Shown: positions 1-63,739, counted from the first letter of the whole stretch. The stretch: DNA of 63,739 bases, filler included, from Hyphochytrium catenoides (GCA_900088475.1; 6 parts of 6 records of this genome joined end to end with filler, not necessarily neighbours in it); one strand, 5' to 3'. Made by a program: numbers and translations. The notes: generated by a model not told the origin, from the letters alone.

Positions 1-960
1 TTTTCCTCCTATGGGCATGCTCTGCGACGTATCCTGTCCGAGCCGCTGCATAAGCTTGTACTCTTCCAAGCAAGGCATTCGGGTGCTGGAGGTGGAGAAT
101 TAGTGATTCCTCCGTACGAGGATTGAAGCCAAGCTCTTCCTTCATTTGTAGCAGGAACAGTGGTGGGTGTGGCGGGGGGTGGTGTTGTCCCACCTCAGTG
201 GTACCTCGTACCAGCTGATCTATACTTATTATTAGTCAAGAAGCTGTATTTTTCGTTTCCAGAAAAAGGTGGCAACCCACTAAACGCTTTAACAGAAATA
301 TTCAGTGAAAGCTTTCAGAGTATACGTTTCTCGGCAAGCTTCTAGGAAAGCGTAGGGGGGCTTAGGTCTACATTAGGTCGGGAACATCAACAATAAATTG
401 CGCTAGTTGCAAATCAGCATGCCTCAGTTTGTGATCTGTATGACCTTTAAAAGTGGTGTTAGGTCATGAACCTTCTGAATGTATAGATCATAATAAAAAC
501 CTACAAACACCTAGTCGTTAACGTCCCATGCTGCTGACCATGAAGTCCAACTTTTCAACTTTTCCCCCTCTCTTCATCTGAACAAGAAAAACCAGAAAAA
601 CCACCACTGAGCTATTTACCTCTAAAGGCCAGAGAGCTTCTCACGACCTCTGGCGAGCATCAAAAAATGAGTGTATGAATGGCCCGCAAGATCATTTGTA
701 CCACCAGTCATTAAATAGCTGCTCTGGCCCTCTTAAGCGGCACCGTAGGCTCTTTCACTGGATAGTACGCCTGTAACACCCAGCGGCACCAGGAGGAGTC
801 TTCTTGGGGGTGGAAAGCTTTGACACGCGAATGCCAATGGTTTCTACATCTTCAAGGCCAACATTTCTTCGCCGGTGTTCATAAGCGTGAAGTTCCTTGT
901 CTCCTTCCATTTGGATAGGTCTACCCCGTACTCCTAACAGGCATGATGCTCATATGCCAT

Positions 961-1290
961 TAGCTCTTTGCATAGGCCTAGACCTAATGCAGTAGAGAAC
1001 GTGGTAGCTCTTTGAAATAGCTCTTCTGATAGCTCTTCTGATAGCTCTTCTGATAGCTCTTCAGAATAGTCCTTGATTTAGCCTTCATATAGCTCTTTGA
1101 GATAGCTCTCGAGTTAGCTCTTTGGCAAAGCTCTCCAAATAATGGCCCTTGAAATAGCTCGTCAGGTACCTCCTGAGATAGCCCTTCCGATGGCTCTTGT
1201 TGAGATAAATACCTCTTCTGATAGCTCTTGAAATAGCTCTTCTGTCTTATGGCTTTATTGGAGAATATCTCTGGAAGTATGTAGCTCTTC
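961..1290. repeat. Degenerate ~12-bp-period repeat array (core TAGCTCTT)
   Basis: Perfect GATAGCTCTTCT units at ~1016-1062 and roughly a dozen degenerate AGCTCT cores across the interval. Reads KSYQKSYQKSYF on the minus strand. Confidence 0.85.
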
Positions 1291-1332
1291 CTCGACATTC
1301 GATCAAACTCTCCTGTCTTCCTATGACTTTAT

Positions 1333-1453
1333 GGTGACAAGAAAATGAGAGGTAGACTGTGGTCTTTGCTGTCTGACATCTGCATAGTGATCAATAAATT
1401 GGGTGACAAGAAGATGAGAGGTAGACTGTGGTCTTTGCTGTCTGACATCTGCA
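1333..1453. repeat. 52-bp direct repeat pair, period 69 bp
   Basis: GGTGACAAGAA(A/G)ATGAGAGGTAGACTGTGGTCTTTGCTGTCTGACATCTGCA at 1333-1384 and 1402-1453, one mismatch, 17-bp spacer. Confidence 0.95.
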
Positions 1454-3560
1454 CCAAAATAGAAAGAATCAACATCATGCGGAGAGAAAAAACCCGACTC
1501 ACTGCTATTTCTTTACGGTGTATTAGGAAGCCGGCCTCTTCAGGCAACCCTAGCAATAAGATTAACTTATGGATTCGAAAGTTTCTCAATAAAACTTGTT
1601 TAAAACTTTATACTCTCACTCTCAATCTTATCTGGACGACGCTGCTGCTTCCGGTTCTTTTAGCCTGGTCTCACATCTGGACAGATTTTCAATGGTACAT
1701 CAAAAGTGCGTGTTCTCTCAAGGACCCTTGGCTCCTACCATGAGACATTTTATTACCCCTAATGGTAAATCCAGTTCTCTCACTGCTCGGCTATCAGGAG
1801 CTATCGGCACTCAGTGGTTTTATATTTCACTCACCAATTCGCCTTTAGAAAGAGAAGGCACTCTAGAGCCTGTCTTCATCGCCGACTCTCGCTCGTTGCT
1901 AAAAGGGCGGTGGTACTGTCATTGAGTCTCTTCTTAGAGGAAACGTCCTAGGGAGCAAGGTGAAGCTGCGACCTGGCCAGCCAAAGCGCAGCCGTGCTCT
2001 CTTGACGATTTAGCTTCGTAGTCTCACACCTCATCTACGTAGAGATGTTAACCTCTTTGTCTTTGTTCATTAAACTTCGGCAGGTTCGAAGGACCGCCAA
2101 GCGGCTTCTCTCTCACTATGGAATCCCTAACTCTAGAAGAAGATTGGGCGTACCAAGCTGCTATGACCATTGTTCCCGCTACTCTCTACTACTCACATGC
2201 TGGTGGTTTAGTTAGCTGGTGGTCGTCAGTCGGAGCCGCGGAACCTGTTGGAGACTGCGTGGTGTAGGGAGTCCAACTCTGGCCTATCCAATGAAGGTGA
2301 CCAATTTTATCTCTTCTCTCTAGCGATGATCCGGAACAACGCGCCGTGCTACCAAGACCTAGGATAAACCGATCTTCTAACCCTCAACGTACTCCCTCTC
2401 TGATAGATATGACGAGGACTTCACGGCAACCGCTCACTGCCAGCATGCAAGTCTTCACTTCGTGCTAGTTCACTGTCATACTGGCGTTAGGGAGGACCAT
2501 GAACGTTCAGAGCACAACATGCTCTAGGCCCTTCTATAGTCTGATACTGAGGTCCAACTGGGGTCAATGATAAGTGAAGCCGAATGGAACAATTAGCGGC
2601 TCAGAGGTGCTGAGGTCTTTGCTGAGGTCTTTACTGAGGCTTTGCTGAGTTCATGCAGTGGTACTCGTAGCGCTCTGGCTCTGTGAGGCATGATGTGACT
2701 GTGTGAGGATAACACCCACTTTCAACTTCGTCTATAGCTCTCTACGTTATCTCATTGTTTCCTCCTCCCTTCCGCAAGATAATCGTCTTGCAAGGGAAAG
2801 ACACTCGTTGCTGAAGACGTTGAAGAGCTATCTTGGGTTAACTCTGAACTGCCTGGAGTCGCTGGAAGCTGGTCTCCGTGGGAATGTGGATTTGCAGGGA
2901 CCATGTAGCAACTGCAAATGTTTGGTGCGTATCGCCGGATCCATCAACAGCGATGGAAGACCCACCTGCATGGAATGTACGTAAGCCTCCGGAAGTAAAG
3001 CTACTTAGTCTAGTCGGCAAAGCCCGTGCTGTGAAAATCAAGAGCTTCGTTCTGCGGAACGCCACTGCGAAATTCCAACCCTTGTCTTACGCAGCTGGGT
3101 GCTGCTCGGCCAGAGGTGATCTCTGGTGTCTTACGCCAAAGCGAGGCTATTCTCTCTAAGGACGCAGTCTTTAACGAGATCCATGCCCTCACCCCAGCTT
3201 ACCAGGAAGACTTGATTAAGAAGTTTGAGCTAGGTGTTGACGGTGGCCATACAAAGCTTCCATCAACGATATGGAGCTCTGTCTTCACCAGCACCGAACC
3301 TGCTTATTTTCGACAAAGTCACCACGACACTCTGTCCTCACTAGCTGACTAACTCCTATGAATCGGGTCATTAAAAAATAATGGATGCTGCGTCAAGAGT
3401 CATCAAATCATAAAGGGTGCCTTAAACTGCTGCTCTTGGGCCTGAGACTTGTGCCTGAAGGGGCGAATAATAATCATGGGTGACGAATAACAGTTAAGTC
3501 TAGCCGGACAGAGTTTGTACACTGCCTTACGATTGGAAAGAATTGTTGACCTCTGCTGTG

Positions 3561-6480
3561 CTAAAATTGAAACTCGTCAACATGAGCGATCACCGTAGTT
3601 GGGTCCGGCGGAGCTTTGAGATAGCCCCGGAAAGCGTCCTGGAGGGTGTGAGGCCCTGCTATGAAGAGATGCAGCGGCATATCGCCTGCATCTCCCTTCT
3701 TGGAATTGCCAGCAGCCAGTGGAGAGGTATCAAGACCGCCTTCGAGCAAATGTTTACGTTCGCTCAGAGCGGTGTCCATTAGTTCCTTCACCACAGGCCG
3801 CCGACCGCGACAAATAGGGAAGCGGCTCTCAATCTCTCGGTCCAGCCCACTTTCGCCATCTACCTGATGGATTGGTCCAGGGCGCCCCGTTGTCACCATC
3901 TCGACGTCCACACGCCCTGCTAGGCTGCTGTTGCCCGCATGGTGCAAAGCCTGGGTTGTCTGCCTTGCTGGGTTTACGGCCGGGCGCTGCTGCTTGTTTA
4001 GGGCCGTCACAGGAGAGCAGTAGTTACCTTCTTCCTGTAGTCACCTCCTTCCTGTAAAGGCAGGGGAGAGCTTCTCGACAACCATGTGCTTTTCTTCTCC
4101 CTTACCGCTGGCAAGAGACTTATCGCTGCGGCAGAGACAGCGACAGTTGAGATATTGCAGTATATCCCAGCGGTTAATGACCAGAAAAGTGAGCAGACCT
4201 CCCACCGCTAGGAAGAGCGTCGGCTCTGCAATGCGCACAACATACCACGGAACACGATCAGGGAGGAGAACTAGCTCAAACTGCTCATGGTTGTTGGGAT
4301 CTAGCCCGAGCTCTTCATACTTCTCCTTTCTGTACGTCGTGTTCACCGCACCGGTAAAATACCATAAGAGAAGCACCGAGAGCATTGCCACAGCCCACAC
4401 CACGACATGGAGGGCTACTTCATGCCAGCAGCCAAGGTGAATTGGTTTAAAAGCTCGGCGGGAGCGAGCTGAAGCCCCTAGAGCCCGCTTGTTGCGCTCA
4501 TGAGCTCTATCTTGGTTAGCATGCCGGCTCTTGAGCCTTCAAATCCCTTTCTTAGCGGCTTGTTAGGTTGTTCTTCCTCAGGTCTCCTCCTCCTCGAGGC
4601 GCTGGTACCCATCACATCCAAAATAACACTGCTCCTCTCAGCATCCTCCTCCTTATCATCATCTTGAGTCCCTCACGCTCCTTCGTGGTAAAGATCAGCT
4701 GCGGCGCCCTCTTTTGGCCTTGTGATGTAGAGATGGATCTGGATAACTTGCCCTGCGGTGGCGACAATCTCCTCTAGTTCTGGGAGAAATGGAGCAATGG
4801 CAACCTCTCCCTTACCACCCAATGAAACTCCACCCTTTTAGATGCTGAAGAAGTAGGATGGCGAAGATACTCTCGGTAGCACTCCTTCAGAATACTTAGT
4901 GCTGGGGTGACGCCTATGCCCCCCGTGAGCAATAACACACCCTCCTTCAGGTGATAGAACACTCTAGCGCCGTAATAGCCATCCACCTTCACCATAGGCA
5001 TTACTCCTCTGGAGCTTCTTATTATCCCTCTGCCAGCATTAGCCGCAGCAGGGGAGCATGGTGCCTCCTCTTCCTGTAAGCAACCTTTGATGAGCAAGGC
5101 CATATTGGCTGTCCGTGTGCCCAGGACCTTAGCGTGTACCGTAAAGCTGTGTGGGTCATCCGATTGATGGAGCTGAGCTGATACTGAAAGGATGGGATTG
5201 CACTTCAGAGATAGCTGGTACGCAGAGGAAGACATATTGGCCAGGATAAAATTGGTGCTTCAACTCTGGTGACCTTGCACTCCGCAGTGCAAACAGCCCC
5301 GCTTCGGGGTGCCATTGGACCTCTTGCACCTCGGCGTTAATAGCCATCGTCATCCCTGTTCGTACGCGGAAGATGATGTAAAGGAAGGCGGCGGGATAGA
5401 TAAACATGAGAACAGTCTCGAAGTGCAGGATGGAGGCATAAAAGGCCGCTATAAAGAGAAAATGCGAGTAGTAAAAGAGCTCAAAGTAGCGGCGCCGAAC
5501 AACTTCTAGAGAGGTCAGCCAGATGAAGGTGAAGAGAATGCCGGCGATAAGGCCCATAAAATTTGCCAACGTATCATTGCTGGTGACCAGAGAATATTTG
5601 AATCACACGGGAGCTCTGGCAGCGTTGGAGGCATCTCGCCGGCTGCCGTAGCAGCCTGAATACCGGCAGCAGCAATCAGATACTCAAACATGAAGGGATC
5701 CGAGATTTGCTTCGTCTTGCATGGCACTGCATTCTCCACCCACCCTCCCTCAATCCACCAGAGGACGAAGTAGAGAAGGCCGTGAATGTTGAAGCAACTG
5801 ATGGCAATACGACTAAGCCAACGATGGTATTTGATACATCTGTCAAAAGAGAGACCCAGCAACTTCATCCAAAAGGCACCTCGAGAGACAGGAAACAAGA
5901 GGAAGAAGAAGCTGCAGAGACCTGAGAGGCCAAAACCCAGGGCAAAGAGCTCAATCCAGAACTCCGTTCGAGTGTGCTCAGCCAGGAAATAGTCAGCATA
6001 ATACTCCGTAGAAACGAAGTGAAGGTAGGTGACAAGGTTGATGAGCGTCAAGAGCACCGTGAAGGATGAAAAGGAGCTCCCCAAGCGAGAACCAACGACC
6101 GTACCAGAACACCTGCGGACGTCCCAACCTGGTCCAAAGATTGGCAGCAACGTGCGAACGACGATCTCCGTCATTTTCTTGGAAATAGTGTAAGTAAAGC
6201 AGGCCCAGGAAGGTAAAAACTGCTGTGGGAAGAACAAGGCACAGAAAATGGCCTAGGTATCAAGCATAGGTGCTCATATAGAAGCCGTCGGCAGACGAGT
6301 ACTCCTCAAGATTATGCGAAAACTCATGCATGAAGTCGTTGAATGGCTTCACCAGGATGTGGCGTGGACTACTATAACGTAGAGGACACTAAGAACCATT
6401 CCACCTATGAGAAGATAGCCCACGTGGGTCCCCTTCTGCTCACCAGGATGAGCGTGAGAGAGCATCATGCAGACGAATGG
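3561..6480 (-). pseudogene. Ferric reductase (FRE/FRO, NOX superfamily), frameshifted
   Basis: Motifs occur in order across shifting frames. Heme histidines: KYHRWLSR, NIHG, FYYSHFLF, ILHF. FAD-binding: PGQYVFL, HPFSISS. NAD(P)H-binding: VDGYYG, LLTGGIGVTP, FHWVVRE, IHLYITR, GRP, FIAGP, terminal HVDEFQF*. Frame breaks near 5600, 5165 and 4785 are too short to be introns, and there are stops in the 5' part. The 5' boundary is approximate. Confidence 0.85.
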
Positions 6481-6877
6481 TAAGCCTCTGGCTGGGGGAA
6501 TCAACTGGCGCTTGACATTACTAGCCTGGGAGCTCTCCTTGCCGCCTAGCTAGGTCAAGCAGAAGGAGGCTCNNNNNCATCAAGCGATAATTGACTGTTC
6601 CTGCTGCGCCGAATAGGTGCAGTCAGCTGTGCCTCCCCTCTCCGTTGCCGCTGTGTCTAAGTCTGGGCAGGCAGCAGAGGCTGAGGCTGACCGAGCAAAT
6701 CTGAGACTGAGGCCCAAGGTCAGCCCCATCCTCTAACCGCGCCAGGAAAACCTAATATCCCTTCCCGGATATTCAACCCTGGCGGTGGGGCAGTCAACTC
6801 ATAATAGCGGCAGCAGAAGGTCTAGCCAGCATTTTCACGAGCCATCAACCAGGAAGGTGAGCAAATGAGGACCTAAA

Positions 6878-7115
6878 CAAGATTCGCTACCAAGGTTCGC
6901 GACAAGATTCGCCTTTCTTACCCAGGTTCGCCCCAAGCTGTTCCTCTACCATCAGTTTCCTGGGCATTCCACCGGTAGATAGACGCAGGCGGCTTGTACT
7001 TCAACATTGGAAGCCTGGAGGCAACCGTCCGACATATTTTACAATGTTTCCACCATCAGTTTTTTTGGTGATCCACCGCTAGATAGATGCGAGGGTGGGC
7101 CTTGGTACTTCAACG
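6878..7115. repeat. Short CAAG(A/G)TTCGC repeats plus a degenerate ~70-bp direct repeat (period ~104 bp)
   Basis: CAAGATTCGC-like units at 6878, 6891, 6903 and 6922. ACCATCAGTTT..TCCACCG.TAGATAGA.GC..GTACTTCAAC at ~6948 and ~7052. Confidence 0.7.
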
Positions 7116-8518
7116 TCTTTGAGGGCGCCCCATTCGACAGAGCTTTACTACCCTCCAAACAAACTGCTCATACCACACAGATGCGCAACAAAGAGTGAAG
7201 ATTAAGCAGGCAGGCAGATGGAGAGAATACGACCAAGAGGACCCAAAAATGGGCCCCAGATGACGGAGCTAATAAGCAATGCTAGGCTAGTGAACAAGAG
7301 AACAGACAATAGTAAGAGACACAACAACAGAAGGAGCCAACATCATACTTTATTAGAGCTATTATTTTCAATGAGGAATGGCTGGCCCGCACAGCTATGA
7401 CGCAACCTGAAAGAGATGGCCAAAGAACACCTTCAAGGCTAATCGCTTTGCTCCTCCTTTTCAGCCCTACGGAAAACGGAGTCCCTATCATAACAGTGAG
7501 ATATAAAGTCACAGAGAAAGATGAACTAGTTACGAGAAGGTATCTGAACTCTAGTACAAGTAAAGATTGTAACACGAGTAAGTAAGCCTTCGCTAAGCGC
7601 GACAGAAGCTCCTGTCCGCAATAAGAATGTGTTCTCTGAAGATGAGAAAAGCGGCTAGACTAAGAGTCTCCTCTCATTATGCGTACAGGCAGAGGAAAAA
7701 AGAACAGGTCTTTCCTCAATAGAGAGCTACCCTAAGAAAAAAAGCATCGTGCGGAAAAGCAGGAAAGCAATAGCAAGAAGGAGCCTATAGACAACAGAGA
7801 TGAGAGGAGAGAAAGCCTTCTCTCCTGATTGAGAACTCTATCACGCTATGACTGTTGACTTGATACTTGCACCTCTTCTGCAGATAGGAAGGCTCTTCAC
7901 AAACCCGTCAATTATTCCCAGAGCAAAACCTCTACGCTGCTGCAAGAACGAAGGAGTCGAGACAGCTCTTGCTAAGAGTAACATCCCGGTTGCCTATCCT
8001 AGTCAGCTGGTTAGGTGTCAAAGTCCTAACCCTTCAGGTCTTAACAGATGAGGGAGACCAAGCCTCCGCAGATCAAACGACACTCTGCATACTCCAAAGG
8101 TAAGGTATCACTAGAGTCCCTTGCTGCTATCCACCAATCTTGTCGTCGTTACCATTTGTTACAGTACAGAGGGAAGAGCATGAGCTGTATCTCCCATTCC
8201 AACAATATCGTGCGTGTGGACGAGCTACACTGGCTGATTGAAGGTCAAGTGAGTCTTCGTAAAGAGCTCTATAGTACGTTGTAGAAAGCGAAGGCCTTAC
8301 GGGCTGATCTAGTCTTTTTCTTAGCAAGATGCCAACTCTTTAGGGTCTATGTGGCCGAGAATCCTTCGCTCTTACTCCCATATCTTCCAACCATTGTGGC
8401 AGAGATTGACCTCAAATGCTCCTTTGGTTTCATCGGTCTGACATGTAAAACGACATCTCTGAGTGGGCTGGAAGACCGCATTCCACATAATAGCTTGTTC
8501 TGGACCATTTCATCGTAC

Positions 8519-9583
8519 CTATGCAGTATAGGCAAAGAGAATGAGGCTTGAGGCCATCACCAGCATCCCTACAATTATTCCAAAGGGACACACAGACTTC
8601 GAACCATCTAAAGTGAATGCCGCTGGTAGCAGCTCTTGTATCACTACCATGGTCATGATACCGCTTACAATACCAAATAACCACCCAAACAAAGAATCGC
8701 TTATCGTTACACTCTCGCTCTGAGCAGAAAGCGCAGTCCATGCGATGAGGGCCCCGAGTGGTTCAGATAAAGCGGCGATTAGCGACCAGAGAAGCGCTTT
8801 CTTCTTGCTTCCCGAACTATAGTAAATTGGTACGGAGATGGCAAACCCCTCAGGTACGTTATGAATTGCAATGGCGAAAGCGATAGAGACTCCAATAGAA
8901 GCATCATCTATCGCCCCAACATAGGTAGCAAAACCTTCAGGAATATTATGAAGTCCAATGGCGGCTGCTGCTAGCACACCGACGCGTTTGATAGAGACAG
9001 AAGGTGGTGGTGGTAGGCTTTTCGCCGGCTGATGTGGTGTCGGGCTGGAAGTTATGTCACCGTAAGCTGTACCACTATTTGGAGAAGATTCATGAGAATG
9101 GAGTGCTGATGGGGAAGGAGATTGGGACTCGAAAGGTTCCATTCGGATGGTCTCGCCGAGCTCTATCTCTCCTTGGCGTTTTAGGACCTGATGAACGATC
9201 TTTTCAAGAAGTACTGTAACGATGATCCCTCCGGAAAACGCTAGGGTTGCGAAGAGTGTCGACGTTCCTAGAGAATAGCCGTGGGTCTTAAAATGCTCGG
9301 TCGAGAGATGCAGAATATCGAACAACGCCACAAACAGCATCACTCCACTAGCAACTGCTAAGGAAGCGGCGACGTATTTTTCCGATCCAGAGGAGTCGAC
9401 ATGCAGCTTCTTTTTGGCACAAAAAATGACAATTGAGCCCACCAAAGAGAAAGAGCCCGCCACAAAGGCCAGAGCAAACGCGACCCCAACGTTTGTAGCC
9501 TCGTCATCAACGCCCTGATGAGAAAAGGATGAAGCACGTAGTACACGTCTCACAATTCGTTGCTCGACGAGAAAATAGTGCAT
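8519..9583 (-). CDS. ZIP-family (ZupT-like) divalent metal transporter, intronless
   Basis: AIGLHNIPEG and AIAIHNVPEGFAISVPIYYSSGSKKKA signature helices, SEPLGA, QELLPAA, about 8 hydrophobic segments and a variable loop after TM3. First ATG at 9583; the ORF stays open to 9661. Confidence 0.93.
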   Translation of the reverse strand: MHYFLVEQRIVRRVLRASSFSHQGVDDEATNVGVAFALAFVAGSFSLVGSIVIFCAKKKLHVDSSGSEKYVAASLAVASGVMLFVALFDILHLSTEHFKTHGYSLGTSTLFATLAFSGGIIVTVLLEKIVHQVLKRQGEIELGETIRMEPFESQSPSPSALHSHESSPNSGTAYGDITSSPTPHQPAKSLPPPPSVSIKRVGVLAAAAIGLHNIPEGFATYVGAIDDASIGVSIAFAIAIHNVPEGFAISVPIYYSSGSKKKALLWSLIAALSEPLGALIAWTALSAQSESVTISDSLFGWLFGIVSGIMTMVVIQELLPAAFTLDGSKSVCPFGIIVGMLVMASSLILFAYTA

Positions 9584-10340
9584 TCCCCTCTTATGTAGTT
9601 GAAGAGACAGACAAGGGTACCACTTTTGAGCGATGAAGAGAAATCTGTGAACTAGCAACAAGGAAGAAAGTTCACTAGAGAACGTAGGCGGCCAAGTGTA
9701 AGTTCACACAGCCTGCTTCGTAAACCAGTAGAGCCCCAACACAAGCTAGGGGAACATTGTAGTTCCACAAAGGATCTTTTTTTGGGACAAAGATTAGTTC
9801 CCAAAAAGACGGGGAATGTTTCTCAATGAGAATGATTTATGACTGATGGCGTTAGATTTGGTCTAGGATGGGTAGGCTGAAGGCGTACAGGTCGTCGTAG
9901 TTGGGACTTTTTCTACTGAGAGTGTCCAGGATCAACTATGTTGCTCGCAAAACCAGTGACTCAGTTTGGTGAGCAGATGCCGCCCCTAAGACTGTTACTA
10001 TGGGGCGCACCGCTTGGGTGCTGTACAAGGAGCTAAAAGTATCAAAAAAAGTGCGCTTCCCACTGGGTGGTTTGATGAGATGGACAACCAGGAAGCAGAA
10101 ACACCAGAAGACCTCAAGATGGAAGCACCAAATGAATGTCCCCAAAATGTCAGAATCTAGCCTCCTANNNNNNNNNNNNNNNNNNNNNNNNNNNNNNNNN
10201 NNNNNNNNNNNNNNNNNNNNNNNNNNNNNNNGGACCACCTCGAGAAACTACCGATGTCATAACTATTATTGGAATGTTTTTACTATAAATGGGGTTCTGG
10301 AGATAGTACTACTCCGGTAGGCAGGCCTCCCATAAGTAAG

Positions 10341-13300
10341 GCCTGTAGTGGTCCCGAACCGTTCATATCTATAATCCACCTACCTTTAATATGTATTCTT
10401 CCTCCTTTGGCATGACACATTCTCGAATATGTTGACTATCCAAAGCTATGGGCAATGTAGCAGTAAACTTTCAAAGATTTGTTTCTAATTAGTATGGCTT
10501 TTTGCACTTCAGGACCACTTGCACGCAAATTGGAATGAAACTTATTCTAGATATCAATCCGAGCTCTTGAGCCTTCCCAACTCTAAGTTGCTGGTTACCT
10601 GTTATAGAACTACCTCATCGCCGCTGCTGTAGAATACGTGCAGGGCAGCAGTGATTGAGCGGGCGACAGAAGAAATGAAGAGGAAAAGCAAGAGGACCTG
10701 GTCATCATGATGATCGACGAGAAAGGCAAGAGATAGAGAGCTTGAAACAAAGGTGCCGCAGGTGGTGGTGAAGCCAGGAAGCTGGGCAGAGGCTTTTAAG
10801 GTGAAGCAGAGTGGCAGGAGGAGGTGCATAAAAGGTGAATTACCAAGTGTAGTTGAGAAAAAAAGAGGAACTTCTTTGCATCATTCTACCTCCTCCTCTC
10901 TTTTTTGTCGTCATCGGCCCTCATTCGTCTTTTCCTTCTCTGCTGGCCGTCGTACCTGTAATAGAAAATGGCTCCCCATAAGGGAAGACGTCAACGCTGC
11001 GGTAATTGTAAAGAGTTTGGCCACAATGCCCGTAAGTGCCGCAACCCTCCTTGGCAAGATACGAGGCGCAGAGAGCTACAGGAGGAAAGAAGAAGGCGAT
11101 TAGATGCTGATAGTGACGATGGACGAATGGATGATGGAGCTTTTATGCGTGAAGAAGAAGAGGAGGAAGAGTATCTTGCAGCACGTAGTGGTGAAGAGGA
11201 AGGAAGGGACCGGAACGCGAGCAGCTCTTATTCTTCTGACGAGGGAATAGAAGGAGTACGGCCGAGAAGGGACCATCATGAGGGCGGCAGAGGAGTTGGA
11301 GAAGACAGGAGGGCTCGGCAACAACAAGAACAAAGGAAGGAATGCTGCTGTTCCTCCTGTTCCTCCATATGCCCGCGTTCGGCTTCACGAAGTTCCTCCC
11401 GAGGAAGAAGAGATCCTTATAGACGAAGTTGATATATGGATTAGCAGCGGAGAATAATGGCGGAGAAGAAGGAGTAAGGAGGTATGTCTATATAAAGTTC
11501 TTTCTACTCTCTCGCATCATATCATATCTTGTCTCTTGCGCTCTGTAGGGCTCATACACCTGAGGTGGAAGGACAAGCTCCAGAGAATCTTGAAGCTGAG
11601 CGGCAAGGCGGCAGGGAGGGTGGCAGAGCGCCGGTACAGCAGCCAATCGAACCAAGGGATGATCTACCACCGCAAAGAGATGGTGAGGCTAGTCCACAGA
11701 AAGAGTGGATTAACTTTGTCATCAAAGAGCAAATAGCCAAGATCGATGTGCGCGCAAACTTACGTCAACGTAGAAGAGCTGCCCTATCCATAATGAATTC
11801 AAAGGGAGAGCTGTACTGGATTCATCCTACTCATCCGCTTGCATCGCCCAATATTTCCACGGATCCTTTGGACGTTGACTACTATTGTCGACGACCGATA
11901 TTTTTCTGGAACCCGGAGGATGTTCATAATGAGGATCTTCCAGAAGGTGTGCCACCGTGCCCTCAGTGTCGATCAAGGGCACGAGTGACTCATGAAGGAC
12001 TCAACCCAAAAGTAGGTGCCAGCATACTGACCTCATATTGTTTCAAGTTAAAGGTTGCGTTGTTTTTATTGTTCTTCATACTTATATTCCTCTCCATAAC
12101 AAATACTTTAGGGGCCCCGCAAGGTTTATGGTGAGCACGATTGGTACTATCTTCTGTGCAGAAGGTTCAAATGTGGCGCCTGTAAAAGGACATTCAACAG
12201 TTATGATCAAGATGTGCTGGATCAACTGCCAGCAGCCCACATCAAAAGGGACTTTCCTGCTATTCTCACGAAGAGATCTGGCCTTGATTTGAGAGTCGTG
12301 AGAGATATGAGGTTTTTGGCCTCTAGTGCATCTTCTGGCGCAGCGGAGACAATGCATAAACTATTGCTCGATCGGTACAAGAACCGATGGATCCGGCTAA
12401 TGGCACTTTGGGCTAGTAAGGTAGCGGCTGTCCGTGACCACGACCGCCAGCATTTGCTTGGACAGCGGGATCTTGCAGCAGACCCGAAGCGGTGGTTGGA
12501 GGACTGGACTAACGCGAATCAATACAGCGGTGGTGTTCCTACTGCTCATTATCTAGCAGATATGCTCAAGATGGACCTTCTAAAGCGAGAGCCCTGGCAG
12601 CAACGGACTCAGCAAAAATGGTCAGCCCAGGTAAGACTAACAAATGAACCTACGGGTGCATGCCTTACTGAAATAGAAACATTCTATTAACCTTTGCTGA
12701 TACACCTTCCGTCGTCCAATAGATTCTGAAGGCCGATGGGAACTTCAAAATACCAAAGAAGCTGCATTTAGAGGGAGATAGGGTTGGGGAGGAGCTAACA
12801 ACGTTCTTCAATGAGAAGGGGCAAGTGCTAAATCAGCTATTTACTCCGGCTAGAGCGAACCAAGACACACTTCAACCTATTCTCGAGGGCCTTAAAGAGC
12901 GCTTCAAGGGTAATGGTGGTCCATCGCCTGAGCTAGTTTTTAGAGATAACTGCTGCAGGTTCGTCAGACGAGGCTCGTTAACCATACTTTTCCAAATGTG
13001 AGGGGTATGTAATCTAAAGTGAGCTTCTTTTCGGCGCTTTGCCACTTCTGCTTGGTTGCAGGGATGGCAAGCTGTATAATGAGGTGTTCTTCAAGCCTAA
13101 TGATGAGGAAGGAGGCCCAGCCCTAGAAGATGTACTTCCACCACGACGATTAAGAAGTCTAGCCCTTCCTGAAGGTGTTGCTCCTCGTACCATCTCTGGT
13201 CGACTTGACCTTATAGAGGTCTGTAACTCACTTAATGCTAAGGCCGCTCAGCAACTTCTATATGTTGGCGTGGCCGTTCAGCACGAGGTTGTCTTCATCG

Positions 13301-16300
13301 GCGACCGCCGCCCAATTAAGGTGCTGCAGCTGGCCTACCATACTGGTCACCTGAACCGAGCCCCCGGTGCGAAAGCGTATGAAATTATTCTTATCAACCT
13401 CACTTCGCCAGAGTTTGGAGGCCGGTTCCCCAACATAATAGTCCGGTCTATCTTAGAGAACAAGAATATCATCAAGGTGGCAATCGGCGCTGAACAATTG
13501 GCCAGGATGATCTCAGTAGACTTCAAGGTCTTCTCCAGTTCATGGCTGGATGTAGCCCAGCTGGCAAGGCGTCGTGGCGTCATAGACTCTGTTGGATTGA
13601 CCTCTAAGGAGTTATGTGAGACATTATTAGGGTGCACCTATGACGTCCCACTTCCGATCGCCTACGGTTCCTGGGACCAATGGCCCTTGACTAGCAACCA
13701 ACAGAAGTTTGCGGCTCTAAACGCTTTCTTGCCTTTGATGGTCTACCTTAAGCTTAAGGAACGACGTCTAAGGAATTTCCAGCCCCCTCCTGCTGTTGCT
13801 GCTGGCCCAGTAGACGAAGGTGTTGTGCCTGTCACGAGAGCTGTCTTCTTAATGGATCTGACAGGAGTGCATAACATTGCCAAAGGAATAATAATCGATG
13901 ACGGTGATATTGGGGAACAAGAAGTTTTCAAGCCTAACGCGGCACAGCTACGCTGTCTAGCTCCTCACCTTAAGCAGATGGCGCGTGTAAAAGTTACTCT
14001 CTGTATGATGCCACGAGCCCTTGCGCCCTTGTTATACCACTCTGTAGGGCGCATTAGCGTGGAGGAGGCTAGACAGAGTGAGTTCATTCTGAACTGGCCC
14101 ATATCTTGCATGAAAGTGCCAGACACGAATCCAGATGGTTCTGCCACAGTGGAAGTGCCTTCAGCGCAAGGAAGACCGCTGAACACCCCATCTCAGCAGG
14201 GACAGGCAACTACAGGTCCAGGAGGGGCAATTGGTCAGGCGGCAGCAGAGGAAGAGCAACAACTTGTGATGGATTTTGAAAGAGATGTGGCGGAGCTCAT
14301 TCGGTCGTCACTCAACGTTAGCGCCGACCCGCAGGAGCAACTTTCTTTAGAGGACATTCTTCTTGGAAGAGAACCGGCCCCCGCTGCTGAAGAAGATGCT
14401 CGTAACGACAATGGCCCCACTAACTACTCACACAGAGCGGATGATCAGCCGCCGAGGGATGAGGAAGCTCAGAGAAATAGAAGGGACTGGTTAAAAAAGC
14501 TATTGAGAGTCAAGCTGGATATTTATCATGCCATTGACCGAATACGCCGCTGTCTGACAACTAAACATGGAGCTTTGCGCTGTTTCCTGGCATGCCTACG
14601 AGAGGCAATCTTCTTCACCTCTAAGGATGATATGGAGCTGGTGAAGGAGGTGCTACGCCGTGACGGTTTGCCCAACGAGGAGATTGAATTAAAGCTTAGG
14701 AGTGACTTCCCTTTCTTTATGAAGAGAGTGAGACGCGTGGTTCCCCCTCCAGCGGAGCTTTACAGGAGACTTGATGTAGTTGGGAAAATGTTTGCCAACA
14801 TTATCGACGATGCGACGGGAAAGCCTCTGTTTGACAGGGAAGCTGTTAGAGCTTTTGACAATCTCAAAGTCCACGCCAGCCTGGGGTGTCTTTCTGATGT
14901 CCCGGGAATCCCTTTGTACATTGAGCTTGGAAAAGACTCTCGTGGGATCCCCATATATCGTTGCTGCCGTGGAACTAGCGATATAGAGGGCTATCACAAG
15001 CACCTCAAGCTCCTTCTTCAAGGCTCATATTACTCTCCGGAGCTGCTTTTTCTTGTTCTTCGGGAGATAAACGGACACTGGAATGTGAATGTCGCTATTC
15101 GTTGCAGCAGCTTAGCAGAAATATATGGGGGCTTCTCAGAACTACCATTGGTTGAAGAAATCCAGCTTGTGACCATGGGCTTCTACAAGGATCATCCTAT
15201 GTTCAAAGACTGGATGGGTACCTTTCTTGTCGCAGAAACCGGCGAAAATATGAGCTTCTTGGCACCTATTGAGGACAATCCGGGAGAGGATAATGAGCTA
15301 GACCCCGCATCACAACCTAGTAACGGCCCAGCCCCAACACCAGACCCAGAGGACCAGCCAAATGACGACGGCATTTCATCCTCATCCAGTGAGACGGACA
15401 CTACTGCATCCGAAAGAGACTCACTACCTGGCACCGAAAGACTGCTTTTCCCTTCTGTGCGATCCCAGCCTTCGTGTGTCATTAGAGGCCATGAGACAAA
15501 TATAGCTCTTCCGGTTAGAACGGCGGATGAACAGAAAAAGTTCAAGGGTGCCATTAACCAGGGTGAGTATATCCTAGTTGACCGCAAAGGAAATCTGATC
15601 CTAAAGTCTGCGGAGCTGTCTCTTTGGTGGAACTCTACGGTGACGGCGGATCGGCAGAATGCCCTAGCCATTCACTACAAGACTCCAAGCCTCTTGGAAA
15701 AGTACTTCAAGTCCGTACTAAGCCAGCATAATCGAATGGCGACACTAGCAGGCACTGATGCACCTACTGTAGCTCGCACTGCCCTGAACCGCGCCAATCA
15801 AGTACTACGAGATGCAGAGTTGGCCCCGGAGACAACCGTGGGGAGTAATGTGGCTTCTACAACTACAGCGCATCGTCTTTTATGCCCTCAGCAGGGTAGG
15901 CCCCCTTCGTTAGATAATCTTCCTCCTCCCGTTCCTGTTGTTGATCTGCCTGCCAGTGGTCGAGGCACAGAAGGGCTTCAAAACGCGCAGGAATTCTATC
16001 GCTACGTTATGGGGCAGCAGGTTCGTGGCTCACCCCAAAGCACTGTAGAAGCAAGGGACGCGGCGCCGAGAAGAGTTGCCGGAGCGGCATTTGGGACTCG
16101 GGGTACTTCCTCGGGAGGACCAGTAGTGAGGAAGCGGACTCGGAAGCTGCCACAAAAATGTGCAACGTGCGGTCATTATATGTTCCTGGGGGAATGGAAA
16201 GCCTATCATAATATGAAGAGAAAGCGAGGAGAACAAGGATTGTTCTGTAAGGTACCCGCAGAGCTCCGACGGGCCCTGACCGAGGCTGAAAAAGCAAGGT

Positions 16301-17401
16301 GGGGAAAGACTCCGAGCACCGCAAGGCCCAAGGAGAACCTGCCATGTCCATGCCAGACCTGTAAGGACCTTATAGCACTGTGGCTCAGCAAGCAGAACGT
16401 ATCCCAGCCCTCTGACTCCCTCCCTCCTCATTCAGCAGCTTGAACAACCCCTATTGCTTCTCTCTGTTCATTAAGTTGATTGATGCGGAGCTGATCACTC
16501 TCACTTCTTCATCATTTGCCCTAAACCTGCAAGATTCTTAACCATGTTAAGGAGCCCTCTTCTTCTTTAATATCTTAGCAGCAGGAGGGTGGTTGTCTGC
16601 CTTTCTAGAGATAGGGACTGTTGGTCTCTATCTCTGCTTGTAGCTTAGACCTTGTTTGCATGCCCATGGCACCTCCTGCTCTACAGCTACACTGCGCTTT
16701 TCTTGCATGTCACCACCTTCCTAACGGAGGCTGCAACGAATAATTAAGGAGCCAACACGGTCTCTTGTCGCTCGGAAAATGAGCAACATCTATCTAGATT
16801 GCTTTTAGTGCAAAAATGCTGCCTTTCCGGCTTCGCCTAATAGGAGGATGATAGACTTGCTTGTTCAACATTATTGTTGTCACTATCTCTTATGCCTTAT
16901 TAATTATTATCTTCTCGTCAGCAGCCTGGTTCATTGCACACTTGTCTCTGTCTCTGATCTAAGCAGTGATCTTCTGACCTTTAATGTGTCTCATTATCAA
17001 CAATGGCCTTCAATCAAGAAAGAACTTAGGAGTGTCCCCTAATAAGATTGAGATATTATCCATTCATCGAGGTCACCACCACCACCATCATCGTGTAGTA
17101 GGTGAATAATAATGCGGCATCGACAATAATCTATGGGATGGCCTTCCTCGTGAGTTGGCGCCTGATTGTTGTTCCCACCATAACTACATTAAATCTCATC
17201 GGAAGTTGGCAGGCCCTGTAATATGCCCATCTGTCCTCTTGTTGCCCACATAAGAAGAACGCCCCTCAAAAAAATAATCTGAAACCTACCTTACGGATGG
17301 AGTCACAGGGGCTGTTCTTTTCGACCCTTTCCTGGTGATTACTGTATCGATTATCATGCCGGTCCAGAATCTGAACGCCTGTAGTGGTGCCTGTAGTGGT
17401 C
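10341..17401 (+). mobile_element. Dada-like DDE DNA transposon (~7.06 kb), candidate ends marked by direct repeats
   Basis: Contains the spliced transposase listed below. GCCTGTAGTGGTC at 10341-10353 and 17389-17401, with an extra GCCTGTAGTGGT at 17377-17388. No convincing TIR. The boundaries are inferred. Confidence 0.65.
10968..16443 (+). CDS. Dada-like DDE transposase with zinc fingers and an inserted DEDDy exonuclease-like domain
   Basis: Phase-consistent GT-AG exons 11549-12011, 12112-12630, 12723-12958 and 13062-16443 (~1530 codons). N-terminal CCHC knuckle (CGNCKEFGHNARKC) and DUF6729-like region (FFWNPE..CPQC..GPRKVY..CGAC..LDQLP..FPAILT). D1 is KADGNFK (12735), D2 is RDNCC (12945), DxxH is LDIYH (14518), E is TSDIEGYH (14986). 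C-terminal Cys cluster CATC...CPCQTC. Exon 1 (10968-11481) needs either an extra intron (candidate 11257-11421) or frameshifts to join in frame. Confidence 0.85.
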
Positions 17402-18254
17402 GACTCGAGTCGTTTCGAGAACAAATAACAAAAGTTGATGGTAATTAGGAATACATTGGATTCGAGACATTAGCCCTATTCATCTTCATCATTTTTCATC
17501 TGATAGTTCTTGGACAAATTGTGTCATCAAGAGCACGCTATCAGCCAGGACAGTCGCTGCCTTCATGTGCTCCACAAAAAAGACAGAGTAGAACTAGTAG
17601 TAGTAGGATGGCTCTTTAGAATGGCCTGGTGTTGACTTTAGAAAGAAATCAACCATCTGCAGAACTCTAAATAATGATGAAATCTCTACTAGATCTCCAT
17701 AAATAATGCGCAATAATAATCCGAAGGGATAGTGGTGATCAACCGGAGGAGCTTCAAACAAAGAGAAGAGAAGAGCGATAATGACGGATAAGACGCAGAA
17801 CAATTAAAGACGCTTCACCATTGCTCTTTGAGCTTTTTTCCTTCTACTGCTACCTTCTTTTTGCATACTTTATCTCTTCCTCCGAAACATCAACAGCCAC
17901 CTTACCTATGGTAGGTGAGCCGAAGTGGCCGGTACGACATATTACTATGACTCCAAATGTTTTGGAATAAAAATTACCGCAAACTACCGCGAGCTGCCTC
18001 AAGCTTACCGCAAACGATGAAGCTTGGCTTGACTTATTACAGGAGTGCGGGGCATCTTGAACCGGTAAGTTGGCTAAACTTTTGACAAATCTACCTAGGG
18101 GCCGGCCCACACTGTAGACTGTAGACGCTCAGCTTGCTTTAGGACTCTACCTAGTGACCCAGCCACAACCAGATTGTTATTATCCCACAACCCCTCAGAT
18201 TGTCCCACAACCCCTCCACGATCCTTTAGAGTAAGAACGCTTCCGCCGCCTACC

Positions 18255-20210
18255 TATGGCTTCAGATGACTACTCTACATACTATTGATCTATTGACAGA
18301 GATTGTCTGGGTATGCAACGATGAAGGTCAGGACGTATTGTTGCTTTAACTCCGCCTGGTATGAGTTCACAGGAAGCACAGAGAGCGAGTCTCTTGGGGA
18401 TGGATGGCTTAGCTTCTTGCATGAAGATGACCGCGACCGGGCTGTCATGCAGTGGTGCTACGCTTTTAGGACCAAAACCCGCAATGACATCAAGTACCGG
18501 TTTCGGCGACACGATGGCGTCTACCGTTGGTACATTGGACGCGCTAATGCAATGCTATATCGTCGGTGGGTTGGGTCATGCACAGATTTAGGCGATGCTA
18601 TGACGCCAGCAACGGAGCTTGAAGTTCAGAAAGAGCTTCTTACAACTACGCTAAAACAGATCGCCGCTGCAGTACAATTACAGAAGCACCATCAGGTCGG
18701 CTCGTTTTCGCCAATGGCAAGATGGGACAGGTATGGGGATTGCAGATAAAGCCATCTCAGAACATTGATGACTGTGAGGACTGGGATGCTTTCCATCCTG
18801 ATTCACAGCGATACTCCAAACAGGATTGGCCGCTAGCACGTTGACATTGATGACTGTGTGCTAAATGGGAAACGGCTGTCAACGAGGTCACTGAGACTAT
18901 GTAAGGTGATGGTACGAGGTCAACCATTTCCTTATCTCAGCACCTGTGCAGAACGGTGAAGCTCTGGACGAGACGCCAACACTACAAAAAGAAAGGTTAG
19001 AAAACCATGAGTGAAGCCAAGACGGCATTTGAAGCGTCTCCCATCGAGTCCAACTTCATAGCCAACATGAGTCATGAACTGCGTACACCCATCAATTGTA
19101 TCATTGGAGCGAGCAGTCTTCTAGAAACGACATGTGCTGCCTTGCCAAGTGACCAAAGAGTGAATGTGGAGGTCATAATGGACAGTGCCCGCACCTTAGA
19201 GGAGCTGGTCACTGATCTCTTAGACCTTTCAAGGCTTGAAGAGGAGCTTCTTGAGCTAGCTGGACAACAACAATTTTTGTCCCACTGAACTGTTATGTAC
19301 TGTTCTTGCTCGTGCAGAAAGGAGAGTCCGCAAAAAAGAACAGAGGCAACTGACAATCAACCATACAGTCTCCGACTCGCATGTCTGTGTTAAAGGGGAC
19401 GGCCAGAGGGTACAGCGGATACTACTCAACCTACTCTCTAACGCTATAAAGTTTACTCCGGACGGAAAAAGCATTAATGTAACTCTATCATCACGAGAAT
19501 ATCCGACGAAGAGCCCCCACTTCGTAATGTTAGACTTCTCTGTACATTATAATGGTATTGGTATCGATCAGGAGGCACAGACTAGGCTGTTTGAGCCCTT
19601 CATGCCAAGCGGATAGCAGCACAACCAGAAACTATGGCGGGTCAGGTCTTGGCTTACCACTATGCAAGAAGCTATTAGATTTGATGGGCGGTGATATGAC
19701 TATAATCTCGTCACCTGCGAAGGGGTCAACGTTCTCAATCCATATCCCGCTAAAGCGAGTAGCAGATGCTGAAGTCAGTCAAATGGAGAATCAACGGTGG
19801 AGGTATTTCTCTGACATAGCTGTCGGTAGTCGTCGCTCGTACTTAACAGCTGAAGAGCGAGCCAAGAAGAGAATCCTGATCGTGGAAGACAACAAGCTAA
19901 GCGCCACGACCCATGAAGCTACTATCCACAAATGGGTATAGCTACGTAGACTGGGCACTGGACGGTTCTGTGGCATTGGAAGTTAAAGCATAGCAAGTAT
20001 GACCTGGTCCTTATGGATTGTCAGATGCCGGTAATGGACGGTTTCGAGGCCACACGCATTATTCTCCGCAAGGCTTGTATGGATTGTGGCATGGATGGCA
20101 TCATACTGAAGCCATTCAACGTTAACCACCTTGTCAAGATTCTGGATGCGATGCTAAGGTCAAAAGAGGCTAAGTGGAAATATCTATTTAGGGGGTTAGA
20201 GATCACGTAG
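18255..20210 (+). pseudogene. PAS-PAS hybrid sensor histidine kinase (HisKA-HATPase-REC), decayed and intronless
   Basis: PAS/PAC (GWLSFLHEDDR, YRFRRHDGVYRW), H-box FIANMSHELRTP, N-box QRILLNLLSNAIKFT, G-boxes QADSSTTRNYGGSGLGL and KGSTF, receiver ILIVEDN / [16 protein letters not shown] / LKP. Spread over several frames with stops. Confidence 0.9.
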
Positions 20211-21420
20211 GCAGGACCGAATAAACTGTATCCTGTTGCTGGGAGACAGGATTACTAATATGATACTTCGACAGACAAATTCCTAGAGAGTGTGCTGTGG
20301 TCGTAAAGCTACTAACGCTACAGGGGTGGTGTAATGAAACTTAGCGTTCAAGAGAATGCAATCGCCCCGAGGATAGAGTGCTTTTAGCTCTACCGCAGAC
20401 CACTTATACAAACTATAAAGATTCGACAGACGTGCCATGCCTTGAGCATTCCTGCGGGACCATCTGAGTACTCGTCAATATCTTCTGGGATGAGCTTCTC
20501 AGAGACAGGTAGTCTATCTTGCACATGGTGGATCATGGACTGGTGATAGTTAAAAAGACTTTGCTCCAGTGCTTCTTGGCCCCCAGCAGAATCCAGTGAG
20601 TGCGTTGATCACTACCGTGGTCCGAAACATCATCCTTTGGCTCTTCACTAGAACTTCTGCGAGACAGGTGGTAAACCTCCATGTGAGGACCACACGACCT
20701 CCAAGAATAGGGGTTATGTGGCGTAGAGGTAATATTTTCGGTGGCTCCTTTAGACAGGGATCTCTGCCAGTACAACTGTTTCATGTAACACTTGTTAGGC
20801 CGCCAGAGGGGTACCGTCTGTGACTGTGCCTGGGGTGTGTCGACACCCCCGACGCCCTATTTGGGAAGTCTAGTTTTTCGGAAAAGAGTGATGACTGAGA
20901 TAACGGGTTAACGTAGTTAACGTAGGACATATACTCTATTAAATTCGGATGTGGGGGTGTCCCACTGGATTGGGGTTGTACGATGAGTTCCCCCATAGGT
21001 TGTCAGTTTTGTGTGGAGGGAAGTGGGCTGCTTGATCTTTTATGCATGATGGCCGCTCTCTCGCTGTCTGTCTGTCTGTCTCTCTCTCTCTCACTTTCTC
21101 TTCCCCCTTCTCTCTCTCTCTCTCCTTTGCTTTCTCTCTCTTTCTCTCTTTCTTTCTCCCCTGCGCCCCCCCTTCTCTGTCTGTCTGTCTCTCTCTCTCT
21201 CTCTGTCACTTAGAATATATACACCCCTCTCCCCATCTCTCTCTCCTCCTGTGCTTGTTTGCCTTCTCCTCTTTGAAACCCTCGCCCAACCCCTCGTCTC
21301 ACTCCAGAAGCCAATCCTCCAAACGGCGTATCCAAAGTTTGCTGCTGAAGGGAGAAGCAGCAGCTTCATAGGGAAAAGGTCTCGAGCGCTGTAGCATCAA
21401 GGTCCGGATCTGGGGAGATC

Positions 21421-21483
21421 AGAGAGAAAGAGACAGAGAGAAGAGACAGAGAGAAGAGACAGAGAGAAGAGACAGAGAAAGAC
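21421..21483. repeat. 13-bp minisatellite (AGAGAGAAGAGAC)n
   Basis: About 4-5 tandem units read directly from the sequence. Confidence 0.8.
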
Positions 21484-23116
21484 AAGTGGGGGAGGGACTA
21501 GCGACGAGAACATTCCAAGATCATCAGTTTCATCTGCCAGGAGGAGGGCGAGAGGAGGGAAACTCTTCGCCGAGCAGGATGATGAGGAGAGAGAAGGAAG
21601 ATGATGAGAGAGGAGCTCTGACGGGGTGTGCTCGTCCGTGCTCAGCGTTGTATGCTTTAGCTGTTACTATGATAGCCCTCTAGTTCATCCCTCTCTCCTC
21701 CAGTCTGTCTCTTTTCTTCCTTCGAGCTCTGGTTGGACATATTCTCTCATAATGCCTCCTCCTCCTTGTACGCTTCTTCTCTCTCACGATACTCTTTCTT
21801 CCTCTCAAGTGACGCCACTGCTGCCCGTCTATTGCACAGCTTATCAGCGCCAGCGCTGACAACGGGAAGGAGGATGCTCATCTCGTGCACTTCTTTATGA
21901 GCTATTAATGCAGCCTGTCAGTCACTCTTCTTCCTCTGAATGGACACCGTGTCATCGCGCAGCCTAGGTGATGAGTTGCCCCGCCTGGCTCCCGTCAGAC
22001 TCTTCTCTTTCCTAAGTCTTCTCCTCCATGTCGTGCTGTTGGTGTCATCAACAGCCCATCTCCCTCATTCTCCTTTTTCGCCTTCTTCTTCTCCTCTCCT
22101 CTGAGCTATCATCGTCCGTCTGGCCCTGCTCAGTAACGTTGAAAGCGAGTGAGCAACTAGGTCATCGATCCTAGGAGGTACATTCCAAGAGCATGAGGCC
22201 CGCTGGCTCTCGTCGTCCTTACTCCTTGCCACGGCAGTCTCGTCTCTACTCGCTGAGCACATCCTTGGTCCTGTCTGTTGGAGCCTTGTTGCGCGTCTAG
22301 GATGATGCGGATCTGCTTCCTCTCCCTAGCCCATCATCCAGCCACCGCAGCTCAAGCACAGCACTCAGTTTCCATCCTCGACATAACAACTGTCACTGGC
22401 TCCAGGAATGTCTTCACCATCAACTCTTAGAAACTAACACTAAGAAATCACCACTTCCGTTCTTGTCATGCTGGTAATGCCCTTAAGCTTATCGTCCTCC
22501 TGGATGCTGCTTGGGCTTCGTCATGCGTAGCAGAAGGTTAAAGCATGACGAACTCGTAGGTCATGATCACCTTGATCAGAAGTCAACGGAAGGGTGGAGA
22601 GTCTGCAGAGATTGACCTGCCCGCCGGGGTCCAAGCCAGCCAGATTCCTCTTTCTAAGAATAGTGAGAGCTCATCTTCGGATGCACGGCCTCGCTTCTAT
22701 TTAGGTTCGAACTCTATGGCCAAGAAACAATTGAATGACATACAATGTGCTTCCCTCATCCCCATCTTGCTTCTTCACTCGATTGCTTTCTTTGGCATGA
22801 TGATGGGCACCTGCTCAGCGTAAGGCTTAAGCTTATTCTCGCGGGCCCTGCCAATCCTGCTGCTCTCCTCCTCATTAACGTTTGGGAATGGGGGGAAGAG
22901 AGCGAGGGAGAGAGACGGAGAGAGACAGAGAGAGAGAGAGAGTCAACCTCTGTTGGTCCTCCGATTGGTCTTTCTCTCTTCTCTTCCCACCCTTGTTTAC
23001 TCCTCCTCATTGCATCATTCTCCCGCTTCAACGCAAGCTGGGCCGCCAAGTGAACAGCCCCCTTCAAGCCAAGCTTCAACAACTGCACCATCGTCCCAAC
23101 CAGGAGACAAGGCGCT

Positions 23117-24106
23117 ATGAGGCTCTTACGAGCCCTAACGTACTCGTTCGCCGTGGGGCAGACACTGATGACTTACTCTTGCTTGGGGTCCTTGCTTGTC
23201 AGTGACCTTAGGCTGAAGCTGGCAAGTCAGAGCAGTGCGTCTGATCTTCTAATGCGTTCTTTCACATTCCCACCTTCTGCCGATGGACTCAATGCCACGA
23301 TCGTGACGACATCAATGCTTCTAAACGCGTCGGCGTCCAACCAGAGTCTTTGGAAGCTGAAGACTGAAGCTGGAGGTTATCGGAATGGAGCTCCTACATT
23401 CACTGGCAGCTGGAGAGCTGCTGAGACAACCCTAGCAGAAGACACTGCGACCGACTCAGCACCAATCCCTCATGCTCCTCAGCCATCTTCAGCACTTTCT
23501 GTCAACCTCACGATTGATGGAAAGGTGGGCAACGGCTCTGAACCTGTGGCCAGCGATGTGCCCAACGGCCGCCTCTTCTACTTTAGAAACCAATGTCCTC
23601 TCAGTGTGGAGCTCATCATCGCTTATTATCCAGTCTACTCCACGAGCTCTTTGGCTGTGGATGGTCCCTGGCTCTTTGGACCCCTGGAGAACCACGAACA
23701 ATACCTCGCTAGCGATGGCAGACCCGTAGAGGCCAACTATGGGAAGTATGGGGCGTACTTCTGCGCTCTGTCTACCAATGGAGAAGGTGGCTGGACCGGT
23801 CCGTATGATATCCGCGTTGGTGGGACAGACATCGTGCTGCCCATGGACATCATTTATCCCAGCAGCTCCTCCGGGAACTATCATATAAGCCTGCTGTGCC
23901 CTGGTATCGCACCTCCAACAGTGCTGCCTACGCCAAGCCCCACACCTTCTCCCACGCCAAGACTGAATCCTCCTCCAGCACCATCACCAGCCACGGGGCC
24001 TGTTAGCCTAGGCACTGCTGGGAGTACCTCCCTTGCGTGTATCTTAGCGTCCGTCCCATGGGCGCTGCTTGTTCTTCTGTCTCTAGCTTGGGCTATAGTC
24101 GCGTAG
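23117..24106 (+). CDS. Putative secreted, GPI- or membrane-anchored surface protein with a DUF1036-like domain and a Pro/Thr stalk
   Basis: Single 329-aa ORF. Hydrophobic N-terminus, several N-x-S/T sequons, a globular segment FRNQC..VELIIAYY..DGPW..YFCA..GWTG, a PTPSPTPSPTP linker and a hydrophobic C-terminal tail ending at the stop. Confidence 0.75.
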   Translation: MRLLRALTYSFAVGQTLMTYSCLGSLLVSDLRLKLASQSSASDLLMRSFTFPPSADGLNATIVTTSMLLNASASNQSLWKLKTEAGGYRNGAPTFTGSWRAAETTLAEDTATDSAPIPHAPQPSSALSVNLTIDGKVGNGSEPVASDVPNGRLFYFRNQCPLSVELIIAYYPVYSTSSLAVDGPWLFGPLENHEQYLASDGRPVEANYGKYGAYFCALSTNGEGGWTGPYDIRVGGTDIVLPMDIIYPSSSSGNYHISLLCPGIAPPTVLPTPSPTPSPTPRLNPPPAPSPATGPVSLGTAGSTSLACILASVPWALLVLLSLAWAIVA

Positions 24107-25469
24107 AGACGTAGATGAATATAAAAATAAGGAAGCGATTGGCTCATAGGAACCCGCGCAGGGCAGTACTATCTCTTTAGGCAAGCCTCAGCACTTGGGA
24201 GGCCAAACATACGGCTCACCAAACGTAGTTATGTGCTTGCCATCGCTTTGCTAGCCGAGGCCTCCAGACTAGGTGCATTCCTTATCGAAGATCATTTGAT
24301 TATTGCTGGTGGAAGGGAAGGGGAGAGAGTGAACGAGAGAGAGAGAAAAAGAGAGAGAGGGAGAGAGAATATAGACACTAAGGAACAAAAGGACAAAGAG
24401 ATAAGAAAGGAAAGTTGGCAGAGTCACAGAAACGACTAAAGGAGAGAAAGAAGGATAGAGAGTGGCAGTGGCGGACGAAGAGAGTAACATGGTCACAATG
24501 ACTTAACGCAGAGCAGTGCCCTTTCTCTGCCGCTTGGTCCAGTTAAGCTGTGTGTGTGTGTGAGAAAGCGCACGCGATTGAGGGAGAGAGAATGAGGGGG
24601 AGAGAGAGAGAGATTGAGCGAGAGACAGAGACAGAAGGAACCGAAGCAGGTTCAGCAGATAGGGATAAGCCCATATGCGGCGAGAACGAAGTGCTAAGAA
24701 GAGCAAACAGCGTCTGAGCTGTTCGCAGGGCTGAGTCAGTGGGCATGACAGTCTTCTTTCTTTGTCTATCTAGTTGCTCTCTCAAGTCAGATGGATGCAG
24801 CGCGGCTAGTCAGGAGGCCGAGGAGAGAGAGGCTGGCAATAGCCCCTAATCTGTACCTGGCAGATAAAGCAACAGCAGTGCACCCGAGGCCAGTAAAAAG
24901 AGATGTGGTTCTATCAGCACATAGTGGCCTAGCCGTCCCTTACTCGACATTGTCCCCTGTTGTTCTCTAAGGCTCTTCTCTTTTCTCGGGCTCAGACTGC
25001 ACACCCGTCTCTCCACTACCTGCCTTCGGCGTTAGTCTTTGGAGCGAGGGGAAGGCACAAGTTTGTTGGAAGGCTCGATGAGCACTGAGCTTGTTACGTT
25101 GCCAAATAGAGTACATATGTATGAGAGTCCTGCGCATGGACCTGAGCTTATGTCCGATACTCTTTCAGCTGCAGCGCGAGCCCTCAACGCGGTGAGCCAG
25201 CTGCTTAGTAGTCATCCTCATTGCCCTTTCCGTCCGCACCTTGCAAGACTTCAAGAAGGAATTTTTGACCTGTGCTTCGCTGATTGACCCTCGAACTCTA
25301 TGTAGACAGACAAAGTCTAGAAGAACGTGGCTACGTAGGGGGCGACAGCTATATACTCACTGAGTCTTGCCCATAGTGAACACCAGTGCTTGGCTTGTTT
25401 CCTATCTCTAGTTGTTGGCAGCTCTGAACAGACTCTTGGCAACAGCGTCGAGGACACTGTGCATGCGTG

Positions 25470-26971
25470 TCACCGGCTAGGAGGAGGCGGAGGAGGTACT
25501 GGTTGTCCGGTGCCTGATGTTGAGCGCTTCAGGTTCGTGGGGGTGCTCACACTCATGGCTGAAGGATCCGCAATCTTTGTAGAGAAAAAGAAGTAACAGA
25601 GAAGTGAAGTGAGGATAAAGGCAGGGGATAGACTAGGCCAGCAATGGCAAGAGGACAGCAGTAGAATTGCCGGTGGAGAGACACTGTCGGTCAGGACACC
25701 GGAGTTGGCGCTTTGGGCACCTAGCAGACAACAGTCCCCTAGACCTCCCTAGAGATGCAGCCGAGAGATCAGCAGGTCGAGAGTCCTTCCTCGGACGAGC
25801 AGATGAGAAGGCTATCCTTACCCACTGATCAGGGTTACTGGGATCCTGAGTCCACCTTATCTTGCTGATGTTATCCTCCTTGAACACCATCGTAAAGCTG
25901 GTGACAGTAAGAACAAAGAGTCAGACGAGGAAAGAGAGAGCGACAGGGAAGAGAGGACGCTAGAGGAGGAGAAGGGGCAGTAGGCCCTCCAGGTTTTTCC
26001 TAGCGGGAGACAGAATCTAAGAATAGATGGAAGGAAAGGACATAAAGATAAACGTACTCTCCAATTTTCTCAACCCGGCCCTTGCGATTGAGAGCCAGGC
26101 TCATGCAGTTACGATGGACCGTGCAGTAGCTGTTGAGGCGAATAAAGAGAGTCTCAAGACGTTGGCAGGCGTGCGTGTGGCAGAGAGGCAGGAGGCGGAG
26201 AGAGAGTAGAGACTCAATGCTGAGCAAGGACAAGATAACGCTAAAGGGTTAGGGTTAGCAGTAGAGAAAGAAAGCGCCTCTTTCCATGTTCTACTAGGAA
26301 GAGGAACGAGGCAGATGTTTTCTTACGCATCCTTTATCTTGATGATGTCCCCGGGAGAGATCTCCTTGCCAAAGATGTCATACGCGGTGAAGTTGATGGC
26401 GGCGCTCTCATCCGCCACCAGGAGATTGTACATCACGTGGTTATCCTTCACCGGTTGTGGTTCGCCTGGCAAGCGACAGGCAGATGATCGAAGACGAGGA
26501 AGTAAGCTGAGGGCTTCAGAAGAGAAGAAGAAAGGAAGGCAGCACGGCAGAGCTACTAAATAAGGAGGAAACAATAAGGAAGATGTTGCTCAGTCAGCAG
26601 GTAAAAGGGCTGCATCTGTCCAGGAGATGTGGGCAAGCCCAAGAATTGGAAGAGGAGCCGTGGTAGATCACGAGGCAAGAGTTCATCAAACCTGGCTGTT
26701 GTCAGAAGAGGGAGGGAGAGAGAGAGAGAGTCTAACGACAGGGTACTGAGAAGAGTTACCGCCTTAGCTGTGAGGAGAGAGACCTACTTTTGTCCAGTAC
26801 CATCGCTTTGACAAAGACGCTCTTACACGAAGGGTTGAGATCTTTTACTCGGATATAGTGCTGCACAGCTGAGGAGAGTACCGGGGCGGGAGGGTGAGAG
26901 CCGCTCTGATGCTGTCTATGGTGGTGCTGATGATGGTGTGGCGACGACGACGTGGGAGTATCTTCACTCAT
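25470..26971 (-). CDS. SOSS complex subunit B / NABP-like OB-fold ssDNA-binding protein
   Basis: Five phase-consistent exons: 26971-26788, 26465-26327, 26129-26058, 25897-25822, 25574-25470. They give VKDLNP..VLDK..VADESAAINFTAYD..ISPGDIIKI..AY..KGRVEKIGDFTMVFKE, which parallels the NABP/hSSB1 consensus, followed by a Pro-rich tail. Confidence 0.9.
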
Positions 26972-28314
26972 CTTTCTCCAGAGACACTGGATGCTGCGAC
27001 TGATGAGGAGCGCGTCTCCTCGAACAAAGCCGTCTCCGTCTATAGGAGTCCTACAACCTAGTCCATTGATTGCTCGACGACCAGCATCGTACCGGCACCG
27101 CCGCGAGATAATCGTCCGGGATAGCCTCTTGAGCCCTACTATGAGACTCCCTGGGAAGTCTGTCTCCTTATCTGACGGAGCTCTTGGCATTGATTTCTTG
27201 ATCGCCGAGCAATCTTCAGAACTCCAGCTAAAAAGACAATAAAATCTGATAAAATCTTCACACATCACTGACGGCCATCTCCAGACCTACCCCTGGAGGT
27301 AATATCGACGACCAACCTAAACGTTGTCAGTGCGTTACCACGTGATACTTCAAATCACTAACATACGACACTACATCCTTTTCACTTACACGAGTTGGAC
27401 CTGATAACTAAATGTAAGTTACTGCATAAGCACGACCACAGAACAAGGATGAACGAAGAAGAAAAATGGCGGAGGCGGCGGCGGTGCAGCAGCAGCGGAG
27501 GAGGAGGACGAAGGAGGGAGGAAAAAGAGTGATAGCAGCACTGGGAAGACCTCTGCACTGTGTAGTAAGAGGTAAAGAGGAAAGCGGTACCACACGATGG
27601 AAGGCAGCAACATCAAATGCAGCAAGAGGAGGAGGGGCCGATAATAATGGCGAGCAAAGGAGGAGGAGGAGTTGGTGGTGGCGACGCCTCCTCGTCGTCG
27701 TCGAGCTGGAAGAAGAGGGAGAGCTGCTGGTGGAGGTACTACGTTTGCGACAAGGAATTGAACAGAAGAAGAAGAGCAGCAGCAACGGAGGAGGTGATGT
27801 ACTTTGGCGAATGTAGTGTATAACACGTCATTATACGATATATAGAGGAAGAAGAAGGCCAGACTCGTGCTGATGATAATAGTGGATTTTGCCCTTCTTC
27901 TTCCTCCACCGCCGCTCCACCTCAAGCTCCTCAAGAGCTCATGCTTCCACCATTATTTGCAAGACATCTGAGGCAGTGTCTCTTTGAGGCGTAGCAATCA
28001 TCCGCCGTGGAACCCGCAGTCCTCCTCCTACTAATAAGAAGAAGAGTGACTATGTTGACTCTTTAGCGCCAGCCTTCCAACTTGCACCTTCAAGCTTCTT
28101 TCTCTTCTCATCCTATTTTCAATCACCTCTTTCCGTTTTTCCACTATTTTCGGTTCTTTCCTAAGTCTTCGTTCTATCCCTTCTTCTTGTCCTTCTTCAT
28201 AATTAAGCTCAAGGAAAACTCGTCTCTCCGTTACTTTGGTTCTTTCTATCAATATAACAGGGCCATAATACTAATGCTCGTTGTGATTATGGACTGTCTT
28301 TCCTCTCTGTCCTT

Positions 28315-28353
<39 letters not shown>

Positions 28354-29847
28354 CCTTTTTCTCCTCTCTCTCTCTCTCTCTTTCTCTCTCTCCCTTTTTC
28401 TCCTCTCTCTCTCTCTTCTCTCTCTCTCTTCTCTCCTTCGCCCTCTCTCGCCTTCGTTTCGTAATGCTGTGTCTCTCTCTTATCGTACGCGTGTATGCCC
28501 GCTTCCTCCCTTCATTTTCCGTCTGCTTGATTGTCTGTCTGTTTTTCTATCTGTCTGTCTGTCTTTCACTCTATTCTTTTCCTCTGTTTATAAGTGGACA
28601 GCAGGAAGCTTTTTTGATGCTCATCTCTCTCTGCTCTTGCTTCTCTCTTGCGTTCTCTCCTCTTCACACCATTATAATGAGGGAAGCAGGAGAGTTGCAA
28701 TGCCTCCCTCTTCGCTCCCTTGTGCACCTATTATTAATAAGGTCAAGGAGCAGAATTACTGTCTCTGTGTTCTCCTTGCCCTCTCCCTTCTTTTCTCTCC
28801 CTCTCTCGTTCTCTCTTTCCGGAGAACAAGAAGATCTCCACCTTATAACGAAGAAAGAGGGAGAGGAAAGGAGGGAAAGAGAGGATTAGAGAGGCACCGC
28901 ACGATACGTGATGGAGAGACAGAGAGAAGAGAGAGGGCATGAGAGAGAGAGAGTCTTTCTGGTCACGCCCCAATCTTATCTCTACCAGGCGATGATGTTA
29001 TTCAAAAAAAAAGAAGAGGCCACGCCGCTGTCAACGTCTCCTCTCTCCATTTTATGTCTGTGTTTCTCTCTCTTGCCACCCCTATTCTTCTCTCTCTGCC
29101 CCTCAGTCATCCTTTTTTCTCCCTTCCAGCTAGTCAACTTTTTGACCTTATGAGAGACTGGCTCTTTCCAATAATGAAAGAGAGAGAGAAGAGAGAAAGC
29201 GAAGAAAAAAGTGAAGAGAGGGAACAGCTACTTATGGGATGGGAGTAAAGAAGAAGAGAGCGAGCGCAACGCTCTTCGTCATGATCACCATCTCTGAAAG
29301 AGAGCGCTGTTTCCAGAGAGAACGGTTCGGAAGAAGAGGAGGGAAGAAAGAGAAGAGAGGCGCAGAGAGAGAGAGAGAGAGAGAAAGAGAGTATAAGTAA
29401 CCAAGAGAAGAAGAAAACAGCCAGAGACGAATAGCTCCAAGAATGACAGAGAAAACTCATCCGATGTAGGAAACATCATTAATGACTAAAGTTCAAAATC
29501 TATCCCCGCATCAATAACCTCTGTCTCTCTCTCTCTCTCTCTTCTCCTGTGTTTTGGTCACTTCTCAGTTGCGGCGTTATCCTGATGGGACAAAGCTGGC
29601 AGAAATTCAGGGAAGAGGAAATGGTCTCTACTATCTTTCCAGCAGCAAACATGTCTCCATACCTTCTCTCTCTCTCTCTCTCTCATCTCGTGATTTCTTC
29701 TACTCTGTCGGGCAATCGGGCATCTCTCTCTCTTTCTTAGAGCACACTGTATAGCTCTCCTTCCCTCTTTCTCTTACACTCTATCAAAACGCTCTGTTTT
29801 TATTCCCTCATTTCTCTCTCTTTCTCTCTCTCTCTCTCTCTGTCTCT

Positions 29848-29947
29848 NNNNNNNNNNNNNNNNNNNNNNNNNNNNNNNNNNNNNNNNNNNNTTAATTAAT
29901 TAANNNNNNNNNNNNNNNNNNNNNNNNNNNNNNNNNNNNNNNNNNNN
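29848..29947. other. Artificial contig-join spacer (N44-TTAATTAATTAA-N44); also at 51293-51392, 53863-53962, 56865-56964 and 61136-61235
   Basis: Identical 100-nt blocks containing a six-frame stop linker. Confidence 0.97.
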
Positions 29948-30525
29948 GATAGTAAGTAGATTGATAGCAAGCGGGAGAAGAGAGAGAGAGAGAGCTTGAC
30001 GTCATCCTCAGCTCGCCGTGGCCTCACCACGGCGGATCCAACCACCTGGTGCTGATGTGATCGATCCATGCACCTCTCCAGCCTAAAGTCACAAACACGC
30101 CCCTACGGAGTACTACGCACAGGGGATTACCAATAAGCTGATTATCAAAACACTAGATTAAATCAATCTTCTTCCACAGGATTGATAATGATGATGATTT
30201 CGCCTGGTGGCTTGATATCTTGCTGCTGCGCCATAGAGAAGCTCTTTCTTCCTTCATTACCTTCATTATTTGGCTTCAATCATCATCCTAAGGCTGCTGT
30301 GCTCTTCTTCTGCGCATTGAGGCTGCTTGCTGACGGCAACCTGTCACTGCATCATCGTCAATGGCAACACTGATGGGGGATGATGCTCCTCTTCTATTAT
30401 TATGGTTTGCTGTCTGGAAGATGAAGCGCAAGCAGCAGGAGAGCATGGCGAAGACAACAGGAGAAAGCTTGGGACGACTAGCAGCAGAGAAAAAAGGTGG
30501 AGATTAATTGGAAAAGCTGTCTCTA

Positions 30526-32157
30526 CTATGTAGGCTTTCCCTGCCTCTGCTGAGGAGACGTAGCGGGGCTACCAGCAACAGTAGAGGAGGAAGAAGCAGG
30601 AGAGGAAGGGCGTCGTTGAGGGGCTTTTAAGGACGACGAAGGAGGAGCGATGGGGAGGGGAGGAGGTAGAAGAGGAGTCTCAATGAGCTTCATCCTGCTC
30701 TTCAGGATCACACAGTCTTCTGGGTGCTTGAAAAGAGAAAGAGTGATCCGAAAATGTAGGAGGAGAAGGGTGAAACCTCGATTCAGGCAAAATTCGGTGA
30801 GAGAGAAAGACAAAGAGAAACCCTTGCTCGGATCTTTCTTTGTGCTGAGTGCGTCCTGATCCTCAATGAGGCCTTGCAACCAGTCCATGCGGTGGTAGCA
30901 CATGGTCTGCGGAGCGCGAACGTAGAGAATAGTGAAGATCGCGATGGAGAAGAGAAAATCCGCATAAAGAGAGAGGCGTAGTCCTCTCCTAGCTGTCACT
31001 GGAAAGCTGTCGTAGAAGAGGAACACCATACACAGACAGAGAAAAAGAGACACGCATGTAAAGGCTGCCGAGAGTGTCTTGCAGAGAAGAGTCCAAAGAG
31101 AGAGACAGAATAAGAAGTTCTCTACTAGGAAGTAGATAGTGTCATAAATCTCCAGGGAGCGGAGAAAGAGCTGCATATTCATGATGGAAGACTGCTGCAG
31201 ACAAAGATATAACCCGCAAAGGAGGCAAGAGGAGCTCAGACAGAGATTCACCAGCTCGCCCATATCCAACAATATCGCCAATATTGCGAAGACTTGGTAG
31301 AGGACGACAACGGAGAGAGTAAGAGGCATCATGATCCTCTTCCTTCTAAACCAGGCATCAGATACCTTTTGCCCTAGCAATCTAGTCATGATGGTCTCTG
31401 TGCTTTCTCTTTCTGTCAGCTCGATGAATGGAGAAAGTGCGATGAGAGAGCGGCGCTTCGCATACCGCTGCATTGGTTGCGATGACGAAGGGGACGGAGA
31501 AGGGGCTAAAGAAGAAGAAGAGATAGGGGCAAGAGGTGTACCACCGTTGCTAACTCTTCGCCTTTCGGCTGCTGCTGCGTTGCTGGTGCCTGCAACTTTT
31601 GCTTGCTGAACTCCTAAGCCTTCACTTTCCATTGTAGGAAGATTCCCTAGCACTAGCGCTGCTGGAGCAGGATAAGGCAGTACCTTGATAACGGTAGAAG
31701 AAGGAGGGGACACATGGAGAGAGGAGGACGGCAGCCCTGATGGAGAGTCAGCGGCTGCTGAAGAACCCCCGAGCTCTTTCCTGTCACCTCCTAGACATTC
31801 CTTCTTTTCCTCCACTGTCCGTCGACAATTTGTCAAAGAGGGTCCTTGTTTCTGCTGTTGCTTTTCGTCTTTGCCCTGCGCGTCCCTCTCCTCTTCCCGC
31901 GAAAGGAAGCAGTCAATCTCGGTCTTCAACTCCAGAAGACAGGAGCGGAGGGACCGTGGACGTTTCTCAGGCGAAGAGGGAGAAGAGACCGGCGGGGAAG
32001 TGGGAGGAGATGTGGTTGATGAGAGAAGAGAGGGTGCTGAAGAAGGAGGATGGCTTGCTGCACGAAGTAGAGTCACTAAAGCTCCGCAGAGGTCCAACGT
32101 GAGCCTCTCCAACGAAGTGGAGGGAGAAGGAAAAATGAAGTGAAAGGGCGCAATCAT
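30526..32157 (-). CDS. Hypothetical multi-pass membrane protein (~6 TM segments in the C-terminal half)
   Basis: 543-codon uninterrupted ORF with a Ser/Pro-rich N-terminal half followed by clustered hydrophobic helices. The true start, or additional upstream exons, is uncertain. Confidence 0.7.
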   Translation of the reverse strand: MIAPFHFIFPSPSTSLERLTLDLCGALVTLLRAASHPPSSAPSLLSSTTSPPTSPPVSSPSSPEKRPRSLRSCLLELKTEIDCFLSREEERDAQGKDEKQQQKQGPSLTNCRRTVEEKKECLGGDRKELGGSSAAADSPSGLPSSSLHVSPPSSTVIKVLPYPAPAALVLGNLPTMESEGLGVQQAKVAGTSNAAAAERRRVSNGGTPLAPISSSSLAPSPSPSSSQPMQRYAKRRSLIALSPFIELTERESTETIMTRLLGQKVSDAWFRRKRIMMPLTLSVVVLYQVFAILAILLDMGELVNLCLSSSCLLCGLYLCLQQSSIMNMQLFLRSLEIYDTIYFLVENFLFCLSLWTLLCKTLSAAFTCVSLFLCLCMVFLFYDSFPVTARRGLRLSLYADFLFSIAIFTILYVRAPQTMCYHRMDWLQGLIEDQDALSTKKDPSKGFSLSFSLTEFCLNRGFTLLLLHFRITLSLFKHPEDCVILKSRMKLIETPLLPPPLPIAPPSSSLKAPQRRPSSPASSSSTVAGSPATSPQQRQGKPT

Positions 32158-35100
32158 TATACACTGCTCTTCCCTTCTATCTTCTTCCGTCCTCAGTACA
32201 CGACGTCTCCTTGCAACTGAGCCTCACTACTGAGAAGCATAGGGCCCACCACCAGGAGGTCTGATGGAAAGGTTCCCAGAGGACAAAGAGGAAAATCTCT
32301 ATCGTCTTCTAACTTCCCTGCTTATCATCGCTTGATCAACAGGAATGGGTATTCTCTTGTCTTTCTTACTCGCTGCTTGTTCGCTGGTTGCTGCTCTCCT
32401 CTCTATTCTCTACCACTCAAGGCAGCAAGCTGACTTTCGAAGACCTCAACACGAGCGAGAGATGACGGCGACAGAGAGACGTTAAAACGCTTCTTCAAAG
32501 AGGAGCAGGGGCTCGCTCCTAGGGCGCGGCGCTTTCAATGAAAAAAAGCGAGCAGGACAAAAAAAAGAAAGGAAACAGACACCAATGAGGTAGGCTAAAA
32601 CCGTCCCAGAGCATACGAGGAGGATTGTTGGACCAGTGCGAGCTGAAGACTGATGCTGGTGATAAGACGCGTAGGGAGGAACGACGGACGAAAGGGAAAG
32701 AGTTACAACGTGAGGGCCTTTGGGGGGAGAAGAGGAAACCGTCGTGGCGGAAGAGGGAGAGGAGGCCACAAAATGACAGAGGAAGCAGTTGGGAAAGAGG
32801 AGGAAAGAAGACGCCACATACAGCAGCAGAGGAAGAAGGGTTGAATGCATTTATAAAGGGAGCTCCACGAAGAAAGGCGAAGCGAGAGGAGGGAAAGGGA
32901 ATGAAGCCACTAAAGAAAGAGACAGTCCCAAGAAGAAGAGAGAGAGAGAACGAGAAAGAAAGGGAAAGAAAGAGGGACTGAGAGTAAGAGAGAGAGACAG
33001 AGACAGAGAGAGAGAGAGACATGGAGCGAGACTAAGAGAGAGTTAGAGTCAGTGAGAGAGACAGCCACGGAGAGAGAGAGTAAGAGAGAGTAAGAGACAG
33101 TGAGAGAGAGAGAAAGAGGGAAAGTAAGAGAGAGACACACAGAGACAGTAAGAGAGAGAGAGAGAGNNNNNNNNNNNNNNNNNNNNNNNNNNNNNNNNAG
33201 AGAGAGAGAGAGAGAGAGAGAGTCTCTATCATACTCGTAGTAGGTGGAAACGGGCCACTCAGAAGGATGGAAAAAATGTAACGGACCACGGGCTATTTCG
33301 TAAAATTACGGATTGAAAATGCCGATTTAGCCTTACTCTCTACCGGTCCTCCTCCTCTTCTTCTTCCCTCTCACCATCATCATCATAGACTTTCTTCTTA
33401 GTGATAAGTACTGGGAGGAGGAGGAGGAGGAGAGGAGGAAGAGGACTGGCAGCAGCAGCAGCAGCAGCAGTAGTGGTAGGAGTAGTAGGAGAAGAGAAGG
33501 CCTTGACTTGGTGAGACAGAGAGAGAAGAACAGAAAAAAGAAGAACCAGGAGGAGGAGGAAACCAAGAAGAGGAGGATTAAAAAGTGAAGGCAAGGAGGA
33601 GCGAGGTAGTGGTGGTGGTGCAGCGCCAAGGAAGTAGCAGCAGCAGGGACCGAACCAATGACCCAGCCGCCGCAGCAGAAAGAGAGGAGAGAGAATAAGA
33701 GAGCTCTCGTAGAAGATGAAAGAGAGAAGAGAAAAAAAGTGAGAAGAGATAAAAGAAAGGAGGATGATGGAGGAATGATGACAACTAAACTCATGACTGG
33801 AAGAAGAATGATGGACACCGACGAGGAGCCGGCTGCTACTGGCTGGTACGAAGTGTTGTTGTCGTCGTGCGAGGAGGAGGGAGCAGGAAGAAAGGAGAGA
33901 AAGGAAGAAAGAGTAGCATAAGAAGAAGAGGGACACGCGGAGGAAGAGAGTCATTCAAAAAAGAGGAGAGAATCGTAACGACACGAGAGGGATGATGAGA
34001 CGATGAGACAACAATAACGAGAGAGAGTTGAGACAGACATCATGATATGTCGTCGTTGATACTCGATATAAATGTGTGCGATTAGGTAGGCTCGACTCGA
34101 GGAGGACAAAGAAGAAGGAGGAACGGAAAATGAACAATTATCCAGAGACGTGGAGTTGAGGGAACAAGGAGAGAGCACGGAGGAACGTATCTACTTGCTG
34201 CTGATCAACAGCCCCTGATCCCTTCTTCTTCTTCTTCTGCATTCCTTAGCTAGTTACTATTGATGGCTTCTGCAATTTATTGTGTCTCAACAACATGATG
34301 ATGCTGACGGGTTATTATAGCTTAGGTGGTGGTTGTCCCCCCCCCATCCACCATCAACCAGCAGCAGCTATTATCGCTTCTTCTTCTTCTTTGGGATAAG
34401 TCCGTCGGAGCTTCATTTTCCTGTCTTCTTCTCCTTCCTTGTTGGGTTTAGTGCTTGCTGGTGTCCACAAACAACTCAATCATCCTCCATACTAGAATTA
34501 CGAACGAATACCCCTCCTCTCAGCTGAGCAGAAGAGCAGCAGCAAGCAGCAGTGGCTAAGGTTGCTGTACCCCTTGTCGAAGTCATTGAACAGAAGAGTG
34601 CCAGCAACAACAACATGCGTACCATCGTACCACCATACTTTCTTCGACAGAGGAGGAATAGTAGCCGAGGAGGAGAGCGAGGGGACGACGACGACGGTAG
34701 AATCAGAAGAAGAAAGAAAATATGTTCGCCGCCGGCTATCGTTCGTCGGTAGTAGGAAGAAAGGTCGTCAACCTACGGAGGATAAAGAGGATAAATAATA
34801 TTAGCGATGCGGTTGATTGAGAGATCCGTCTTCTGCAGGTAGCAAATGTATCATTATCAGTCAATGATGGGCCCTCCTCTAATATCAAGTTATTTATGCA
34901 CTTCTTCTGTCTACTACTAGTACTACTACGAAGTAGGTCGACGGCTTCATCAATGATCCTTATTATTCTCCGTTTCCCGCCTCTTACGAAGTAGGAAGTA
35001 CTGCTATCTTCATCCGCCTCTAGTCATCTTCATTATCGCTGCTGCTTGTACTATGAGGAGGAGGAGGTCCATCATCATCAACCAGCGCCGCGAGCAAGGT

Positions 35101-36022
35101 CCTGTCGGCAAGAAGCGCCACGTTCCTCCTCATCTCTCATCATCATCTCTCATGGCACCATGATTTTATGACTGTGCCTAACAAATGTTAGGCTTAGAAG
35201 TTATCTGAAAGAGCTCAGCGACATAGAATTCTGGACCCCCCATCGTGCTTGTAATGGAGCTATCACTGATATTCAATGTTTTTGTAGTTGGAATTACGTA
35301 TAATGCAAAGTATAATTCCTCATTTTCATGCACAGGAGTGCTGTAACATTGTTGGCGATGATACTGGCTTTTTTGGTCGGTGGATGTGGGAAGCGAGGAA
35401 GAGTAGGAATAGAGAGAGAGAGAGAAGGAGAGAGAGACAGAGAGAGAGAAAGAGAGAGACAGAAAATAATGGGTGAGAGGGGAAGAGAGAGTGAGAAAGA
35501 GAGAGTAACAGAGAGAGACAGAGGGGGGGAGAGAGAGAGAAGCGAGGAGCCACACAGGCAAAGGGAATCTTCATGTCACGCCCCATTAGTCCAATGATCA
35601 GCTGTCGCTCTCTTTCTCTCTCCCTCTCTTTCTCTCTCTCTCTCTTCTCTCTTCCCCAAGCCTCTCTCTCTCTTGCTATCACTCTGTCTCCTTCTCTCTC
35701 TCTCTCTGTCTCTCTCTATCTCCCCACTTGGCTGGGTAGCCCATCAAGTCGTTGCCTTCCTCCTTGTCACAATCTGGTGGGGTTCCACCAGCCTTTTGGG
35801 CCCTGTTGTCATGAGGAGGTGCTGTTCCTCCTCTCCGCCTCGCAGAGCACGCCGGACTTTCATAAGGTGAAGACTGTCATTCTGCCTGACGGAGATTTCC
35901 CAGATTAGGCGTCGGCTTAAGATCTTCCATTCTTAAGACTCTTTAGAGAGAGAGAGAGAGAGAGAGAGACTTGTAAATTTTTAGGAGACCGTCAAGGCTG
36001 TGCAAAGACTAGAGATAAAATC

Positions 36023-36819
36023 ATGCCAAACTCTGATCCAGTCCTAGTGAGCGGCGGGGCCAGAAGAGGCGGAGGAACAGCCAAGCTGCGTGATATCTCG
36101 ACGTATGTCCTTGAGGACAAGCACGAACTATTGCCATCACAAGAGGCGCCACGGCGTACGTTCCAATGGTATATGCACATGCTGATGGTCTTCTTCGTAG
36201 AGTTTTCAGGCGAGAGCTCACGAGGCCTCACTCTGCCGTCATTATACCTTTACAATGTCTCCCTTGGAGGAGACCTCGCCTCAATGGCGGTGATGACCTC
36301 ACTCTTCTCCCTTGGCCGGCTAATATCTTCCACTGTTCTTGGCTGGATGAGCGACCGCATCTCGTTCCGCTGGGTGTACATTATATCGGCGCTTATCTGT
36401 ATCTTTGGGAACTTGGTCTATATGACGGCGGACAAGCATGTAGCCGACAGCATCTTCCTGCTGCATGCCAGCAGATTCATTGTGGGCTTTGGCGCTGGAA
36501 ACCGGAGTGTCTGTAGGGCTAATGTCGCCGCTCTGACGCGCACAGACCAGCGGCTGAGGTACCTGACGTGGCTGAGCTTGGTGGTGTTCTTAGGGTTCGC
36601 AGTGACTCCTGGCATAGGGAAGTATGTCAGCGAAGTGGACTTTTGGATCTTCACGCATCATATCAACAAGTACACCTCACCATGTAAGGGCAACATGACA
36701 GACAGATTGTGCTCCCATCTCTCCCTCTAATGTTTTCTCGCTCAGAGAATGACCAGCCTATGCTCTTTTGTTACTATCCTTAGACTCGCCTCCCTCTTTA
36801 TCTCTTATGGCTTTGCCTG

Positions 36820-36881
<62 letters not shown>

Positions 36882-38481
36882 CTTTGGCTCTCTGGGCCTC
36901 AGTCCCTATCGTTCCTTTCCTATTCATGCTTCTATCCAAATCTTCTTGTGATCTCTGTCTGCTTCTCTAGCATGATCGTTTTCTTCATCCTTCCGGGCTT
37001 GCAGTCTGTCTCCGTCGTAAGTTCTCCGTCTCCCAACATCTCTATTCTGCCCTTCGAGTTCCTCACTAACGCCCGCGTCTTCGTCATATAAACTGTCTCT
37101 TATCTCCTTCACCCACGTCACCGGTATCCTTCTCTAGCGGCCTTGCTGGTCCTCCTGAACGTCCTTGTGATCGTCTTCATGTGGCTGTTCTGGGACGAGA
37201 CCGTGACTAAGGAAGATGCACCGCGGGAGGTGCGCAGACCTACGACCACCTCGACTGAGAACGGAAGCTCGGCTACTGTCCGGACTCGCCCTGCTCGGGC
37301 AGAATCCACCTCTGTTCCTGCAGAGCTGGTAACAATTGGTGTGCTGCTACTCATGGGCCTGAACTGCTTGAATAGAGGGATCCTGGGTATTTTTGAGACC
37401 GTGTCCGTCACAATGTACTTGGATGCTCATCATGAAGACGAGTCATCGCCCACGGCAGTGGCCAATGCGTCAGAATTCCAGCTCTATCTCGGGCTGGTGG
37501 GCGTGGTGACTTACCTGGCTCTGGACCCGCTCTCCTCAAGAGGAGTGTCCGAGGCGCACATGATTGTGGTTGGCTTCATTACAGAGGCTATTGGTAGGCG
37601 CATTATTCTAACTCTTTGCCCATTGCGCCGACTTATCCTTTATCACCTTCATCTCTCTCTTCTCTGCGTTTCTCTCGCTCCGTCAAAGTTTCTGTGTGTG
37701 TGTGTGTGCTGCCACGATTGCCAGTTGATGTCAACTCCTCGCGTCCTTCCCTTATTATCAGCTGAACAGTTATTTTTCTTGTCTCTAACCTGCTCTCCAC
37801 TCCTTCCCTTGCCAACCCAGGTAATCTCATCCTAGCTCCTTATCCGTCAGACGTGGGGATGGTAAGGCTGACGATAGGTGAGAAATACCGCTTCTAGACG
37901 TCCATGTGGTCTAGTCCATCTATTCTTTGGCAAACGACCTGTATGCGTGTAGCCCTTGACACTCCCCATCTGTTCTTTCACTTGACACGTGCTTGTGTGT
38001 ATGTCTCTCCCGTGCTCGTTGTCGCTTTTTAGGCAAGCTTTCCTCCATTTTCTTCTGCTCAGGCATGACGCGCTTGTTCTGCTTTGACTTCGTTCTTGCA
38101 ACAGCTCTTTTTGTCTGCCCGTAGCTTCCCTTCCTAACCTTCACTCACTCTTTAGGGAACATCTTTTTCTGGTCCATCGGATCGCCCATCTGTTCAGCAG
38201 TGGTGGTGGCGGCTTTCTCCAAAATCTTAGGCAGTAAACCACAAGGGACCCTAATGGGTTACATGGGCACCACGTCCTCTGTCGCCAGAATCATTTTTCC
38301 TCTCATCCCAAACATTGTGGGCAACTACTGGCTTGTCTTTCTGTTGAATGGCGTGCTATGTGGGTTAGGAGGACTAGGCATTCTTCTTTACCAAGCAATG
38401 GTTGACTCCTACAAGGAAAAGGAAGTAGAGCCAGCAGAGAAAGAGACGACGCCTCTTCTCTCCGCAAGTTCGCAGGCCTAA
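36023..38481 (+). CDS. Major facilitator superfamily transporter (MFSD8-like)
   Basis: Exons ~36023-36683, 37138-37593, 37821-37877 and 38156-38481 join in frame. Motif A GWMSDRISFR, SRFIVGFGAG, SKILGSKPQGTLMG, and a C-terminal ETTPLL dileucine-like sorting motif. Confidence 0.9.
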
Positions 38482-38774
38482 GAAAGAAACAAGATAGGCT
38501 GGCCTTATGCTTCCGGCAGGAAAGCCAAAGATAGAACGCTTTCAATCTTTAGATTATACACCTTCCTCTTTCTGAATTATCAAGACGGTTGTGGAGCTGA
38601 GTAGTACGATTCCAGGGACGCACAGAGGTTGTGGACGGAGGAGAGAGCACATTAAGGTGAAGGCCGAGTGATGGCGTACAAAGAAGCAACCTGATCTAGT
38701 ATACATTTCTTGATAAATAGCAATGATCACGCACATCTCCTTAACTGTTCTCTATCTCTTTTAGCTCATTTCTG

Positions 38775-39761
38775 TCACGATAAGCGCGGCTTCTTTCTCC
38801 CATCAGCTCCCGCATAGCCCTTCCCCGCAACAGGCTCAAGGGGAGGCGAGTGCTGCTGCTTCTCCGCTTCACTACGGACGCTGCGGAAGAAGTCAATAAG
38901 AAGACTGGCTGGATGCATCGTCGGTCCTTCCTCTTCCTTCTCTCCCTGTGCAGAAGCCTCCGACGATACAGGCGAGTCTTCCCTTTTCCGTTTTCGCTTG
39001 CCTGTAAGTCTATCCTCTCTATCATTTTTATAGTCCTTCTCTCTTATGATAAACCTTCTCTGATGGTCTTCCGCCGCAACTGCCCTATCGATGCGAAGGA
39101 GCAGAGTGGCGCTGAAGGGCGCTAGCTGTAACTTTGGGAAGGTGAGGGGCCCACGAAGACCTGGCAAAGCCTAAGAAGCAGGAGCAGGGATGAGGTCAGC
39201 AGTTATTGCAAAAGGGTGACACCAGGAAACTGCGCAGAGCACGCAATAGAGGCATTTACTTTTTCGAGCCTTAGTATAGAGATCAAGCCCGGACTTGCCA
39301 TGCCGCGAGGAGACCCTTCTCCTTCGCCGCGGCGCGCCGACAGCCGCAAAGGGCGAAGCTGAGGCGATAACAACGTTCTAGCTGTACGTTGACGGCGCAT
39401 GCGAGCTAGCTCTCCGTACATTAGGGAACGATAGGTTTGGGGATATTCTATCTGAAGCTTCAGCAGATCACTTTCTGTCAGAAGTCCTCTCCTCTTGGCC
39501 ATGTTTCCCTCAAATCTGCACAGTGCGGTCCAGGAAGTGCGGAAGTGACGCGCTTATCTCTCTTTGCTTATAGTGAGGAACCTCTTCTTCGAGAACTTGC
39601 AAGTTGGCCGAGCAATCTCCTTCTTCCTCTTCTTCTTCTCTATGAAGACGGCGACGACATGAAGACTGACACGTCTGTGCCTTCTGGCTGTTCGCAACTA
39701 CGTTGTGAGACCTTTCTTCTTTAGACAATCTCTCTCTACCCACTCCCGTCGCGGCTGCCAA
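38775..39761 (-). CDS. Hypothetical multi-exon protein with basic NLS-like stretches
   Basis: Three adjacent minus-strand ORF pieces, an intron-like GTAAAT after LEK, and KRKRKR / RKKPRL motifs. Further donor and acceptor sites occur upstream (~40010-40330). No family recognised. Confidence 0.35.
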
Positions 39762-39786
39762 GCTCCTGGTTTTGTTCTTCTTTCAA

Positions 39787-39835
<49 letters not shown>

Positions 39836-41053
39836 CCTCTCCCTTGTTCTTGATGATGTTCTGAGAGCTTGAGGAGCTGCTGCTGCTGCTGCTGCTGCCC
39901 CGACCAGGATGATCAAGTGGATGATGGAATGAGTGCAAAGAAGCTTTTGAAGTTGAAACATTCATTTCTTTCAGTGTATTCATGTTTCGTCAAGTGTCAT
40001 ATGTTACTTACCTGTGAAAGATTGGAATTCGACATGTGAAGGATTCAAAGCATTCTGATAACAGGATGACTTCCCTGTAGCGAAAGGACTGTTTTCTGAT
40101 GGTCAATCCATACATTAGATACTAATGACCATCAGGAAAGGGCCCATGGAAAGGAAAACGTTACTTGGTTATCCTCTAACTTGCGGCAGGAATATCTAGC
40201 TTTACTTGGTTGTACTTGGCTTGTGCCTGTACTTGAAATAACGAAGCCCAACGCCATAACAGCACAGTAACGAGATACTTATGTAAGTGAAGGTCCAGAA
40301 CCAACCACTTCCACAAGTATATTTGACAAGTATTCCAAGTACAGCAGAGAGGCTGAAGAAGAACTCTCAGAAGAGGAAAGGAGGAGAGGAGGAGGAGAAG
40401 AAGGGAAGAGAGAAGCTTTGGGAAAACAACGAGGGAAAGAGTGGAGAAGAGAGAGACGAGAGACAGAAACTGAACCGGCGCCTGAAGCACGGCTCATCAA
40501 CCACCTGCTGGCCGTCCTGCCAGGGGCCGCGCTGTCCAAGTCCTATCAGGGGGAAGCTCGAGCTCTCTCCACGTGTGGCAATGGTTAAGGCATGAGATCA
40601 GAGGACCAAGCAAAAAGCTTCCTGGAATGGGGACACGACAGACTACGGAGGGATGTATTTGCCCTGTACTGCTCATCACGGGGGTACGGCGCCTGTCCTT
40701 CTCCTTTCGCGTCTGTCGTTATCTGCCAGGTCTCTCTTCTGGAGGGCAGTGGCAAAGCAAGTTGAAACTTTAGTTCACTTTAGTTCGCTTTATTAAAACT
40801 GATATGTAGAGAATGCAAACAGGCCCTTGGGGGGCAGGGGTGCACGCCAATCTATGTTCTCTTTCTGGCTCTCTGTCCCCGCCTTGGCTTGATTGTTCAG
40901 CAGAGCACATAGTTGTGCTCTCAATAAATAGAAACTAGTGCACAGCGTTTGCCCCACTGTTTCTCTCCTGCTTCTCAACAGGGACCCTTCCTTGGTCGGC
41001 TAAAAGAGCTGGAGAGAAAGGGGGCCTTTCCTCCGCTGCAGCGTATCTATGGC

Positions 41054-42832
41054 TTAGATTCTTACCATCGGTTCACGTGATGGCAATGGCTCAACCGTAT
41101 TCTGCCTTTGATAATGATGCTGGGCATAAAGTGGTGCTTGGGGATTAGGGGCGAGGGGATGGAAAGAGCCAGACATCGCCTGACTCCCATAGTCTCCAAA
41201 ACCTCCCGGCCCTGCCTGGGGATACTGAAGCCCTAGGCCATGAGGAGGAGTTCTTGCCTCATAGAATAGCTGCTGGTTTCTCTTCGCATACTGAGATGCC
41301 TTTCTTCTCTTTGCCACGCGGATCACAGCCATCACCAGCAGCGTAACGACCACAAGGCCTCCGACACCAGCCCCAATGTATATAGCGATCTTCTGAAAGT
41401 CCCAGGGCTGAGAGGAGCTCGTCTCAAGGCCTGCTAGCGCGCCTCCTTTCGCCGGCGGAGCGCTCGTGCAGCCTCCTGAGGGACAAGCCACGCTGATCTC
41501 TGGTGCTGGACCGGAGCGGTCGAACTTCGTGAAGGGATAGGCTCTCATGAAAGTTAGGCCCATAATCCACTATTAGAGAGAGAAGAGAAAGGGTGAGCAC
41601 CACTAACGGACAGCGTATAGGAGAAGAGGGGTATGAGAGAAAGGTACGACAGACGACAGGTTAAGAACCTAGTCAAAGTACTGACGAAGGTGGAAGATGG
41701 AACAGGTAGTCAGATGGAGCCAGGAAGCGAGACAGCATTGGAGAGGTGGACAAATGAATCTCCTTTGTCGTCTTACCTGATCAGCTGGCCGGGATCCCTC
41801 TCCAATGAGAATTAGAAAGCCACCTCTCGTCTGCCAGGTATATGAAGATGGGCCAAGGGTGAAGGCTGTCACAGAGTTTAAGGAACCAAGAGAGAGAGTA
41901 AAGCTCTTTAGATTTGCAAGTGATTGACAGACATAGAAGCCTGACTGGAGGTCGTTCCGACAATCCGTGCTGTTACCCGTCAAAGCCGTAATGAATGGAG
42001 TGTAGAGATTTGATGGAACAATAAGCAGAGAAGTTCCCGAGTCAATGATGCCGCTCGTTGGCGTCGGAAGTACCTCCTGCTCTCCCACCTTCAAGCTCTG
42101 TACGCCCACTGTCCAGTGGCCAATCTGACCCGATTGCGTCAGGAGAACGGGCAACTTCTTCCACTCTGTGTTAGCCGGGAGCGGAGCATTTGCATCTTCT
42201 CCTAGTAGCAAATTGTTTCCTGATGTTGCTGAACCTAGTGGGTTGAACTGAAACGTAAAAGTCTTGAAGATGTCGGAGATCACTGGGGCAGTGTAAGTGG
42301 CCAGTGTTGGGAAGGCGAGGCCCATGATGGCCTGTACAGTCTCACTTGGGCTACTATCGGCGAGCCCCATCTGCAGCTGATCAATCTTCGTCCCAGCCAT
42401 TGTCAATGTGCTAATTCCAATGGTGCCACGTGTGGGACCTGAGCCATACTGGATGAAGAAGGAGCATTTGTCCGTGGTGGTGCCACTGTTGCAAGGCTTA
42501 GACGGTGTACAACAAGTCTTGGCGCTGCAGCAGTCAGGGCCAAAAGAGCTAAAATCGCTAGGTTCAGCTTTGGCTAGCTTTGTGGCCCAGATATCGGATG
42601 ACCCTGTGTCCACAAGAAAGTCTGCCCTCTTGCCCTTGCCATACTCAAAAGAGCAAGAGTATGAGAAGCCATTCTTCTGATCGTTGCTAAGATTGACTAC
42701 GGCCAATCTTCGAGAGTGTGCATCTCTGACATACGCAGTGCTATGGGCCTTCATAGGCAGGACCAAACCGTCACAGCGCAGAAACCCAACGAACGCCACC
42801 AGCACCGCGAAGAGTGCTGAGCGTGAAGCCAT
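41054..42832 (-). CDS. Pepsin-family (A1) aspartic protease with C-terminal TM anchor
   Basis: Signal peptide, catalytic VDTGSSD and IIDSGTS, flap IQYGSG, IMGLAFP. Intron 41776-41570, then WIMGLTFMR, a TM helix IYIGAGVGGLVVVTLLVMAVI and a cytosolic tail. Confidence 0.93.
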
Positions 42833-44234
42833 CCTTACCGCCCCAAGAGAAAATCAACCGCACTGCGTGGTGAGGTCTACTTTGACCACAGCCCGGACCG
42901 TTGACAATAATGGATAGAACAAGTTAGAGCATCATGGGCAAGCGGTTTATAGCCTCTTTCTCTTTCTCGAAAAGGATAGGTTAGAATGCCACTGCGCGAC
43001 GAGTAATAAACGCAGGGCCACGGAGTCAGAGCTTTTGGAGCTTGCAACCTCTGCTTTATCCTCGCTTTTGAGAAACTAATCCTTTGTTGTCAATGCCTTA
43101 CAAAAGTCGTGAGACTGCTGTTCAAAGGCCCCGCTTTGATCTGTCTGAAGACTTTGTCAATGCGTCCCAGCCCGGCCCGTGCGCCGTCTCCTCCCAGGAA
43201 AAACTGACGCTCTGTCTCGCACTTCTGACGTGCAGCTTGAGACTTCATCAGCTGCGGTGAGATCCCTCGCCTCCCTAGGTAGGTTGAAGTTGTCGTCTGT
43301 CACTGTGTAGACATTACTCGAGAGTCCTGCGATGGGCATGGAGGCCATTACCCCAGAAGCGATGGAGTCACCCCTGTGATTGTGAGTGTAGGACTCGTCG
43401 TTCTGATGATGAAGAATAATGGCTTGTGCCATGAGAGAGGAACAAAACATAATAGTAGTCTACATGAGACAGGTTAAAGCTATTTATAAGACTATTACCA
43501 TTCTTTCTCTTCTCAGGAGGTTTTCCCCTTGTGTTCAGTGGACAGTTCTCTAACCGTGAACAGTCCAAACACATCCTTTGAGACAGAGGAAGGGAGAGAT
43601 ATGCCTTAGTCTTGCTAAATATAAGTTAAGCGTATACAAAGAGCGATTGAGAGTGCCAAAAGGCATGGGTTGTGAGGATGGCTAAGAATGGATAAAGCGC
43701 CAGAATAAGGCTTGCTTCGAGGAAGATAAGATGGATTGCCCGCAAAGACAGAGCGACCTCAACTGGGGCTGTGTAAGGTTTCTGTTGAGACGAGAGCTAG
43801 TTTCACTACTATTATGGTCAGTCCTGGCTCTTTCCATTACCTACGAGGGTCGGACTGGTATTACTACGCCGGGTAAGTAACCCTACTTGAAGCAAACAAA
43901 GGGGCAAAATTAGACCCACCAGAGGTGCCGTGTGCCCAGTTCCGTCCTGCCTGTGTCTTGACCAGAAGGCCAAGGGCCAGTCTAAGACACGTTCCATCCA
44001 ATCACTAGGGATTTAGGACCCCATCCCACGCTGATTGGCCATAATAGATTTCCACCCAGACTGCGGATGATTTCTGCATTGTCACGAAAACTACCTATAG
44101 CATATCGAAAGCCCTTGAGCACCAATGTTTCATTTTGTTCCTTGAATGTATGGCTTTCGAAAGATTAGACAATCAAGGCGGAACTTTCTCTGAGTGCTAA
44201 GTGCTTGGTAAATACCCGCTTCTACAGCTAAGTT

Positions 44235-44306
44235 GGCCGTTTGGTCTAGTGGTATGATTCTCGGTTTGGGTCCGAGAGGTCTCGGGTTCAATTCCCGGAA
44301 CGGCCC
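44235..44306 (+). tRNA. tRNA-Pro (TGG)
   Basis: 72-nt cloverleaf: acceptor GGCCGTT/AACGGCC, anticodon arm CTCGG-TTTGGGT-CCGAG, T loop TTCAATT, downstream T5 terminator. Confidence 0.97.
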
Positions 44307-45043
44307 CTCCTTTTTGCCTTTCAGAGTTTCAGAGGAACCCTGTGCATTATAAAACCATTGTCGTTGTCTCAAAAATTGTTGTCTCATGATGATGATGTTG
44401 TTTCTGCGATGTCGCTGCTGTCCGAAGACGCAGACTCCAGCAGACCAGCAGGGGCCGGCTGTTTGGTCATTAGATGGGCTTGTCTAGCCAAATGGCGGCG
44501 CCCCAAGCACTAGATCTTCCATAACGTTAAGCCTTACGTCATCTTATATATGTTGTTTGGCCCAACTATCCTATCCTCGCTCTTTTTTCTTTTTTTGGGT
44601 TGTCGCCGTCGTTATTCACTTAATATTCTTCTTAATGACTTTCTGTTGGTAAAACAAACAGTGGCCAGAAGTCGCCCCGGTCCGTTTGCTTGCAAATGAT
44701 GGGTGCTCACCCTGGTTATGATAAGGCTAGCTGAACTATATTATTGACGTGGTGTCCGCACTTGTTATTAGTAGCAGATGATGGATTTTCGGTCTATGGT
44801 CGTCGCTCTTTGAGAGGACATTCGATTAGGCAAAGCGACCGCCATAGCTGGGGCCCGAATGGCCATTATAGCATTCTTATCAGTCCTCTGCTGCAGAACC
44901 CATAAGTCTTCCTCATCAAAATTCGTTCCACAAAGGCTACTACTACTACTAGTAGCAGAAGAAGTGGGTATTACTTCTGTACAAAGGATTTGAGCTGTTT
45001 CCAAAGAAACCAGAATTTGACGATAAAAAGGAGAGGAGTGAGG

Positions 45044-45091
45044 GAAGCCCCTGATGATGATGATGGTGAAGCCCCTGATGATGATGATGGT
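45044..45091. repeat. 24-bp tandem duplication (GAAGCCCCTGATGATGATGATGGT)x2
   Basis: Two exact copies located between the tRNA genes. Confidence 0.9.
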
Positions 45092-45462
45092 GATGGTAGT
45101 ATCATTTCTCGTCTCTTCTCGCAACAATACAACCACCACCGATACTATTATGGAAGTCGGGCGGCCATCTGGGAGACATCTCTGGTCCCGTTTTTCTCCT
45201 ACATGTGAAAGGAGAACAAGAAGTTATCCATCACCACTCACGCCATTGTTTCACTAAAATCCACCAGCAGCAGCCAGCAGCTTCTTCCTTCATCATTACG
45301 TTTGCCCTTCTTTCCTTATCTACATCATCATCAACCATGTGAGACCATGAGGCTGAGAGAGGTGAATTGAAGGCCGTTAGCGGTCGTGGCCAAGTAAATC
45401 CGAGCTTCCTGTTTAATCATGGGTACATAGCCATGACACCTTCCATACAATACAACAAGCGT

Positions 45463-45534
45463 GGCCGTTTGGTCTAGTGGTATGATTCTCGGTTTGGGTC
45501 CGAGAGGTCTCGGGTTCAATTCCCGGAACGGCCC
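45463..45534 (+). tRNA. tRNA-Pro (TGG), identical second copy
   Basis: Same 72 nt as 44235-44306, followed by a T-run terminator. Confidence 0.97.
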
Positions 45535-45831
45535 AATCTTTTTCTCCCCATTTCTCTATATACTGTATTGAACAGACCATGTCATCGGTGAATTCTGAAG
45601 CTTCGTTATCGGGAAACTCAGTGGAGCGGAGTCTCCATCATCGAGTGCAGCAGCTGTTATTAGTTGTCAAGCCGGTGACCTCAATCTTCACCTGGACGTG
45701 TTAGGATGCCTATGATGATGGCAAATTTTCTTTTGCTGACCATTGGCAGAAGCCCGCATTTCTCTTACTAGTACGAGCTGGGACTGCGTCTCATTGAAAG
45801 TGCACGAAGCGTTAAAGCCTATGTCGGTATT

Positions 45832-46245
45832 ATGGAGAAGGATGCCTCTCGTTGCATACCGGAGACCATCACGGAACACGATGAGGTCCCTGCTCTCTTT
45901 ATGACTTCCCTGCCGAAGAATTTCAAGGTTGATCGCGATCTATTGGCTCTAGCTTCCCTTGCTGGGGGAGCTGATGAAGCGGATGACGATAGCTCAGGAT
46001 TAGAAAGTGACACCTCGACACGTCATGTCAACGCTAAGGGTAAAGGCGAAAAGCAACATGGCACGAGCCAGGACGCCGATGAGAGCGGCGGTCGGCAGAG
46101 GGCGACTGAAAGACGAGATAGGAGGCGATTGAGCCGAAGGCATGATCCCTACCCTATCTCCTCTGATGGAAGATATCAGCGACGGCGAAGGAGGGAGCAA
46201 AGACAGGCAGTGGGGGAAGCCCAAGTCTTTATGGCGCTAATGTGA
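45832..46245 (+). CDS. Small hypothetical protein
   Basis: 137-aa ATG-initiated ORF. EVPALFMTSLP..DLLALASL resembles the TTC4/Cns1 N-terminal motif, followed by acidic and then basic tracts. Confidence 0.5.
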   Translation: MEKDASRCIPETITEHDEVPALFMTSLPKNFKVDRDLLALASLAGGADEADDDSSGLESDTSTRHVNAKGKGEKQHGTSQDADESGGRQRATERRDRRRLSRRHDPYPISSDGRYQRRRRREQRQAVGEAQVFMALM

Positions 46246-46906
46246 TCTTCCTCCATGCGACTCACGCTCAACGCGGAGAGAATTGCTGGCGGACTTGCCG
46301 TCACAGCTTTTCCGTCGCTTCCGCAGCGGCATGATCACTCCCGCAGTGCATAGAAGAGCCAATGACGCACCGTACTACGGCTTAAAGACTTGGGGCCATT
46401 CTTCTCGCGACCTCGGCCTTGCGTAAAATATAGTGCACGCTTTTAACGGCCGATCTGGGTGAGACTGCTCTGTCTCTTTCGCAATGACGCTCTCTGTGGC
46501 ATTCTAGGGCCTATTCTCCTAAGGGAGAGGAACCCAGCTTGGCGTTGCTTTCTATCCTTACGGTCTTACCGTTCAGAACGCCTCAAAGTGCAAGCATAGT
46601 GCGCTTCACTTCTTCCTTTCTCTCTGTGACAGCGTTGGAACATGAGATTGCAAGATCTTGATATGACGTTTTTTGAAGTAGAGTCAGAGCACCGCTCTCC
46701 TATATCTGCTCCAGAGTTTCGTCAACTTCTTTGTGCCTCCTCTTCTTTCATAGCAAGGTTTGTCGCAGTTATGCCCTGTAGTCTATAGTCTAACCTCCGC
46801 TGGCTGTGAAGCACGAGGTTTCTAAGCAAACCTCTCTCTTTATCATCGTTATTAACATTAGTTGCCGCGTACTTCGATCACTCCTTCTCCTTCCTCTTCT
46901 TCAGCG

Positions 46907-49894
46907 CTATACTCTGGTGAAGCTCTTCCTTGGCTGCAGCTTCTGCTGATAATCGTTCGTGAACTCTTTGCCCACCTCACAGCCCCAGATCAGAGGGAAG
47001 CTCTTTTCCAAAGCCTTTTTGACTTGCTCTCCGTGCTCCTCTGAAGTGATCTCGATGACGCACTTCACCTGCACTTCAGAGATTGACGATTGAAGCCAGG
47101 CTCTCTCATGCTGAATGTCTTTGATGCTCGCTGCAGGAGACGAGAGCGACGGAGGACGATATCGTCAATAGAGTAGAACAGGGATCAAAACTATCAACAT
47201 TGCACGTGTCCATGGAAGGGGTTTGCTAGAAGTGGATCATGTGTCGTTGGACGGGTAAGGTAGAAAACCTTTGAGAAGAAAACAGACAATGATCGACGTT
47301 GTGCACGTGAGGAAGTTGGGAATGGTAGCATGGCCAAATGCTTGACAGAGCAGTAGAAGGGTCTAGAAGAACAAGACAAAATGGCAGCAATATGGCAGCC
47401 CACGAGCTGGTCCAAGGAAAAGAAATTCTTTTGGAGAGGATGGCAGAGAGAAGAAAAGGATATTGAACCTACCATTGTTCTCTGCCAAGATCTTAGTGAT
47501 GCTCATAATGCCTCCGGGTCTGTCGCTCACCGTCGCCACGAACCTGACCAGCCTTCCATCAGCCGCCAGCCCTCTCTCTATTACTCTTCCTAGCACGGTG
47601 ATGTCGATGTTGCCACCGCAGATGGGGAGGACGACCCTCTTGCCCCTTAAATGCTCCAGTTGCCCATCCAAGATCGCAGCAAGCCCACAGGCTCCTCCTC
47701 CCTCCACCACCGCCTTCTCATACTCTACAAAGCGCAACACCGAGAGAGCGATGGCTTTCTCAGGCACTACGCAGATCCGGTCAACAAAGTTCCTGGCAAC
47801 CTTGAAGGCGTTTTCTCCTACTTTGGGGACTGCCAGACCGTCTGCCAAGGTGGGATAGGTTGGAGTGTCAACGGGGCTACCGGCTAACATCGCTGCGTTG
47901 AACGAGGCACAATTCTCAGGTTCTGCTCCCTGAACCATAGCACAGCCAGCAAAATTGGCGACACAGAAGAACGGATAGACATCAAGAAAAAAGAAGAGAT
48001 AAGAAAGAGAGAGAGTGTGACAGAGTGTGAGACAACGAAGACGGTGGGAAGACAAAGGGTCTGCCTAACAAGTGCCGGAGTTTGAAAACGACAAGGAAGC
48101 TAGCGGAAAGGGGAAGGGTGACGAGCGAAGTGCATGATGCATGGGCATCGGAAGAGAGACAGCTTGGCGAGAAGCAGGGAAAATCTGAACGGGAGAGAGG
48201 AGAGAGGTGAGAGACAGAGAGATATAACGGAAAGGAATGGCAAATAAGGAGAAAAGGGAGGTGCCGAACCCGTAGTAGGACATGCTCTCCAAGCAGAACG
48301 ACAAGACTCTGCACCACCTTACAATGATCTCAATCTCTGGCTTTAGTGTCTTCGCCGCTAGCGCGATACCTGCAATAAGTCCTCCTCCTCCCACCGGAAT
48401 GACTATGGCATCAGCGTCTGGGACCTGCAGGTGGTAATGATTAGCAACGGAAGAAAGAGTAAGGAAACCGGCTTGAAGAGAGAGAAAAAGCATCTTTAAA
48501 AGGAAGCACGCACGCATGGGCGGGAGGAAGATAGTGCCTCTGTTTGAAGACATAACGTGATAAAAGGAGAGCACGCCGAAAGGAGAGACAGAGTGGAGGG
48601 CCATAGCTCATTATCACAGAGCTGGGAGATTCTGGAGAAGGCTAAGGAAAGAGAGCAAGAGAAGAAGAGAGAAAAGAGCTGTCAACCTGAGTCAAGATTT
48701 CAATCCCTAGCGTCCCCGCCCCAGCGATAATGTGGGGATGATCGAAGCCATTGATGTAGGTGAGTCCTTCCTCTTTCTCTAGACCTGAGGCGTACTCTCT
48801 CGCCTTGAGGATGTGTTCCCCGTGGAGAATGACTCTCGCTCCTAACTGCTTGCAGCGGTTTATCTTGGTCAGAGGAGCGATTGTAGGCATGATGCAGGTC
48901 ACAGGGATGCCCAGTTGATGACCGTGATAGGCGAGTGCGAGGGCATGGTTGCCTGTGAAAGAAACGAGCGCGAGAAAACAGAAACAGAGAGAGAAAGAGA
49001 GAGAGAAAACGACAGAGAAGCAGGGAGAGAGAGAGAGAGTTGAGTTAGACGATAATATGAAAGCGCCTGTTAAACAAGTGGCGAAGACTGAGGTTCATTT
49101 ACGAGCAGAGAAAGTCTTATCATTAACAGAGTGAGATAGTGGGAGAGAAGAGAGAGTACAGGCAGAAGAGAGAAAGAGAGACAGAAGATGGGAGAGAGAG
49201 ACACAAAAGAGACAGAGAGCGGGAGAGCGACTGACCTGCAGACGCGGCAATGACGCCAGTCTTCTTTTGGTCACTGTTGAGCAGCTCCAGTGCATTTCTG
49301 GCACCTCTCTCCTTGAAGCTGCCGGGTAACGTTCAGAAGAGAGAGTCAGTGAGCAAGCACTTATAAAGAGAGGAGATAGACGGAAAAGAGCAAGATAGCG
49401 CACAGAAGAGAAGATGACACAGAAGAGAGTCTGAGAGAAAGTGAAAGGAGCGCGAGAGAGAGAGCCATCAAAGGAGAGAGACAGGGAAAGAGAGGAGAGA
49501 GAAATCAAGGGAGAGAGAGACTGAGGGAAGGAAGCGGAGAAGTGACAGGAGGAGGAACCGACAGAGAGGGAGAGAGAGAGACAAAGAAAGGGAGACGAAA
49601 GAGCAACAGAGAGAGAAGGGAAGAGAATGCGGAAGGGAAAGGAAGAATTAGGGTCGGGAGAGGGGAGAAGCTGGAAGGGGAGAGAGTCTGCTAGTCCTGA
49701 CCTTCCAGTGACTTGTCTATAATCCTTCTTGAGGAAGAGATTCACACCGGTGATCTCAGAGAGCTGGATAGAGCGCGGGCAGCTGGTGTTCACAATTCCT
49801 AAGAGAGATGTGAGTCGTAAGCTGTCAGAGAAGGTAGAGAGAGAGAGGCAAGGACTACGAGAGCGAGATCGAGTGAGTGAGAGAGAGAGATCGA

Positions 49895-49931
<37 letters not shown>

Positions 49932-50561
49932 TGAGAGAGAGAGAGAGAGAGAGAAACTTAGAAGGAGAAAGAGAGAAAGGAGGAAGATAACTGCCACTAA
50001 GTGCGTGAGAAGGGGGAGAGACAACGACAGGCCAAGACGCTAGTTAAGTGAGCGATAAGGGAGAGAAGAGCGAAGAGAAGTTAAAGAGAAAGACAGAAGC
50101 AAAACAGAACAAAGATAAAGAAGACAGAGGAACCGTCCAACGCCTAGTGCCTCTAACATGATAGAGCATCGGAGAAGGAGGACGCCCTTCCGTGGACAGC
50201 GAGAGAGGAGCTTAGACAGGAGAGGGAGAGAGAGAGAGAGAGAGAAGTGAGAGAGACAGAGAAGAGAGAAAGAAAGAAACACACACCCACACGCAGAGCA
50301 CACAGCTTGTTTCTTACCATTCCTGATTCTATAGCTGGCGGTGCTGACATCGGCGAAGGTGACTGGCAATCCTTTCTCTTTGTTCTTTATCCTCTCAATC
50401 TTCTCCACAGGTTGCTCTTCTCTCCCTTTTCTCTCCTCCTCCTGGGGCTTCCAACCCGTTGATGAGTAGCTCCGGACCTTCAGACAGGAGCCACGGGAGA
50501 CGAGAGGGAGAGAAGGAGAGAAACGGAGGCTACCGCGTTGCTGAACGGACAAGCGTAGCAT
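46907..50561 (-). CDS. ilvA: Threonine dehydratase (PLP-dependent, single C-terminal ACT domain), probably mitochondrial
   Basis: Seven exons giving VTG|SFKERGA (PLP lysine), ASA|GNHALA, GFDHPHIIAGAGT, PVGGGGLIAG, TLADGLAV, CGGNID and ACT DRPGG..IQHER. The N-terminus is Arg/Ser-rich like a presequence. Confidence 0.93.
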
Positions 50562-50732
50562 TGTTCCTTGAGAAGAGGAAGAAGCGACTTGAGCAACGCC
50601 TGAGGAGAAGCAAGATTTTCCACGCAAAAAGAGAGAGAAAGAGAGACAGAGGGAACAGAGAGAGGGTGTAAAAGGAAGAAAGAGCAGGGAGACAGAGACA
50701 GAGAATGGGAAGTGACGGAGAGAGAGAGAGAA

Positions 50733-50765
<33 letters not shown>

Positions 50766-51018
50766 ACCTTGCTTTCCTTACCGCTGGTTGTGGGCTTCCC
50801 TTTGTGACCTCTCGTTATGTCAGGGCAGCGAAGAGAGAGCGCTGCCGCTTCAGTCAGAGGAAGAGGTAAGTAGATACCCGCAGAGCGAGTTATGTGAGGC
50901 CGCAAGAGGGCGCGGCGATGCTGCTGTTGTTTCCTTCCTGCCTGCTCGCTCTCCGTCTCTCTCTCTCCGTCTCTCTCCCTCTCTCTCTCNNNNNNNNNNN
51001 NNNNNNNNNNNNNNNNNN

Positions 51019-51049
<31 letters not shown>

Positions 51050-51078
51050 TTCTCTCTCTCTCTCCCTCTCTCTCTCTT

Positions 51079-51117
<39 letters not shown>

Positions 51118-51392
51118 TTCTCTCTGTCTGTCTGTCTGTCTCTTTCTAAAACAGAAGTTAACGGACAACTAAACTGTAACGCCGTCCGGATGGGTGGGCG
51201 GGTGTTATGCCAATGAAAAGCAATGATGAATAATTGGAACTACAGTCGTGGGTGGGTTGACGTGGTTGAGCTTTACAGAGCCCTTCTGCTGGNNNNNNNN
51301 NNNNNNNNNNNNNNNNNNNNNNNNNNNNNNNNNNNNTTAATTAATTAANNNNNNNNNNNNNNNNNNNNNNNNNNNNNNNNNNNNNNNNNNNN

Positions 51393-53862
51393 AACTGTGA
51401 GCCTTTTAGAGCTCTTGTCAGCTTCTGCTCTCAACAAAGTTTTCTGTCTCTGGTGAATCCCTTACCCTAGCTTCTATCCAGCAGGCTGCAACGAAGGCGA
51501 AAGCCGTCCAGAATAGCCACAAATGGCTGCTAGACAGCGGATGCTCCAGTCACATTACTGGAGATCGATCACTCTTTCTCTCTTTCACTGTTGGATTATA
51601 TGGGATGACTGGACAATGTCATTAGATGAGAGTGCTCGACTTATAAGCCCAACTGGGGTCCCATAATCTAGAGCTATTCTGACTATGCCAACTATTCCAA
51701 ATAAACCCTAAGATATTCAGTCATAGAGAAATCCCTGCCTAGAACAGTCAGTCCTGAAGGTATTCCGGGTACTGACCATAAGCCATAGATATAAACAGGG
51801 GCATTTCGTTTGCTTCATATCTCGGCTTCTACGGGGAGTTTGGAGCTGAAACTTGGGTAGTTAAGCTTGCCAGCTTGTAGTCCACATAGCTTTGCCCTCA
51901 GACTCCAACAGAAAATGGACCCCAAGTCAAAACCCTACATATTCGTTGGTTACCCAGACAACTCAAATGCCTATCGACTTTATGCCTCAGCTGCGTGACT
52001 CCGTACTCCGTCTCTTTGATGTACTTAGCGAGGACGACAGCTCCCTCCCTACCACTCCGACTAGTCAAGGGGATCTGATCAACACATGTCCATCCAAGCA
52101 CAGGTGCCTCCCCCAACGAATACCTCGCCAAACACCCCGATGCTGCTGCCGGCACCTTGCCAGCCCCTGAACCAGCAGACATCGCATGCGGCAACGACAA
52201 TTCAGCTTCGATAGATCCGTGTTCACCTCCCGATGGCCGTTGCGAAAACCTGCCCGATTGCCCAGACAGTCTACAACAACCCCTTGTCCCCCCAGCAAGA
52301 GCAACCGATTCAACAAAACAAATACCTCCCTCCCGCATTCCGCTTTTCAGACGCCGACTTCAACAAGAGGACTCTATTTTCTCCACCATGGCTAATCACC
52401 TTGGCAACTCCTTATCACCCAATGAACCCCGAACGATAGAGGAGGAGGCTCTTTCTGGACCGGATGCGTCGGATTGGAACGCCGCTATCCTCAGTGATAT
52501 GGCATCTATGGAACAACACGACTTTTGGGAACTCGTTGAACGTCCTCCAGGAACAAACGTCATTGGGTGTAAACGGGTATTTCGCATAAAATATGGAAGT
52601 GATGGCACCATCGATCGCTATAAGGCACGGCTCGTTGCTCAAGGCTACAATCAGAAACAGGGGATCGATTACAACGAGGTCTTCGCGCCAGTGGTCAGCT
52701 ATGAGTCCGTCCGATGTATCCTCTCTTTAGCTGCGATGTATGACTTTGAGATTCATCATCTTGTTACTCGTAGTGCCTTTCTCCATGGAGATCTTGGACG
52801 AGACCATATACATGCGCCAATCCCCGGGATGCGCTCAACCAGGAGAGGAGCATCTGGTTTGTAAGCTAAAGTTCAGCATTTATGGGCTCAAACAAAGTCC
52901 TCGCCAATGGAACAAAGTATTAGACAGTTATCTTCGTGCCAACGGATTTGAACCCAGCTTGTGTGAACCTTGCGTCTACATCAACAGGTCCGGGGAGGAT
53001 GGCAAGTTGACCATTGTGTCGACTTTCGTAGACGACCTGCTAATCTTCGCGCCAAGCAACAATCGTGCGGATCAAGTTAAAGGACTCCAAAGGACAGATT
53101 TGATGTGAAGGACTTAGGAGAAGTCCCAAATACTGCTAGGAGTAGAAGTTCTTAGGGATCGAAAGAATCGGAAGATTTACTTTCACCAACGAAGATTTGT
53201 TCAAGGCCTTCTGAAGCGTTATGGCATGGAAGATTGTAACCCAATCAGCACGCCTGTTACTCCTGGTGAAAAGCTACCCAAGGCAGACTCTTTCTCTACA
53301 CTGACTTCTGAAGAGGAGCAATATTTACTCAAGATACCGTACAGGAATGCTGTTGGCAGTCTTATGCATCTGATGGTAGCCTCCAGGCCGGATATAGCCT
53401 TCGCGGTACAATCGGTCAGCCAGCATATGACTAACTGATAGACAGACTCACTGGGCTGCTGTGAAGCGGATACTGAGATATCTGAATGGGACTGCAGGCC
53501 ATTTCTTATGTCTACGAGGAGAAGCAACCCCAGACATCATTCAATCAGAGTCCAAGACTACAACTCTTTGCAGATGCAGACTGGGCAAATGATCCTATGG
53601 ACAGGAAATCCATTTCAAGCTACTTTCTTACACTGGGGACTGGTGCTTTCAGTTGGAAGGCTAAGAAGCAGGACATAGTGGCTTCTTCAACCACTGAAGC
53701 TGAGTGCATCTTACTTTGGACTGGAGCCAAAAACATGCAGAACACATCTCTTATTTCTTACAGGAGCTTCAGTATCCACTGAGTAGACCCATCCTCGCAC
53801 ATCAAGACAACTAGAGCACAATAACAGTGTGCGAGATGCCGAGACCAAAATCGAAATATATT
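51393..53862 (+). mobile_element. Decayed Ty1/Copia LTR retrotransposon pol fragment
   Basis: Protease WLLDSGCSSH, SH3 IFVGYP..AYRLY, RT YKARLVAQGYNQKQGIDYNEVFAPV, YGLKQSPRQW and FVDDL, RNase H ADADWA..SSTTEAE. Many frameshifts and stops. The integrase core is not recognisable, and both ends are assembly gaps. Confidence 0.95.
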
Positions 53863-54274
53863 NNNNNNNNNNNNNNNNNNNNNNNNNNNNNNNNNNNNNN
53901 NNNNNNTTAATTAATTAANNNNNNNNNNNNNNNNNNNNNNNNNNNNNNNNNNNNNNNNNNNNTCTTCATTGCCTTGAAGACCTACATAAGACGCCGTGCC
54001 GTTAGCCGCAAGAAAGAGAAAAGGCCAAGAGAGAGATAGAGAAGAACGCAGCAAACTAAAGATATCACTAGCGCAGTAACAAGCCCTAAATGATGGACAG
54101 ATGGACGACGATAGAGTCGTAGCTCAAGAAGGCCCCAGATGCTCTGTAGTCCCTGCAGATTGCTAGCAGCACAAGGGAGCAAATGGCCAGAGCGAGGGAC
54201 GAGGTCTACGGAGACAATATACTACGGAGAGACCCCAGCAGGAACAGCGAAGCTCATTTGTCTGAGGGCCTAAC

Positions 54275-55219
<945 letters not shown>

Positions 55220-55469
55220 TTTGATGGAGGCTTTCTACGAAGAGAGAGATGACTGTCTCGGAGATTCGATGGCCTCTGTAAGATTCCGAGCTCCAGCAGA
55301 TACTGAGCTGTAGGGCGTGGCTCAGCAAAGAAGAAAGTGAGGCTTTGTTATTGCTCTGAACTTTTGTCTGTCTTCACGCTGAATGGTTGGCGCAATGCTC
55401 TGTGGTTCGCCTCACATTGTCTGTCTCTTTGCTTCTTCAAGCTCTTTCTCTCTATAGATCTGCCCCTAT

Positions 55470-55512
<43 letters not shown>

Positions 55513-56986
55513 ACCTCTCTCTCTCTCTCTGCCTCTCTCTCTCTGTCTCTCTGTCTCTCTCTCTTCTCTCATTCTCATCGTCCTCAACTTCTGTTCCTCC
55601 CCTGCTGCCGAAGCTCTGTCTGAGGAGAGCTTACTACTCGATCTCTCGTGGCTTCTCTGTCTGAGCTTCTTTGTCTCTGTAGTTTATCTGTTTGACTCTG
55701 AAGCAGTACCGTCCTACTTCAAAGCAGCCTCTTTATCGACTCTGTCTCGTTGTCTCTCTGCCTCTTGGGCTGTCTGTCTCTCTCTCTGTCTGGCTGCTGC
55801 ATGTGGTGGAGCCGTGGGGCTAGAATGCTAAAATTGTTGAGCATCTGATGCTGAGAAGCCAGGCTCACCCACAGCTCCAAAATACCGCAATTCACCAAAT
55901 GTGTGTCAATATAAGAAACGGTTACTAGCTTTGTAAGGGCAGACTAGCACTATTTTGGATGGTTGACTAAGCTTGAAAGTGAGTTATGCATCCCACCCAC
56001 TTTCGCGTTGTGTTCGCCTGGAAAGAAAAGAAACCTATCCCACCCAGCCTAGAGTGTACTATTGTTGAGCTTCTGGAGGATGTATGACATTCTTAAACTC
56101 AATGATCCATAATGCCAACCCTCCGTGTATTACTACTGCTCACCGGGTGATGAACGAAATACACCACAAGAAAAGAATATTTCTTGATGTCGACTTTCTA
56201 AGGCTACGCCGCCTTAAACTACAGACCCTCGGGAAAAATAGATGATATTTCTAAGGATTAGCAGCCCTGGTCACTGAAACCATTGACCCAGCTAGGATTA
56301 TTACTATGTAACTTCAACTACTTCGGTCAGGGCTATTAGAACGGCTTAGGACGCAGATGAGCATACTCTTGAAAGGGTTATTACTACCACAGAGACGACC
56401 TTAGGCCGCTGTCCTAGCTTTGAACCGTCATTTCTGCCAAAGCCCAGGAAGGAATCTGCGTTACTGTACTGGACAGTAACACCTGCAGATCTGGGTGGAG
56501 CTCTACGATGAAGCTTTTGCAGAGGATGATGTCCTTGAGATTGGCTGCATTGATCGGGAGAAGGGCTCGCAACATAGAAGACGAGAGATCCTCTTTCTTG
56601 TCTGCCAGGTGTATCGAGGACCCGTGTCATGAAACACGTCCAAGACACTTCAGAGCCGTCTGCTCGCCTGCCCAGCAGCAGAGCTTGTCTACTTGCTCTA
56701 GCAATCATCCATGCCTTAGCTCTTCGGGGCAAAATCTAGGGAATGTCTGACACACAGGCTTCATATTATCATTTATGGATGCCAGACATAGAAAAAGGAC
56801 CCACTGAGAGCCGATGACATTAGGTGGTGGGGCCACTAGTGAGGCTGCATTGAGATAGCTCGGCNNNNNNNNNNNNNNNNNNNNNNNNNNNNNNNNNNNN
56901 NNNNNNNNTTAATTAATTAANNNNNNNNNNNNNNNNNNNNNNNNNNNNNNNNNNNNNNNNNNNNAAATGAAATCAGAGCCCTCAGC

Positions 56987-59599
56987 GTGTTCTACGGGCC
57001 TCCCACATTTTATGTCACTATAAATCCCGCAGATATCCACAATGCTATCGTTCTACAGTATGCAGGAAAGGAAGTACCTCTAACTCCTGAAGAACAGAAT
57101 CGTCTCTTTCCGTATCAGCTACGAGCAAGGATAGTCGCCTCCAATCCGGTTGCAGTTACCCGATTTTTTGAAGTCTGGGTTCTCGCTCTTATTAAACATG
57201 TGTTAGGGTGGGGCCAAGAGGAAGGAGGTGTTTTAGGAACTCTCAATGCGTTCTATGGTGTAATTGAGGTTCAAGGGAGAGGAAGTTTGCATACGCATGC
57301 TGTTCTTTACATAAGAGGAGCATTACCGCCACTCGACGTCCGGGAGAAGATGTCCGAACCCCTCTTTGCCGACCGGATGTTCGCTTACCTCACGGATGTT
57401 ATTAAGAACGACTTTGAAGACTTGCTCACTATCCTCAGACCGCAGGAGGAGAATAATGGTGAGCTGTCAGAAGCAGCCGAAGAGCAGCACGATAATAACC
57501 ATCACCACAACAATTCATCACCTACTACCGAAGACATTACTTCTACAGATATTCAGCACGCAGAGACAACGTTAACGGAGGAAAGTCGAGCAGAAGAGTT
57601 GTTGCTGCCCTCAAGCACATCAATAAATCTACCGCCACCGCCACCACCCTCAAACTCTCCCCACCCATCACTTCTGCGCCCACCTGCCCCACTTACACCA
57701 TCCGCGAGCAATGAAGGGACGCCTCCCCCCTTGCACAGCTCTCAGCTATTTAGGGAGAACATTTCACTGGCACGAGACTTATACACTCTCTTGAAAAAAA
57801 CTCAAGTGCATACACATTCTCCCACCTGTTATAAGTATGGATTTGCTGAATGCAGATTTCAGTTACCGGCTGATATTGTCGACCGACCCTTTTTCGACCG
57901 CCAGACAGGTAAACTTCACACCAGGCGACTTGATGGCATGGTCAACCCTTTTAATGATATTCTCTCGCTCTGCGCACGGTGCAATGTCGATGTTAAGTAC
58001 ATTGGGGCCAGTGGAAACCAAGCTTTGGCTATTCTTTACTACATTACTTGCTACATCACGAAGAGTGGTCTAACCACACACAATGCATTTGCTCTCGCTA
58101 AGGCCTCCCTTGAGAAGGTGTTCGTGAACTCACCGAACCCAAATCCACCAACAAGTCTTGCCACCGGTAGTGGTAGAACTACTCGTAATGTAATAGGTGG
58201 TAGAGCTACCGTTTCTTGTACCAACAGCGAAAGCACTACCGATATTAGTGGTAATAACATCACCGATAACACCGCTATAAGAACAGATGAAGATGCAACA
58301 ACAACAGGCACTACAGCAACAACCATCGTCCAATGTCCTCAGAACGAAGCACGGCGCAAAATTCTTCGGTGTTTAATAGCCTCTTGCGCACAACAGGAGC
58401 TTTCAGCCACGCAGGTTGCGGCATTGGTGCTCTCCATTGACGGGAAAGGCGGTGATCATTTCACATCTCACAGATTTGTCTCCCTCGTCACAACTCCGTT
58501 CTATCATTATCTTCAAAAGGAAGACGGCCTATCCTGTACCCCTACTACGTCAACAACGTCCGATAATAATAGCGACAACGGTGATGATCATCATGATGAT
58601 AACGAGGACCAATTTCCGATAACCAGTACTAATGCTACTACAACAAGAAACCTTGATCAACCAGAAGAATTTACTCTTCAACGCGCAACCACCACAACCA
58701 GTACTTCTTCCTCCTCGACTTATTATGTAGCAGTAAATGACCGTCTTGACTACATATACAGAGATGAGACCTTATATGGTATCAGCCTATACGACTTCAA
58801 GTCCCTATATAAAAAAATAACCTTGACGTCAGAGAAAAGAAGGCTACAGCGCCGCACAGGCAGACGCCAACGAAGCCAAAATGGTACTACTAATGACAAC
58901 AATAGATCAATTTTGGTTGTCGATAATGAAGCCGAGCATAGTGAAGATGAGATAGTTCTTGAAGAACGCGAACCAACGAACGGCACGAACGAAGAGCAGG
59001 AAGAAGAAGCAATCTTCTTGGCCGATAACCTCAATGAATACAGTGGTATCGGACGACGAGCGACTACACGATACTTATTCACTCACCCTCATCCACAGAT
59101 GAAGACCCACGCTCTTCGAAAGCTAACAGAACCAATAATTCCAGTTCTTCTTGGCAGGAGCATACCCAGGCGTGACGATGAGACGAAGCGTGATGAATAC
59201 GCATGCTTGATCTTGTTGCTCTTTAAGCCCTGGAAAAGCTTACACGACCTAAAGCCCGCGAACCGGACCTGGTATGAAGCCTTTACTGCCTGGCTACAGC
59301 TAGCCCCAACAGACGGAGGCCCGTCACAGGAAACAATCAAACGAATCAACAACATTGAGTACCTGAAAAGGTCCGCCGATGAAGCTAGTGCAGAGGCCAC
59401 CGCTAGACGACAACGGTCTCAAAGAAGGGTCACAACAGATCATTCCACCTCTGAACCACCCCTTCCTGGCCAGAAGAACCGCACCACCAGACACTCAGCC
59501 AAGGACACACTTCTCCCCACTTCACAACTTTCATACCACCACAAACAACGCAGCAAGAGCAAAGCACCCATCACCCCTTCTTCAAACACAGCACGATAA
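56987..59599 (+). CDS. Helitron HUH Rep (Y2) domain protein, partial
   Basis: GPPTFYVTINPAD (motif 1), EVQGRGSLHTH (HUH), QVHTHSPTCYK..CRF, CNVDVKYI, YITCYITK (Y2), SHRF, DYIYR, HPQMKTH, LLLFKPW. No Walker A motif before the stop. Confidence 0.92.
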   Translation: MFYGPPTFYVTINPADIHNAIVLQYAGKEVPLTPEEQNRLFPYQLRARIVASNPVAVTRFFEVWVLALIKHVLGWGQEEGGVLGTLNAFYGVIEVQGRGSLHTHAVLYIRGALPPLDVREKMSEPLFADRMFAYLTDVIKNDFEDLLTILRPQEENNGELSEAAEEQHDNNHHHNNSSPTTEDITSTDIQHAETTLTEESRAEELLLPSSTSINLPPPPPPSNSPHPSLLRPPAPLTPSASNEGTPPPLHSSQLFRENISLARDLYTLLKKTQVHTHSPTCYKYGFAECRFQLPADIVDRPFFDRQTGKLHTRRLDGMVNPFNDILSLCARCNVDVKYIGASGNQALAILYYITCYITKSGLTTHNAFALAKASLEKVFVNSPNPNPPTSLATGSGRTTRNVIGGRATVSCTNSESTTDISGNNITDNTAIRTDEDATTTGTTATTIVQCPQNEARRKILRCLIASCAQQELSATQVAALVLSIDGKGGDHFTSHRFVSLVTTPFYHYLQKEDGLSCTPTTSTTSDNNSDNGDDHHDDNEDQFPITSTNATTTRNLDQPEEFTLQRATTTTSTSSSSTYYVAVNDRLDYIYRDETLYGISLYDFKSLYKKITLTSEKRRLQRRTGRRQRSQNGTTNDNNRSILVVDNEAEHSEDEIVLEEREPTNGTNEEQEEEAIFLADNLNEYSGIGRRATTRYLFTHPHPQMKTHALRKLTEPIIPVLLGRSIPRRDDETKRDEYACLILLLFKPWKSLHDLKPANRTWYEAFTAWLQLAPTDGGPSQETIKRINNIEYLKRSADEASAEATARRQRSQRRVTTDHSTSEPPLPGQKNRTTRHSAKDTLLPTSQLSYHHKQRSKSKAPITPSSNTAR

Positions 59600-59601
59600 T
59601 A

Positions 59602-60734
59602 ATGGCAAAGACACCACCAACTACCGGCACAGTGGAACGTCAAAACAGAGGAAGACCAAGAACCCATCCACCACAACAGCCCACCGACGACGAAGAAAGA
59701 AGACCACAACAACAACAGCGCCAACAATCTCCAGATGACGGCGACGAGGAACTGCCCAGTCTCGTTCCCCCTCTGCAGCCAACAGCACCGGCCACAGTAC
59801 CAACAGAATCACGCCAACAGCCAGAATCAACCCAGCACGACATCAACCCCCACCCTCATCCCTTCTTCACAACCAACTACGCCAACACGGAGGACTACCT
59901 TCTCAACCGCCGGCCTTCACATTCCGGCGGCAGGCTCCCTCCATTTCCGCCGAACAATCGCTACAGCCAGTACTTTGCGGCCGCCAGCCAAACGCCAGCC
60001 TTTATCACTGGAATTGTCTCAACTCTTGAGAATTTCCACACCGTAGACGACCCGTCCCCGGAAATCAGAGCTGTCATCGTTATCACTGATACACCCTTTT
60101 TAGACAAACAAAAACGGACCATCTCTCACAGCGATTTCCAACCCTACATATCCTATCTTCGGGAAGCTATACAGACGCACCCCTCTTTTCATGACTGGCA
60201 AAATGCCGCGGCCACCACACGCGGAACCTACTTCAACCTCCCGCTCACACTGGAAGGAACCCTACATCATCTCAAGTTTGTCCGCAAACTCTACAAAGTA
60301 AGTACCAAACCAACTTCTATTATTTATTTATTTTATAACATCTGCTGTTGCACCTTGCTACCCCACAATTACTGCAGAGAGTACCCAACACCCAAGAACT
60401 ACAACTAAGCCCACCTGTGATAATAAACACAGAAGGGGATGAAGTACCATGGGATACTCAATCCCTAAGAACAGCTCTCGAACCAGGTGATCTTGTTGAA
60501 ATTTGGTTCGACATCTCTGCTTACTGCATGATACGGACTACAAGTTCCACCCATCGAACCAACAACGGGTTTCAACTAAATTTCGACTCGATACGGGTAA
60601 TCAAAAAGCAAGCAGCCGCACCTGTACTTGATACATTCAACGGCGTGACCTCTCCCTCAACCAAACCCCGCCCACCTCCAGACAATGAAAGCCCAGCCAA
60701 AAAGAGGAGAAGCCTTCCACTACAGGGAATCTAA
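59602..60734 (+). CDS. Putative OB-fold ssDNA-binding protein (phage gp2.5/DUF2815-like pattern), 350 aa
   Basis: Exons 59602-60297 and 60378-60734 joined by a phase-0 GTAAGT..CAG intron. C-terminal PVIINTEG..LEPGDLVEIWFDISAY..NGFQLNFDSIRVIK and an NLS-like PAKKRR. The function is inferred from the pattern only. Confidence 0.6.
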
Positions 60735-61235
60735 TCAGCTAATCAGAAACTACATCCATTTCTATAATAGTAAATAAAATGCTATGACACCACATAATTT
60801 GATCCATTCCCAACTCTGGCCGGCATACCACTTACAGTTCCTACTACCAAACACCTTTCAACAACCATAAAGGCCAAGGGCCCCCCGGCACCGCGACAGC
60901 GGGCCTGCTACTTATTCTATCAACGCGGCGGTGGACGCTTCAAAATATCTGCCTATTTGGTGCTTGGTGTGTGGCCAGCTGAGAAACAAGTGCACCATGT
61001 CGCTCCTGTCTCTTTTGCTATGGTTTTTATAAATATTCCATTGAATCAGGGGACCCGTCATTCTACCAAGAGCAAGAAGATACACGCCATATTACGTACA
61101 GTGTGAATGACGATAGAGAACGCAAGTAGAACCTCNNNNNNNNNNNNNNNNNNNNNNNNNNNNNNNNNNNNNNNNNNNNTTAATTAATTAANNNNNNNNN
61201 NNNNNNNNNNNNNNNNNNNNNNNNNNNNNNNNNNN

Positions 61236-63101
61236 CTACAAAGACCTAGACGTGCCTAGAGATGCTTCTCTTGATACGATCAAGGCTGCTTGGCTAGAGG
61301 CGGGTAAGAGTTTTGGCTGCAAAACTGCTGGTATCGACTCTGTCTCTCTTCCTCCATCGCCCCAACTTAGCTCTCCTTTCACTTAGGTTGTTTAGCCTCT
61401 GTCGCTCCTCGTCACTATTCTTTTTCATTCCCAGCTTTTGCCTTTGTCGTCCGTTTCAAACCATCCTTGCCTCCTCTGCGATTGGTTAACCACGGATGGT
61501 CATCATGGCAGCATTCCGCTATCACCCAGACACGCATGATCGGTCAGCAACTGATAAGGTCAGTTACTGTGCTTTGCGGTCAAATCCTTTGATGGACAGC
61601 GCGGCCTAGCCTTCTCTATTACTTTTACCGTGCTCCCTGTTGGTCACTGCTTCTCTTCGCTCTGCCCTTTGTAAGTGTCTCCTCTGTCTGCTGGTTCCAT
61701 CCTTATGCTGTGGTAGGCTCTCGTCCTTCCGTTGTTTGCATGGAGGCGAAGGTGCCAGTCAAACCTTAGTTGCCGCGTCCCTTCTTGTTTTATGTGGTTT
61801 CTTACTCTGCTGCACAGTGTACCGCTCACGCCCCAGCGTTGGCTGACTCTTTCCGCGTTGGCTGACTCTTCCGAGTTTTGATTTGGTGTCCCGTCCCTTT
61901 TGTTACTGACCTCATTTCATCCAGCGTCTCTCTCTTCCGTGCTTAACCTACCGTTATTCCTCTTCTACTAATGTCTGTTCTTGAGTACTTTTCCACGTCT
62001 CTTTGTTTTCTGTCTCTTATCAGCTTGTTCTCATGTTGTCTTAATCTAGGAAGCCGCAATCAAATTTCAATATGCAAGAGAGGCGTACCGGATCCTGTCA
62101 GACCCACAAGCTAGGGGAGAGTATGACAGGAGAACGTAAGTACAGGTAGAACAGTACTCCAAAGGGACATAGAGTGATGGAAGATGGCCGAGAGCTGTAG
62201 TCAAGCAGTGTGATGAGGCTGAAGTTTGATGTACCACCACGGCATTGGAAAGAACGAAAGCGCTGCGATCTGGGCAGGTAGAAACTCATAGAAGAACAGA
62301 AAAGAGAGAGAAGATGATGAGGAAAAGACAAGGTGAAAGTATTAAAGTGTTGATTGCTTTCCCTCGGACCTTTAAATCTTACCCATATCTTCAGCACTCC
62401 ACAAGGTGGCTTGGGCAGTATGAATGCTCCCTATAAAGGATTCGCGGACCTGCCCCAAGCTGACCGGCCATACCGTCCTATCTACGCTGAAGGCCCTACA
62501 GCAGCACGGCGCTTCAACGACCAGTCATCAGAAATAATTGAAAGAGCTCTCGCAGCCGCTCGGTAGGCACCTCACTATGGCTCTATCTTTCGCCTTTCCT
62601 CTTTCGTTACCAAGGCAAAAGATTACACACAGCTCTCCTCCTTGAGTCTTGTCATTCATCAGCCCAGTCGGAGGTCCCACCTTTCTTCTGTTGAGCTCCA
62701 CCTCATTGCACGTTCACTCTTTCGGACTGGGTTTTCAGTGCCACCACCTAAGAGATGTGCGTGTCGTCATCTATGTGCATGGCTTTACCATGCCATGACG
62801 TGGCTGCTTTCTGAAGTCGCTGTGTTACCCGGCACCAAAACTAACGGTGCCGCTCTTCTCGCTGTCAATCGCTACCTTTACTGATGTCACCAGTGAAAAG
62901 AACTTTCGAAAACCCCCTCCACCGCTAGTGAGAGACCGACTCCTTACCCATGCTCAAAGAAAAGCAAGAAGAGTGGCAAGAGTAGAGCCAAGGTCGCAAA
63001 CTCTGGTGAGCCTTACTTTGCCTATTGTAATGGGAGTGGCTTGGGTCATCACCATGGCCAAAGTAGCTTCTTCTGCCCCGGCAGAGGAGGATAGAAGATA
63101 G
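61236..63101 (+). CDS. J-domain (DnaJ type III) protein with C-terminal TM segment, 5'-truncated
   Basis: Spliced YKDLDVPRDASLDTIKAAW..FRYHPD..KFQYAREAYRILSDPQARGEYD, with a hydrophobic LVSLTLPIVMGVAWVITM segment in the last exon. Confidence 0.88.
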
Positions 63102-63739
63102 ATCGCCGTAGGACAGGGGCCGCCAAAGAGTTGAAAGAAGGGACAAGCACCGAAGGCGTAAGTGGGGCTGACTTACTTTCAAAGTTGTGTGAACATTGGC
63201 TTAGTCTGAACAAGCTAGAGGTCTTCAGACCTGCCTCTTTGCCAATTGGCATAGTTACAACTATTTGAAATATTTATTATCCCATGAACTATAATAAAGT
63301 TTAGACTTTACTGGCTCGCTCTCGTTGGGTCACCAGGCATCCATCTAGGTGTAAGAGAGCTAGAGTAAACTCTTAGACATCAGCCACTAAGCTGTAGCCA
63401 GATATCCTCAACCATAAAGGATGATCTTTCAAAACCCTCGGCAGATACCTGGAAGCCATAGTGTAACCCTCCGCCACATCTTACTCACTTCGGGACACAA
63501 TTCTAGTTACACTTATCTTCCTAGCAGCGGAGATGCTTGCGGAAGCTCGCACAGTATGAAGTCTCTCATTCTCATAAAGATTATGCAACTCGAAGAGGAG
63601 CTACCAGTGCACGAAGGTGAGAGCAAAGTTCTTTATATTGATGGCAAATCGGGTATGACAATTGTGATACCCAACTTCAGACTGTCTCCGAAGGGCCCTA
63701 CCATGCTGTACATCTTCTATATTATATAAGCTTTACGCT

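What the first reader, a model, noticed from the sequence alone, without database searches (positions are those of the whole stretch)
13150..13770. Transposase-embedded WRN-type exonuclease with all five catalytic positions substituted
Seen: between D2 and the DxxH motif lies a domain that aligns by eye with the WRN DEDDy exonuclease. VGVAVQH corresponds to VGFDMEW (D>A, E>Q). ILENKNIIKVAIGAEQL corresponds to LLENKAVKKAGVGIEGD (D>L). SWDQWPLTSNQQKFAALNAF corresponds to [20 protein letters not shown] (Y>F, D>N). The scaffold residues, the reading frame and the transposase DDE triad are all intact. Known, from memory: some Dada transposases carry a DEDDy exonuclease at this position with the catalytic residues retained. 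Inference: loss of exactly the catalytic set suggests a pseudo-nuclease kept as a nucleic-acid end-binding or target-selection module. This is the best candidate for an undescribed variant in the window.
Basis: partly seen in the sequence, partly recalled or inferred. Interest (0 to 1): 0.82.

Follow-up and report, generated by a model that had tools for sequence, protein, structure and literature searches.

The report
Dead exonuclease domain inside Dada transposase
A fungal Dada-type transposase gene carries a WRN-like 3'-5' exonuclease domain that keeps its fold but has lost all five catalytic residues, while the transposase's own catalytic residues are intact; the same loss has arisen at least twice in related fungal transposons.

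Summary
Window 13147-13767 encodes a WRN/EXD2-type DEDDy fold: phmmer gives EXD2 4.7e-8 and WRN 1e-5, the family profile matches WRN at 4.8e-52, and the AF2 model (pLDDT 87) aligns to mouse WRN exo at Z 25.9, 1.6 A. All five catalytic columns are replaced (A71, Q73, L146, F216, N220). They read DEDYD in 55 complete exonuclease domains among the top 150 database hits.

The domain is nested in a multi-exon Dada transposase. D1, D2, DxxH, E, the CCCC finger and the CCHC finger are all present, and 25 of 25 conserved core columns match.

Three more lineages in this genome share the loss of the E and of the third D. They form one clade whose sister keeps DEDDy. A second dead clade (Marasmius, Mycena) arose independently (AU p 9e-6). 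There the dead domain shows pN 0.26 against saturated pS 0.79, and one element has two 97-99% identical copies, each with its own 7-bp target duplication.

The pseudo-nuclease reading is therefore supported. End-binding or target selection is untested. In the window's lineage the domain evolves about 2-4 times faster, relative to the N-terminal exon, than in its relatives. I rate this a new variant of a known kind, of moderate interest.

The parts
10968..11432 (+). Possible first coding exon. ATG ORF starting MAPHKGRRQRCGNCKEFGHNARKC (a CX2CX4HX4C zinc knuckle), followed by an acidic and Arg-rich tail. Its link to the transposase gene is not shown.
   Evidence: by eye. No Pfam hit. No RNA data.
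11691..12014 (+). Transposase exon (approximate bounds) with the first half of the N-terminal CCCC zinc finger (CPQC). Weak DUF6729 match.
   Evidence: tblastn against paralogues; Pfam PF20499 E 0.021; sequence.
12112..12630 (+). Transposase exon with the second half of the CCCC finger (CRRFKCGAC) and a DUF6729-like region. It ends at a GT donor at 12631.
12723..12958 (+). Transposase exon carrying catalytic D1 (ILKADGNFK, codon 12735-12737) and D2 (FRDNCC, codon 12945-12947). The flanking introns 12631-12722 and 12959-13061 are GT..AG.
13062..16443 (+). Last exon, about 1127 codons up to the stop. It holds the exo-like domain, a linker, DxxH, E and the C-terminal CCHC finger.
13147..13767 (+). 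WRN-type DEDDy-fold domain (model residues 29-235) with no catalytic residue left: A at 13273-75, Q at 13279-81, L at 13498-500, F at 13708-10, N at 13720-22.
14518..14529 (+). DxxH motif (DIYH) of the transposase.
   Evidence: Both columns are 100% conserved in 36 aligned cores; coordinates.
14986..14988 (+). Catalytic E of the DDE triad, within RGTSDIEGYH.
   Evidence: The column is 100% conserved; coordinates.
16156..16250 (+). [quoted passage not shown]
   Evidence: The pattern follows PMC3706591.

Best explanation
The window holds a single-copy, intron-bearing gene for a Dada-superfamily DDE transposase from a fungus, probably an agaric. A WRN-like 3'-5' exonuclease domain is nested in its catalytic region, between the second D and the DxxH motif.

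In the ancestor of a small clade of Dada lineages in this genome, the exonuclease lost its metal-binding carboxylates, at least the ExoI Glu and the ExoII Asp. The rest of the catalytic set then decayed lineage by lineage, and the window's copy has lost all five. The domain can no longer hold the two-metal site of DEDD nucleases, so it is a pseudo-nuclease.

It persists as a folded module because it sits inside the transposase catalytic domain. Its most likely role is non-catalytic: structural or spacing, or possibly oligomerisation or nucleic-acid contact.

Shown: fold, substitutions, nesting, intact DDE/DxxH, clade-wide and recurrent loss, purifying selection on a parallel dead domain, and recent transposition of a parallel dead-exo element.

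Inferred: that exonuclease catalysis is dispensable for this branch of Dada, and that the domain's remaining role is structural or binding.
For: Fold and homology.

All five catalytic columns are replaced. The same columns are the five most conserved (98-100%) in 49 intact relatives. They read DEDYD in 55 complete domains among the top 150 database hits. The 32 N-terminally truncated domains keep every catalytic column they cover.

The transposase is intact. D1 and D2 are present. The window matches the consensus at 25 of 25 core columns conserved at 85% or more, including DxxH and E. Both zinc fingers are present.

The catalytic patterns in the clade are: window AQLFN, C1563 TKHAD, C4255 --HYD, and C272 DKL in the first three columns. 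C272's last two columns are unreliable because the copy runs off its contig there. These four form one clade in the exo tree (SH-aLRT 98). The three of them that hold the N-terminal exon also group in a tree of that exon, which contains no exo columns: 95 for window with C1563 and 85 with C272 added. Their sister is the intact-exo pair C236 + C949 from the same genome. C1563 also keeps D1, D2, DCLH and RGTSDLEGYH.

Constraint within the clade:
- A clade-specific conserved motif, LGC(S/T)YxVPxE(I/V), replaces the intact family's LxxxLpKdxxiR.
- C1563 and C4255 are 56-62% identical in the exo domain and 56% in the core.
- The exo to N-terminal branch-length ratio in dead C1563 and C272 (1.2, 1.1) is no higher than in intact C236 and C949 (2.3, 1.2).

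An independent second dead clade:
- It comprises Marasmius P0146 (AKAYE), Marasmius P0111 (--VYE) and Mycena P0157 (DQS--), with intact cores.
- The AU test rejects a single origin with the window (p 8.7e-6).
- Between the two Marasmius elements, exo pN is 0.255 against saturated pS 0.79. For comparison, core pN is 0.153 and linker pN is 0.329.
- The Mycena element has two copies, 97-99% identical, on different contigs, with 7-bp target duplications GTTCTGA and CCCGTTC.
Against: - The window lineage's exo branch is long: 1.44 against 0.35 for its N-terminal exon, a ratio of 4.2.
- The window has lost further conserved non-catalytic residues.
- pN between the window and C1563 is 0.53 in the exo domain, against 0.33-0.40 elsewhere. 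Constraint on this particular copy may therefore be weak.
- No close orthologue exists, so no dN/dS is possible for the window itself.
- AF2 confidence partly reflects the family alignment rather than this one sequence.
- I could not obtain model coordinates, so I did not measure whether E75 or E144 of the model could reach the former metal site.
- There is no expression evidence.
- The element's ends and target site are undefined.
Confidence: 0.7

Rival explanations
1. Neutral relic. After inactivation the domain has no function of its own. It survives only because frameshifts, stops or grossly misfolding changes inside the transposase catalytic region are selected against, and in the window's lineage it is drifting towards a linker.
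For: - The window's exo branch is 4.2 times its N-terminal branch, against 1.1-2.3 in relatives.
- Extra conserved residues are lost.
- pN is 0.53 against C1563.
- An open frame is uninformative because DxxH and E lie downstream in the same exon.
Against: - The single sequence still hits EXD2 at 4.7e-8.
- 15 of the next 25 most conserved columns are identical to the consensus.
- The clade has its own conserved motif.
- The other dead lineages show no acceleration.
- The parallel dead clade has pN 0.255, below the linker's 0.329 and far below saturated pS.
Confidence: 0.2
2. Exonuclease activity is still needed for transposition but is supplied in trans, either by the co-resident Dada lineages with intact DEDDy (C236, C949, C1406) or by host nucleases. 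The dead-exo elements would then be partly dependent on them.
For: Intact-exo Dada lineages coexist in the same genome and are the sister group of the dead clade.
Against: - C949 carries in-frame stops. C1406 is known only from a 1.25-kb contig.
- Nothing shows hetero-oligomers.
- I did not check whether the Mycena and Marasmius genomes hold an intact partner.
Confidence: 0.12
3. Domesticated host gene. The locus is no longer a transposon but a single-copy gene derived from a Dada transposase and recruited for a cellular function.
For: - It is single-copy at the DNA level.
- It lies among ordinary genes: a ZIP transporter and a ferric reductase.
- No termini, TIRs or small-RNA target were found.
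- It has a long intact ORF with all conserved residues.
Against: - No orthologue above about 42% identity exists among 1.84 billion cluster representatives.
- Sister lineages in the same genome are fragmentary or broken, as expected of transposons.
- Published Dada elements lack TIRs anyway (PMC3706591).
Confidence: 0.1
4. The domain is still a nuclease that uses a non-canonical residue set.
For: The window has H74, E75 and E144 close in sequence to the former motifs.
Against: [quoted passage not shown]
- All four carboxylates and the Tyr are gone.
- EXD1, with a comparable loss, is inactive in vitro (PMC4712191).
Confidence: 0.03

Closest known systems
Dada transposons with a DEDDy exonuclease domain (Dada-1_LB and Dada-2_LB of Laccaria bicolor, Dada-1_ES of Ectocarpus; Kojima and Jurka 2013, PMC3706591)
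   Same: The architecture matches: CCCC finger, D1, D2, exonuclease domain between D2 and DxxH, E, CCHC finger, and introns. The fungal host also matches.
   Different: The published elements keep all four DEDD residues (Fig. S1). Here all five DEDDy positions are replaced, and the loss defines a clade. No small-RNA target gene was found at the window or at the Mycena copies.
WRN exonuclease domain (PDB 2FBT, 2FBX, 2E6L) and EXD2 (6K17)
   Same: Same fold (Z 24.5-25.9, rmsd 1.6-2.2 A, full-length alignment) and recognisable sequence homology.
   Different: The equivalents of D82, E84, D143, Y212 and D216 are A, Q, L, F and N. The domain is embedded in a transposase rather than attached to a RecQ helicase.
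EXD1 (PDB 5FIS, 5FIQ; Yang et al. 2016, PMC4712191) and the Egalitarian exonuclease-like domain (9RW0 and related entries)
   Same: DEDD-fold domains that lack the catalytic residues, are inactive as nucleases and are kept as RNA-binding or adaptor modules. Both appear among the structural matches at Z 17.7-18.6.
   Different: They are independent host proteins of animals, not nested in a transposase. No binding or dimerisation was tested for the window's domain.

Membership tests
Dada superfamily of DDE transposases | Catalytic DDE triad | tested here: met
   D1 in ILKADGNFK (12735), D2 in FRDNCC (12945) and E in RGTSDIEGYH (14986). The E column is 100% conserved across the 36 aligned cores; D1 and D2 align to KADG and DNCC/DKCC in all four own-genome paralogues compared.
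Dada superfamily of DDE transposases | DxxH motif after the second D | tested here: met
   DIYH at 14518-14529. Both columns are invariant.
Dada superfamily of DDE transposases | N-terminal CCCC and C-terminal CCHC zinc fingers | tested here: met
   CPQC...CRRFKCGAC across exons 11691-12014 and 12112-12630, and CATC...H...C from 16156. The pattern follows PMC3706591. This was a sequence pattern match only.
Dada superfamily of DDE transposases | Insertion into multicopy small RNA genes with a short (6-7 bp) target-site duplication | tested here: inconclusive
   There is no tRNA or Rfam hit in the window, or within 9600-18500 at E up to 1, and the termini were not found. A related dead-exo element in Mycena does have 7-bp duplications, but no RNA gene was detected there either.
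DEDDy (DnaQ-like, WRN-type) 3'-5' exonucleases | DnaQ/RNase H-like exonuclease fold | tested here: met
   Z 25.9, rmsd 1.6 A, 186 of 186 residues against 2e6l. Foldseek E 8e-14.
DEDDy (DnaQ-like, WRN-type) 3'-5' exonucleases | ExoI D-x-E carboxylates | tested here: not met
   A-V-Q at 13273-13281, lying on strand residues 66-74 of the model.
DEDDy (DnaQ-like, WRN-type) 3'-5' exonucleases | ExoII Asp | tested here: not met
   Leu at 13498-13500.
DEDDy (DnaQ-like, WRN-type) 3'-5' exonucleases | ExoIII Y-x3-D | tested here: not met
   F-A-A-L-N at 13708-13722.
Non-catalytic DEDD-fold pseudo-nucleases (EXD1 or Egalitarian type) | Fold retained, catalytic residues absent, domain under purifying selection | tested here: inconclusive
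   Fold and loss are shown. Selection is shown for the parallel Marasmius clade (pN 0.255 against pS 0.79) and supported for the sister lineages. It could not be measured for the window's own copy.
Non-catalytic DEDD-fold pseudo-nucleases (EXD1 or Egalitarian type) | Nucleic-acid binding and/or dimerisation without cleavage | not testable with these tools
   This needs EMSA, AUC and nuclease assays.

The most novel reading that the evidence does not exclude
In exonuclease-bearing Dada transposases, the nested WRN-like domain has a second, non-catalytic job that matters more than nuclease activity. Examples would be holding the cleaved 3' end or a flap, assembling the transpososome, or docking a host factor. 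Catalysis can then be lost repeatedly (at least twice, probably three times) while the domain stays under selection and the elements stay mobile. This would be a transposon-borne analogue of EXD1.
Probability: 0.3. Interest if true: 0.6.

Novelty: new variant of a known kind. Interest (0 to 1): 0.45.

Why it matters
The full-text search turned up no experimental work on Dada transposition. The role of the embedded exonuclease is only a published guess, that it trims 3' ends (PMC3706591).

Natural lineages in which every catalytic residue is gone, while the DDE core is conserved and at least one related element has inserted at two sites recently, suggest that exonuclease chemistry is dispensable for this branch. 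They also give ready-made 'catalytic-dead' controls for any future transposition assay.

The finding adds a transposon-encoded example to the short list of DEDD-fold pseudo-nucleases. It is not a new kind of system.

Tried and rejected
- Word-index protein search on residues 1-500 of the ORF found nothing.
- dN/dS for the closest own-genome pair (C1563 and C4255) failed because dS is saturated. The same holds for window against C1563, where only pN and pS are reported.
- Public runs gave no RNA holder. Two runs (one a soil metagenome, one without organism label) each gave two 151-nt contigs, all but one identical to the window, so no orthologue and no expression evidence came from them.
- Searches for termini, TIRs or a target RNA gene around the window gene found nothing credible. 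The 18-nt direct repeat at 10338 and 17374 did not extend on alignment. The Mycena terminal motifs are absent from the window.
- The genome is probably not Laccaria bicolor. The published Dada-1_LB and Dada-2_LB exo motifs differ from this genome's intact copies.
- A conserved 'post-exo' module at 13840-14190 was only weakly similar to paralogues (E 0.12) and was dropped.
- The spliced protein was never joined. Exons were searched and aligned separately by reference, and trees used single exons only.
Full report
WHAT IS THERE

The window is contig C2358 of a 61-Mb eukaryotic assembly in 4759 contigs. On the + strand lies a multi-exon gene whose last exon is a 1134-codon ORF, 13039-16443. I placed the upstream exons by tblastn with paralogous copies from the same genome and by reading the GT..AG borders.

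The exons are about 11691-12014, then 12112-12630, then 12723-12958, then 13062-16443. The introns are 12631-12722 and 12959-13061.

IS IT A DADA TRANSPOSASE?

All the protein features that Kojima and Jurka list for Dada (PMC3706591) are present:
- D1 in ILKADGNFK (12735) and D2 in FRDNCC (12945).
- DxxH as DIYH (14518-14529).
- E in RGTSDIEGYH (14986).
- An N-terminal CCCC finger and a C-terminal CCHC finger.

Across 36 aligned cores of the closest database proteins, the window matches the consensus at 25 of 25 columns conserved at 85% or more. Pfam sees only weak DUF6729.

The one feature not found is the target. There is no tRNA or Rfam family in the window, or near the gene even at E up to 1, and no termini. 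The gene is single-copy at the DNA level. It lies next to a ZIP transporter gene and a ferric-reductase gene.

THE EXONUCLEASE-LIKE DOMAIN

The evidence for homology and fold is:
- The single sequence hits EXD2 (4.7e-8) and WRN exonuclease (1e-5, 9e-5) in the PDB.
- A profile of 55 Dada exonuclease domains (A1) hits WRN exo at 4.8e-52.
- The AF2 model is confident over residues 30-235 (pLDDT 87.4, pTM 0.82).
- The model superposes on mouse WRN exo at Z 25.9, rmsd 1.6 A, over all 186 residues. Foldseek gives E 8e-14.

The five DEDDy columns are the five most conserved columns in 49 intact relatives, at 98-100%. In the window they read A71, Q73, L146, F216 and N220. These sit on the expected elements of the model: strand 66-74, the start of helix 143-154, and helix 211-233. 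Of the next 25 most conserved columns, the window keeps 15.

The loss is not confined to the catalytic set. W74, G140, L181, a conserved Lys, and the Arg aligned with WRN R196 are also changed.

HOW UNUSUAL IS IT?

An exhaustive phmmer search of 1.84 billion cluster representatives gave 1689 hits. None exceeded about 42% identity, and all matched through the transposase core. The window's lineage therefore has no close relative in public protein sets.

Among the top 150 hits, every protein with enough N-terminal sequence carries the exonuclease domain (88 of 150). Of these, 55 complete domains read DEDYD, and 32 truncated ones keep every catalytic column they cover. The nearest outside relative by core similarity, P0002, lies on a metagenome contig whose upstream ORF has an intact DIEW...GD...YACLD domain.

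A DEAD CLADE IN THIS GENOME

The genome holds several old, low-copy Dada lineages.
- Three keep DEDDy: C236, C949 and C1406.
- C1563 reads TKHAD, C4255 reads --HYD, and C272 reads DKL in the first three columns. C272's last two columns are unreliable because the copy runs off its contig end there.
- The window reads AQLFN.

These four dead copies form one clade in the exo-domain tree (SH-aLRT 98). The three that hold the N-terminal exon also group in a tree of that exon, which contains no exo columns: 95 for window with C1563, and 85 with C272 added. The intact C236 + C949 pair is their sister.

The simplest history is one inactivation, losing the ExoI Glu and the ExoII Asp, followed by piecemeal loss of the other positions. 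C1563 also keeps D1, D2, DCLH and RGTSDLEGYH. The transposase therefore stayed under selection long after the exonuclease died: the two lineages are only 43-55% identical in the transposase.

IS THE DEAD DOMAIN CONSTRAINED?

An open frame says nothing here, because DxxH and E lie downstream in the same exon. The missense-level evidence is as follows.

a. The dead clade has its own conserved motif, LGC(S/T)YxVPxE(I/V), where intact relatives have LxxxLpKdxxiR.

b. C1563 and C4255 are as similar in the exo domain (56-62%) as in the core (56%).

c. On a fixed five-taxon topology, the ratio of exo branch length to N-terminal branch length is 1.2 (C1563) and 1.1 (C272) in dead lineages, against 2.3 (C236) and 1.2 (C949) in intact ones. 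It is 4.2 in the window's lineage.

d. Between the window and C1563, pS is saturated and pN is 0.53 in exo, against 0.33-0.40 elsewhere.

The domain is thus clearly constrained in the clade as a whole, but relaxed in the window's own branch. No dN/dS is possible for the window, because there are no close relatives and dS is saturated.

A SECOND, INDEPENDENT DEAD CLADE

In the core tree, Marasmius crinis-equi P0146 (AKAYE), M. oreades P0111 (--VYE) and Mycena citricolor P0148/P0157 (DQS--) form a clade with 99 support. It lies across a 98-supported split from the window. An AU test rejects a single clade of window + P0146 + P0111 + P0055 (p 8.7e-6). P0055 (NRQIA, from metagenomes) may be a third case. 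All of these keep DxxH, E and the other core residues.

Between the two Marasmius elements, synonymous sites are saturated (pS 0.79) and pN varies by region:

| Region | pN |
| --- | --- |
| Zn-finger / D1-D2 | 0.115 |
| Core | 0.153 |
| Dead exo domain | 0.255 |
| N-terminus | 0.317 |
| Linker | 0.329 |

This is purifying selection on a dead exonuclease domain.

In Mycena citricolor the element (L050:7798-14090, 6.3 kb) has a second copy on another contig. The copies are 97.4-98.8% identical, have sharp shared ends, and carry different 7-bp target duplications, GTTCTGA and CCCGTTC. That indicates recent transposition. Whether the element's own transposase did it is not shown.

MECHANISM

Shown: the domain cannot form the canonical two-metal site, it is nested in an otherwise intact transposase, the loss is old and recurrent, and dead domains remain under selection.

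Inferred: exonuclease chemistry is dispensable in these lineages, and the domain is kept for a non-catalytic reason. I favour a structural or assembly role imposed by its nested position. Nucleic-acid binding of the EXD1 or Egalitarian kind (PMC4712191; Z 17.7-18.6) is possible but untested. The clade-wide loss of the conserved Lys and Arg does not favour simple retention of the old substrate site.

The rivals are listed with odds: neutral relic, trans-complementation by the intact-exo lineages of the same genome, domesticated gene, and non-canonical nuclease.

NOVELTY

Dada elements with an exonuclease domain are published, and all four DEDD residues are stated to be conserved in them. I found no paper on DUF6729 or on inactive exonuclease domains in Dada. 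Pseudo-nucleases of this fold are known elsewhere. This is a new variant of a known kind. It is moderately interesting, mainly as a natural catalytic-dead series for an unstudied transposase.

LIMITS

- There is no RNA evidence.
- The element's ends are unknown.
- The active-site geometry was not measured.
- Trees used the quick search, and several branches are long.

Noticed in passing
window 10968-11432 (+): ATG ORF beginning with a CX2CX4HX4C zinc knuckle (CGNCKEFGHNARKC), followed by an acidic and Arg-rich tail. It lies just upstream of the transposase exons and may be the gene's first exon.
   Followed up: no
L050:7798-14090 and L051:1924-12016 (Mycena citricolor GCA_963692855.1): Two copies of a 6.3-kb dead-exo Dada element, 97.4-98.8% identical, with ends TGGCTCATTGATTATATC... 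and ...CATGGGCCATGGGCC. The 7-bp target duplications are GTTCTGA and CCCGTTC. No tRNA or Rfam gene lies at either site.
   Followed up: yes
L051:4176-7966: A 3.8-kb insertion with roughly 29-bp terminal inverted repeats (ACCTCAGTTACCACCGCC...) and a 9-bp duplication CATTGATGC. It interrupts the second Mycena copy exactly in the ExoI-motif coding region. It is another, unrelated TIR transposon.
   Followed up: partly
P0001 (3352 aa, database protein): One predicted protein holds three tandem exonuclease domains (residues 684-864, 1779-1959, 2890-3070), all DEDYD. It is probably three tandem Dada copies fused by gene prediction.
   Followed up: no
P0055 cluster (7 members, about 5.5-kb metagenome contigs): Intron-free 1435-aa Dada-like proteins with NRQIA at the catalytic columns and an intact core. 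This is possibly a third independent dead-exo lineage, and its host is unknown.
   Followed up: partly
G000:C949 (L006, L015, L029, L039): This intact-DEDDy paralogue has in-frame stops in the D1-D2 and core regions, so it is a decaying copy even though its exo motifs are perfect.
   Followed up: partly
window 8519-9661 (-) and 4774-6237 (-): The upstream neighbours are ordinary host genes: a ZIP zinc transporter (PF02535, 6e-36) and ferric-reductase pieces (PF01794, PF08030).
   Followed up: partly
window 6573-6577 and 10168-10231: Assembly gaps (runs of N). The second lies about 740 bp upstream of the putative first exon and could hide the element's 5' end.
   Followed up: no
window 23117-24106 (+), 26756-27934 (-), 28082-28942 (+): ORFs of 170-329 aa with no Pfam match.
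   Followed up: no
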